Positions 1 to 46,928 of a stretch of 46,928 bases of DNA are shown piece after piece. The notes under the pieces were generated by a model that made no database searches, was not told the DNA's origin, and was given only the letters and a program-made list of their open reading frames with translations. How positions within the stretch are numbered: the stretch's first letter is position 1; each line of letters begins with the position of its first letter. The DNA is taken from the IMG/VR virus record IMGVR_UViG_3300037760_000053, positions 1-46,928 of that record, one strand, 5' to 3'. This stretch comes from a virus. Its lineage: Duplodnaviria > Caudoviricetes. A program made the translations under genes and the position numbers.

Positions 1-198
1 TGAGCGGCACAAGGTGTGCTACGTTGTAAGCAATTGCTAACGTTCAAGGTGCTGTTTTGCCAAGTTGTCGGGGGGAGGAATAGCACATGATTTTCGAAGC
101 GGCCCTAATCAGCACGCTGTGCCTAGGGATGGCCTTCGCCTGCGCGCGCGGTGCCCTACGAGCTTCCGGCAACCGCCGGGATGGGCTCTTCGCGTTCG
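1..198. repeat. Terminal direct repeat / circular overlap, left copy
   Basis: 1-198 is identical to 46731-46928 except G71 vs A46801. Confidence 0.95.
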
Positions 199-251
199 CT
201 GGGTTCCTCGTGCTGGTTTGGGTGTTCGCGCTTCAGGGGATCTTCAGCTAA
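87..251 (+). CDS. Small 54-aa two-TM membrane protein next to attP (not in ORF track)
   Basis: GGAGG SD 8 nt before ATG. Sequence MIFEAALISTLCLGMAFACARG...GLFAFAGFLVLVWVFALQGIFS. Extended -10 TGCTAACGT at 35-43. Confidence 0.65.
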   Translation: MIFEAALISTLCLGMAFACARGALRASGNRRDGLFAFAGFLVLVWVFALQGIFS

Positions 252-1818
252 TCCAGAACGCGCCGTCTACGCAGTTATGCAGGTGGCGCTTGTCGAACCC
301 GTCGATCGAGCAGTGCGTGTTGAGCCAGGAGCCGACCGGCCCGGTGTACTCGGCGGTGAGCCGTGTCATCGTCCCGGTTTGATACGCGCCCTCGTCGATG
401 CCTGGTGTGTGCGAGTGGCCGATCACGACCTTTGGGCCAATGCGGCGCAGGTTCTTGATCGAGCCTCGGGCGCCGTTCGGTCCTTTGTCACCGTGCAGGC
501 CGCACTCGATACCAGCCACGGTGAAGCTGCCGTTGATCGGCACACACTTCACGCCGGCCGCGCCGCGAGCCTCGACTAGCCGCTGGAAGGGATCGAGCGT
601 CTGCGCGCCCGTCTCCGTCATGCGCGTCGTGCGTAGCATGGCGAGGGCCGTCTCTAGGTAGAACTCGGCGTTCACCGGGTCGCGCTTCCAATCCTCGCGG
701 ATCACCCAGCGCTTCAGCATGTCGTCGTGGTTTGAGGGCACGATGACGTTCTCGCGCCCGGCCCCGAGTTCCAGCATCCAGTCGATCGTCGCGCGCACCT
801 CGCGGCGCATGTCGTCGTAGCCTGACTGTCGCTTCGCGTAGGCGATGAACGGGTTACCCTGGTGGTGTGGGCTCCCTGCGTACCCATCGAGCAGGTCGTG
901 CCACACGAGCCGTTTAGGATCGAGCAGCGGCACGAGGTCGTCGAAGGTCGCCCGCACCACAGCGGGGTCCGCGAAGCGCCAGTGTGCGTCGCCAAAGATG
1001 ATCGCTTCGCACGGCGGCGCATCTTCGACGCGGCCGTCTGCGTAGTAGGCGTACTCCAGGTCGATGAAGCCGCCGTGCTTCTCGGAGTAGTTGAGTTGTC
1101 GCAGGTGGAACACCTTGCTGTCCTGCACCTCGACGACGACCGCGCCAAGCACATGGTGAAAGTCGCCGAGCTTGCCGACGCGTGAGTCGGTGTAATTGGA
1201 GATGGTCACCGCGCCGGTCGTCGTAAGGATCTTTGGAAGCCGGCTCTGTGGCGTTGGCACACAGCGCAGTTGCAACTTAGGGTGACCGAAGATGCCAGAC
1301 TCCGCGTGCGTGATCCCTTCGAGCCCAGTCAGCGGTGCGCTGTTCGTGGGTTGGATCTTGAAGTCGCCGATCAGCTGCACGTTCTTGTTGAGCGCGCGCC
1401 GCTGGTTGTAGAGGTAGGGCTGCACCTCTGTAGCCCATGCCTCGTTGTTCTCCTGTGATGCAGACCAATAGCTCGTTGGGTTCTTGTACCGTCCCGGGAT
1501 TACGATCAACTCGGCGCCGAGGTGCCCACAATACGTGAGCAGTGCCGCCAGGAAGTCGCGGTGCACGGGCGTCGCGTTCTGCGCCCAGGTCACCACGAAC
1601 CGCCGACCGCTCAGCTTGCGCTTGAACTGTGGATTTCGATCACCCTTCTTCGCCCGGCCTGCCTGATCACGGTATGGCACGTCTGGGTTCGTAGTCTCAT
1701 AGCACGGTTTGCGGTCCCCTGTGCCCTCGCGGCAGCTCCAGCGCTGTTTCCCGGCGGGCGTCTTGCCGGCGTGTCTCAACGTAATCCGCTTACACTTCGG
1801 ACAACGGCGGTTTGCCAA
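244..1818 (-). CDS. T5 A1-like calcineurin-like metallophosphoesterase/nuclease with N-terminal Zn ribbon
   Basis: Motifs GDAH, HDLLDG, SNHDD, LHGD, GHSH. AQNATPVH and TTGA.T..NY blocks resemble A1-like phage proteins. N-terminal CPKC..GKTPAGKQRWSC is InsA-like. TTG start with AGGGAG SD. Confidence 0.75.
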   Translation of the reverse strand: MANRRCPKCKRITLRHAGKTPAGKQRWSCREGTGDRKPCYETTNPDVPYRDQAGRAKKGDRNPQFKRKLSGRRFVVTWAQNATPVHRDFLAALLTYCGHLGAELIVIPGRYKNPTSYWSASQENNEAWATEVQPYLYNQRRALNKNVQLIGDFKIQPTNSAPLTGLEGITHAESGIFGHPKLQLRCVPTPQSRLPKILTTTGAVTISNYTDSRVGKLGDFHHVLGAVVVEVQDSKVFHLRQLNYSEKHGGFIDLEYAYYADGRVEDAPPCEAIIFGDAHWRFADPAVVRATFDDLVPLLDPKRLVWHDLLDGYAGSPHHQGNPFIAYAKRQSGYDDMRREVRATIDWMLELGAGRENVIVPSNHDDMLKRWVIREDWKRDPVNAEFYLETALAMLRTTRMTETGAQTLDPFQRLVEARGAAGVKCVPINGSFTVAGIECGLHGDKGPNGARGSIKNLRRIGPKVVIGHSHTPGIDEGAYQTGTMTRLTAEYTGPVGSWLNTHCSIDGFDKRHLHNCVDGAFWIS

Positions 1819-1847
1819 CTCGTGCTCCCTGCAGTTGCGAGTGCTTC

Positions 1848-1875
1848 AGATTAGCAGATGCTAAACTAGAGTCAA
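1848..1875 (-). promoter_or_regulatory. Sigma70-like promoter with overlapping operator for the A1-like gene
   Basis: TTGACT-N16-TAATCT on the minus strand, containing the palindrome at 1851-1864. Confidence 0.7.
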
Positions 1876-1880
1876 TGCCC

Positions 1881-2222
1881 CTACTTCCCGGCGGTGCGCA
1901 TTCGCGCGATCGCGACGACCAGGCCGACGACCGAGATGGCAACTCCCGCGTAGCGCTCTGCGATGAGGTCGTTGAGGATTTCTGGGTTAGCCTGTATCCA
2001 GGCGCCCGCCGCGATGATAAGGCCGGCCACGCCCATCGTGGTGGACTTCAGGGAGCCCTTGGCTTTGGCGACGAGGAATTTCTTGAGTGCGTCCATGATT
2101 ACTTTCTCCAGGTCTATGGTTGATGGTTTGGGGGCGGCCTTCTTGCGCCGGCCGAAGATACGCTTGCCGATCTCATGCTTCCGCCAGAACTTGGCGCCGA
2201 CAAGCACTAGTTTCAGGTTCAC
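1881..2222 (-). CDS. Putative holin (2 TM); alternative starts GTG 2222 and ATG 2096
   Basis: Two hydrophobic segments and a basic C-terminus, immediately after the endolysin. GGAG SD precedes both starts. Confidence 0.6.
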   Translation of the reverse strand: MNLKLVLVGAKFWRKHEIGKRIFGRRKKAAPKPSTIDLEKVIMDALKKFLVAKAKGSLKSTTMGVAGLIIAAGAWIQANPEILNDLIAERYAGVAISVVGLVVAIARMRTAGK

Positions 2223-2632
2223 GGGACATACTCCATGATCTCGAAATGCGGCATGTCGATGAGCCGCTCGTCGGCCGTCCGTCGATCCTGATCCCAGTCG
2301 CCGCCCCACCGGGTGCGGAGCCCTTGCTCGTGGGCGACCCGCTCGACGTACCCCGCGAGGCGCGCGAACGCGGCCGTGTCCGTCCAATCGATCTTCACGT
2401 CAGGCAAGTAAGGCGCGATGTCGACCGCCAGCGACGGCAGCGCGTTGTGCTTGCTGCGCGGCCACTGGACGGTGCTGCGCCCGGTGCGGTAGGCTTCGTC
2501 CTGCTCGTCTTTCCCGCGATGCCCGCACAGGATGCTGATGTCGACATGCTTGATTACCTCGCGCATGACACGCTGAAGCCGCTCGTCGCAGGTTGACAAC
2601 CGCTGCTCAGAGAGTCGTGAAAACTTTGGCAT
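2219..2632 (-). CDS. Endolysin, M15-family (L-Ala-D-Glu-type) peptidase
   Basis: SKHN...AVD...WGGDW...DMPHFE Zn-ligand pattern. GAGGT SD. Confidence 0.9.
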   Translation of the reverse strand: MPKFSRLSEQRLSTCDERLQRVMREVIKHVDISILCGHRGKDEQDEAYRTGRSTVQWPRSKHNALPSLAVDIAPYLPDVKIDWTDTAAFARLAGYVERVAHEQGLRTRWGGDWDQDRRTADERLIDMPHFEIMEYVP

Positions 2633-2831
2633 GCACTACCTCATCGAAATTGATTTAGACAGCGCGATCTTTCTGGAGGCCCGCGCCGCGATGCTGCACG
2701 ACGTGCTCGTCGATCTGGCCGAGAACATCCTCAAAAAAGGCCAGTGTTGGGAAGGGACCATCGCCGACCCAAACGGTGAGCACATCGGCGTTTGCACTAC
2801 ACTAGAAGAACCGGACGGGCCACCGCGATGA
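2631..2831 (+). CDS. Small hypothetical protein, antisense to the late operon
   Basis: 66-aa protein-like ORF (IEIDLDSAIF...GTIADPNGEHIG) filling the gap between tailspike and endolysin. No plausible minus-strand ORF there. Confidence 0.5.
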   Translation: MHYLIEIDLDSAIFLEARAAMLHDVLVDLAENILKKGQCWEGTIADPNGEHIGVCTTLEEPDGPPR

Positions 2832-5196
2832 ACGCATCAGTGCGGTAGCCGCTGGCTTCGTACACTCGGAATAGGGTGTCGACCACCTTCCTCACGATCG
2901 GTTGAGCGCCGACGACAGCGTTGTACACTTCGATGGCCCGCGAGCCTGATGTGATCGTGCGTGATTTATGAATGAACCTCCGGCCCGCGATGCCTTCCGC
3001 CAAAGTCACGGTGAACATGCTGTTATTCGATATCGGGTCAGACACAGACCAGCTGGGATCGTCAAACGTAGCGACACGCCCGCCCCACGTAGCGAAGGCG
3101 TTGAGCCCGTGGCCGAGCACGTACACAGTGTCGCCCGCCTCCGGCGTCGGTACATCCTCAGAATCTTCGTAGGCGTAGTCGACCGCCTCGACGGGTTCTT
3201 GAACCGCAGTATGGTGAACCGACACCTCCCACCCCCATCCACGAAGGCCCGTCTCTACTGGGTCCGGCAGGTCAACATTCCTAAACGATGACGTGTTGAA
3301 CGTCAGTGAGCGCACAAAGGGCGCCTGGATGATGCTCTCTTGCTTCTCCACGGATACCTCGCCGACTCGCACGGTGCCGGTCGCACCGAATAGTGAGAGT
3401 CGAATGTTCGCCCGCGAACCGTGGCCGGTTACTAAAACAGCTTCCGTTTCCGCGTAGCCGCTGGTCACTTGGTAAGGCGCATCAACCTCGAGGTATGTGT
3501 TTTCAATGGAGCTTTGGTGCTGGCAGGTGATAGTCGCCTCTGTGTCCGCGGCGAACGTCCTCATACTCACGATTAGCCCGTCCGTGGCGTTCCCCGCGCC
3601 TGTCAGTTCCACGTCGATCTTGTAGCGGACACGGACCTTGTAGCGGCTGAATGGTTGCACGGCGAACTGGCGCGTCGTGAAATTCGTGTTATGATTTGAA
3701 CGGTCTGCGACGGTCGTGAGCACGACACAACGGTCGGCCCCGTGCAGCGTATCTGTCGCGCTGAACTCGGCAGTGTCGCCGCTGTTAGTCGTGAACGCGC
3801 CCTCGGCCACGTCGAACCGATGGTTGTTATACACCTGGCCGGTGACCGTCGTACGGTAAGGGCCGACCTGCACGCCGGTGCGGGCGCACAGCTCGAGGAT
3901 CTGCTCAAGCTCGGAGGTCAACAGCCACGGCACCACGGAACCTATGTCAGACGCGTGCACCTCGTGCGCGTACAGCAATAGCCAGCCGCCGGCCGACCGG
4001 ACGCCCTGCACCAGGTCGAGCACCCGCTGGATGTTGACGCTCGAAGTGTCCACCACTTGCGCGCTGTGCATCAGCTCGTCTGGGTCGAAGAACGAGCCCA
4101 TAAATCTGGCGTCCCCGACTCCCGACGCGGCGCCGTTGATCGTGCGGAACCGCTCGAACGCATAGCCAAATCCTTGCCTTCTTATAGGGTCGTTGTCTTG
4201 CAGCCCGCCGCGGAACACCGCGCTCGTGACTTTGTAGTCGGCCAGGTCGGGGCGGACTATCGTACCGGGCGAATACACTGCGCTAGGGTTCGGGGGGTCG
4301 CTGTGGGTAATGACCGTCTCGCCGGTCAACAGTTCTACAAACAACTCGTTCTGTGCTTGCACGTCAGACACCAGTTCGTCTTCGTCGGCGAGCGCGCCCG
4401 CGTCTAACAGCGGGTGGTTAGCGAACTCCCAACCAGCGTCGATCATCTCGCGTATTTGTTCAATGCTGAGCACCGGATGGATGTCATAGTCTGAGGTACC
4501 CGCGTAGCGGCCCGCGTTGATCTTCTCAAACTCCATCGCGACGGTTCCAGTGAACCCATACTTCTGGAACAACGGGAACGCTTGTGTGTAAACGCCTTCA
4601 TAGCCGTCGTCAAATATGATGCCGATCTGCGCAACGTTCGGCCGGTTGACTTGTGTCACGTCGACATTGTTGACGGTTGTCGGGATCGGCGAGTCGACGA
4701 GCGTCGGGTTACCGTCGTTGTCGAACACGATCGCTTTACCTGCGCGTTGCTCGGCCGTGCCGAGATCGAGCGCCGGTGAATCGTCCGACGCTGATACAAT
4801 CAGCGCCCGCTCGAGCAACTCCTCCAGCTGCTGAATCGAGATCACACTCGCGTCGAGCCGGTCCTCGATCGTCTTTGGGAAGAACCCGCCGCCGTTCGTC
4901 AATTCGGTGCCTTGCTCGGTCTCCTGGGCAGACACGATCGTCAGCTTCTGGCCGGTCGCGATGGGCGTGCCCGAGATGGGGCACGTCACGCTGCCACCAG
5001 GGGCGGCCTCCTGGTCACCGTTGAGCGTGACGCTGTAGTCATTGTCGAGCGTTAGCTCGGTGTCGACGCCCGCGGCGTTCGTCAGGATGACCTTCAAATC
5101 TTCCTCGGCGAACACCTTGAACGTGAACGGGAACGATGTGGTCGAGTCGTTCCCGAGGAACGGCCCGGCCTTGCGGAATGTGCTTTGGACAGTCAT
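2797..5196 (-). CDS. Tail fibre/spike with polysaccharide deacetylase (NodB-like) and CBM-like domains
   Basis: Podophage fibre anchor N-terminus (GNDSTTSFPFTFKVF...IEDRLD). IIFDDG, GWEFANH and LLLYAHEV deacetylase motifs. Beta-rich C-terminal half. Confidence 0.8.
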   Translation of the reverse strand: MTVQSTFRKAGPFLGNDSTTSFPFTFKVFAEEDLKVILTNAAGVDTELTLDNDYSVTLNGDQEAAPGGSVTCPISGTPIATGQKLTIVSAQETEQGTELTNGGGFFPKTIEDRLDASVISIQQLEELLERALIVSASDDSPALDLGTAEQRAGKAIVFDNDGNPTLVDSPIPTTVNNVDVTQVNRPNVAQIGIIFDDGYEGVYTQAFPLFQKYGFTGTVAMEFEKINAGRYAGTSDYDIHPVLSIEQIREMIDAGWEFANHPLLDAGALADEDELVSDVQAQNELFVELLTGETVITHSDPPNPSAVYSPGTIVRPDLADYKVTSAVFRGGLQDNDPIRRQGFGYAFERFRTINGAASGVGDARFMGSFFDPDELMHSAQVVDTSSVNIQRVLDLVQGVRSAGGWLLLYAHEVHASDIGSVVPWLLTSELEQILELCARTGVQVGPYRTTVTGQVYNNHRFDVAEGAFTTNSGDTAEFSATDTLHGADRCVVLTTVADRSNHNTNFTTRQFAVQPFSRYKVRVRYKIDVELTGAGNATDGLIVSMRTFAADTEATITCQHQSSIENTYLEVDAPYQVTSGYAETEAVLVTGHGSRANIRLSLFGATGTVRVGEVSVEKQESIIQAPFVRSLTFNTSSFRNVDLPDPVETGLRGWGWEVSVHHTAVQEPVEAVDYAYEDSEDVPTPEAGDTVYVLGHGLNAFATWGGRVATFDDPSWSVSDPISNNSMFTVTLAEGIAGRRFIHKSRTITSGSRAIEVYNAVVGAQPIVRKVVDTLFRVYEASGYRTDAFIAVARPVLLV

Positions 5197-5218
5197 AACC
5201 CACCTATGTTAGCAGATG

Positions 5219-8200
5219 CTAATCCCGATGCCCAGCGGCGAGCGCCGCGGGGTTCTCCGTGTCGCCCTCCGAGAGCGCCACGACGCCCTCGACCGTCCGC
5301 TGGACCTGCCCAGCGGGGTAGTGGAACAGGATGCCGGCGGTAGCGTTCAGGGCTCTCAGGGCGGCCGCGTCGACCTCCCTCTGCTCGGCCTGCTCGATCA
5401 GCCGGGCGATCTCGTCGAGCCCCCTGAGCCCGGCGGGGCCGCGGTAGGGGAACCCCTCGACCATCCCGCCGAAGTCGCGCGCCCCAATGACGGTCCCCAT
5501 CAGATAGCTGACCTGCGCCTTGGCCATCTTCGCGAGCATCTCGTCATCGTCGTCGCCCCGGCCGAACGCTTCCTTCACGAGCATGCTCAGCACGGCCGGG
5601 ATGCTGAACAGGAGCAGGTAGTCGACGGCCAGGCGGCCGACGTCGGCCGGCTTCTTTTCAGTCTTGAGGATCGACTCGGCCGCCAGGTTGTACGTCGTGT
5701 TGAAGAACGAGTAGAAGTTCGTCCAGAGTTTCATCATGGGTCCGCCCCGTTGGATGCGCGCGAGGTCTTTGATCTGGCCGCCACCCTGCGAATCGAGGAC
5801 AGCCTGATCGGCGAGTGCGATCGCGCGTGCCTCGTCGGTCTCATGGGCCATCGCCTTCTCGTAGGCGCCCAGCCATGTCGGCATGTCGGCCGCCACCTGC
5901 GCCTGCTGGATAAGCCAGAAGAACGACGCCTGCACGCGATCTAACTTGCGCATGCCGCGCACCTCGTTCTGCACCTCGTTGATCTCGCGTTGCATCGTCT
6001 TCGCCCGTAGCCGCATGAAGCTCGACTTCTGCCGGACCCACGCAACGGAGTTCTCCATCCCGCGGGCGCTCCCGAGCCACCGGCCGAGCCCCCTGGCGAC
6101 CCACTCAGGGCCAACGCGCACGATCGACTGTGTGAGCCCGAGCGGCTGCAGCGCGGCCGTCGACATGTTCCACCCGAGGCCGGCGATGGTGGCGCCCGTG
6201 CGGATGTGGTTCAGGCCGGCCTCAAACGAGTCTTGCGCGGGGATGTCTCCGCGGGCCACGTCCTTGAGCGCCTCGCTCATCTGCTTCAGGTACAGGCGTC
6301 CGTGGTGCTCGCGGATGACGCCGTCGAGCGAGCTTAACAGCCTGGTCGCGTCGATCAGATACTCGTGGAAGCTGAGATCGTGGATCACCTGGTTGACGTG
6401 CTCGAACAGCACGCCGAAGTCTTTGCGCATGGGGCGCTTGACCGACTCGACGCGCGCCTTCGTGTGGCCGCGCCGGGTGGTCGCACGCGTATAGAGTCCT
6501 TGCATGGACTGCCGCAAGCTCTCGGCCAGCGTGTCGGCCTCCGCGCGGCTCGAGCGGCGCGTGTCGTACTTGATTGGGTAGTAGCCGCCGCGGTACTCGC
6601 CGAACTTCGTCTGCACGGGGGTCGCCTCGACCTTCTCGGGTGTCAGCCCGGTGACGCGCTTTTCCTTTGCGCTGATCTCTGGCCAGAAGCTATCGACGTG
6701 ATCCCAGACGCTCTGCACGAAATCCCAGTCGTCTTTCGTGAGCGTATCGAGGATCGCGCCAACCTGCGGCTGGCTCCAGCGGTCGCCCTCCATGACGCGC
6801 AGCCGGTTTGTCTCGTTCCCCTGGTTGAGGGCAATCACCAGCCGCCCCTCGCGCGACAGCGAGCGGCCGATCTCTGGGATGTATAGCTTTCGTCTTAGCT
6901 TGCTACCTTTCACAATCGGGCGGAACAAGGCGGTCAATTGCTTGGTGGCTTGCTCACGGGCGACGGCCTCACGGTCGCCCGCCGCATTCAACGGTCGGAT
7001 GAACAGCTCCCATAGGGCGCCGCCATCCTTGAAGCCGTCCATCTGGCGCACGATGCTCGCGAACTTGCGGTGCATCGCGAAGAACTCTTTGACGCCCTCT
7101 TTCAGCCGTGCACCGAACGCATTGTGCTCCAGCTCGTCGGGGATCGTCTTGCGGGCGTTCTCACGGACGGAAGTCTCGGCCGTCTCGACCGCCTCGGCGA
7201 ACTCGCGGTCCTTGACGGCCGTCAGCAATTTCTTCTTGAGCCGACCGAGGTGCTCGATGTTCTTGACCGTGTCGATGAGCCCGCGGAACTCTTCGACGGT
7301 CAGCTCTTTGTACGGCTGCCGGCGCGCTTCCGCGAGGAGCGTCTCGTCGATCGACGGCTCGAAGCCCAGCTCGCGTTGCGACTCGACCCACTCGAGCAAG
7401 CTCTTTCGTTTGGCGGCCGCGCGGGCGGTCGTGCCCTTGCGCAAGTCGAACCGCTCGAGCAGCGAGTCGATCTGCTCCAGGTATTCGCCGTCGAGGTTCT
7501 TGCGGGTGCCCTCGTTCTCGAACTTCTTCAAGAAGCGGAGCCCGCGCTCGATCTCGTTGAGCGCGTCGAACGCAGCGCGGGCCGCCAGTGTGTTGATGAG
7601 CTGGTTGCGCTTCTCAGTGGCAGCCTCAAGCAAGTTACCGGCGACCAGCTCGCGGTCGGCCGCCTTGGCGGCGCGCGTCTCGGCGGCCGTGAACTGGGCC
7701 GGCCGCACGTCGCGGATGCGCCGCCGGGCGATCGTGATGGCCGCGAAATCCTTGGCGGCCTTCAGCATCACGTTGAAGGTGCCGCCGGCCGGCGTGCGCC
7801 CGCGCGCGTTCAGCATGCGGTTGAGCGCGCGGATCTCGGTCGCCACGAAGCGGGCGCGCGCCTCGTTGTGGACGGCCTCGTCGGCGGCCCGCTCGAGGGC
7901 CGCGAAGTCAGTCAGGTCGCCGTACCGCTCGAGCATCTTGCGGTCGGTGACCGCCTCGACGACGGACTCCCGCGGCTCGACCGCGAGGAGCGCGCGCACC
8001 AGGTGATCGCCAGACGTGAAGCCGAACAGCTGGGCGATCGTATCAGGGTGCTGGGTGCCTGTGCCCGACGCGAGCTGCGGCCGCAAGGCCGACCAGTCGA
8101 GCGCGCCAAGTTCGCCCTCGGGGTACATCTCGTTGAGCGCGTCGACCGACAACTTGTGGCCGGCGGTCGCCTTGATGATCTCGCCGTCCTGCTCCATCTC

Positions 8201-11200
8201 GCCGCGGGCCAGCCAGCGGATCACGCGGTAGATCGGCTCGGCGGCGACCTCCTCGGCGGCCTCCGCGCGGAGCGACTCGCGCTTCGACAGCGCGTCCTTC
8301 TGGAGCGCGCCGAGCACCCTGCTCTTGGCGTTCGACAGCCAGCGCATGTCGCGCAAGCTGCGACGCTGCAGCGTGTCGGTCGCGTCGGTCGTCGCGGCGG
8401 CCGTCGCTTCTTGGTACGTCTGCCACTCGTCTTCGGTCATGCCGGCCTGCTCGGCCGACTCGAACAACGGGGCGAACGCGCGGGCCGCCTCGGTGGCCGC
8501 GATAGCCTGGTCGGACGCGACCAACCGGCCGAACACGCCGCGCACCTCGTCGGTCAGCTCGACGTTTAAATGCGTTAGCGTCTTGTAGACGTTAATGAGC
8601 CACGCGCGGAATCGGCTGAAAATGGGTGACAATTCGGAGGTCGGCGCGTTGCCCTCGAAAAGATACGCCTCGAAGCCGCGGGCGAACTGCTCGTGGTGCG
8701 GACGGCGCTGCTCGAGCGTCATGCTCTGCCACGTTTGTGGTGAGTCGACACCGAACCACGCGAGGATCTTGCTGAAGTCGTCGGCGATCGCGGGCGGCGC
8801 GTCCGGCTGCGCCACGATGTCGGCGTACACCTCGAGGAAGAAGTGGCCAGACTCGTGGAGGAACGTCGACAGGTCGGCGTTGCGGAGGAGAGCGATCGTG
8901 GCGCCGCCTTCGCCGTCGAGCTGGATCTGGCCGCGGGGCGCCGACGTTTGCCCCTGCGCCAGCTCGGTGAGGCCGGTCGCCGCAGCATCACCGATAAGGT
9001 CTTGGTTAGCGCCCGCTAATCCTTCGGGCGAAGGTTCGCGCTGCTGCTCGAACGTGGCGGCCTCCGCTTGTGGCTCGCTGCCTTCGAGTAGACCATCGGC
9101 CATGACCCACTCAGGGAGGAGGGCAGCCTTCTGCTCGGCGTACACCGTCTCTTGCTGATTCGCACGGTTCTGCTCGCCGAACGGCCCGAAGTTCACCCAG
9201 CTGTTTTGCCCGCGCGTCTCGGTCGTCATCGCGCGCGCAGCAAGCGGCGAGTACATGCGCACGTGTGAATGCCACGCGTTCTCCTCGCCGTTCGGCCCAA
9301 AACCGTTGCCTTCCTTCGCGTGCCCAAAGATGTCGTGCACAATGCGGAACACGTCGTTCGCGACGAGCTGATGATCGCCGATGCGTTCGTCGGTGGGGCG
9401 CAGCAGCGGGTGGCCGGCGCCCTCGGTCTCTGTGCCGAAACCTTGCTCGGTCGGGAACGTCCACAGGTGCCCACGGCGAATATCTTCGAACACCTGCCGC
9501 GGGCCTTCGGGATACGGATTCTGCCCCGGTGGGATGAACTCGATCGTCAGCCCGAGTTCCTTGACCACCTGATACTGCGCGAGCGTTTCGTCGATCAGCG
9601 CGTCGTACGCGACCTGCACCTCGAAATCGTCGGGGTTGTGTTGCGCTTCCTCGTACGCCTGCGCGATGCGGGCGCCCCGCTCGGGGCTCGCGCGCACGTA
9701 CCGTGTGTGTGACGGAAGATCGGGGTTGTTGACGAGAACTTCGTCGAGGTACCGTTGGGCGGCCTCCTGGATGGCCGCGAGCGGGCCGAGCGATGACTCA
9801 GGAAGTCCGCCTAGTGGGGAGCCCGGCTGGTGCTCGGGCGTTCGCCGAGCCGCTTCCGGCTGATCGTCTCTTCGCTCGCGGGTTGCGCGTTCTGATTCGA
9901 CTCGCTGCCGTCGGAGCGCGTCGAGCCGTCGGGCCGAGCGAAGGAGACCAGGCGAGACTGTCGCCGCTCCTGCACCTCGACGAGCAGGTCTTCCGCCGAA
10001 TTCCAGTTCGATTGCTTCGATCGCTTCGCCATAACCTGCACCTTCGAGAATTCCCCTAATTGTAGCATCTTGCGCGAACATCGTTGAGAAGTCGGGCGCG
10101 CGCGCGACGTGCTCATCGGTGATGGCGCCCTCCCGCACGAGCTGCTCCACGGAGCGCGTTTCGCCGGCAGCGTCGGCCAACTCTACGGCTGTCTTCGCCC
10201 AGCTCCAGACCGTCTCCTGGACCTCCGAGGGGGTCCACGTTTCGCCGGTCTCTTTCGTGAGTCGGGCGGCCACCCGTCGGATCTTCGCGTTCATCGCGGC
10301 GTAGCCGGGGCGCTTGCCGGGGCCGCGCGTCTTCGTCAGCTGACCGGCGAACAACGTCTGATCGATCAGCGCAAAATTTGCCATCCAAGTGTCGTTCGTG
10401 ACTTCGTTCACGTCGCCCGACAGGTTGCGCATGAACGAGTTGACCTTCGGCCCGCTCAACGTGATCTCGCTGGGCAGCTCGGCCGACAGCGCGCGCACCG
10501 TGTTGTTCTTCCACGCGCCGAGCGCTTGACCGGGGCGGCCGTCGTACACTGACTGGTCGAGAATATCGAGGATCGTGTCGGCGTCCGCCGGACGGCCGGC
10601 GCGGTCCCAGTTGGTCCACGCACGCACCGCGTGCGCCAGGTTCGTGTCGACCGGCACCTGGGGTGACAGGGCGGCCATCAGCGCGGCGAACCGCGGAGCG
10701 TCGGCATCTCCGAAAACTTGCCGGAGTGTCCGAACGGCAGCCGCGTACCACCCGCGCTTCGCCTCGCCCGCGAGGGCGGCCGCCATGAAGTCGGCGTCCT
10801 TCGGCAAGTCTTTGAACACCTGCACCAACTTAGCGGCGGTGTCTCGCCGCATGGCCGCCCGCTCGTCTTCCGCAAGGTGCGGCTTGATCGCGCCGAAACC
10901 TTGCGGCTCCTGCTCAGGTGCCAGCTGGAAGAGCACGCCCGCGGCGCGCTCGACGAGCTGTTCCGCTTCAGACTCGTCGACACCCTCGACGGGGATCTGC
11001 GTGAAGATGCGCGCTTGTCCTCGTAGGTTGCCCTCAGCCTCGGGCGTCGTGTAGCCGACGAAGCCCGCGTCGCGCACGCGCCGCTCGAACTCGCTGAAGT
11101 CGACCTGCGTGTTCGTCGGTATGCGGTTGCCCTGCTCGTCGAGGCGGAAGCTCGTCGCGACGCGCGATTCGTCGAGCAGGCCGGCAGGGTCCGCGCTCGC

Positions 11201-13699
11201 GTCGTACAGCTGGTCGGTCGGCACGTCGACCACGAACTCGTTCGGGCCGACGCCGCTCTCGCGCACGAAGCCCTCGTCGGGGTACAGCGCGATCGACTGC
11301 ACCGGATCGCGGGCCCGCTCGGCGCCCGGCATGCCAGTGCCCATGAAGGTGGGGTCCAGCACGTCGGTGACAACGTTCCCGAAGTGGCGAAAGCGGGTGG
11401 TGCCCGGCGCGGGCGCGGGAACGTTAGCATCCGCTAATCTGGCGGACGCAGCGGGGCGCGGCGGTTCAATGCGCGTGACGACGGCTTCACCTAGCGGGGC
11501 GGACACACCAAGCGCGGCAAGGTCTTCGCCTTGACGCTCAAAGGCATCGGCTTGCTCTAAAATGCGCTGTACCTCGACAGGGTCAGCGTACTCGATCGTC
11601 CACCCTTTGCGGCGCAACCCTTCGTACGCGCGCAACTGCTTCGCGGACACGGCGCGATCCGAAACTAGGCGCTTACCCTGCGTCTGCGCCACTTCGTATG
11701 CTTGCTGAATAAGTTGTTGCCCGATACCCTCACCGCGTTGCCCGCGGTGAACTTCGCTAAGCTTAATTTGCAGCGTGTCACCAACAACATCGGCCTCCAT
11801 CCGCGCGACTTCGCCGCCACGAATCACGAACTGCTCGCCGTCGGCGCTCTCGTCAACCTCGAACTGTTCCGGTGCCAACTGCTCCAGCCCCTCGGCGAGC
11901 GGCTCCGCGGTGACACGCAACGGGTAGCGCTTGTACATCTCCTCGGGCGTAACGCCGAGCTTCTGGGCCGTCACGATGTAGAAGTCGCGCATGAACGCGG
12001 CGTACGCGTTGTTCACGTCACCCGTGAAGCGGTTCGCGGCGGTCAGCTGCTCGCGCAGTATCGTCTCGACGCTCGTGGCGCTCTCTTGAAATGCGTCGTT
12101 CTCCTCCTGGGCGGCCATCACCTTCTCAGCTTCCGCGCGGAACTGATCGGCGGCCCCCTGCTGGAACTCTTGCGCCTCGGCCGCGCTCATCGCCTCGGGC
12201 GACGCCCGAAGGTGAGGCAGTAGAGCTTGCGCGTAATCTTCACCAGCAATACGAGCAGCAAACTCACCAACAGGAATCCTAAGATCACCACCGGTATTGC
12301 TAGCCTCAGCGTACTGCGCAGCAACAGACTTGGAGACCTCCATAGGATCGATTCCAGCTTGCTCAAGCACGTCGCCGAACGCTCTGGCATCGACGTAGAC
12401 ATCGCTCATCTCCTCTTCTTGCTCTGCAGCTTGTTGTACGAATTGTTCGAAGGTGTCGGGCGCCCGCCCGCGCAACTTCGACGCGGCGGCCGCCTGCGCC
12501 AGTTGGGCGAGCCGCTCGGCGTTAGCGTTTGCTAATTCTGCGCGCGCGTCTTGGCCCGAGAAGTAGCGGGCGGTCGCGTCGACCGCCTGCACGGTGGTCG
12601 TCTGCGCGCCGACGGCCACCAGCGTGGAAATGAGCGTCTGCGCGGCCGCGCTCGGCCGCTCGCTGAGGTAATCGGCGAACGGCCGCTCGGGATTCAGGGT
12701 GGCCCACTGATTAAGATCCTGTAGAATCGTGGCGGCCTGCTCCTGCGGGATCTCGGTGGCGACCTGCCCCAGCAGGGTGCGCATAAAGCCAGTTTGTTTC
12801 TCGAGGTCACCCAGTAACCGACCGACCGGGATCGTCTCGGTGGCATACTCGACGGCCGCCTGGCTCAACGCGAACGTGGCCGCCTGGGCGACCGGCACGT
12901 CTTCGTCGCGCGCCGTACCATACTCTTGACCAAACACGAGCCCTGACATGCCAGTCAACGTAAGCTGTGGGTTGCGCGTGAGCGCACCGCCGATCAGCAG
13001 CGGGATGTTCTGACCGAACGACTCGAAGCCGCCGTACACGCTCCGCTCGATGAACCCGGCGTCGCTCATGTCGCCGCGAATTTGCTCGGCCTGCTTCGCA
13101 GCGGCATGCCGCAAGTCGCGGTACAGCTCGGCGGCTCGCCCGGCCGGGTTGCGCACCTTGACTGGAGAGATTAGCTGGAGCGCGCGCGTGAGCGGCTCAA
13201 ACAGTAGGGCGCTTGTCTCGCTGGCCGCCTCACCAACACCATATACCCCTTCGGCAATCCTGGGGCCTAGCGCCGACGCGACCGACCGGCCGGCGCGCGC
13301 GCCGACACCGGTGGCACCACCCATGCTCGGCCGGCGGAACAGCATCTCGATCGCCTGCGCGTTATCGAGGTCGTCGTGGGCCAGCTTCGCGAACTCGGGG
13401 CGTGCCATGTGATCGCGGAGCGCGGGCAGCTCGCTGAGCATCTTGTCGTAGCGCGACAACGACGCCTGTCGCTGGACCGTGTCGAGGTTGCGCTCGACGA
13501 CCGGCGCCGGGATGTTCGTCTCGGTCGATAACTTGCGGGCCTTCGCGAATTGGTCAGGGTTTGACTGGAGCGCCTCGAAGATGCTCGAGCGCAGCATCGT
13601 GTTCCGCTGGCGCGCCAAGTCTTGCGCTGCCAGGTCGTACCTGTTCGGCTCGGGCGTCTCCGCGGAAAGCTGCGCCAGAACGTCGTCGTACTTGCTCAC
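5219..13699 (-). CDS. Giant internal virion/ejection protein, large polyvalent protein (2826 aa)
   Basis: Lies between smaller ejection genes and the tail fibre. Contains GNAT motif QRGEGIG, an ART-like segment, LSPQ/GPKVNSF/VTNDTW segment, VHDIFGH segment and STFLHESGH zincin. Confidence 0.85.
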   Translation of the reverse strand: MSKYDDVLAQLSAETPEPNRYDLAAQDLARQRNTMLRSSIFEALQSNPDQFAKARKLSTETNIPAPVVERNLDTVQRQASLSRYDKMLSELPALRDHMARPEFAKLAHDDLDNAQAIEMLFRRPSMGGATGVGARAGRSVASALGPRIAEGVYGVGEAASETSALLFEPLTRALQLISPVKVRNPAGRAAELYRDLRHAAAKQAEQIRGDMSDAGFIERSVYGGFESFGQNIPLLIGGALTRNPQLTLTGMSGLVFGQEYGTARDEDVPVAQAATFALSQAAVEYATETIPVGRLLGDLEKQTGFMRTLLGQVATEIPQEQAATILQDLNQWATLNPERPFADYLSERPSAAAQTLISTLVAVGAQTTTVQAVDATARYFSGQDARAELANANAERLAQLAQAAAASKLRGRAPDTFEQFVQQAAEQEEEMSDVYVDARAFGDVLEQAGIDPMEVSKSVAAQYAEASNTGGDLRIPVGEFAARIAGEDYAQALLPHLRASPEAMSAAEAQEFQQGAADQFRAEAEKVMAAQEENDAFQESATSVETILREQLTAANRFTGDVNNAYAAFMRDFYIVTAQKLGVTPEEMYKRYPLRVTAEPLAEGLEQLAPEQFEVDESADGEQFVIRGGEVARMEADVVGDTLQIKLSEVHRGQRGEGIGQQLIQQAYEVAQTQGKRLVSDRAVSAKQLRAYEGLRRKGWTIEYADPVEVQRILEQADAFERQGEDLAALGVSAPLGEAVVTRIEPPRPAASARLADANVPAPAPGTTRFRHFGNVVTDVLDPTFMGTGMPGAERARDPVQSIALYPDEGFVRESGVGPNEFVVDVPTDQLYDASADPAGLLDESRVATSFRLDEQGNRIPTNTQVDFSEFERRVRDAGFVGYTTPEAEGNLRGQARIFTQIPVEGVDESEAEQLVERAAGVLFQLAPEQEPQGFGAIKPHLAEDERAAMRRDTAAKLVQVFKDLPKDADFMAAALAGEAKRGWYAAAVRTLRQVFGDADAPRFAALMAALSPQVPVDTNLAHAVRAWTNWDRAGRPADADTILDILDQSVYDGRPGQALGAWKNNTVRALSAELPSEITLSGPKVNSFMRNLSGDVNEVTNDTWMANFALIDQTLFAGQLTKTRGPGKRPGYAAMNAKIRRVAARLTKETGETWTPSEVQETVWSWAKTAVELADAAGETRSVEQLVREGAITDEHVARAPDFSTMFAQDATIRGILEGAGYGEAIEAIELEFGGRPARRGAGAATVSPGLLRSARRLDALRRQRVESERATRERRDDQPEAARRTPEHQPGSPLGGLPESSLGPLAAIQEAAQRYLDEVLVNNPDLPSHTRYVRASPERGARIAQAYEEAQHNPDDFEVQVAYDALIDETLAQYQVVKELGLTIEFIPPGQNPYPEGPRQVFEDIRRGHLWTFPTEQGFGTETEGAGHPLLRPTDERIGDHQLVANDVFRIVHDIFGHAKEGNGFGPNGEENAWHSHVRMYSPLAARAMTTETRGQNSWVNFGPFGEQNRANQQETVYAEQKAALLPEWVMADGLLEGSEPQAEAATFEQQREPSPEGLAGANQDLIGDAAATGLTELAQGQTSAPRGQIQLDGEGGATIALLRNADLSTFLHESGHFFLEVYADIVAQPDAPPAIADDFSKILAWFGVDSPQTWQSMTLEQRRPHHEQFARGFEAYLFEGNAPTSELSPIFSRFRAWLINVYKTLTHLNVELTDEVRGVFGRLVASDQAIAATEAARAFAPLFESAEQAGMTEDEWQTYQEATAAATTDATDTLQRRSLRDMRWLSNAKSRVLGALQKDALSKRESLRAEAAEEVAAEPIYRVIRWLARGEMEQDGEIIKATAGHKLSVDALNEMYPEGELGALDWSALRPQLASGTGTQHPDTIAQLFGFTSGDHLVRALLAVEPRESVVEAVTDRKMLERYGDLTDFAALERAADEAVHNEARARFVATEIRALNRMLNARGRTPAGGTFNVMLKAAKDFAAITIARRRIRDVRPAQFTAAETRAAKAADRELVAGNLLEAATEKRNQLINTLAARAAFDALNEIERGLRFLKKFENEGTRKNLDGEYLEQIDSLLERFDLRKGTTARAAAKRKSLLEWVESQRELGFEPSIDETLLAEARRQPYKELTVEEFRGLIDTVKNIEHLGRLKKKLLTAVKDREFAEAVETAETSVRENARKTIPDELEHNAFGARLKEGVKEFFAMHRKFASIVRQMDGFKDGGALWELFIRPLNAAGDREAVAREQATKQLTALFRPIVKGSKLRRKLYIPEIGRSLSREGRLVIALNQGNETNRLRVMEGDRWSQPQVGAILDTLTKDDWDFVQSVWDHVDSFWPEISAKEKRVTGLTPEKVEATPVQTKFGEYRGGYYPIKYDTRRSSRAEADTLAESLRQSMQGLYTRATTRRGHTKARVESVKRPMRKDFGVLFEHVNQVIHDLSFHEYLIDATRLLSSLDGVIREHHGRLYLKQMSEALKDVARGDIPAQDSFEAGLNHIRTGATIAGLGWNMSTAALQPLGLTQSIVRVGPEWVARGLGRWLGSARGMENSVAWVRQKSSFMRLRAKTMQREINEVQNEVRGMRKLDRVQASFFWLIQQAQVAADMPTWLGAYEKAMAHETDEARAIALADQAVLDSQGGGQIKDLARIQRGGPMMKLWTNFYSFFNTTYNLAAESILKTEKKPADVGRLAVDYLLLFSIPAVLSMLVKEAFGRGDDDDEMLAKMAKAQVSYLMGTVIGARDFGGMVEGFPYRGPAGLRGLDEIARLIEQAEQREVDAAALRALNATAGILFHYPAGQVQRTVEGVVALSEGDTENPAALAAGHRD
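9811..10032 (-). CDS. Putative nested out-of-frame ORF (73 aa) inside the giant gene
   Basis: Extended -10 TGCTACAAT at 10067-10059 and AAGGTGCAGGTT before ATG. The host frame here is a low-complexity Arg/Gly linker with atypical A/T-ending codons. Confidence 0.45.
   Translation of the reverse strand: MAKRSKQSNWNSAEDLLVEVQERRQSRLVSFARPDGSTRSDGSESNQNAQPASEETISRKRLGERPSTSRAPH
12187..12402 (-). CDS. Putative nested out-of-frame membrane protein (71 aa) inside the giant gene
   Basis: GAGGAG SD 7 nt before ATG. TM segment LAIPVVILGFLLVSLLLVLLV plus basic tail. The host frame switches to T-ending codons over this stretch. Confidence 0.55.
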   Translation of the reverse strand: MSTSMPERSATCLSKLESILWRSPSLLLRSTLRLAIPVVILGFLLVSLLLVLLVKITRKLYCLTFGRRPRR

Positions 13700-15300
13700 T
13701 GCAAGTTCCCGAGTCGGTATAGCTCCACGATCGCAGCGTCGGTCGCCGGTTGTCCGATTTTCTCGAGGGCCGCCTCGATCTGCTGTCGGTCGGCCGCGGG
13801 CACCTCGGAGACGTCGAACTCGAACCGCGCGACATCGTCTGGGGCAACCTCGAACAGCCGGCGGTCTGAATCGATGAGCCCGAAGAATCCGCCACCGATG
13901 ACCTCGCCCTGGATGAGCATGCGGTCGATGACTTTCTGCCGATCGTCGAACGTAAGCTCGCGCCCAAGGACAGTCTGCTCACGATCGAGCGCCTGCTGCG
14001 CGCGCGACTCGAACTGCCCGCGTTCCTCAGGTTCCAGTTCGAGCATGCGGGCGGCCGCCCCGAGCTGCTGCGATAGCGTCGCGACATCCTTGTGCTGCTC
14101 GGGTGTCTGCAACTTCTCCTGCAGGTTGAGTAACTCGCGCCGCTGCGTCGGATGCAAGTCGGGGTAGCTCTGACGAATGTCACGCGCGACGAACGCTTCG
14201 GGCTGCGCGAACGCCTCCTGCCGCAAGTCGGTGTAAACTTCCCAGTCGGTCTGCAGCGCGTCGGCCCGCTCGGCCTGCCTCAGCGCGTGCAGCGTGCGGC
14301 CGTCGAGCTGCTCCAGTAGAGGAGTAGGTATGCTGTCGACACTGTTTGTCCGCCCAAAGATGTCCCACGCGGCGTTAGCCACGGTGCGCGCACCTTGCTC
14401 ATCGGTGGCGCGCTGTTCGCGGAACCGCTTCTCGACGCGCGCCACGACCTCGTCGCGCTCCTCGCCTTCGAATTGCTCGCGGGCGCGCTTGAGCGTCTCG
14501 GCTTCCGTTTCGCCACGGGTGAGCAGGGCGTCCGTCTCTCGCTGCGCCTTCGCGCGCAGGCCACCGACGCGCACGAGCTTCTCAAGCTCATCTTGATCGG
14601 CGCCCGCGATCTCCGACTTGTTCGCCGCGAAATACTCACGGGCGCGCTCGGGGTCTGCGTCGACCATTGGTTGCAACACTTGCTTGTGCAGGTTCGTGAG
14701 GTGCAGCGACTCCTCAGCCTCACGGCGCTCGGGAGTCCAACCGTTGAACTCGGCCTGTACCTGAATACGCTTCAGCACGTCGCTTTTAGCGCCCGCGATT
14801 GCGTCAGGGTTATCGTGCGAGGCGGCCGCCACGTTGATCGAATTGACGATCGACGAGCGGGCCGACTCCTCGAGCGACACGCGCCGCTCTTGCGCTTCGT
14901 ACTTCGCAGCGCTCTCCATACTCTGCTGCCGCAGGGTTGACACCTGCGGCTCGAACAGCGCGCGTTGTGCGTCGTTCTCTAGCCCTTCTGTGTGGCGCTT
15001 GCCGTTCTCCTCCCACCACTGTCGAACGTCACCCGTTACGCCCCACGCGTTCTGCCCGCGGCGCTCGCGCAAGCTCGTCTCAAACGCGAGGTACTCTTCT
15101 TTGAGGGCCGCCTCTGCGCGGAACAACCTGTCGGCATTCTGGCGCTCCTGCTCGCGCGCGGCGATCGCACCGAGGTCGGCGCCGGCCCGCTGGAGTGACG
15201 CGCCAAATTGTGGCAAGTCCGACTGCGCCGCGGCGACACGCACGTTAGGCAGCGCCGTCAAACGCTCTTGCGGACCCGTGTAGACCGGCACCCTAGGCAC
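13696..15300 (-). CDS. Internal virion (ejection) protein
   Basis: 534-aa helical protein with MPRVPVY start, in the ejection module. Confidence 0.7.
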   Translation of the reverse strand: MPRVPVYTGPQERLTALPNVRVAAAQSDLPQFGASLQRAGADLGAIAAREQERQNADRLFRAEAALKEEYLAFETSLRERRGQNAWGVTGDVRQWWEENGKRHTEGLENDAQRALFEPQVSTLRQQSMESAAKYEAQERRVSLEESARSSIVNSINVAAASHDNPDAIAGAKSDVLKRIQVQAEFNGWTPERREAEESLHLTNLHKQVLQPMVDADPERAREYFAANKSEIAGADQDELEKLVRVGGLRAKAQRETDALLTRGETEAETLKRAREQFEGEERDEVVARVEKRFREQRATDEQGARTVANAAWDIFGRTNSVDSIPTPLLEQLDGRTLHALRQAERADALQTDWEVYTDLRQEAFAQPEAFVARDIRQSYPDLHPTQRRELLNLQEKLQTPEQHKDVATLSQQLGAAARMLELEPEERGQFESRAQQALDREQTVLGRELTFDDRQKVIDRMLIQGEVIGGGFFGLIDSDRRLFEVAPDDVARFEFDVSEVPAADRQQIEAALEKIGQPATDAAIVELYRLGNLQ

Positions 15301-15789
15301 TTACGTCTTCCTGTTCTGTTTGTACTGGTACCAGCGATCGGCGACGGTCCCCGCGCTCGACAGCAAGCTGGAGCCGGCCGCCAACCACGGGTTGCTCGCG
15401 TCGGCCTCAGCGCGGTAGCCGGCCGCCTGCACCCGACGGCCGAACGCTTCGCGCTGGCCGCCCTGGCGGATCGTCTGGGCGTCCCCTTCGCCGAGGATCT
15501 CGGTCGCCTCGAGGATCGCCAGGGGTGAGCCTTCGGTAAGCACGACACCGCGGGCCGCCAATGCGGCCTGCTGACGCCCGCGCAGCTGTGACACGCCGCG
15601 CCGGTGGCGCTGCTCCTCGTCGCCAGCGCGGTCGAGCGCATCGCGCGCCTGCAGCTCGGCGTAGGCCGCGTTCGTCTGGGCGGCCTGCCGCTTGGCGCGC
15701 GTATTCGCGAAGGTGCCGGCGGCGTTGACGAAGGCGCCCGTCGACTGGGCCGTGAGGCCGAAGAGCGCTTGATTTTGTGGGTTGGACAT
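15301..15789 (-). CDS. Small internal virion protein (T7 gp14-like position)
   Basis: Ala/Gly/Gln-rich, G.Q.AA.AA.GV....GS pattern, synteny. Confidence 0.7.
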   Translation of the reverse strand: MSNPQNQALFGLTAQSTGAFVNAAGTFANTRAKRQAAQTNAAYAELQARDALDRAGDEEQRHRRGVSQLRGRQQAALAARGVVLTEGSPLAILEATEILGEGDAQTIRQGGQREAFGRRVQAAGYRAEADASNPWLAAGSSLLSSAGTVADRWYQYKQNRKT

Positions 15790-15793
15790 GACT

Positions 15794-16255
15794 TTAGCTC
15801 TTGCTAACCTCTCGGACCATTATATATCCGGCTGCCCGGTAGCCCAAACGCTCGTAGAGGCGGCGCGTGCGCTCAGGGTTGACCTCCGAGCTTATGCCTA
15901 GGCCAAACTCGCTCACGTCGGCATCCTCAAGGGCACGCTCCCACTCGCGCAACAATCGCACGGCCGCGCTTGAGCCGCGGTGTGATTGTTTCACGTAGAG
16001 GATCAGGTCACACGCATACCGCTCATTCGAGAAGAAGTGTTCAACGACCATGCCGGCAAACACGCCGATAGCTTTTGACCTATATTCCGCGATTAAAATT
16101 ATAGCGTATGGGTTATCAAGCAGCGCGCGAGCGGTGTCTTCGACCTTCGACGGGGCATACTCGAGGCGCGCGTAACGCGGGCTCTCGGCGTGCGCCTCAC
16201 GGCCCAACTCGACGAGCGCGCCGACATCCTCGTGTGTTGCGAACCTAACCTCCAC
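15794..16255 (-). CDS. GNAT-family acetyltransferase (T7 gp13-like position)
   Basis: LYVKQSHRGSSAA motif A and RLYERLGY motif B. Confidence 0.8.
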   Translation of the reverse strand: MEVRFATHEDVGALVELGREAHAESPRYARLEYAPSKVEDTARALLDNPYAIILIAEYRSKAIGVFAGMVVEHFFSNERYACDLILYVKQSHRGSSAAVRLLREWERALEDADVSEFGLGISSEVNPERTRRLYERLGYRAAGYIMVREVSKS

Positions 16256-16256
16256 C

Positions 16257-18590
16257 TCAGCCTCCTAACGCAACTTCAAGCGACATCGAAAGCACGCTCA
16301 ACGGAAGAGGGTCGGACTGCTGCACACAAACCTGCCCATCTGAGTTCCACTGCGGGTCAATGACGATCGACGCAACACCCGTGAACAGATTCGGCGGCGA
16401 CCCGAACGGCTCGGTCGTCCGCTGTTTAAACTGCCTCAGCTTGTCGAACGACGGGCCGGCGAAGATGCTAGAGGAATTGTTCACGCGCAGGTGCACGTCA
16501 TTCACATTCTTGAACACACCGTCGCCAGTGTCAGCCTCGTTTCGCGCGGGCAGCGTCTGCAGCTGCGCCACGAACGGTAGCCCCACGTGCACCTTGCTGG
16601 CGGCGTTCTCGAGTGTCACGCCGCCCGACGTGACGACCTGCTGCGGCAGCACGGCGCCGTCCGCCAATATGCTGACCGTCTCGCCCTCGAGGTGGTCGAG
16701 CCCGCTGATGATCGTCGCGGGCGGCCCGTCATAGCTCAGCCCGCTGTCGACGTAGAACAAGTCTTCAAGAAGGCTCGACTGCGCAAGCTGCAAGCGTTCG
16801 ATGTACCGCACGTCGGCCCCGTCGACGTTACGCTTGACAACCACGTAGGTGCCGTCCTGGGTACCCTCCGGCACGACCGCCACCGACTCGAACTGGCCGT
16901 CGGTGGCGTGCTGGTGCCAGGCCATCACCTCGTGTTCTGGCACGTAGGTCATGCCGAGCAGCACACCGTCGGAGCGCACGGCCCAGATAATCTTGTAGGG
17001 TGTCGTCGTGTAGTCCAAGTCAGTCAACTGGCGCCCGTCGAACAGGTGAGGCGCGAACAGCGAGGCATCGTTCACGCGGTAGCCATTCTGCTCCCACGTG
17101 TAGATCAGCTCGGCCAGGTGCCCCGTGCGCGCCTCGCCGAACAGCACCGAGTTGCCGGCCACGACCGGCTGCGCGTCGGACGCGCCCACGTAGGCCGACG
17201 GCCGCGCCGAGATCGTGCTGGGCGTCAGCGCGTCGGAGTCCTGCGCCCAAATACGCCACACGACGCTCCCGGTGAACAGCAGCAGGTCGTCAAGCGCAAC
17301 GATGTGCTTGATGTTGTTCGCCTGGCGCGACGCGACGCGAAACTCTATAGCATCGCTATCTAGTGGCGCCAGTCGGGCGCGCGACATGTTGCTGTCAGAA
17401 CCTGACCGCGTCAGCCACATATTCTGAGGTTGGTTGTTGGTCCCACCGAACGCGCGCCGCTGTTCGAAGTAGGCGCACGCGGCCGGCCAGTCGCCGGCTC
17501 CGTCGAAGCCCTCAAACAACTGAGGCGGCGTGACACTCGTGTCGGGCGTCACGTTCTGGTCGAGGATCGACGGGCTGCCTCCGTCGGCGGAGCCTATGAA
17601 ACCGAAAACTCCAAAACTTTGGTTCTTATAAAAGTTGTGGTAGTCGGCGCCGGCCGTGGCAGTGCAAGAAATTATGTTGCGGTGCCCGGCGACCCACAGG
17701 TCGTTCGCGACCGCGTCGCCGGTTCCGGGGAGTGACTCCTGCCCGTCGATGACGGCCGTAGCCGTGTAAGAGTACGTAACTGGGTTGGCCCCGGCGGCCG
17801 GCCCCTGGACGGCCGCGTTGATGCTCGTAGGTGCAGCGACCGGCGTGTCAAAGTCAATGACGTTCAAGTCCCAGTCGTTGGGCGCGTTGATGAGCAGCTC
17901 GCGCGGCGCATAGCTGGGATGTGTGATCGTCAGCACTCCGGTGGCCTGCGCGTACCGCAAAGAGAATAGGTGTCCGCTCAGGTAGGGCGTCGCGACCTCG
18001 TAGACCGGGGCGGTCGCCAACTGGAAATCCCCCAGACCAGGATTGACAAACGGCAAAAACTTACCCCACAAGTCGAGGGGCTCGCCGGTCAATCTCTCTA
18101 GCGTAAACGTGTCCGTCGTCACGTCGCGGCAAATGTGAGTCACACCGTTGAAATTGGAGATTGGCACCTCGCTCTCGGTGAACCCGGAAGGCACAACCTG
18201 CGTGCCGTCCGTATACCCGTGGGCGGTCACCTCGAACGTCGTGATGCCCACGCTCGTTGGGAACGAGCTAACGCACGCTTGCAGCGTGGTGTCTTCCAGC
18301 ACGGTGCCACCCAGCGAGTGGAAGCGGATGTACTCCTCGCCGAATTCCAAGATGTACGACACGTCGTCGCTCACTACAAACGGGATCAAGCGGACACGGT
18401 GCGTGCTGTCGCCGGCCTCGCGGATGAACTGCGTGCCACGGCGACTGACGGCCGGCCCGTGCGGCAGCGTGATCATGTTGCGGCAAAGCGCAAGGCCCGT
18501 CTGGAACTTCAGCAGGTCGGGCCGCCCGAACAGCTCGGGCGTGACCTCGCCGCCGGCAAACGAGCGATGCAGGACGCGCGTGTCGCTCAT
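16257..18590 (-). CDS. Tail tubular protein B / nozzle
   Basis: SFAGGEVTP.L.GR.D start, RLIPF, WPAACAYFEQR, AWHQH, QSDPLPLSVL end. Confidence 0.9.
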   Translation of the reverse strand: MSDTRVLHRSFAGGEVTPELFGRPDLLKFQTGLALCRNMITLPHGPAVSRRGTQFIREAGDSTHRVRLIPFVVSDDVSYILEFGEEYIRFHSLGGTVLEDTTLQACVSSFPTSVGITTFEVTAHGYTDGTQVVPSGFTESEVPISNFNGVTHICRDVTTDTFTLERLTGEPLDLWGKFLPFVNPGLGDFQLATAPVYEVATPYLSGHLFSLRYAQATGVLTITHPSYAPRELLINAPNDWDLNVIDFDTPVAAPTSINAAVQGPAAGANPVTYSYTATAVIDGQESLPGTGDAVANDLWVAGHRNIISCTATAGADYHNFYKNQSFGVFGFIGSADGGSPSILDQNVTPDTSVTPPQLFEGFDGAGDWPAACAYFEQRRAFGGTNNQPQNMWLTRSGSDSNMSRARLAPLDSDAIEFRVASRQANNIKHIVALDDLLLFTGSVVWRIWAQDSDALTPSTISARPSAYVGASDAQPVVAGNSVLFGEARTGHLAELIYTWEQNGYRVNDASLFAPHLFDGRQLTDLDYTTTPYKIIWAVRSDGVLLGMTYVPEHEVMAWHQHATDGQFESVAVVPEGTQDGTYVVVKRNVDGADVRYIERLQLAQSSLLEDLFYVDSGLSYDGPPATIISGLDHLEGETVSILADGAVLPQQVVTSGGVTLENAASKVHVGLPFVAQLQTLPARNEADTGDGVFKNVNDVHLRVNNSSSIFAGPSFDKLRQFKQRTTEPFGSPPNLFTGVASIVIDPQWNSDGQVCVQQSDPLPLSVLSMSLEVALGG

Positions 18591-19204
18591 CGGTCAGAGA
18601 TCCACTTCGGCTTGTAGTTGCGGTACGTGGCGTCCAGCTTGCGGCCGGCCGCGTCGAGCATCTTCGCGTTGGGGAACTCGATCTCGGCGAACCGCTTCAT
18701 GATCCGCTCGGCCACCTGGGCGCCGACTCGCCCGCGCAAGATCGGGCCCGCCAAGTACGACGCGAGCAGCCACGAGAACGCGAGTACGAACGAGGGGGAG
18801 AACTTAGTCGAGTCGGTCACGCGCACCAGGTAGCGCAGCTCTGCGTCTTTCGTGTTTGTGTAGATAACCAGCTCGCCTGTGTCGAGCGACTCGACGACGA
18901 AATCTTCTGTCTTCGTGTCGTCGGTCGCACCGGGCGGCAACACCGACAGCGGCCGCATCATGTTGGCCGGCGGCGCGTACGCGAACATCCAGGAGGTCGT
19001 CTCGTTCGTGATCTCAGCGAGCACCTTGCGCCGAGTATTGAAGCTCCACGCGTGCGCCTCGAGGAGCGCATCGCGCGCGATCGGGTAGAACTTGGCGGAC
19101 TGTTCCGCCTGGACGGTCGACTCGGGCGGGCTGATGCTCGTAACGTTCGCCTCGTCACCGAGATGACCGAGGGCCAGGTTGCTGATGTCAGCGGGACTTG
19201 CCAC
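18587..19204 (-). CDS. Tail tubular protein A / head-tail adaptor
   Basis: ISNLALGHLG...YPIARD.LL..HAWSF, upstream of the nozzle. Confidence 0.85.
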   Translation of the reverse strand: MASPADISNLALGHLGDEANVTSISPPESTVQAEQSAKFYPIARDALLEAHAWSFNTRRKVLAEITNETTSWMFAYAPPANMMRPLSVLPPGATDDTKTEDFVVESLDTGELVIYTNTKDAELRYLVRVTDSTKFSPSFVLAFSWLLASYLAGPILRGRVGAQVAERIMKRFAEIEFPNAKMLDAAGRKLDATYRNYKPKWISDR

Positions 19205-19218
19205 GGTTCCTATCTCCT

Positions 19219-19248
19219 AAAAACGAGGCCGGCAACGCGGCCGGCCTC
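19219..19248 (-). terminator. Intrinsic terminator after the capsid module
   Basis: GAGGCCGGC-6nt-GCCGGCCTC hairpin followed by GTTTTT on the minus strand. Confidence 0.7.
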
Positions 19249-19287
19249 AAACTCACAGCACAGAGGGAGGATGCCGCGTTGAAAACG

Positions 19288-19572
19288 TTAGACGAGGTCG
19301 CCCCCACCGTTATCAGGTTGAGGCTCGCCGCCGCCGGTGACGCGACGCTTGCCGCCTTCGGGCACATAGTCGCCGTCGACCTTCTCGAACTTCGGCGCTT
19401 CGGCCCGCTTGACCGGCTTGCCCTTCACTGTTTCAGGCGCAACAGGCTTCGCGAACGTCGCGTAGTCGGCGCGGAGCTTGCCGTCTTTGCCGGCCGGCGC
19501 GTCGAACACTTCGCCGACGCGCCGCCGAGGGACGCCGCCCTTTCTGAAAGCCTTGACTCGGATCGTCTCCAT
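19288..19572 (-). CDS. Hypothetical virion-associated protein (94 aa)
   Basis: METIRVKAFRKG...RRRVGEVF, with GGAG SD. Confidence 0.6.
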   Translation of the reverse strand: METIRVKAFRKGGVPRRRVGEVFDAPAGKDGKLRADYATFAKPVAPETVKGKPVKRAEAPKFEKVDGDYVPEGGKRRVTGGGEPQPDNGGGDLV

Positions 19573-19585
19573 AGGTCGACTCCGA

Positions 19586-20071
19586 TTACGCCTGCGAGGG
19601 AGAAGGGTACGGACGGTAGGCCGCCACATCGAGCGTCAGGAACGCGTTGATGGAGCCGGCCGTCAGCGCCTCGCCCGCCACGGTAGCGAGAATGCCGAGG
19701 TAGCGTTGGTAGTCGGCATGCTGCGGCAGCGCAACTACCGCGAGCACGTCGCCGGCCGAGATACCGTCGGCAGGATCGATGACGCCTGTGGAGAAGTGCG
19801 TCGTGATCGTGCCGTCGAGTGTGGCCGCGTCGTCCGACACCAAGTCGAACTGGACCGTCGCCGTCGCGCCCGACGTGTCGTCAAACGTGACGCTCGCCTG
19901 GATTACCAGATAGGCAGGCCCGTCGACACCAACGTTTTGCGTGAGGGGCACCGCAAGACCACCAGGGCCACCGAGGCCGCGAAGGTCGATCACGTCGCCG
20001 ACCACACGTGCGCCGGTGCTGCCGCCAACGGCGGTGTTGTCGGCGAACTCATTTCTTTCGTCAAGGATCAT
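19586..20071 (-). CDS. Capsid cement/decoration protein (Bbp16-like)
   Basis: MILDERNEF...DVIDL...YQRYLG...AGSINAFLT. GAGGA SD. Follows MCP. Confidence 0.8.
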   Translation of the reverse strand: MILDERNEFADNTAVGGSTGARVVGDVIDLRGLGGPGGLAVPLTQNVGVDGPAYLVIQASVTFDDTSGATATVQFDLVSDDAATLDGTITTHFSTGVIDPADGISAGDVLAVVALPQHADYQRYLGILATVAGEALTAGSINAFLTLDVAAYRPYPSPSQA

Positions 20072-20106
20072 TTGCGTTTCCTCGTAAAGTTGTGAAGGCA
20101 GCAGCC

Positions 20107-21114
20107 TTAGCTGACCTGCGTCTCCGTGTTGACCAGGGCGTCGGTGCGCCGCACCGGCATGTCGTCGAACACCATGACGCGGCGACCTTCGACGGTTTCC
20201 CATGTCAGGTTGTTGGCGATCTTGTTCAAGATGCCGAGCCGCAGAGCTTCACGAACCTTGCGGTTGACGTACCACACGGGGCGGCCAAGGCCAAAGCTGC
20301 GGATGCGCTCCGCAGCTTGCACCATGCTGTTGATGAGCGCCTGCGCGTTCGCGAAGTTGGTAGCAGGATCGAAGATGCCACTCGTGCTCGTGTCGATGTT
20401 CGCGACACGCGAGATGTAGCGCCAGTCGCGGACCGTCAGGCCGGCCTGCCACTTGTAGTGGCTGCGGTACATCTGAGCGCGGCCGCCGTTGCTGTCGACG
20501 TTCTCGACGGTCACCTCACCGAGATCCTTCATCTGCAGGCCGGCGTTGAAACCTTTGCCGTAGATGCCGTGGGCCGTCTGCGGGCCCCACACGATGCACC
20601 AGATGCTCGTGAGGTCTGAGCTGTCGCCGTGATCGATGATCTGGTCGGCGTTCTCGGCCGACAGACTGTTGAACCGAGGGGCGAGCCCGGTGAACTCTTC
20701 AGGGGCTGTGATCTCCGAGCCGTAGAAGAGCGTCTCGGCCATCTCCTGATTCATGCCCTCGATGTGGGGCGTATCCTCAGAGACGCGGAACGCTTCGGTG
20801 TTACCGTTGAGGTCGGCCAGGTCTTTGTCGACCTCCGCGTACGCCTCGAGGTTACCGATCGTGTCGGTGACCTGCACGGTCGTGCTCTTGGACGGCTGCA
20901 CGCCGCCGTAGAGCTTACGCCAGGTCGGCTCGGGAAGTCCCGTGCGGACGGTCGTCTTGTGGCCCGTCGGCAGGTTGCCGGGCGTCCAGCCCATGTCGAG
21001 CAGAATCTCGTTCTGCTCTTGGAGCAGCTCAACGATCTGCGCGATCGTGCCATCAGGATCGGTACGCTTCGCGACATCGAGCAGCGTCGGGTTGTTGGTC
21101 GACAGAATAGCCAT
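20107..21114 (-). CDS. Major capsid protein (BPP-1/epsilon15 type)
   Basis: PTLLDVAKR.DPDG, TVRTGLP..TWRKL, GL.VRDWRY..R.ANID, PVRRTDAL. Confidence 0.95.
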   Translation of the reverse strand: MAILSTNNPTLLDVAKRTDPDGTIAQIVELLQEQNEILLDMGWTPGNLPTGHKTTVRTGLPEPTWRKLYGGVQPSKSTTVQVTDTIGNLEAYAEVDKDLADLNGNTEAFRVSEDTPHIEGMNQEMAETLFYGSEITAPEEFTGLAPRFNSLSAENADQIIDHGDSSDLTSIWCIVWGPQTAHGIYGKGFNAGLQMKDLGEVTVENVDSNGGRAQMYRSHYKWQAGLTVRDWRYISRVANIDTSTSGIFDPATNFANAQALINSMVQAAERIRSFGLGRPVWYVNRKVREALRLGILNKIANNLTWETVEGRRVMVFDDMPVRRTDALVNTETQVS

Positions 21115-21151
21115 GTTTCAATACTCCGTTTAGCTGTTGCTAAATCTCGCG

Positions 21152-21787
21152 TCAAACGACGTGATCCGAATTGGTGTAAAACCGCTTCGGCGCCGGGGGA
21201 GTGCCCCCGCCGCCGACGAACTTGTCTTCGCTGATCGCCTTGCCCAAGCGAACCAGCAGACGAACGGCCGGCGGGAAGTTTCCCATCGGGCCCTCGAGCG
21301 CCTTACGTAGCTCGTCATCCCCGAAAGCCTCGACGACTTTCTTCGCGAGGCCGAGATTCTCGGCGAGCTTCTCGCCGCCGAAATCCTTGTCGGCCTTCAT
21401 CGCGTCCTGCCACTCCTGGTTGACGCGCTCCGCGTCGGCCGTGGCGGCCTCCTCGGCTGACTTGCGGACCGCCAGGTCACGGTCGACGATCTTCTGGGCC
21501 TGCGCCTGCGTGAGGCCCGCTTCCTTGGCGAAGTCAGTGACGGCCTTCAGGTCGTCGCTCTCCAGCTTGACGCCCTCGGGCAGCGTGAATTCTTCGTACT
21601 GCTCGGGCGCGCCACCTTTGTCGCCGCCCTTGTCACCACCGAGCATCGACTGGCCCTGCTGGCCCTGCTGGCCCTGCTGGCCCTGCTGGCCCTGCTGGCC
21701 CTGATCGCCTTGGCCTTGCTGACCCTGCTGACCTTGCTGACCTTGATCGCCTTGGCCTTGCTGACCCTGCTGTCCGTCGTCGCTCAC
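21152..21787 (-). CDS. Capsid scaffolding/assembly protein
   Basis: APEQYEEFTLPEG, GLTQAQAQK, G.AISED, directly upstream of MCP. Confidence 0.85.
   Translation of the reverse strand: MSDDGQQGQQGQGDQGQQGQQGQQGQGDQGQQGQQGQQGQQGQQGQSMLGGDKGGDKGGAPEQYEEFTLPEGVKLESDDLKAVTDFAKEAGLTQAQAQKIVDRDLAVRKSAEEAATADAERVNQEWQDAMKADKDFGGEKLAENLGLAKKVVEAFGDDELRKALEGPMGNFPPAVRLLVRLGKAISEDKFVGGGGTPPAPKRFYTNSDHVV
21650..21775. repeat. 9-bp tandem repeat encoding (QQG)n in the scaffold N-terminus
   Basis: Repeated ctggccctg/ctgaccttg units. Confidence 0.85.
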
Positions 21788-22071
21788 TGGTTCTCCTGAA
21801 GCATTTTCGTGTACTGTTCGGGGCAGGCCGCGTGAATCTCGTTTAGCTGTCTGAGCCCGACGTTGCGCTGCCCCTCGTTGAAGGCCGTCCCGCTCTCGTC
21901 ACCCGTGTAACTCAAGCGGAACACCCCGGCTTGGCTGAGCAGTTCCCACATGAAGCGTCGGCCCCACTGGGTGCCCATCAAGCGCTCGAGGTCAGCGCGG
22001 TCTTGCTCTCGTTTCAGCTCACGCTGCTTTGCATCGCGTGCCGCTTCCTGTTCCTGGTCGTAGAATTCCAT
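21784..22071 (-). CDS. Bbp19-like hypothetical protein
   Basis: DL..LM....GRRFMW.LL...GVF..S.......AFNEGQRNVGL. Confidence 0.75.
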   Translation of the reverse strand: MEFYDQEQEAARDAKQRELKREQDRADLERLMGTQWGRRFMWELLSQAGVFRLSYTGDESGTAFNEGQRNVGLRQLNEIHAACPEQYTKMLQENQ

Positions 22072-22112
22072 TCGCAAAATACGATACAGCCAATTTCTCA
22101 AACTACTGTTAC

Positions 22113-22397
22113 TCACCGGGCTGTCTTCGCGAACTGCCACAGTAGCCCTCCAAACAGGTCGACGAACGCCTCATCTTCATCGAGATCATTGCGGCCCATC
22201 GCACGCAAAATCGCGTGCACCAGCTCGTGGTAGAACGTGTGCCCGACCATGTCGGCGTTGCCGGTTGCTACATACACCGTGATAACGTCGGTGTCCGAGT
22301 CCCACATGCCAGCGTCTTCCGAGTCTGGCTGCGGATCGAACACCACATTTACGTCGTGCCCGAGTAGCGAAAATGTTCGTGGGATCATTGGAGTCAC
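22113..22397 (-). CDS. Small zincin-like metallopeptidase
   Basis: TFYHELVHAI followed by DEAFVD. Confidence 0.7.
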   Translation of the reverse strand: MTPMIPRTFSLLGHDVNVVFDPQPDSEDAGMWDSDTDVITVYVATGNADMVGHTFYHELVHAILRAMGRNDLDEDEAFVDLFGGLLWQFAKTAR

Positions 22398-22398
22398 T

Positions 22399-24078
22399 TC
22401 AAAACATTTTCATGGCGTCCGTCAGGGCGCTCTTGGTGGAGGTGTCGGTCTCGCTGAGTGTCTTCGCCGTGGCCGCCGCCGCGGGCACCATGGCGGCCTG
22501 CTGCATGGCGGCCTCCTGCTCGGCCCGCTGTTGTCGAATGATGGCCACCTGATCGTCGGCCACGATGAGCGTCGGGTCGACCCCGAGCATGTCGGCGTAC
22601 GCGTCGACCACCTGGTCGCCGTCGATCTTGTCGAGCATGTCGGGCTTGAACTGGGCCGCGCTGCCGACGGTCCCCAGCAGCCGGTCGACCGACGCAAGCC
22701 CGACGGCCCGCTGGGCCTGCGCCAGCGTCGAGATGAACTCGACCTTCAGGTCGATACCCTCAAGCTCGGGCGGCGGCCGGGGCACCATGTTGGCCTCGAT
22801 CATGTCGTCGAACGTGTTGTCGACCAGGGGCGACAGCAACTCGTTGTGCAGACGCTCGAGCACCGGGCCCAGCATGAGGAGCTTCTCCTCGTGGCGCTCG
22901 GCGACCTCACGGGCGGTGATCTCGCGACGATCGCTGTGGGCCAGCATCAAGAACAAGTCTTCGTAGAACGCACGGCTGATACGCTGACGCACATCCACGA
23001 TGTCAGGCAGCAAGCTCGACAGGTCGAACCTAACGTCGTGGAGCGCCCGGATGCCGGTGCCGGGGCCGGCCCCGTCGAGGTACGTGATGCCGCCCGGCTG
23101 TGACTGCACCTCCTGGTTCTTGAGGGCGGTGGGCACCTGCAGGGCCGGCTGCGACTGCTGATCTATAACCTGACCCTTGCGGTACTGCTCGTGTTGCAGC
23201 TGTTTCACGTCGCCGAGCGCCTCCATGCCGGGGCTCTCGCCGTAAATGTCGCCGCTAACTACGTGCCACCGGGGGGCGAGACAGCGGAACCGGTTGAGCC
23301 CCGACTCGCGCAAATACTTATCGGCGCCCTCGTGCGAGTTGGCCTCGAAGTAACACGACCGCCACGGCATGTTGATCGCGTCTCGCTTGCGCGTGTCGCG
23401 CTCGGTGCGTGGCTCGATCACGTGCACCACGTCGATCCACTTGTCGTATCCTTTCCCGTCGTTGTACAAACCGCGGACAGTCTGGCTCACGTTCGGTAGG
23501 CCAAACTCTTGCACCACCTGGAGGACCGTCATCCCGTACTTGCGGTAGAGCGTGTCCACGTTGCCGCGCGAGTCGGTCGCGATCGCGTACTCGCCGATGG
23601 TCAGCGGGTTGTGGTGCACGACCGTCTCGAAGTCAGCCTGCAGCACGTTGACGGCCGTCCCGAATGCACCTAGCTCGCCATAAAGCGAATGCAGCGCGCG
23701 GTACGTGTTCGAACGGTTGAAGATATCGCGCATGCGGCGCGTCACGACGTGCAACCACTCTTTGACTGCCTGCTGCTCGTTCAGGTCGTCGTCGGGCGTC
23801 TGCAGGCGGAACCACGGGCGCGCGGGGCTCGTCATGCCCGCCATGAGGCCGGCCTCGAGCACGCGGAGCGCGCGCGTACCGTGCGAGTCGTAGATGTGGT
23901 TGTGCTTCTTCTGACCGCGATTGGAGTTGCGGTCGGAGACCAAGAACCGGCCGGCGCGCGGCAGCAAATAGCGCCCGATCTCCTGCCAGTGTGTGAACCA
24001 GCTGGCCCGCTCAAGCTCTAGCGCGCTCCAACGGCGGCGCTTCGCCTGGATGCTGTTCTCGTCGTAGTGCGTCGGCAC
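22399..24078 (-). CDS. Portal protein (head-tail connector)
   Basis: 559 aa with GMTSPARPWF, YGESPG, TAREVAERHEEKLLMLGPV. Confidence 0.95.
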   Translation of the reverse strand: MPTHYDENSIQAKRRRWSALELERASWFTHWQEIGRYLLPRAGRFLVSDRNSNRGQKKHNHIYDSHGTRALRVLEAGLMAGMTSPARPWFRLQTPDDDLNEQQAVKEWLHVVTRRMRDIFNRSNTYRALHSLYGELGAFGTAVNVLQADFETVVHHNPLTIGEYAIATDSRGNVDTLYRKYGMTVLQVVQEFGLPNVSQTVRGLYNDGKGYDKWIDVVHVIEPRTERDTRKRDAINMPWRSCYFEANSHEGADKYLRESGLNRFRCLAPRWHVVSGDIYGESPGMEALGDVKQLQHEQYRKGQVIDQQSQPALQVPTALKNQEVQSQPGGITYLDGAGPGTGIRALHDVRFDLSSLLPDIVDVRQRISRAFYEDLFLMLAHSDRREITAREVAERHEEKLLMLGPVLERLHNELLSPLVDNTFDDMIEANMVPRPPPELEGIDLKVEFISTLAQAQRAVGLASVDRLLGTVGSAAQFKPDMLDKIDGDQVVDAYADMLGVDPTLIVADDQVAIIRQQRAEQEAAMQQAAMVPAAAATAKTLSETDTSTKSALTDAMKMF

Positions 24079-24081
24079 GGA

Positions 24082-24333
24082 TCATTGCCCCAGTAGTGTC
24101 TTCGCACCTGTACTCGGGGCCGACAGCATCGAGCCCGACGCGCTGCCGTAGGCGCCACGGGGTGACAATCCTTCACGTGCGCGCCGCCGGAGCATGCTCA
24201 CGTCGGGCGCCTTGGGCGCCTGCGGGGCCTTGGGCGCCTCGGGGGTGCTTTTGTTCGCCGCGATGCCCGCGCTGGCGGCGGCCGTCGAGCCGCCGACGAT
24301 CGCCATGATAGCGGGAATTTCTAGGCCAGACAT
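24082..24333 (-). CDS. Small virion assembly protein
   Basis: 83 aa, Pro/Ala-rich, ends KTLLGQ. GAGGAG SD. Confidence 0.65.
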   Translation of the reverse strand: MSGLEIPAIMAIVGGSTAAASAGIAANKSTPEAPKAPQAPKAPDVSMLRRRAREGLSPRGAYGSASGSMLSAPSTGAKTLLGQ

Positions 24334-24335
24334 AG

Positions 24336-24503
24336 TTAGCTCCTCAACTTTTTGATCGACACCGCGATCGCGAACACGCCCGCGATGACCGCGATGATGG
24401 CCGCCGCGAACTGCACCACAGGTATCCACGTCACGACGAACGCGGTGACGGCCGACGCGCCGCTCACGCCCGCGCTGCCGATGACCTGCATCTCGGGTGT
24501 CAT
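24336..24503 (-). CDS. Small membrane protein (55 aa, holin-like)
   Basis: MTPEMQVIG...WIPVVQFAAAIIAVIAGVFAIAVSIKKLRS. ATGA overlap with the upstream stop. Confidence 0.55.
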   Translation of the reverse strand: MTPEMQVIGSAGVSGASAVTAFVVTWIPVVQFAAAIIAVIAGVFAIAVSIKKLRS

Positions 24504-25225
24504 GAGAACTGTATCGAAACATGATCGATAACCGGATCAGCGACACCGTCGCCGCCGGCCATCAGTATCGACAGATTGACATCACGGCGCGCGCCAAACG
24601 CGATCTCTGTCCAGGGTGTGGCGTGCATGTCCGCGACGGCCATCGATACTACAGCGGCACCCAGAGACGTGTAGTCACCGGGGGTATTCGACGACTCGCC
24701 TACTTTGTAGGAGGCATACAGACGTGGATCGTTCTCGCTGGCCGACGCTGTCCTGACCTTAGCCACGATGCGATAGTGTGTAAACGGCGCCAGGTCGGCG
24801 CGCACCTCGTGGCGATTCGCGCTAGCCAGGAGGCTTTCAACCTCGCTCATGTTGGTTATCGTAAGGGCCGACACAGAGTACGCGCTGACCACCACGTTCA
24901 ACTTTGTCTCGCGCTCGCTTTTTCCAGGTGCCACCAGTGTCACGTCGATGTCGCCCGCGAGTGACTCGCTAGTTTCAACGAGCAAGAAACGGTAGCGTTG
25001 CTTGGACCCGCTCTCGTTTTTGAGCGTGCCAGTCGTGCTGATACTCCCGCCGGTGCCCACCAGCGATTCGATTGTGTCCCACGTTAGGCCGCCGGTGGAT
25101 GAGCTTTGCAGTAGCAGCGTCGCATTATCCAGGTCGCTCGACGCTGCGCTATAGGCGAACACTTCGCCTGGCTTCAGCAGCAGAGCAGAACTAGGGCCGA
25201 CGGTCGACAGATTTTGCATGATCAT
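24500..25225 (-). CDS. Hypothetical beta-rich protein, possibly structural
   Basis: 241 aa from MIMQNLS, with ATGA overlaps at both ends. Confidence 0.6.
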   Translation of the reverse strand: MIMQNLSTVGPSSALLLKPGEVFAYSAASSDLDNATLLLQSSSTGGLTWDTIESLVGTGGSISTTGTLKNESGSKQRYRFLLVETSESLAGDIDVTLVAPGKSERETKLNVVVSAYSVSALTITNMSEVESLLASANRHEVRADLAPFTHYRIVAKVRTASASENDPRLYASYKVGESSNTPGDYTSLGAAVVSMAVADMHATPWTEIAFGARRDVNLSILMAGGDGVADPVIDHVSIQFS

Positions 25226-25698
25226 CGTAGGTGCCTCGTGCTGCACATCGGGTATGACGCGAGCCAGTTGTAGCGGAAGTAACCCGGCGGCAGCCTGTGC
25301 CACAGGGCCCACGCGTTGTACGCGCGCCAGGCTTGCCCCTCACTCTCACAGAGCCAGTTGATGTACAGCGGGCGCGCCTCGTACCACAGTCGTTCGGACA
25401 GCGGCGCGAGCCCGAGCTTGTAGTCGACGTAGTGTGAAATCTCGTGTGCGACGATCCCCTCGAACAACACCGGGTCGCGCACCAACACGCTCACGTACAC
25501 ACTGTCGGGGTCGCTCCACAGCCGATACTGGCCGAGGGGTTGCATCGGCACGACCTTCACGGCGGGCGGCGCCAGCTCACGACAATCGAGCGCCCGCACG
25601 GCGCACACGAAGTCGAGGTGCTCCTGCGGGGTGGCCGCGCTCGCGGCGCCGCAGAGCGTCAAGAGTATGGCCGCCAGGGTGAGTCGTGCTGTTAGCAT
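25222..25698 (-). CDS. Exported zincin-like metallopeptidase
   Basis: Signal peptide (MLTARLTLAAILLTLCGAASA), AHEISH, downstream E, Cys pairs. GGAGG SD. Operator spans the start codon. Confidence 0.7.
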   Translation of the reverse strand: MLTARLTLAAILLTLCGAASAATPQEHLDFVCAVRALDCRELAPPAVKVVPMQPLGQYRLWSDPDSVYVSVLVRDPVLFEGIVAHEISHYVDYKLGLAPLSERLWYEARPLYINWLCESEGQAWRAYNAWALWHRLPPGYFRYNWLASYPMCSTRHLR

Positions 25699-25747
25699 GT
25701 GCTAAACCTCCGACCATCGATTATCGACCATGGACTGTCAACTACTG

Positions 25748-25933
25748 TTACATGTCTCGTGACTGTCCCTTCAGCCACCGATACACCGTCATTTTCGCGA
25801 CTCCGAACTTGGCGGCCACCACGGAGACCGGCACCCTGTAGCGCACAAGTTCGAGGGCGAGGGCCACCTCGTGATCGGAGCAGGTTGCCGCGTGGTGCCG
25901 CTCGCCCCGCCGGTAACGGTCAGAGGTTCGCAT
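25748..25933 (-). CDS. Small HTH DNA-binding protein
   Basis: RGERHHAA...VAAKFGVAKMTVYRWLKG. Confidence 0.7.
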   Translation of the reverse strand: MRTSDRYRRGERHHAATCSDHEVALALELVRYRVPVSVVAAKFGVAKMTVYRWLKGQSRDM

Positions 25934-26519
25934 AGGGATCGTAGTCAAACGGCCTGGCGCGATTCTTCAGCGCGCCGGGGGGCGGCGCCGGGATCGTCGA
26001 CAGCACGGCCGCCAGGGCGCGCGCCGGGTAGCGGTTGATCTTCTCGGCCACCTCGACGGGCGACGGGTAGACGATCTTGCCGTCGCGCTCGCCGACGGCG
26101 AACGCCTCCAGCTCGACGGCCATCAGCTCGTCGGGCGGAACGAGCAGCGAGTTATATAGCTGATGCAAGTACCGGTCGAACAGCTCCGACCTTCGGTTCG
26201 CGTACTCGATGCCGCTCGGCGCGCACGTGTGTGCCGCGCTAAGGCCGTACACCAGTTGTGCGTTGCCATGCGGATCGTCGTGCTGCCTAAGCAGCTCGTG
26301 GACGTGCCCAAGATCTGGCATGTGGTTCGCGTCGAGAAATATCGCCGCATCGCCGTCCGCGCGAAGCTCGAGCTTCAGCTGCATCAACACGTGCGCGGCG
26401 GCCTCGCTCGATTGTACTCGGCCCACCTCTGCGCGCGCGAGCACCGAGCCGTGCCGCACGACGGTCGTCAGCGTCCTGTCGTGCAACACGGCGCCCACCG
26501 CCAGTTCTTTAATTCTCAT
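25920..26519 (-). CDS. Stand-alone degenerate terminase nuclease-domain paralogue (199 aa)
   Basis: Collinear similarity to the TerL C-terminal domain. AGGTGG SD. Start overlaps the TerL stop region. Confidence 0.65.
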   Translation of the reverse strand: MRIKELAVGAVLHDRTLTTVVRHGSVLARAEVGRVQSSEAAAHVLMQLKLELRADGDAAIFLDANHMPDLGHVHELLRQHDDPHGNAQLVYGLSAAHTCAPSGIEYANRRSELFDRYLHQLYNSLLVPPDELMAVELEAFAVGERDGKIVYPSPVEVAEKINRYPARALAAVLSTIPAPPPGALKNRARPFDYDPYANL

Positions 26520-28200
26520 GTTCGTTCCACCTTTCGTTAGCACGTGCAAGTATCGCGCGTAGGTCGTTCTGCGCGTTCGCCGCGAGCATCGAGTCCGCCG
26601 GGATCGCCGCGAGGATGTAGGCCGTCGCCAAGTCTGGGCTGCGGCCGAGCCGCTTGATGATCTTGTCGCGCGACTCGACGTAAAGCCGCTTACCGCGCAT
26701 CTCATATCGCGGGGTGCACAACTCTCGCTTGATGCGCGGGTCCGGCGGGAGCGCGACGCGGCCCGCGATCAGCAGCTCGCGGTACCTCCACCAGAGCCAG
26801 CTGCGCACGTTGAAGAAGCCGAACGCCTGCGACTCGTTGAGCGCGTCGGTGCCGGCGCCGAAGATCACACCGCTGGTGGGCACCTGCTCCCGGAGAATGT
26901 CGTAGGGGCTCGCGCCGACGCCCGTCGCATCGATGAAGATCGTTGCGCCATCTAAGTAATTACCAAGGGCGAACGCGGCGAACGTCTGCCCGTCGGGCGT
27001 GTCGCGACCCTCGGCGACGATCGGCCAGCTGTACCAGTGAGCGTGTCGGCGAACGAGCGCGCTCCGGTCGTCGCCACCTCGGGCTACGTCGGCCCCGATA
27101 GCATCACACGGGCCCGCCGGCTCGGGCGTCCACCGGGCCATCGCCTTGTCCACCTCGCCGCTGGGGATCACCTGGAACGGATCGTCGTCGTCGAAGCCGG
27201 CCCCCCAGTCGTTGAACGCGAGCCGGGCGCGCACGACCGGATCGGCGATGTTCGCCAGTCGGTCGGCGTAGCCGCTGCGCACGTAGAACGGATTGTCGGA
27301 CGTGAGCGACATGATCGCGGTGCGCGACTCCGCGCCGGGTGTACCGGCGGGCGCCTCTTCGCCGCGCACGAACCATCGCACCTCGCCCGACTCCGCGGGG
27401 CGCGGGTGGCCCGGCAACAACCACGGGGCGAACAGGTCGTCGCGCAGGTAGAGCGCCTCGCGGCTCGTCGGCGGGTTGGCCGTCAGCACTGTGGTCGTCT
27501 TCTCGGTGCTGGTCGCCCGCAGCCACTGTTGCACGAACGTCAGCGCGTCGGCCGTCAGCCACCCGCTGGCCGCGTCGTCGCACACGAGCATGGTGGCCGG
27601 CCGCCCCTGCACCTTGAGGGCCTGCCCCTCGTCGGACAGGCCGAGCCAGCTGACGACCACCCCGCGCTCGCGGTAACCCCACGGTGCCGAAATCTCCCAG
27701 CGTTGCTCCGACCTGTTTCGGTTCTCGATGTCGCCCGTGACCGCCGCGATACGCTGCAACACCTCGCTCAACTCGCCGACGGTCCCGCGGACGAACCTCA
27801 CGCGGGAGGACGACAGCAGGCCGCCTCCGATGGCCCCGTCCGTCTTCGAGGAGCCGGCGGCGCCCGCCGCGAGGATCAGGTCGACCGACTGCATCGACTC
27901 GACAAGCTGTGTCTGCGGTCCGCGTAGCGCGCGCCACGGGGCGAGCGTCCCGTCACGCTCGAGGATCTCGGCGAGCTTCCGCTGGCGCGATGCCGGGAGC
28001 GCGCCAATCCAACGCTCGATCTCGGCGGCGCGCTCGTGCGCGTCGACCGGCAACCGGGCCACGTCGGGGAACGTCACCATGAGTGTCGCCAGCACGTGCG
28101 CGTCGACCGCACGATGCGGAACACGGTCGCGCGCGAGCGCGTTCAAGATCGTGTCGACGCGCACCGCCGCGGCGAACGTATCGTCAAATGAGGTCATCAT
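26509..28200 (-). CDS. terL: Terminase large subunit
   Basis: Walker A GAAGSSKT, Walker B LVCDD, TANPP, nuclease GADVARGGDD / IDATGVG / RSPD. Confidence 0.9.
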   Translation of the reverse strand: MMTSFDDTFAAAVRVDTILNALARDRVPHRAVDAHVLATLMVTFPDVARLPVDAHERAAEIERWIGALPASRQRKLAEILERDGTLAPWRALRGPQTQLVESMQSVDLILAAGAAGSSKTDGAIGGGLLSSSRVRFVRGTVGELSEVLQRIAAVTGDIENRNRSEQRWEISAPWGYRERGVVVSWLGLSDEGQALKVQGRPATMLVCDDAASGWLTADALTFVQQWLRATSTEKTTTVLTANPPTSREALYLRDDLFAPWLLPGHPRPAESGEVRWFVRGEEAPAGTPGAESRTAIMSLTSDNPFYVRSGYADRLANIADPVVRARLAFNDWGAGFDDDDPFQVIPSGEVDKAMARWTPEPAGPCDAIGADVARGGDDRSALVRRHAHWYSWPIVAEGRDTPDGQTFAAFALGNYLDGATIFIDATGVGASPYDILREQVPTSGVIFGAGTDALNESQAFGFFNVRSWLWWRYRELLIAGRVALPPDPRIKRELCTPRYEMRGKRLYVESRDKIIKRLGRSPDLATAYILAAIPADSMLAANAQNDLRAILARANERWNEHEN

Positions 28201-28669
28201 TCTCGTCGACCACCTCGCCCTCGATCACCTCACCTTCGAGCCAACGGCGCTTGGCGCGCTCGAGGTCGGAGTCGGCCGGCGTGGGCGCCAGAGATTTGCC
28301 GCCGGAGGTCACGTCGATCTGCTGCCGCCGTGCAAACTCAGGGCGGGTCGCCTCGAGCAAGCGCGCCAGCAGTGTGTCGCTGTACTCGCGGATGTAGCCG
28401 ACACACTCACCGCCCTGGTACACCGGCTTGTCGACACCGTCGACCGCCCGGCGGATTGCCTCGGCGTACGCGATGTCCCCCACCATGCTCTTCGTGTCCT
28501 CGAACGCAGCGCGGAATTCCGCGTCTGACTCCAGGTGGCGGTAGATGGTCCGAGGGTTACGCTTGATGGCGCGCGCGGCCGCCGAGAAGTTGAACCGCTG
28601 CTCCACGTAGGCGACCAAGAATTCGGCCAGCTCGTCTCTCTGCACTGGGTATGGTTGTTGGTCGTTCAT
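28184..28669 (-). CDS. terS: Terminase small subunit
   Basis: N-terminal HTH, EAIRRA..G..KPVY...REYSDTLL..LL...RPE. Overlaps the terL start. Confidence 0.85.
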   Translation of the reverse strand: MNDQQPYPVQRDELAEFLVAYVEQRFNFSAAARAIKRNPRTIYRHLESDAEFRAAFEDTKSMVGDIAYAEAIRRAVDGVDKPVYQGGECVGYIREYSDTLLARLLEATRPEFARRQQIDVTSGGKSLAPTPADSDLERAKRRWLEGEVIEGEVVDENDDLI

Positions 28670-28732
28670 GCCTAATTCCATTCTGTTAACTTGTTAAAAA
28701 TCCCCAGTTGCCTCAGTTATCGCTGTTCCTTG

Positions 28733-28842
28733 TGCCGCAATGCCGCAGCCTAGTAGGCTGCTGCGGCAGGTTGCGGACACATCAAGGACTTACACGGCGC
28801 CGCAATCTGCCACTTTGCGGCCCGCTGCGGCGAGTTGCGGCA
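28733..28842. repeat. Iteron-like YTGCGGC repeat cluster (candidate origin or pac region)
   Basis: Eight copies in both orientations, several phased 10 bp apart, beside an AT-rich patch. Confidence 0.6.
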
Positions 28843-28850
28843 TCGTGATG

Positions 28851-30785
28851 TCAAATCCAACACAGCTCATCACCTTCTTTTGTTAAAAGGCCGCGCCCTC
28901 GAAGTGCCTCAATATGCCTGATTGCATACTCCCGTCGCCGATCGCGGCCGGCCTGCGGATCGTGCGCCAAAGCTTCCGCGCCGGCCGAGACTGCCTCGTC
29001 GATCGGCGCACGGTTATCTAAGTTCAGATCCACGATCGCGTCGTACACTATCTTCTGGTGTGGAGTGAGCGGCGCCTTGCGCTTCGGCGCGTCGGCCACC
29101 TCGCAGTGCTCCACGATGCAGCTCGTGATCTCTCCGTCGACGTCCAGCGGCACCGGCAACAACCGAAAACCGAAATCGATCCCGTCGTCTCCGTCTTTCA
29201 GCTTCGTGATGGTCGCCTTGCGCGTTTCGCCATACTCCGTGATTTCCATCTCGGCGTCCGCGGCGGCCCGCAACCCCGACCAACCTCGGGCGCCCTTCGA
29301 TTCGTCCTTACCACTATGGTGAACCAAGATCACCAGCGCGCCGGTCGCCCGGTGCAGCCCTTTGCAGTGGGCCAACACCTTGCCCATATCCTCGGAGCTG
29401 TTCTCGTTGCCGCCCGGCATGCTGGCCGCCAGCGTGTCGATCACGATGACGGACGCGCCGCCGTGTTTCACGACTGCCTTTGCGACCATCAGGGCGTGCT
29501 CGCGGTCGAGCATGTTTGGCCCGTCGGCGATCACGCCAACATCGAGATCTTCGAGCCGCTCGCCCACCTGGTGGGCGTACGCCTTGAGCCGTTGCCGGAA
29601 CCCGTTGATCCCCTCGGCGCACACGTACACGACTGCCCCGCGTTCGACCTTCCGCTCGCGCCACAGGGCCCCGCGCGCGATGGCCGACACGAGGTCGAGC
29701 ACGAAGAACGTTTTGCCTGAGCCGGACGCGCCGTACACGACGGCCAGCTCGGCGGCCGGCAGCACGCCGTGCACGTGCCACCCCATCGGCCGGCCGACGG
29801 CAAACTCGTGCGCGGGAATCGGCGTGAACCGCTCGCGCTCACCGGGCGTTTCAATCTTCTGGAAATCTTCGTCCGGCTCCACCACGTCGAAGTCGCCCGC
29901 GTCGGCCGGCCGCTCGATGCGCAACGACGCGAGCGTCACCGGGTTAGGGTGGTGCCCGAACGAGCGCCAGTGTGAGTCGAGATCCTCGGTGCCTACATAC
30001 TTCGCGCCGCGCGCGCTCCACTCGTCCCACAGGGCGAGCCCGTCGTCGCCGAATTCGTGGTGCAGGGCCATCCCGATGCGCAGCCAATCTTCGTACGGCG
30101 CGTCCGGGTCGTGGTCCGCCAGGAGGGCGCGTGCTTGGCGTGCGTCGGCCCCCCCGGGTGACGAGGTACGTTCGGGCGTCAGGGGGCGCACGGGCACGGG
30201 GGCCGACATCGGCCACGTGAGCATGTCGACGGGCAGCTCGTCGAAGAATGGATCGAGGGCCGTCGACTTTCCCGCGAGGGGCAACACAAACATGCTGCCG
30301 GCGCCGTCCGGCCGCACGCTGTCCTGCTTCGGGAAGATCTCGATCTCGCCCGCGGCGACGCCCCCGGTGCCGTTCTTGAAGCCGCACGCCTCGAGCGTCT
30401 CAACGAGCAGCCGACGTACGCTGTGTGCGTCCTGGGGATCTTCCCACAGCATGTAGAAGTGAATCCCGTGTCCGCCGCTCGAGCGGAACGGGATCGGCCT
30501 GAGGCCGCCGCGCTCAAGTTCGGACATAACGCGCCCGGCCGCCTCGGCCATCGCCGGCCAGAGGGTCTCGCCCTTGTGGCTGTCGAGGTCGAGGAGCGCC
30601 AGCCTGCAGGTCGACTCCCCCCGCTTGATGGGGCAGGCCCCGCGGGCGTACGGCTGGCCGTGCTTCTCGATGGGCAGCCCGACCTCTACGTGCTCGGGTG
30701 ACTGCCCAGGGCGGCAAATCCAGTGGTGGGTAGAGTCAACGCGGGAAAAGATTGGTGCCAGGCTCAAGTGGCACGGCCTTTGCAT
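28851..30785 (-). CDS. Primase-helicase (AEP-type primase + PriCT-2 + AAA_25/RecA-like helicase); start uncertain
   Basis: LLDLDSH, SSGGHGIH, EIFPKQ; YEDWLRIGMALH..WDEWS; GASGSGKT, VIVIDT, VHHSGKD, RGWSGL. Confidence 0.85.
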   Translation of the reverse strand: MQRPCHLSLAPIFSRVDSTHHWICRPGQSPEHVEVGLPIEKHGQPYARGACPIKRGESTCRLALLDLDSHKGETLWPAMAEAAGRVMSELERGGLRPIPFRSSGGHGIHFYMLWEDPQDAHSVRRLLVETLEACGFKNGTGGVAAGEIEIFPKQDSVRPDGAGSMFVLPLAGKSTALDPFFDELPVDMLTWPMSAPVPVRPLTPERTSSPGGADARQARALLADHDPDAPYEDWLRIGMALHHEFGDDGLALWDEWSARGAKYVGTEDLDSHWRSFGHHPNPVTLASLRIERPADAGDFDVVEPDEDFQKIETPGERERFTPIPAHEFAVGRPMGWHVHGVLPAAELAVVYGASGSGKTFFVLDLVSAIARGALWRERKVERGAVVYVCAEGINGFRQRLKAYAHQVGERLEDLDVGVIADGPNMLDREHALMVAKAVVKHGGASVIVIDTLAASMPGGNENSSEDMGKVLAHCKGLHRATGALVILVHHSGKDESKGARGWSGLRAAADAEMEITEYGETRKATITKLKDGDDGIDFGFRLLPVPLDVDGEITSCIVEHCEVADAPKRKAPLTPHQKIVYDAIVDLNLDNRAPIDEAVSAGAEALAHDPQAGRDRRREYAIRHIEALRGRGLLTKEGDELCWI

Positions 30786-30801
30786 GTCGCGCGAAAAGTG
30801 T

Positions 30802-30879
30802 TTGTCATAATCATTAGCGCGTGCTAACCTCCGCTGCGGTAGAGTCACAATACGTTAGCACTTGCTAATCGAGAGTCAA
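30802..30879. promoter_or_regulatory. Immunity/switch region with two face-to-face promoters, each holding one operator
   Basis: Plus strand TTGTCA(30802)-N17-TAACCT. Minus strand TTGACT(30879)-N16-TAACGT. Operators at 30814-30827 and 30855-30868. Confidence 0.7.
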
Positions 30880-30903
30880 GCGAGTATGAAAAGAGGAGGA
30901 CGC

Positions 30904-31329
30904 GTGAACAAAGAAGAAAAACGGCTGCGGGAAAACCGGAAGAGGAACTTGGATCAGCTGCTGAACAACGAGGATTTCACGGCCCGCGCGTTGGCCCGGC
31001 AGATGGGCTGCGAGCTGAACTATGTAAGCCAGCTACGACATGGGCACCGCGCGATCAGCGCGGACACCGCGCGGGCAATCGAGTCGATCATCGGGCTCAC
31101 GCAACACCGTCTCGATGACACACCTTCGGGTTTTGTGTCGCAGTTCGCAGACGGCACCGATGATTTGCGAGTACAACAAGTTCTCGAAGCTGAATGGAAA
31201 CGTGTTAAGCGTAGACCGCGCGGCGCACTGTTTGACGCGATGCTGAAGTTGTGTCTCGAAGATGCGAAAGAGCACGGCTTCAGCGAGGGGCGCGTGCGGT
31301 TCATAGCGAGGGAGTTGCTAAAATCATGA
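30904..31329 (+). CDS. XRE-family HTH repressor (CI-like, no S24 domain)
   Basis: RKRNLDQL...ALARQMG...YVSQL..G.R.IS...AR.IE...GL. GAGGAGGA SD before GTG. Confidence 0.8.
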   Translation: MNKEEKRLRENRKRNLDQLLNNEDFTARALARQMGCELNYVSQLRHGHRAISADTARAIESIIGLTQHRLDDTPSGFVSQFADGTDDLRVQQVLEAEWKRVKRRPRGALFDAMLKLCLEDAKEHGFSEGRVRFIARELLKS

Positions 31330-31472
31330 CTATGCCCAGCAGATTCGAAATGGAAGTGTTGAAGATGAGGTGGCACCGCGAGCGAGCGAGGGTGGAGCGA
31401 GTGCGGCGCGCTAGGATAATGACGGCCGCGGGCGTCGTCGCGCTGATTGTGATTTTCTTCTTGACAGTCTGA
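31326..31472 (+). CDS. Small membrane protein coupled to the repressor
   Basis: 48 aa, C-terminal TM segment, ATGA overlap with the repressor stop. Confidence 0.5.
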   Translation: MTMPSRFEMEVLKMRWHRERARVERVRRARIMTAAGVVALIVIFFLTV

Positions 31473-31489
31473 TTAGCATCTGCTAACGT
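31461..31489 (+). promoter_or_regulatory. Early promoter with operator
   Basis: TTGACA-N17-TAACGT containing TTAGCATCTGCTAA. Confidence 0.85.
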
Positions 31490-31522
31490 GCGCGTTGAGG
31501 GTTACCGAGGAGGGAACAGCAA

Positions 31523-31792
31523 ATGGCAAAACTTTCTGCAAACGGCACCGAGTTAGCTCGCGTGCGCAAGACCGACAACGTGAACTACGATTACGGGATT
31601 CGGTATCAATTGATTCGCGAAATTTCTTTTCGCTCGAACGGCAAGATGCTGAAGAAGCTCGTGTCCGTTCAACCTGACAAGCGCCGCACAGACCACGGCT
31701 GGAAGCATTACGGTCGCTACGACGTTTCGGTGAGCGACGCTGTCGCGGCGTTCGTCAAACACGGCTACGAGCAGGTAGTTAGCACTCGCTAA
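31523..31792 (+). CDS. Hypothetical early protein
   Basis: 89 aa, GAGGAGG SD. Stop codon lies within an operator. Confidence 0.75.
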   Translation: MAKLSANGTELARVRKTDNVNYDYGIRYQLIREISFRSNGKMLKKLVSVQPDKRRTDHGWKHYGRYDVSVSDAVAAFVKHGYEQVVSTR

Positions 31793-31810
31793 CGCACGAG
31801 GAGGAAGATC

Positions 31811-32047
31811 ATGAAAATGAAGCCTGAACATTTTGAACGTCTGAAGGCTTTGATAGAGCAGCGCGCGGCGCCAACGTTGCTCAGGGACTACACGATCCGA
31901 GTCACCGCGGCATATGAGCGCGACGGATTAGCGATGACCTGGGGTCCAAATGGCACCGTGATCGAGCCGCGCTACTTCTGGCCGATCCTCGAGGGGCTGC
32001 TCGTCGAGGGGTTCCACGTTGCCGGTGTCGAGCGAGGTGAAGCGTGA
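31811..32047 (+). CDS. Hypothetical early protein
   Basis: 78 aa, GAGGAGG SD. Confidence 0.7.
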   Translation: MKMKPEHFERLKALIEQRAAPTLLRDYTIRVTAAYERDGLAMTWGPNGTVIEPRYFWPILEGLLVEGFHVAGVERGEA

Positions 32048-32244
32048 TAAGCCAGCTAGATAACCCGCGACCAGAGTCACAGCGCGTCGATCATCGCGGG
32101 CTGCCATACTGCGACGGCTGGCGCGTCAGCGGCTACTGGAAAGGGTACAGGTGCAACGCTGTTGCCAAGTACCCACTGGGCGCGTGGCGTTTTTGTGGGG
32201 CTCATTATGCGTTAGCTGTGAAAGAGTCTCAGGAGCTGTCGTGA
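32044..32244 (+). CDS. Hypothetical Cys/His-containing protein
   Basis: 66 aa, GTGA overlap, C...C...CxxH pattern. Confidence 0.6.
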   Translation: MISQLDNPRPESQRVDHRGLPYCDGWRVSGYWKGYRCNAVAKYPLGAWRFCGAHYALAVKESQELS

Positions 32245-32423
32245 TCGTGCACCCCGCAATCAGCGCCGAGCGATTCGCCGAGCAGATGGCGACGTTCGAC
32301 CGGATGCGGGAGATTGCATTTAGGGTATCTCGCGCCCTCGAGGTGGCACCTCGGCTTAGTCGCGCAACGCGGGAGCGAGATACCCCCCTTGCCCTTGACG
32401 GGCTGCTCGAAGATTTTTCTTGA
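32241..32423 (+). CDS. Hypothetical protein
   Basis: GTG start with AGGAG SD, 60 aa. Confidence 0.5.
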   Translation: MIVHPAISAERFAEQMATFDRMREIAFRVSRALEVAPRLSRATRERDTPLALDGLLEDFS

Positions 32424-32449
32424 CAGCAGGTATTAGCAACTGCTAACGT
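32420..32449 (+). promoter_or_regulatory. Early promoter with operator
   Basis: TTGACA-N18-TAACGT containing TTAGCAACTGCTAA. Confidence 0.8.
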
Positions 32450-32579
32450 CCTGGTTAGAGGGTTGAGGAGGGAAGCACGATGAACGAGAACAGCGCAGAC
32501 TATCTGTACTCGACGCGCGTTCGTACAAGGACAGACTCGACATCGTAGCCCAGAGCAAACGAGAACGGAGATCCAAAAC

Positions 32580-33131
32580 ATGCAAGTAAACGGATACAAA
32601 ATTAAACCTTTCGCGAACCTGCGCAACGCGAACCTGCGCAACGCGAACCTGCGCAACGCGAACCTGCGCAACGCGAACCTGCGCAACGCGAACCTGAGCT
32701 ATGCGAACCTGAGCTATGCCGACCTGAGCGGTGCCGACCTGAGCGGTGCCAACCTGCGCAACGCGAACCTGCGCAACGCGAACCTGAGCTATGCGAAAAA
32801 CATACCGCCTTTGCTCGCGGCGCAGTTATGTATTTTACCGGAAGGGGACATTATCGGATGGAAAAAGGCAATCGGTGGAGCGCTGGTAAAGCTATTAATT
32901 CCAGCCGAAGCGCGGCGCAGTAACGCAACCGGGCGCAAGTGTCGCGCTGAATATGCGGACGTCCTGAAAGTTCTCGGAATGGAAACGGCCGAAACTTACC
33001 AGAACGGGATGTTCACAGTGTACCGGCCAGGCGAGCGCGTACATTGCCATGAATGGTGCAGCGACCGATGGCAAGAATGCGCAGGAGGAATACATTTTTT
33101 CTTGACGCGCGAAGAAGCGGAAGACTACTGA
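32580..33131 (+). CDS. Pentapeptide-repeat protein with DUF5758-like C-terminal domain
   Basis: (ANLRN)n repeats from 15-bp tandem units; GWKK...[16 protein letters not shown]...GIHFF. Confidence 0.85.
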
Positions 33132-33135
33132 TCGC

Positions 33136-33164
33136 TTGACAGCAGGATTAGCAACTGCTAACGT
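33136..33164 (+). promoter_or_regulatory. Early promoter with operator
   Basis: TTGACA-N17-TAACGT containing TTAGCAACTGCTAA. Confidence 0.85.
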
Positions 33165-33210
33165 CCCGGCACTTTCCAAAACCACAGACATTCACGGAGT
33201 AGCCAGACCA

Positions 33211-33606
33211 ATGTCCATCGAACAGAAGCTCGAGAATCTCACGGCGGCGATCTTCGATCTGACAGCCGTCATCCAGTCAATGGCGCAGCCGCCCGCCGGT
33301 GCCTCCCCCTCGGCGAAACCCTCCCCCGCCAAAGGCAAACCGCGGGCGGCTGCCGCCTCCAAACAGCAAGAGCCGGCGGTGCCGGGCGAAGAGCCGGCGG
33401 CCCCTGAAACCGATAAGGAACGCGAGGCACGGTTCGAGGAGGTCAGGAAGGCCGTCCTGCAGGCGTGCCAAGACATCGGCCGCGACGGGGTTACCGTGTT
33501 GCTCGATCAGTTTGGCGCCGCCAAGGCGAGCCAGGTCGACGAGTCACAGTGGCAGGAGCTGCTCGACGCGATCAAGAGTGCGACCGACGCGAAGGTCGCC
33601 GCGTAA
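33211..33606 (+). CDS. Hypothetical replication-module protein
   Basis: MSIEQKLENLTAAI, Pro/Ala linker, C-terminal GRD.V..LL.QFGA.KAS pattern typical of genes upstream of DUF2800. Confidence 0.7.
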   Translation: MSIEQKLENLTAAIFDLTAVIQSMAQPPAGASPSAKPSPAKGKPRAAAASKQQEPAVPGEEPAAPETDKEREARFEEVRKAVLQACQDIGRDGVTVLLDQFGAAKASQVDESQWQELLDAIKSATDAKVAA

Positions 33607-33618
33607 GTTTAGGGGCGA

Positions 33619-33649
33619 GGGCGGCAGCTCAAGGATCGGGCTGCCGCCC
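33619..33649 (+). terminator. GC-rich hairpin (possible terminator or processing site)
   Basis: GGGCGGCAGC...GCTGCCGCCC, no U-tract. Confidence 0.35.
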
Positions 33650-33759
33650 AGGGAGGATCGAAGAATGAATTGGGAACGCAACGTGCGCCAAGCAACATGG
33701 CTCGTAGCTAGCCTGTTGCTGGTGCTCATCTGGACGGTCGCGCTGACCGCCTGTGCGCA

Positions 33760-33951
33760 GTGAGCTACTACTGCGACGCAAGCGGCAGATTCTGCCCGGT
33801 CGACGCGCTCGGACGGCTACGCTGCGATTGCGTGATAGACGAGGAGCGCTGCCATTACTGCGACGCGGCGCTTGATGAGTGCACATGTGAGGAGTCGGCC
33901 ATAGCGCGCGCTGAGGAGCGCGAGACGTGCCCCGGTTACGAGGAGGAATAA
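33760..33951 (+). CDS. Small Cys-rich acidic protein
   Basis: 63 aa with many Cys, GTGA overlap. Confidence 0.5.
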   Translation: MSYYCDASGRFCPVDALGRLRCDCVIDEERCHYCDAALDECTCEESAIARAEERETCPGYEEE

Positions 33952-33954
33952 AAG

Positions 33955-34356
33955 ATGAACTTCGAATTTCTGGTTTTCGGTCTCTTCTTATTTGCCGCGC
34001 TCATGTTGCTGGGTGGCATGTTTGCCGCGTGGCTGCAGGATTACCACCAGAACGTGTTCGCGACGTTGCAAGTTGGGGTGCCGGTATTGATGGTCGTTCT
34101 TATGCTGGCCTTCGGCACCGGGTGCGCCTCAACGTCCGTCGAGCTGATGCTCGGCGGCAAGCTGCGCGATGGGGGCGTCCACGGTAGCGGCCCGACGGCC
34201 TCCCTGCGGGTCAAGCACGAGTTCAGCGACCGCTGGTTCTGCGAGTACGAACACATCTCGCACTTGCTGGTCGGCCCACCGTTCTCGCCCGCGTCCGATG
34301 AAGACACGCTCGATCACGCTGGCTGCGGCGTGCGGTTCGGAGGTCCACGACGATGA
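33955..34356 (+). CDS. Membrane/lipoprotein-like protein
   Basis: Two TM segments, lipobox-like AFGTGC, beta-strand C-terminal region. GAGGAGG SD. Confidence 0.65.
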   Translation: MNFEFLVFGLFLFAALMLLGGMFAAWLQDYHQNVFATLQVGVPVLMVVLMLAFGTGCASTSVELMLGGKLRDGGVHGSGPTASLRVKHEFSDRWFCEYEHISHLLVGPPFSPASDEDTLDHAGCGVRFGGPRR

Positions 34357-34510
34357 AGTGTTGGGTCATCACACGGGACGGTATCCCGGCGTACGTTCTC
34401 ATTGGCACGCAGCAAGAGGCGGCAGAAAAGATGGAAAAGCTGCGCTCCGAATATGCTGCCGACTGGAGCTGGGGCATGCAGCATGCGCCGTTCACCATCA
34501 GGATCAAACC

Positions 34511-34729
34511 GTGAACTCCAAGCTCTGTAAGCGGCTTCGACGTTTAGCGGAAGCTAAGACGGTCGGCCTGCCCGACGCGCAGCTCGACTGCCCAGCTGGG
34601 GTGGTCCGCGTTGACGCGCGCACCCGCAAGCGCGTGCCGATCAGGAACGAACGACAAACGACCCGCGGTGTGTATCGCGCGTTTAAACACGCCGCCCAGC
34701 GTATCGCCAGAGGAGAGAAGTTGAAATGA
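34511..34729 (+). CDS. Hypothetical basic protein
   Basis: GTG start VNSKLCKRLRR...TRGVYRAFK. Contains an operator at 34544. Confidence 0.55.
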   Translation: MNSKLCKRLRRLAEAKTVGLPDAQLDCPAGVVRVDARTRKRVPIRNERQTTRGVYRAFKHAAQRIARGEKLK

Positions 34730-34823
34730 ACAAAGAACACCCGGCCGTCGGCGTTGCCGCTTGGATCGCGCTCGCGGCCATTGTTCTCATCGTTGCTCAG
34801 TGTGTCTGCAACGGGTGTGCCAT

Positions 34824-36098
34824 ATGAGCAGCACCCAGTACGCCGACGAGGGAACGATCGCGCACGCGCTCGCTGCGATGTGCCTGCGCGAGAACACCGA
34901 CGCGGCCGCGTACGTCGGCCGGATCATCGAGGAACAGGATTACCCACATTCGCCGCTTGGCCCGTCGGGTGCCCCCCGCTGGATGTACTGCAGCGCGTCG
35001 GCCGGCGGCAAGCCGAAAGAATTCGTCGAGCGGAAGTTCTCCATGGAAGTCACCGACGAGATGGCCGAGCACGTGCAGACGTACCTCGACTCGATCCGGA
35101 CGTACACGGCCGGCGGCGTCGCACTAATCGAAACGTCGCTCGACATCTCGCACATCTTGGGTCACTACAAAGTGTTTAACGCGACCGCCGGGGAGATCGA
35201 AGACAAGCCACAAGGTGGCACCGGCGACGTGATCGCGCTCGTCGACGATGAGCTGCAGGTCCACGATCTGAAGTTCGGCAAGGGCGTCGAAGTCTTCGCC
35301 GACCGCAACGAACAGATGCAGCTGTACGCGCTCGGCGCGCTCCCGCTCGTCGAGCTGCTGGGCGACGTGGAGCGCGTGCGCCACGTGATCCACCAGCCGC
35401 GCATCAAGTCGGCCCCCGACGAGTGGGACTGCACCGTCGGGGAGCTACGCGAATTCGCCGAGACGGCCAAGAAGGCGGCCGACCGGGCGCGCAGCGTGAT
35501 GGGCACGCCGTTGAAGCATCTCGGCCTCGAGTATTTCGCGCCGTCCGACAAAGCGTGCCGGTTCTGTCCACACAAGGCCGACTGTCCCGCGCTCGAGCGG
35601 GAGGTCGGCGAGGCCGTGTTCGACGACTTCGACGTGATCGGCAACCCGCACGAGACGGCCGCCCCGCGCGAGATACCCGCCGAGTCGAAACGCCTGGGCG
35701 CGCTCATGGATAAGGTGGACCTGATTGAGGATTTCTGCCGGGCCGTCCGCGCGAAGTCGGACCTTGAGTTGCACGCGGGCAACCCGCCGATCGGCAAAGA
35801 CGGACCCTACAAGCTGGTCGCCGGGAAGAAAGGTAACCGCGTGTGGATCGACAAAGCGGAAGTCGAGGCGCTCATGAAGGGCACCTTCCGCATGAAACAG
35901 GACGACATGTACACGCGGACGCTGATCACGCCGCCGGCCGCCCAGGAGCTACTGAAGAAGGAACAGCCGAAGCGGTGGGCCAAGCTGGCGGCGCACATCA
36001 CACAGTCGGACGGCAAGAAGCACGTGGCGCCCGCCAGCGACCCGCGGCCCGCGCTCGCGCCGTCCTCCGCGACGGCCGACGATTTTGATGTGATCTAG
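34824..36098 (+). CDS. DUF2800 / Cas4-like PD-(D/E)XK exonuclease
   Basis: EGTIAH, GTGD, VHDLKFGKG, QMQLYALGA, IHQPR, CRFC..KADCP. Confidence 0.9.
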   Translation: MSSTQYADEGTIAHALAAMCLRENTDAAAYVGRIIEEQDYPHSPLGPSGAPRWMYCSASAGGKPKEFVERKFSMEVTDEMAEHVQTYLDSIRTYTAGGVALIETSLDISHILGHYKVFNATAGEIEDKPQGGTGDVIALVDDELQVHDLKFGKGVEVFADRNEQMQLYALGALPLVELLGDVERVRHVIHQPRIKSAPDEWDCTVGELREFAETAKKAADRARSVMGTPLKHLGLEYFAPSDKACRFCPHKADCPALEREVGEAVFDDFDVIGNPHETAAPREIPAESKRLGALMDKVDLIEDFCRAVRAKSDLELHAGNPPIGKDGPYKLVAGKKGNRVWIDKAEVEALMKGTFRMKQDDMYTRTLITPPAAQELLKKEQPKRWAKLAAHITQSDGKKHVAPASDPRPALAPSSATADDFDVI

Positions 36099-36107
36099 GA
36101 GGAACAC

Positions 36108-36434
36108 GTGAAGGAACTACTACGACAGGGACAGAGTCTGCGCGAATCGATCGGCACGAACGACGGCAAAGACTCATACTACAAGCTGATCGACGAAGAC
36201 ACGGTCGTGTCAAACCGGCTGCCGCGGCGCCCGCGGCTGCGCATCGCGGGGCTCGCCGACGAGCCCGTGCATCTGCTGCCGGTCACCAACGAATTCGGCG
36301 ACGTGGTGCCACACCAGTGGGTGCTGCCCGCCGAACAGGACGCAGACGGAAACTTGCGTCCTGTTGCCGCCAGCACGGACGAAATACGGCGGCGAATGAA
36401 AGCTCTGAACTGCGGCGTGAGAGTTTTGACCTGA
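36108..36434 (+). CDS. Hypothetical protein
   Basis: 108 aa, AGGAGG SD before GTG. Confidence 0.65.
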   Translation: MKELLRQGQSLRESIGTNDGKDSYYKLIDEDTVVSNRLPRRPRLRIAGLADEPVHLLPVTNEFGDVVPHQWVLPAEQDADGNLRPVAASTDEIRRRMKALNCGVRVLT

Positions 36435-36499
36435 GAGATTAGCAACTGCGAACGAAGAGCTTTTGAACTTTCGACCTTTGAAACCCAGGAGTAATTGAA

Positions 36500-37180
36500 A
36501 TGTTGGTTAGATTGGAAAACGTGAGGGCGTCGTTCTTGCACGTCTTCAAGATGCAGGAACCTCAACGGGGTACCGACGGCCGGGCGGCGTTCGCGGCGCA
36601 CTTCTTGTTCGCGCCGGATTCCCCGCAGGTGAAGGCGAAGTGGAGCCCGGAGATCAAGACTGTCACGCGGACAGCCTCCGACGGCACGGAGCGCATCTAC
36701 GTGGTGGGCGCCACGAACCACGAGCGTGTCGCCAAGGCGATGCGCGCGGCCGCCGAAGCTAAGTGGGGCAAGAAGGGCGCCGAGATGCTCGCGGCGCTCA
36801 TTGATAAGGATCAAGTGTGCCTACACAACGGTGTCGAGAAGAGCATCAAGTATCCCGAGTATGCCGGGATGCTGTACGTGTCGGCCCGTAGTCAGGTTCG
36901 CCCCGCCGTGTTCGACGGCCAGAAGCGACCGCTAACTGAGGCCGACGGCAAGCCATACAGCGGCTGCTACGTCAACGGGGTCGTCGATGTGTACGCCTCG
37001 GTGATCGGCAAGAACTGGGTCACGGCGCAGCTCCAGGGCGTCCAGTTCTACAGCGACGGCGACAGCTTCGGCGGCGGCCGCCCGGCCGACGCGGACGACT
37101 TCGACAACGTGGCGGACACCGGCGACGGTGAGGCTGCGTGGGAAGAGTCGGAAGAGTCTGCCGCGGCTTCGTTGATCTGA
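36500..37180 (+). CDS. DUF2815 single-stranded DNA-binding protein
   Basis: VRASF.HVF, YSGCYVN, L.GVQF..DGD.FGGG, acidic tail. Confidence 0.9.
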   Translation: MLVRLENVRASFLHVFKMQEPQRGTDGRAAFAAHFLFAPDSPQVKAKWSPEIKTVTRTASDGTERIYVVGATNHERVAKAMRAAAEAKWGKKGAEMLAALIDKDQVCLHNGVEKSIKYPEYAGMLYVSARSQVRPAVFDGQKRPLTEADGKPYSGCYVNGVVDVYASVIGKNWVTAQLQGVQFYSDGDSFGGGRPADADDFDNVADTGDGEAAWEESEESAAASLI

Positions 37181-37189
37181 GGCAGAGGT

Positions 37190-37225
37190 TAGCGCCCGCT
37201 AATTGCGGCGGGCGCTATCTTCTTT
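37190..37225 (+). terminator. Intrinsic terminator after SSB, overlapping an operator
   Basis: TAGCGCCCGC-8nt-GCGGGCGCTA followed by TCTTCTTT. The left arm is part of the palindrome at 37189-37202. Confidence 0.7.
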
Positions 37226-37238
37226 GAGGAGGAAAGGC

Positions 37239-37880
37239 ATGGGCACGGAAATACAAAAACGAGTCAGAGAGGCGCAGCTGCCGCTGCAGTACAGTGAAGC
37301 GATCCGCGCGCTAGAGAAATGTCAAACGATCGACGAAAGCAAGTATTGGTCTGATAGGTCGGACGCGCTCGCTGCGTGGGCGAAGATCTACAAAGACGAC
37401 CAGGTAGCAGAGGAAGCTCGCCGGTTGAAGATTCACGCGTACAAGCGCATGGGCGAGCTTGCAGCTCAGTTGAGGCCGGGAAGGGGCCCTGGCCACAGCC
37501 CAGGTGCGCAAGCACTGCTGCAAGAGTACGGGCTGAAGGAAGCGCAAGCGCACTCCGCCTTGACGCTGCATCGCGCGCCGGAGAAAGAGCTGAATGAGTT
37601 CATCACAAAGACCCGCAAGTCCGCGAGCAGCGCGATGTCGTACAGGCCGTTTAAAGGCAGAGGGAGGCTGCCCGTGAGGGTAAGCGCCGCGTGGGAAAAT
37701 CTATTTGGCAATTCAGGTGGTGGTGCGCGACTGGACAGGCTTCTATCTTTCATACGCAAACATTCTGCACGTGCGGTTGCCGCCGACCTCACCACTAGCG
37801 AAGTCAAGAAAGCTCGCGAAGTAATGCTCGAGGTCATTGAATGGCTCGACGAGTTCGAGCAAGCGCTGCCGAAAACCTAA
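37239..37880 (+). CDS. Hypothetical helical protein
   Basis: 213 aa, GAGGAGG SD, lower GC than neighbours. Confidence 0.7.
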   Translation: MGTEIQKRVREAQLPLQYSEAIRALEKCQTIDESKYWSDRSDALAAWAKIYKDDQVAEEARRLKIHAYKRMGELAAQLRPGRGPGHSPGAQALLQEYGLKEAQAHSALTLHRAPEKELNEFITKTRKSASSAMSYRPFKGRGRLPVRVSAAWENLFGNSGGGARLDRLLSFIRKHSARAVAADLTTSEVKKAREVMLEVIEWLDEFEQALPKT

Positions 37881-38977
37881 TGAGACTCTGGCTAGACACG
37901 GAAACCTACTCCCCGGTCCCGCTTAACCACGGGACCGGGGCTTACTCCGTGTCGCCCGAGGCGGAGGTCATGCTGGTGACGTACGCGCTCGACGACGCGC
38001 CGGCCCAGTGTTGGGACCGCACGACCGATAACACGTTCCCTCGCGACCTAGCTTCCTCGCTTGATGATTCTGAGATTGAGATCTGGTGTCACAATAGTTT
38101 CTTCGACCGCACGATGTTGAACAACGCTACCGAGCTACCTTTGTTTTTCGATCTATCGATCCATCGATTCCGCTGCACCATGGTCCAGGCTTTTGAGCAT
38201 GGGTTACCTGGCGCCCTCGGCAAACTCGGCGCGATCCTCGGGCTACCTGAGGAGACGCAGAAGAGAGAAGGCCGCGATTTGATCCATCTATTTTGCAAAC
38301 CTCGACCGAAGAACTCGAAGCTTCGACGCGCGACCCGGCATACACATCCCGCCGAGTGGCAGGACTTCAAGGAATACGCGATCCGCGACACTGAGGCGCT
38401 GCGAGAAATTGGCAAGCGATTACCGAGCTGGAATTACCCCGACAACCAAGATGAGCTAGAACTTTGGTTCCTCGATCAAGAGATCAACGACCGCGGCGTA
38501 GCGTTCGACCTCGAGTTAGCGCACGCCGCGGTGCGCGCTACACAACGCGAGAAGAAGAGGCTCGCCGAGGAAACCAAAGAGCAGACCGACGATCACGTGC
38601 AGGCGGCCACGCAGCGCGACAAGCTGCTCGCGTTCCTCCTGATGGAGTATGGCGTCAACCTGCCCGACATGCGGGCGGCCACCCTCGAGCGGCGCATCGA
38701 AGATCCCGAGTTGCCCGAGGCGCTCAAGGAACTGCTGCGCGTGCGGCTCGAGTCGAGCCAAACGTCACAGAGCAAATACAAGAAGGCGCTCAACGCCGTG
38801 TCGCCCGACGGGCGGATACGCGGAATGATGCAGTGGTGCGGCGCGCAGCGCACCGGCCGGAACGCCGGGCGGATCTTCAACCCACTGAACCTGCCCCGGC
38901 CGAAGCTGAAGCAGCACGTCATCGAAGAGGGCATCGCCGCGCTCAAGCTGGGCGTTGAGGATCTGATATGCGCGTGA
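37880..38977 (+). CDS. DNA polymerase A, N-terminal part (3'-5' exonuclease + thumb region)
   Basis: ExoI LDTETYS, ExoII HNSFFDR, ExoIII YAIRD, INDRG, GAQRTGR..GR...NLPRP. Confidence 0.9.
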   Translation: MRLWLDTETYSPVPLNHGTGAYSVSPEAEVMLVTYALDDAPAQCWDRTTDNTFPRDLASSLDDSEIEIWCHNSFFDRTMLNNATELPLFFDLSIHRFRCTMVQAFEHGLPGALGKLGAILGLPEETQKREGRDLIHLFCKPRPKNSKLRRATRHTHPAEWQDFKEYAIRDTEALREIGKRLPSWNYPDNQDELELWFLDQEINDRGVAFDLELAHAAVRATQREKKRLAEETKEQTDDHVQAATQRDKLLAFLLMEYGVNLPDMRAATLERRIEDPELPEALKELLRVRLESSQTSQSKYKKALNAVSPDGRIRGMMQWCGAQRTGRNAGRIFNPLNLPRPKLKQHVIEEGIAALKLGVEDLICA

Positions 38978-39219
38978 TGCTTCTGCTGGCCCAGCTTGCG
39001 CTCGCGCCGATCGACGAGGTTGTCGTGTCGGTGCCGGGCAGACCGATCGTGTGGGCCATCGGGTTGTCGTGCGACGCGAAGCCGCTGGGCGTCTACCTCA
39101 TTCGTAGCGACGGCGTGCCCCGGTGGGTGCCCGTCGAGTCGGCCGACTCGGGTGACACGAGCACGGTCAAACGATTGGCGGCCGCTGGCCAGCTCAGCGC
39201 GAGGGACGTATGTCGCTAG
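38968..39219 (+). CDS. Small exported protein inserted between the polA halves
   Basis: GAGG SD, signal-peptide-like N-terminus, two Cys. Confidence 0.6.
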   Translation: MRVMLLLAQLALAPIDEVVVSVPGRPIVWAIGLSCDAKPLGVYLIRSDGVPRWVPVESADSGDTSTVKRLAAAGQLSARDVCR

Positions 39220-40205
39220 CGCCGACAGTCATGGAGCTTTGCTCGAACGCGCTGCGCGGGTTGATCGTCGCCTCACCCGGCAGGAAGCTCGTCGTGAGCG
39301 ACCTGTCGAACATCGAGGGCCGCGTGCTCCCGTGGATGGCCGGCGAAGAGTGGAAGCTGCAGGCGTTCCGCGACTTCGACGTGGGCGTCGGCCCCGACAT
39401 GTACAAGCTCGCGTACTCGCGCCCGTTCGGCGTACAGCCCGACGAGGTGACGAGCTTCCAACGACAGATGGGCAAAGGCATGGAGCTGTCGATGGGCTAC
39501 GGCGGCGGCGTGGGCGCGTTCATCAACGTGTCGGCCGCCTACAAGCTCGACCTCGACGCGATGACCGAGGCTGCCTGGAGCTTGCTGCCGCGAGAAGTGA
39601 TGGGCCAGGCGCACGGGATGTGGGACTGGGCCACCAAGAAGAAACGCACGCTCGGTCTACGCAAAGAAGTGTACGTCGTGTGCGACGCGCTCAAACAGAT
39701 GTGGCGCTCGGCGCACCCGAAGACGGTCGCGCTGTGGGACAACGCCGAGGCTGCCGTCCGCCACGTGATTCTGCACGGCGGCGTGCGGAAGGTTGGCCCC
39801 TGCAAGGTCACGCGCACCGGCAACTGGCTGCGCGTGCTGCTGCCGTCCGGCCGCGAGCTGTGCTACCCGAGTCCGCGGGTCGACGAGAACGGCACCATCT
39901 CGTACATGGGAATGAACCAGTACACGAAGAAGTGGTGCCGGATCAATACGTACGGCGGGAAGGTCGTCGAGAACTGGGACCAGGGGATCGCGCGCGACGT
40001 GCTGACCGCCGCCGAGCGGCCCGCCGAGGCGGCCGGCTATCAAATCGTCCTGACAGTCTACGACGAGCTAGTCACCGAGACACCCGACGAAGAACGGTAC
40101 AGCGCCGAGGAACTGAGCGCGATTCTCGCGACGAACCAAGATTGGAACGCCGGGTTGCCGCTCGCGGCCGGCGGGTTCGAAGGGTACAGATACAGGAAGG
40201 ACTGA
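39210..40205 (+). CDS. DNA polymerase A, C-terminal catalytic part
   Basis: Motif A SDLSNIEGRV, motif B RQMGKGMELSMGYG, motif C TVYDEL. GAGGG SD. Confidence 0.9.
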   Translation: MSLAPTVMELCSNALRGLIVASPGRKLVVSDLSNIEGRVLPWMAGEEWKLQAFRDFDVGVGPDMYKLAYSRPFGVQPDEVTSFQRQMGKGMELSMGYGGGVGAFINVSAAYKLDLDAMTEAAWSLLPREVMGQAHGMWDWATKKKRTLGLRKEVYVVCDALKQMWRSAHPKTVALWDNAEAAVRHVILHGGVRKVGPCKVTRTGNWLRVLLPSGRELCYPSPRVDENGTISYMGMNQYTKKWCRINTYGGKVVENWDQGIARDVLTAAERPAEAAGYQIVLTVYDELVTETPDEERYSAEELSAILATNQDWNAGLPLAAGGFEGYRYRKD

Positions 40206-40207
40206 GC

Positions 40208-40333
40208 ATGACTGCACTACCGATCCTCATTTTGATTTTCGTTGGCAACGCGCTGCTGTTCCTAATGTGGTCGCGCGTGTTCATTCGGAAGCTCAACGGC
40301 GAGTGCCCGTTGTGCGGGAGTAAAGAGCAATGA
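40208..40333 (+). CDS. Small membrane protein with CxxC
   Basis: 41 aa, TM segment plus CPLC. Confidence 0.5.
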   Translation: MTALPILILIFVGNALLFLMWSRVFIRKLNGECPLCGSKEQ

Positions 40334-40494
40334 GCAACCTAGAAATAATCCGGCGCATCGCCGAACGAGGTTTACGCAAGGCGCAGCACGGGGCCGCGCG
40401 AACGCTCACCGGGCGCTCCGCGGCACACGCCGAATACATCGACTTGTTCCAACACCTACTGGACGAGCTGGATAAGGTGAAAGAAGATGCGTGA
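40330..40494 (+). CDS. Hypothetical protein (54 aa)
   Basis: MSNLEIIRRIAERG...YIDLFQHLLDE, ATGA overlap. Confidence 0.55.
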   Translation: MSNLEIIRRIAERGLRKAQHGAARTLTGRSAAHAEYIDLFQHLLDELDKVKEDA

Positions 40495-40819
40495 AACAGG
40501 ACCGCGAGGTGTTGAGAAGAAATACTGCGACCGCGTGAAGGCCGCCGGTGGCCGCGCATACAAATTCAAGAGCCCGGCGCGCAAAAACGTGCCCGACCGC
40601 TTGACGTTGATGGGGCTCGACGCGGCGGAGCGCATATTGCTCGACGAGCTTCCCATGTGGACGCTGCAAGCGCGAGCGGATCTCGCGCGACGCATCGTTG
40701 CCGCTGCGGTCCATTTCGCCGAGTGCAAGGCGTCCGGCAAAAAGCCAAATGGGGGGCAGCGGCGTGAGATCAATCGGCTGCGCAAGATGGGCTACAAGGT
40801 CCTTGTGGTGGACGAGTGA
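40487..40819 (+). CDS. VRR-NUC domain nuclease
   Basis: GG.AYKF.SP....VPDR...F.E.K..G.KP...Q. Confidence 0.85.
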   Translation: MRETGPRGVEKKYCDRVKAAGGRAYKFKSPARKNVPDRLTLMGLDAAERILLDELPMWTLQARADLARRIVAAAVHFAECKASGKKPNGGQRREINRLRKMGYKVLVVDE

Positions 40820-42240
40820 CCGCGCTCCCCTTCACACCTTGGGAATACCAGAAGCTCGGCATCGAGTTTCTGCTCGATGTGCCGCGGTGTGCGCTGTGGG
40901 CCGACATGGGCATGGGCAAGTCGGTCGTGACGCTCAGCGTGCTCGAGTATCTGCGCCTCGCGGGCGACGATAAGCCGGCGCTGATCGTGGCGCCGCTGCG
41001 CGTCGCACGCGGCGTGTGGCCCGCGGAAGCTCGCAAGTGGGCACACCTGCGTGACTACCGCGTGCAGCCTGTGACCGGCACCGACAAACAGCGCAGGGCC
41101 GCCCTGCGGCAGCCGGCCGACGCCTACACGATCAACCTCGAGAATATGAAGTGGCTGTTCGGCTACCTGCTCGAGCACGACATCACATGGCCGTTCGAGA
41201 CGGTCGTCATCGACGAGTCCACCCGGCTGAAGTCGATGCGCGTCAGCGAGCAGACCAGCAAGCTCGGCAAGAAATTCATACGGGCGGCCGGCGCCGTCCG
41301 CGCGCGGCAGCTCGCCCGGATCGCGCACTCACACGTCAAGCGGTGGATCAACCTCACAGGCACCCCGTCACCCAACGGGTTACAGGATCTCTGGGGGCAG
41401 ACGTGGTTTCTCGACAAAGGTGTACGCCTCGGGCGTACCTACGACGCGTTCACACAACGCTGGTTTCAGCGGAAGTTCGACGGCTACGGTGTTGAACCGT
41501 TGCCATACACCAATGAGCAGATCCACGATCGCCTGCGCGATGTGTGTCTCTCGATCCGCGCGGAAGACTACTTCGACATCCGCGAGCCACACATCACGAC
41601 AGTCCGGGTCGACCTGCCGCCGAAGGCGCGCAAAATCTACCGCGACATGGAGCGCGAGATGTTCGCTCAGATCGCCACCGGGGTTGAGGTCGAAGCGTTC
41701 AACGCGGCCGCGAAGACGAACAAATGCCTGCAGCTTGCGGCCGGGTTCATATACCACGAGGACGGGAAGACCTGGACCGAGGTGCACAACGACAAGCTCG
41801 ACGCGCTCGAGAGCATCATCGAAGAAACATCCGGCGCGCCGCTACTGATTCAGTACCACTATAAGCCTGACCTCGCGCGGATACTGAAGCGGTTTCCCGA
41901 CGCGCGCCACCTGCAAACGCAGAAAGATGAGGACGATTGGAACGCCGGCAAAATCTCTAAGCTGGTGGCGCACGCTGGCAGCGCTGGGCACGGGCTGAAC
42001 CTGCAGGACGGGGGGCACATCCTCGTGCGCTACAGTTATTGGTGGGCGCTCGAACAGTTCGAACAGATTCTCGAGCGCATCGGGCCCGTGCGGCAAGCCC
42101 AATCGGGGCACGACCGCGTGGTGCACGAGTACCGTATTGTTGCGCGCGACACGGTCGACGAAGACGTGATCGCCCGCAACGAGAGTAAACGGGACGTTCA
42201 GGACATTCTGATGAAAGCAATGGCACGGAGAGCAGCGTAA
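40816..42240 (+). CDS. SNF2-family helicase
   Basis: DMGMGKS, VIDES, LTGTP.PNG, SAGHGLNLQ, ERIG..RQ. Confidence 0.92.
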   Translation: MTALPFTPWEYQKLGIEFLLDVPRCALWADMGMGKSVVTLSVLEYLRLAGDDKPALIVAPLRVARGVWPAEARKWAHLRDYRVQPVTGTDKQRRAALRQPADAYTINLENMKWLFGYLLEHDITWPFETVVIDESTRLKSMRVSEQTSKLGKKFIRAAGAVRARQLARIAHSHVKRWINLTGTPSPNGLQDLWGQTWFLDKGVRLGRTYDAFTQRWFQRKFDGYGVEPLPYTNEQIHDRLRDVCLSIRAEDYFDIREPHITTVRVDLPPKARKIYRDMEREMFAQIATGVEVEAFNAAAKTNKCLQLAAGFIYHEDGKTWTEVHNDKLDALESIIEETSGAPLLIQYHYKPDLARILKRFPDARHLQTQKDEDDWNAGKISKLVAHAGSAGHGLNLQDGGHILVRYSYWWALEQFEQILERIGPVRQAQSGHDRVVHEYRIVARDTVDEDVIARNESKRDVQDILMKAMARRAA

Positions 42241-42488
42241 TGCCTTACATAGAGCAGAAGCACCGTGAGACGTTCATGCCAGACCTGCTTACACCTGGCA
42301 CAGCGGGTGCACTCAATTATCAGATCACGATGGTGATTAGGAACTACATCGAGATACACGGGCTCAGCTACCAAAGAGTCAACGATGTGATTGGCGCGCT
42401 TGAAGGTGCGAAGTTGGAGTTCTATCGGCGCGTCGTTGCACCTTACGAAGACAGGAAGATCACCGACAATGGAGATGTCTATGAGTAA
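42240..42488 (+). CDS. Conserved phage protein (MPYI...LNY...YRR...PYED.K...NGDV family)
   Basis: 82 aa with a recognisable motif pattern. Confidence 0.7.
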   Translation: MPYIEQKHRETFMPDLLTPGTAGALNYQITMVIRNYIEIHGLSYQRVNDVIGALEGAKLEFYRRVVAPYEDRKITDNGDVYE

Positions 42489-42903
42489 GCTCAACACGGT
42501 GTACCTCGCTGGTCCTATGACTGGCATCCCACGGTTCAACATCCCGGCTTTCGAGGAAGCAGCTCGCGTCTTGCGCCGTACTTTCAATGAGGTCATCTCG
42601 CCAGTCGAGATGGACTCGCCAGCCGTGCGTGAGGCTGCGTTGAAGTCCGAGGACGGCGCGCTCGGCCCCGGAGGTACGATTGCCGGCGAGACATGGGGTG
42701 AGATCCTTGCTCGCGACGTGCGGACCGTGGCAGACGAGGTCGACGGGATTGTCGTTCTACCTGGCTGGTTCCGGTCGCGCGGTGCCCGGCTTGAAGTGTT
42801 CGTCGCGCTTCTTTGCGATAAGCCGGTGCTCCGTTATGACACCCTCGCTCAAATACCGAGAGGGACGATCATCGAGGCCATCGCGGACAGCTTCTTGCGT
42901 TAA
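42481..42903 (+). CDS. DUF4406 / nucleoside 2-deoxyribosyltransferase-like protein
   Basis: VYLAGPMTG...N.PAF, D.IVVLPGW..S.GA.LE. Confidence 0.8.
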   Translation: MSKLNTVYLAGPMTGIPRFNIPAFEEAARVLRRTFNEVISPVEMDSPAVREAALKSEDGALGPGGTIAGETWGEILARDVRTVADEVDGIVVLPGWFRSRGARLEVFVALLCDKPVLRYDTLAQIPRGTIIEAIADSFLR

Positions 42904-42942
42904 GGATTAGCAGATGCTAATCTTCACCACAGAGGACAGAAC

Positions 42943-43521
42943 ATGAAACTTACACTTCCGACTGACAGCGCCGAGCGCAAAGAGTATCCGCTGTTCCGCG
43001 GCTGCGATATGTACTTCCCGGCAGCGCTCGCGGGCGTCGCGCGTCACTCGTTTATCAGCAACGAGAAGCACAATCCCGGCGAGCCAATGCACCACTCGCG
43101 GGGCAAGTCGGCCGACCACGCCGACTGCATCCGGCGCCATCTCGTGGACCTCGCCGACATGCTCGCTGCGTGTGGGCGTATTGGTGAATCACCAGAAGAT
43201 GGTCGCTCATCACACGATGAGCCAGAACTGATCGCAGCCTTGCTGGCCGAAGCCAACGCCCTCGCATGGCGCGCGCTCGCGCTGTCGCAAGAGCTGCACG
43301 AGCGGTTCGGCAATGCACCGCTTGCGCCGGCCGCGTTCAAGTTCGAAGAATTGCCGGCCGCGCGGAGGTCTGTCGCAGAAGCAGCCGAGAGGGTGCGTCA
43401 CTACTTTGAACATGGGCCGGCGCTTAAACACCCTGGCTGCTCTAAATGCGACAGCCACGACCTCCCGTCCGTCACGCTCGAGGAAGCGCTCGACGAGATC
43501 GAGAACTGGAGGGTGGGATGA
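42943..43521 (+). CDS. dATP/dGTP diphosphohydrolase-like (DUF5664-like) protein
   Basis: RK..P...G...YFP.AL..VA..S...N.KHNPG......RGKS.DH.DC..RHL...AWRALA. Confidence 0.7.
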   Translation: MKLTLPTDSAERKEYPLFRGCDMYFPAALAGVARHSFISNEKHNPGEPMHHSRGKSADHADCIRRHLVDLADMLAACGRIGESPEDGRSSHDEPELIAALLAEANALAWRALALSQELHERFGNAPLAPAAFKFEELPAARRSVAEAAERVRHYFEHGPALKHPGCSKCDSHDLPSVTLEEALDEIENWRVG

Positions 43522-43688
43522 CCATCCGAGCACGAGTCGAGTGCCGCAGGTGCGGTGTGAAGTTCACGCCTGACCGTGACAACCAGGTCGAGTGCGGCGA
43601 GTGCAAGTCTACATGGGCGAAGCCTGAGCCGCCCGACCGTGACAACTTCGAGGTGCCGCTCGATGAGTGCCACTCCGACATCTGGTAG
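43518..43688 (+). CDS. Small zinc-finger protein
   Basis: CRRC...CGEC, GGAGG SD, ATGA overlap. Confidence 0.55.
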   Translation: MTIRARVECRRCGVKFTPDRDNQVECGECKSTWAKPEPPDRDNFEVPLDECHSDIW

Positions 43689-43896
43689 CCTCACGCTGTC
43701 GCGCGCCGAGCTGGTCGAGTTGACCGAGAAGCGCCAAGGGGGCGCGCAAGCGCGCGTCCTGCGGGCGCTCGGGATCGACCACAAGCGCCGGCCGGACGGC
43801 TCGATCGTCGTGCTCAGAAATTCCTTGCAAGCAGGGTTAGCATCTGCTAAGGTGCGCGGTAGAGAGTTCAGGATCGCTTGGGAGGGTGAAAAGTGA
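43663..43896 (+). CDS. DUF4224 excisionase-like HTH protein
   Basis: LSRAELVELT......AQ.RVL...GI....RPDG...V.R. Confidence 0.75.
   Translation: MSATPTSGSLTLSRAELVELTEKRQGGAQARVLRALGIDHKRRPDGSIVVLRNSLQAGLASAKVRGREFRIAWEGEK
43825..43853 (+). promoter_or_regulatory. Promoter with operator inside the excisionase-like gene
   Basis: TTGCAA-N17-TAAGGT containing TTAGCATCTGCTAA. Confidence 0.6.
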
Positions 43897-44043
43897 TATT
43901 CGGGCTGCGGCTGGCTGTGGAACTGACCACGAGCGCTATCGGGGCTACGATTGGCGGTGAGCTGTTCGACTCAGCGACCGCGGCGTATCAGGATGCCAGC
44001 CGCAGCACCAAATATCATTCGCCCTCAAAGAGCGGAGACTCAA

Positions 44044-44226
44044 ATGGCTAACAGTAAACGTGAGCGCACTGAAGCGCTCAAGATGAGTTCGCAAGTCGAT
44101 GAAGCAAAAAGCCGACTCATGCATATTCTGAGCAGGCTCGAGGATGAAGGTACGGCGAGAGCCACGATGCAGCTCGCGTCCATCATCGGCCGGCTGGAAG
44201 ACTGGCAGAACAGCCAGCGCCACTGA
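44044..44226 (+). CDS. Hypothetical protein
   Basis: 60 aa, GGAG SD. Confidence 0.55.
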   Translation: MANSKRERTEALKMSSQVDEAKSRLMHILSRLEDEGTARATMQLASIIGRLEDWQNSQRH

Positions 44227-44277
44227 CTTCGGAGGACGGCGATGTTTAGATCTTCTGATGCCAAGAGACACAACACT

Positions 44278-44499
44278 ATGAGCACGAACACCGGAGCCAC
44301 CACATTGGGCGATGAACTCCCCCGCCAGCAGGGCCGCGTGCGCGAGCTGATTGGCATCTACCGAGAGATCGGGCCGGCTGGCCAATTCGCCATCGCAATG
44401 ATGGAGGACGCTCTACGCCGTGCTGACAAGGCGGTCATGGAGCAAGACATCGTGGCGATGGTCCGCGTCTGCAAAGAGCTTCAAGAGTTCAAAGAATGA
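44278..44499 (+). CDS. Hypothetical helical phage protein
   Basis: TLG.ELP....RVREL...Y..IGPAG.F pattern. Confidence 0.65.
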   Translation: MSTNTGATTLGDELPRQQGRVRELIGIYREIGPAGQFAIAMMEDALRRADKAVMEQDIVAMVRVCKELQEFKE

Positions 44500-44636
44500 T
44501 CGTCAAATGCCAAATCAGCCAATTCACTAACGCGCCAGCCCGGCAAACACCACTGGTTCTGTGACCTATCTTTCGGCCAGTGGTACAGCATGCGACGGTG
44601 CGACTGCGGCGCTGATCCGCTGTCTCGGAGGGACAG

Positions 44637-44828
44637 ATGCAATTAGAAATCTCCATCGTCCCATACAAAGATTCACGTTTCGAGGTAATTCTGCGGGATG
44701 CCGAGACCGGCGAAGAAATTACGCTCAGCGGTAAACGAGGATTTACTCAGGCGGAATTGAGGCTGCTTGGTCAAATAGCTCCACCGTGCGTGTACACACG
44801 GTACGTGTCTCGGGAAGGCGGGAAATGA
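44637..44828 (+). CDS. Hypothetical protein
   Basis: 63 aa, GGAGG SD. Confidence 0.5.
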   Translation: MQLEISIVPYKDSRFEVILRDAETGEEITLSGKRGFTQAELRLLGQIAPPCVYTRYVSREGGK

Positions 44829-44896
44829 TTAGGCCTACTCACCCCTTGCGAGGCTTTCGGCCGACAAGAATGGTAGCACAGTCCGAGGAGACACAA

Positions 44897-45205
44897 ATGC
44901 GAGATGAGCCAGAATGCTTCTGCCTGCCGGATGATGTGTGCCGCTACTGCACCGCGCTCGCTCGAGTGGCTGAGCTTGAGACCAAGCTAGACGAGGCTCA
45001 TAAAGTAATCGGGCTCGTCGGCCAGGAGCGTGACGCAGCTCGTGCCGAGCGAGATAGTTCTGTTTCCAGATTGAACGCGTGCCTTGATATGCTCCGCGGT
45101 CAGCCTATTAGGACAGCGCCCGCGAGGATACCCAGCACCGATGAGAGTTGGGACGAGGATGGGCCACTCGGCAAAGATGAGCGCTTTGTCCGTCCATCTG
45201 AGTGA
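44897..45205 (+). CDS. Hypothetical coiled-coil protein
   Basis: GAGGAG SD; CxC..CxxC followed by heptad repeats. Confidence 0.55.
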   Translation: MRDEPECFCLPDDVCRYCTALARVAELETKLDEAHKVIGLVGQERDAARAERDSSVSRLNACLDMLRGQPIRTAPARIPSTDESWDEDGPLGKDERFVRPSE

Positions 45206-45217
45206 AGCACACCTCCG

Positions 45218-46294
45218 ATGCCTCGCAAACGAAATCCTGAGCACCGCGGTCTGCCCCCGCGCTGGCGCTTCTACCACGGTGCCTACCGCTACCAGGTGCC
45301 TCCCGGCCTCGAGCATCTGTGGGACGGCAAGCGGCAGTTCACGCTCGGCCGCACGCTCGTCGAGGCGTACAGGACGTGGGCCGAGCGCGTAGAGCGCGCC
45401 GAGCGCATCACGACCGTCGCGCAACTGCTCGATCGTTACGCGCTCGAGGTGATCCCGCGGAAGGCGGCCCGCACACAGATAGACGATCTCAAGCGGCTGC
45501 CGATTCTCCGCAAGCTCTTCGGGCACGCGAACGTGCGCGGCGACCTGAAGCCGCACCACATCTACGAGTACGTCGACAGGAACCGTCACCGGCTGACGGC
45601 CGCCCACCGGGAGGTCGAGCTGCTAAGTCATGTATTCACGATGGCCGTGAACTGGGGGCTCACCGACGGCCACCCGTGGAAGGGCACCGGCATCACGCTG
45701 CAGCGCGAGCTTCGGCCGCGGCCGGCCGAGCGGTACGTCGAAGACTGGGAGGTCATCGAGGCGCTGTCGCTGCCCCCGCGGCGCAAGCGCGGCTCGGTGC
45801 TGATGTGCCAAGCGTACGTCCGTGTGAAGCTTTTGACGGGCCTGCGCAAGACCGACCTGCTGTGGCTGCCGGCCCAACACAGCGACGGCGGGCTGCGGGT
45901 GCACCCGAGCAAGACGCGCCACTCGAGTGGCGTCCGCCAGCTGTTCAGCTGGAACGACGCGCTGCGGGCGGCCGTGCAGTTGGCCCTCGCCGCGCGGCCG
46001 GTCGACATCGGCCCGTGGCTATTCTGTAACCGCTACGGCCGCCCGCTGATCCGCGACGACAACGTCACGAACAGCTTTGACTCGCAGTGGGGCCGGTTTA
46101 TGAACCGCTGCCTGCGCGAGACGCACCTCGAGAAGCGGTTCGCCGAGCGCGATCTACGGGCGAAGGTGGCGACCGACGCCGAGAGTCTCGAGCGCGCCCA
46201 AGCGTTACTGGGGCACGCCGACGCGCGCCTCACCAAGAGAGTCTATATCCGCCGGCCACAGTTGGTGCTGCCGGCAAGAGGAGTGAAGGAATGA
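45218..46294 (+). CDS. int: Tyrosine integrase
   Basis: LTGLRKTD (R), PSKT (K), ERDLRAK (HxxR variant), LLGH, TKRVY (Y). N-terminal arm-binding-type region. Confidence 0.92.
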   Translation: MPRKRNPEHRGLPPRWRFYHGAYRYQVPPGLEHLWDGKRQFTLGRTLVEAYRTWAERVERAERITTVAQLLDRYALEVIPRKAARTQIDDLKRLPILRKLFGHANVRGDLKPHHIYEYVDRNRHRLTAAHREVELLSHVFTMAVNWGLTDGHPWKGTGITLQRELRPRPAERYVEDWEVIEALSLPPRRKRGSVLMCQAYVRVKLLTGLRKTDLLWLPAQHSDGGLRVHPSKTRHSSGVRQLFSWNDALRAAVQLALAARPVDIGPWLFCNRYGRPLIRDDNVTNSFDSQWGRFMNRCLRETHLEKRFAERDLRAKVATDAESLERAQALLGHADARLTKRVYIRRPQLVLPARGVKE

Positions 46295-46602
46295 GGTACC
46301 TCGAAGTTCGATGTTGCTGCACGCCGACGCGCCTGTACGGATACCTGCCGGCGTCTGAGAATACGATCGCCGCTGGCCGCCGTATGAAGTTCGCGCTGCG
46401 CGATCAGTTCAAAGGGAACACGTGTTACAGTTTGCCTATTGAAACATTCGTCGACGACAACCATATGGGACGGCCTGCTGTGAAGTTCGAAGGTGGCGAC
46501 ATGTCGCCCCAAGAGAAGCTCGAACTACTGCGTTGGCTGCCCGGCTTCCGCGAAGCGAACGACCCTCCACCAGAGGAGCTCGTGCCGGCGAAACCCTGGT
46601 AA
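46291..46602 (+). CDS. Hypothetical protein between int and attP
   Basis: MRYLEVRCCC.P..L.G.LP, ATGA overlap with int. Confidence 0.6.
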   Translation: MRYLEVRCCCTPTRLYGYLPASENTIAAGRRMKFALRDQFKGNTCYSLPIETFVDDNHMGRPAVKFEGGDMSPQEKLELLRWLPGFREANDPPPEELVPAKPW

Positions 46603-46675
46603 TAGCACACCTGAGAATCTATAGCACAGCCCGCCGCTGCACCCCCCACCGCGCTTAACTTTCCGACATAGGGCG

Positions 46676-46703
46676 GCTGGTTCGAATCCAGTCGCCCCGA
46701 CCA
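46676..46703 (+). other. attP: attP core: tRNA 3' fragment (T arm, acceptor strand, CCA), most consistent with tRNA-Pro
   Basis: GCTGG-TTCGAAT-CCAGT-CGCCCCG-A-CCA downstream of int. No 5' tRNA half present. Confidence 0.8.
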
Positions 46704-46730
46704 TAAGATTCTGTGACAGAATCAGCAGCT

Positions 46731-46928
46731 TGAGCGGCACAAGGTGTGCTACGTTGTAAGCAATTGCTAACGTTCAAGGTGCTGTTTTGCCAAGTTGTCG
46801 AGGGGAGGAATAGCACATGATTTTCGAAGCGGCCCTAATCAGCACGCTGTGCCTAGGGATGGCCTTCGCCTGCGCGCGCGGTGCCCTACGAGCTTCCGGC
46901 AACCGCCGGGATGGGCTCTTCGCGTTCG
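46731..46928. repeat. Terminal direct repeat / circular overlap, right copy
   Basis: Copy of 1-198 with one mismatch. Confidence 0.95.

Follow-up and report, generated by a model that had tools for sequence, protein, structure and literature searches.

A nested +1 reading frame, probably a recently overprinted gene for a predicted membrane protein, in the giant polyvalent-protein gene of a temperate podophage

Lambda Rz1 is a lipoprotein whose gene is nested within that of its partner spanin, Rz. In phiX174, gene E lies nested in D and was made by a shift of T from third to second codon positions (PMC8227390), the same shift as at the locus described here. Of 33 functional Sgls of leviviruses, 21 lie within rep in its +1 frame (PMC7693330), and the phiKT gp28 disruptin is a 56-aa amphipathic peptide (10.1101/515445). 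The words 'overlap', 'linker' and 'transmembrane' are absent from the main text of the paper on LPD22 polyvalent proteins (PMC5512222). We analysed ORF1, a short frame nested in a gene for such a protein, which an initial annotation had put forward as a real hidden gene that arose by overprinting and would serve lysis, superinfection exclusion or chaperoning of the ejection protein.

The nested frame and its T-ending codons

The window, a 46,928-nt stretch of DNA from a virus of the Caudoviricetes (IMG/VR record IMGVR_UViG_3300037760_000053), represents a temperate BPP-1-type podophage in which an integrase, an excisionase and an HTH regulator were found. Its gene at 13699..5219 (minus strand) encodes a 2826-aa LPD22 large polyvalent protein (phrog_9880) similar to BPP-1 Bbp10, with GNAT and DUF7178 modules; from gene order we infer a role in ejection. 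ORF1 (12402..12187) lies wholly inside this gene, in its +1 frame, and spans host codons 433–504. It starts with ATG and encodes 71 aa, comprising a predicted amphipathic helix, one predicted transmembrane helix and a short tail. The initial annotation had described this frame and a GAGGAG 7 nt before its ATG. Both are present on the minus strand, which had been left unstated: GAGGAG occupies 12415..12410, within a Shine-Dalgarno (SD) region at 12403..12418 (GAAGAGGAG, minus strand). The SD duplex, at -10.7 kcal/mol, is the strongest of the 20 +1 ATGs in the host gene. Searches of Pfam, PHROGs and NCBIfam gave no family match to ORF1 with E < 0.09, and the best ESM Atlas value, 0.75, was uninformative.

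Third positions of the host gene are GC-rich (GC3 83%), with T at 9% on average (T3). Over ORF1, T3 peaks at 21 of 30 host codons, only one of which ends in A; outside this peak, no run of 30 codons in the gene has more than 11. A change-point fit delimits the patch to host codons 445–497 (12209..12367, minus strand), where 29 of 53 codons end in T, versus 6% in the flanks. The run of T-ending codons first noticed (host codons 471–486) is therefore part of a real patch, but one of about 160 nt, inside ORF1, rather than of about 200 nt. Each of these Ts falls on position 2 of an ORF1 codon.

The predicted transmembrane helix (residues 36–54) is encoded by 12241..12297 (minus strand). Its hydropathy over 19 residues is 3.18; 20,000 synonymous recodings yielded at most 1.65, and a six-frame scan covering ORFs of at least 30 aa listed no higher value. 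In the AlphaFold model of ORF1 a helix extends over residues 24–66, with block pLDDT of 83–95 over residues 31–60. The net charge is +10. However, Arg and Lys make up 23% of ORF1's frame anyway, so that the basic charge is not beyond chance; the Arg/Lys tail once cited in favor of the gene is at chance level (6 observed vs 5.1 expected, P = 0.39) and carries no weight as support.

Conservation in a close relative and absence from distant ones

The closest relative with DNA, G001 (locus L088), shares 64% host identity and has the same ORF, stop and T-bias. Its counterpart (L088:2592-2816) encodes 74 aa and is also present in protein P0121; the two 74-aa products carry net charges of +12 and +13. 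P0121 and the G001 ORF differ at four of the first 24 residues and at none of the last 50, a post hoc observation on one pair. The G001 frame has its own GAGGAG-7nt-ATG, shifted by three host codons relative to the window, with an SD duplex of -16.5 that is the strongest of 17 +1 ATGs; its start codon does not lie in weakly folded mRNA. The hydropathy of the counterpart, 2.85, was likewise reached by none of 20,000 recodings. Carriers of ORF1 comprise two independent DNA lineages only, plus one protein, P0121, near G001.

The synonymous-site comparison that the initial annotation had proposed indicates, with this one close relative, that the host wobble is constrained: among codons for the same residue, T3 is shared at 13 of 47 inside ORF1 vs 15 of 848 outside. 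Where the window has T3, G001 also has T in 13 of 20 codons inside vs 15 of 91 outside, and 19 A/T third positions are shared within ORF1 vs a null of 1.5 (maximum 6 in 1000). Overall third-position identity is not raised (28/47 inside ORF1 vs 495/848). Comparison of these two sequences only gives a +1 BLOSUM score of 85 vs a null of 65 ± 23 (P = 0.19) and 29 identities vs 24 ± 3.5. ORF1 and its counterpart keep hydrophobicity, not sequence.

These data bear on whether a protein is made at all. The T-rich patch might be a DNA or RNA signal (a binding site, a pause, an antisense promoter) or stem from recombination with a lower-GC phage, with the frame, the SD and the hydrophobicity as by-products. 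An open +1 frame at ORF1 is unsurprising per se, being likely by chance (P = 0.64, the value for the window, and 0.19), any T-rich constraint confined to wobble positions would produce a hydrophobic +1 frame, and the +1 sequence score is not above its null. Against this, the four-fold sites of the patch are rich in T without A (17 T and 1 A of 22; gene-wide, T at 155 of 1586), unlike low-GC patches, and the patch sits inside the ORF in both genomes. In both, the gene's strongest +1 SD-ATG heads the ORF, at different positions. Neither a promoter match (sigma-70 type, 11500–14000) nor a terminator match was found, and the host protein in this region groups with GC-rich relatives. We consider a patch without a protein very unlikely.

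An internal SD can also stimulate +1 frameshifting, as in prfB, and a programmed shift into the +1 frame would yield a truncated, membrane-anchored giant protein of ~500 aa. The G001 +1 frame is indeed open for 53 codons further upstream, but the window has a +1 stop two codons ahead of the ATG. The SD-ATG spacing is of the initiation type in both genomes and the codon alignment reveals no common shift-prone motif by eye, making a frameshift extremely improbable.

ORF1 is absent from all 41 more distant homologous host loci (43 loci minus the weak, non-homologous L111 and L065; duplicates of the window and G001 dropped). The +1 stop is already at the same place in 25 of 42 loci, with a duplicate of G001 and the spurious L111 among those counted. 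Stops within the frame, which the initial annotation would have held against a gene, are thus found among distant homologues, whereas G001, the close relative, has none, a pattern that fits recent birth rather than an artefact. The host frame, with 198 homologues, is older and more widespread than the ORF1 frame. In a quick tree, the window, L088 and P0002, the last with EEVTDV as its host motif, form one clade (SH-aLRT 97), and the 15 DNA rows without ORF1 fall outside it. A scan for relatives with the window's own 180-aa region gave no match. A capsid-protein scan yielded 79 loci, 13 of them reaching the ORF1 region and none with ORF1. Exact T-rich DNA patterns retrieved from viral contigs only G001 and three non-homologous chance matches, and a plasmid search returned no match. 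The patterns applied to metagenomes and genomes would not recognize even G001, so close carriers may be missed there. Sequencing run X2 over 11876–12363 differs at one position in 488 nt (depth 3.5) and is too close to inform; the sequencing runs listed included none of RNA.

The host residues beneath ORF1 are predicted to be folded, and overlap with a predicted folded domain looks like recent overprinting. A fold search with the host-domain model found generic helices only (best Z 5.6, residues 104–145). Host residues E429 and M431, at the SD region, are rare in the family; such family-rare residues number 8 of 77 under the SD and ORF1 vs 4 of 104 in the flanks. We propose that the host's conserved Asp-Val offered a ready ATG in the +1 frame and its conserved Met-Ser a ready TGA, that the SD would derive from new Glu-Glu host codons, and that wobble changes to T may have turned a Ser/Pro/Arg-rich shadow frame into one of Leu, Val and Ile with the host fold kept.

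The ORF, its stop, the T-bias and a strong SD-ATG in G001, together with an ancestral host frame, argue that ORF1 is very probably a real gene, and judged from sequence it is likely a recently born, overprinted one, as first proposed. ORF1 would then be a datable overprinting birth in a tailed dsDNA phage, with 41 relatives 'before' and two lineages 'after'. Its start, stop, SD and codon changes would all be traceable, in a gene with strongly biased GC3 and over a domain predicted to be folded.

Candidate functions and other nested frames

The best explanation, to which we assign a probability of about 0.35 as a whole, is that ORF1 is a recently overprinted gene with a predicted inner-membrane product, made late as an accessory of host lysis. 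ORF1 would be translated from late mRNA, late in infection, and its product would enter the inner membrane via the amphipathic helix and the one transmembrane helix. There it may tune or complete lysis alongside the holin candidates and the endolysin, as a holin modulator, an inhibitor of cell-wall synthesis of the E/Sgl type or an outer-membrane helper. The late-operon position of ORF1 is consistent with this role, as are the lack of a lipobox ORF on the late strand in a simple pattern scan and a size and charge within the disruptin cut-off (< 80 aa, net charge of at least +4), the charge being at chance level for the frame. ORF1 also resembles an Sgl in being a short embedded ORF with an SD and a predicted TMD. 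PhiX174 E and the rep-embedded Sgls are precedents for lysis genes of this nested kind.

Other observations count against lysis. The phage already has an M15 endolysin (2632..2219, minus strand), ~10 kb from ORF1, and two holin candidates, so ORF1 is not a sole lysis gene in a phage without endolysin, as an Sgl is. One candidate is a hydrophobic gene downstream of the endolysin (about 2120..1881, minus strand), with weak matches to DUF7940 (E 0.0027) and the phrog_1356 holin (E 0.098). The other, at 24336..24503 (minus strand), is a stand-alone 55-aa hydrophobic gene conserved in G001, whose match to the TIGR01598 holin (E 0.0052) is below cut-off. A T3 peak at 24082–24546, considered as a second patch, was rejected as an out-of-frame view of this gene. 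Among TMD-bearing leviviral candidates, 178 of 293 had no effect in E. coli (PMC7693330). ORF1 itself has no lipobox in the simple pattern scan and its host gene encodes an LPD22 protein, which separates it from o-spanins of the Rz1 type. BPP-1 lacks ORF1 and no lipobox gene was found in its lysis cassette either, so ORF1 is no obligatory substitute for a spanin. If lytic, ORF1 would be a new candidate antibacterial peptide.

A palindrome, TTAGC-N4-GCTAA, lies 120 nt upstream of ORF1 (12522..12535, without strand) and is likely a repressor operator. The initial annotation had noted an operator about 120 bp upstream; the palindrome is real, but it has no fixed link to ORF1. It recurs genome-wide in 21 copies (18 exact and three with one mismatch; 0.45 expected), two one-mismatch copies (27 and 46757) falling within the repeated end of the genome. 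G001 has a single exact copy, which is located downstream of the ORF (~140 nt) rather than upstream, so the nearby operator lends no weight to the gene, and we rejected the link.

A second nested +1 frame, ORF2 (10032..9811, minus strand), begins at the end of the DUF7178 domain, a domain that presumably resembles HhH-GPD glycosylases. It encodes a soluble 73-aa product. In G001 it has the same start and stop, with 39 of 73 residues identical vs a null of 24.9 ± 3.5 and 23 shared A/T third positions vs 1.7. Positional counterparts are present in all 10 fetched loci with the DUF7178 domain (L117–L126). A protein search with ORF2 gave no match, the ESM Atlas nothing usable, and the DUF7178 profile matched none of the solved structures. 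A 41-aa +1 ORF (11790..11665) has no counterpart in G001 and was rejected. Nested, SD-led +1 ORFs with A/T3 excess number 19 in 44 giant-gene frames and none in 216 other genes. Giant ejection genes probably conceal small genes missed by annotation.

The gene-level evidence for ORF1 also suits an inner-membrane exclusion or immunity protein. Such a protein would stop the ejection proteins of superinfecting sister phages from building their DNA conduit, or keep the cell's own new ejection protein out of the membrane; by nesting, it would be inherited together with its target. The phage is temperate, a single strongly hydrophobic segment occurs in the giant protein (residues 2690–2708), and ORF2 goes with a particular module of the giant gene, a hint of cognate partners. 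Yet no sigma-70 promoter match, the only type sought, occurs in 11500–14000, so there is no sign of prophage expression of the SieA kind, and the likely upstream operator would silence ORF1 in a lysogen. The site may have been chosen for its ready-made start and stop, not for coupling to a target, and ORF1 resembles no family in the three collections searched. We regard exclusion as somewhat unlikely; if correct, it would give a new handle on DNA-conduit assembly in podophages. In a broader proposal, which we consider doubtful, giant polyvalent ejection genes would serve as nurseries for nested +1 genes. ORF1 would be a membrane immunity protein newborn over a folded domain of the ejection protein it blocks, so that the machine for DNA injection would be inherited together with its lock as one gene, and ORF2 would guard the injected DUF7178 module as its cognate partner.

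ORF1 might also be one of several nested assembly helpers, acting at the membrane to tether or chaperone the giant protein or to process its procapsid loading. Co-translation from the same mRNA region and the concentration of nested frames in giant genes would agree with this. However, the same host domain is made by all 41 distant homologues, which lack ORF1, and the other nested ORFs, unlike ORF1, are soluble (hydropathy ≤ 0.92) and mostly lie at module junctions, which renders a helper quite improbable.

Comparison with known systems

Like lambda Rz1, ORF1 is a candidate nested +1 gene for an envelope protein in the late operon of a tailed phage; unlike Rz1, it lacks a lipobox and its host gene encodes a virion protein. 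The phiKT gp28 product is, as described, also < 80 aa, cationic and helical, from a phage without a detected spanin lipoprotein (10.1101/515445), whereas ORF1 is nested, contains an uncharged transmembrane stretch of full length, and carries no more charge than chance would give in its frame. Like P22 SieA, ORF1 would be an inner-membrane protein with a genetic tie to ejection genes, but SieA is reported as stand-alone and prophage-expressed (PMC10461980), while ORF1 has no promoter match and no sequence match. The host gene is one of the large polyvalent proteins with LPD22 (PMC5512222) and kin to BPP-1 Bbp10; the records of BPP-1 and Jess A show no nested annotation, and ORF1 is missing from the DNA of both.

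Leviviral Sgls, as reported, are likewise short, SD-led, TM-bearing +1 ORFs that are young and lineage-restricted, with weak sequence conservation but conserved start, stop and TMD (PMC7693330). They belong to ssRNA phages without endolysin and mostly overlie divergent parts of Rep, whereas ORF1 overlies a conserved, predicted folded domain. PhiX174 E serves an ssDNA phage as its only lysis gene, whereas the phage carrying ORF1 has dsDNA, an endolysin and holin candidates, and no family match connects the two. Both are fully nested in the +1 frame of an ancestral host frame, with T moved from third to second positions to give a Leu-rich transmembrane helix (PMC8227390). E drew on a genome in which T3 was already high (39% in D), whereas at ORF1 T3 had to climb from 9% against a GC3 of 83%.

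A nested reading frame in the giant gene

The giant gene (13699..5219, minus strand) matches LPD22, GNAT and DUF7178 and is a homologue of Bbp10 from Bordetella phage BPP-1. Nested in its +1 frame, over host codons 433-504, is the 71-aa ORF1 (12402..12187, minus strand), whose ATG follows GAGGAG at a spacing of 7 nt; the frame and this spacing are those of the initial annotation. We put the probability that ORF1 is a real gene at about 0.9. The reported switch to T-ending host codons was confirmed: these peak at 21/30 over ORF1, with a single A-ending codon, vs a maximum of 11/30 and a mean of 9% elsewhere in the giant gene. A change-point fit places the T patch at host codons 445-497.

As a null, the host protein was kept fixed and codons were redrawn from the giant gene's own usage. 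An open +1 frame arises in 64% of these synonymous redraws; the 19-residue hydropathy of ORF1 (3.18) is reached in 0/20,000, the redraw maximum being 1.65. An AlphaFold model from three sequences has helices 10-22 and 24-66 (mean pLDDT 70), in line with a predicted TM helix. The Arg/Lys tail, advanced as additional support, is at chance level (6 R/K vs 5.1 expected). The Shine-Dalgarno (SD) duplex of ORF1 (-10.7) is the strongest among 20 +1 ATGs of the giant gene and equals the best value among 14 examined starts of main genes. Searches of Pfam, PHROG and NCBIfam returned nothing better than E 0.095.

ORF1 in relatives

For the host region, 198 homologues were found. Apart from the window and G001, the closest relative with DNA, sequence was retrieved for 43 distinct loci; removal of two weak non-homologous hits left 41, at 29-53% identity, none with T-bias or a hydrophobic +1 frame (maximum hydropathy 0.73). 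The G001 locus (L088, 64% identity) encodes a 74-aa counterpart with the same stop as ORF1, a hydropathy of 2.85 (0/20,000 redraws) and a T fraction at host third positions of 0.49 vs 0.11; over 26 nt it matches the window exactly. Its GAGGAG-7nt-ATG, the strongest of 17 +1 ATGs, lies three host codons further upstream than that of the window. Counting against the gene, the mRNA around this G001 start is not weakly folded.

Synonymous constraint, which the initial annotation had named as a check, is evident in one measure but not in the other: both genomes have T-ending codons at 13/47 same-residue host codons within ORF1 vs 15/848 outside, but overall third-position identity is not raised in ORF1. 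Also against the gene, the two products are 44% identical, with a substitution score not above the null (P = 0.19). A third copy, the protein P0121, departs from the G001 ORF at four residues within the first 24, each explicable by one host third-position change (3/4 host-silent). Judging from these sequences, what ORF1 conserves is its start, stop and hydrophobicity. In a quick maximum-likelihood tree of 47 rows, the window, L088 and the protein homologue P0002 form a clade (97) to which P0003 is sister (99). The P0002 host motif EEVTDV could encode an SD-ATG. Sequencing run X2 is a near-identical strain with patchy divergence, differing at 21/563 nt in 9027-9589 and 1/488 in 11876-12363 at low depth.

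Other nested frames and the DUF7178 module

A/T third positions common to the window and G001 form two peaks along ~1600 aligned codons, ORF1 and host codons 1223-1296. The second peak coincides with ORF2 (10032..9811, minus strand; L114:10615-10836 in G001), a soluble 73-aa frame at the end of the DUF7178 domain. Its start and stop are identical in position in both genomes, with 39/73 identities vs 24.9 ± 3.5 expected. An open +1 frame of at least 57 codons with an A/T third-position peak occurs at the DUF7178 end in 10/10 loci fetched with that module, a set including G001 and two near-duplicates (positional counterparts in L117-L126). Six use the same Gly-Tyr ATG, two start one codon later and one earlier, and one has ACG there. 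The other eight aligned sequences, only 13-24% identical to ORF2, are linked to it by position and a weak motif. DUF7178 itself (9980-10792, minus strand) has invariant motifs SPQ, LSGPKV and EVTND, which presumably recall HhH-GPD DNA glycosylases; comparison with solved structures gave 0 hits. The G001 giant protein contains a SAM-lyase module (L114 host residues 1561-1644), and the window has none there.

In a uniform scan, 44 giant-gene frames (57,900 codons) yielded 19 SD-led +1 ORFs with an A/T third-position excess, and 216 other genes (101,847 codons) yielded 0. The scan excluded frames with an A/T third-position fraction above 0.30, its giant frames took in unaligned mosaic modules, and nine loci had been chosen for DUF7178. 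Of the 19 ORFs, five belong to the window and G001, and at least one (11790..11665) looks spurious; the sole hydrophobic ones are ORF1 and its G001 counterpart. Two nested +1 ORFs form another family by the shared motif EEALGYWxTHQxRILA (L094 host codon 627, L120 host codon 1155), and both lie directly upstream of a module matching window residues 1300-1520, and SD-led +1 ORFs with A/T peaks occur at module junctions in L121 (codon 1618), L122 (563), L123 (409), L108 (1051) and L062 (654). Across several junction ORFs the host frame reads as a shifted real gene, which suggests captured genes read through as linkers. A literature search, mostly outside subscription journals, turned up no report of nesting within ejection or polyvalent genes; the words 'overlap' and 'linker' are absent from the main text of the polyvalent-protein paper (PMC5512222).

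Genomic setting, function and origin

The 46.9 kb record (63% GC) keeps the BPP-1 gene order: terminase, portal, capsid, tail, internal virion protein, a 534-aa protein matching PHROGs annotated 'endolysin', the 2826-aa giant protein, tail spike and M15 endolysin. This order points to a putative ejection protein for the giant gene product. An integrase, an excisionase and an HTH regulator indicate a temperate phage, and the repeat of positions 1-30 at 46731 makes a complete genome with overlapping ends likely. Family A DNA polymerase matches are divided between two plus-strand ORFs (37841-38977, 39210-40205) with an 83-aa ORF in between. A 524-aa phrog_1745 gene (244-1818, minus strand) lies downstream of the lysis genes and has a palindrome copy beside it at 1851. 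Upstream of the portal region, a 55-aa hydrophobic gene (24336-24503, minus strand), conserved in G001 and weakly matching holins, is readily mistaken for the 5' portion of the 24082-24546 frame.

The palindrome TTAGC-N4-GCTAA occurs in the window in 18 exact and three one-mismatch copies vs 0.45 expected (e.g. 5209, 9006, 11424, 12522, 15794, 21130, 31473, 32433 and 43837). In the early region several copies come after TTGACA-like hexamers, a placing that suggests a candidate repressor operator; others lie at gene junctions, and three are in the giant gene, in a single phase on rare TTA codons. Copies may act as roadblock operators. The site at 12522 had been offered in favor of ORF1; it is one of 21, and G001 (one exact, three one-mismatch copies) has its in-gene copy ~140 nt downstream of ORF1, which leaves a link between operator and ORF1 unsupported.

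A putative lysis accessory role ranks first for ORF1, on precedent, its late position and a scan of the late strand that found no lipobox gene. phiX174 E is a nested lysis gene, and 21/33 functional Sgls lie in the +1 frame of rep (PMC7693330). Against this role, the phage already encodes an endolysin, as well as two holin candidates with weak matches, and BPP-1 has neither ORF1 nor a lipobox gene found in its cassette; a TMD alone is often inert (178/293 candidates without effect, PMC7693330). Close behind lysis comes exclusion of ejection conduits in the manner of P22 SieA (PMC10461980); it would be confined to the lytic phase because no own promoter was seen, a sigma-70 scan of 11500-14000 giving zero matches. 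A chaperone role, access to the +1 frame by frameshifting and a non-coding origin of the T patch rank lower.

The host domain beneath ORF1 is predicted to be folded (block pLDDT 90-94, model residues 31-100; two strands, four helices), which argues that the host frame is ancestral. Host Asp-Val can supply the ATG, and the conserved Met-Ser 504-505 would supply the +1 stop, found in 25/42 loci counted (including one G001 duplicate and L111). Birth of ORF1 would have required an SD, paid for in family-rare host residues (E429 for G, M431 for V), and wobble bases moved to T. Family-rare residues number 8/77 under the SD and ORF1 vs 4/104 in the flanks. ORF1 belongs to neither the Sgls nor the o-spanins; it resembles overprinted TM genes of the E/Sgl type, and we propose that it arose by the same mechanism as in phiX174 D/E (PMC8227390), but here run against a GC3 of 83%.
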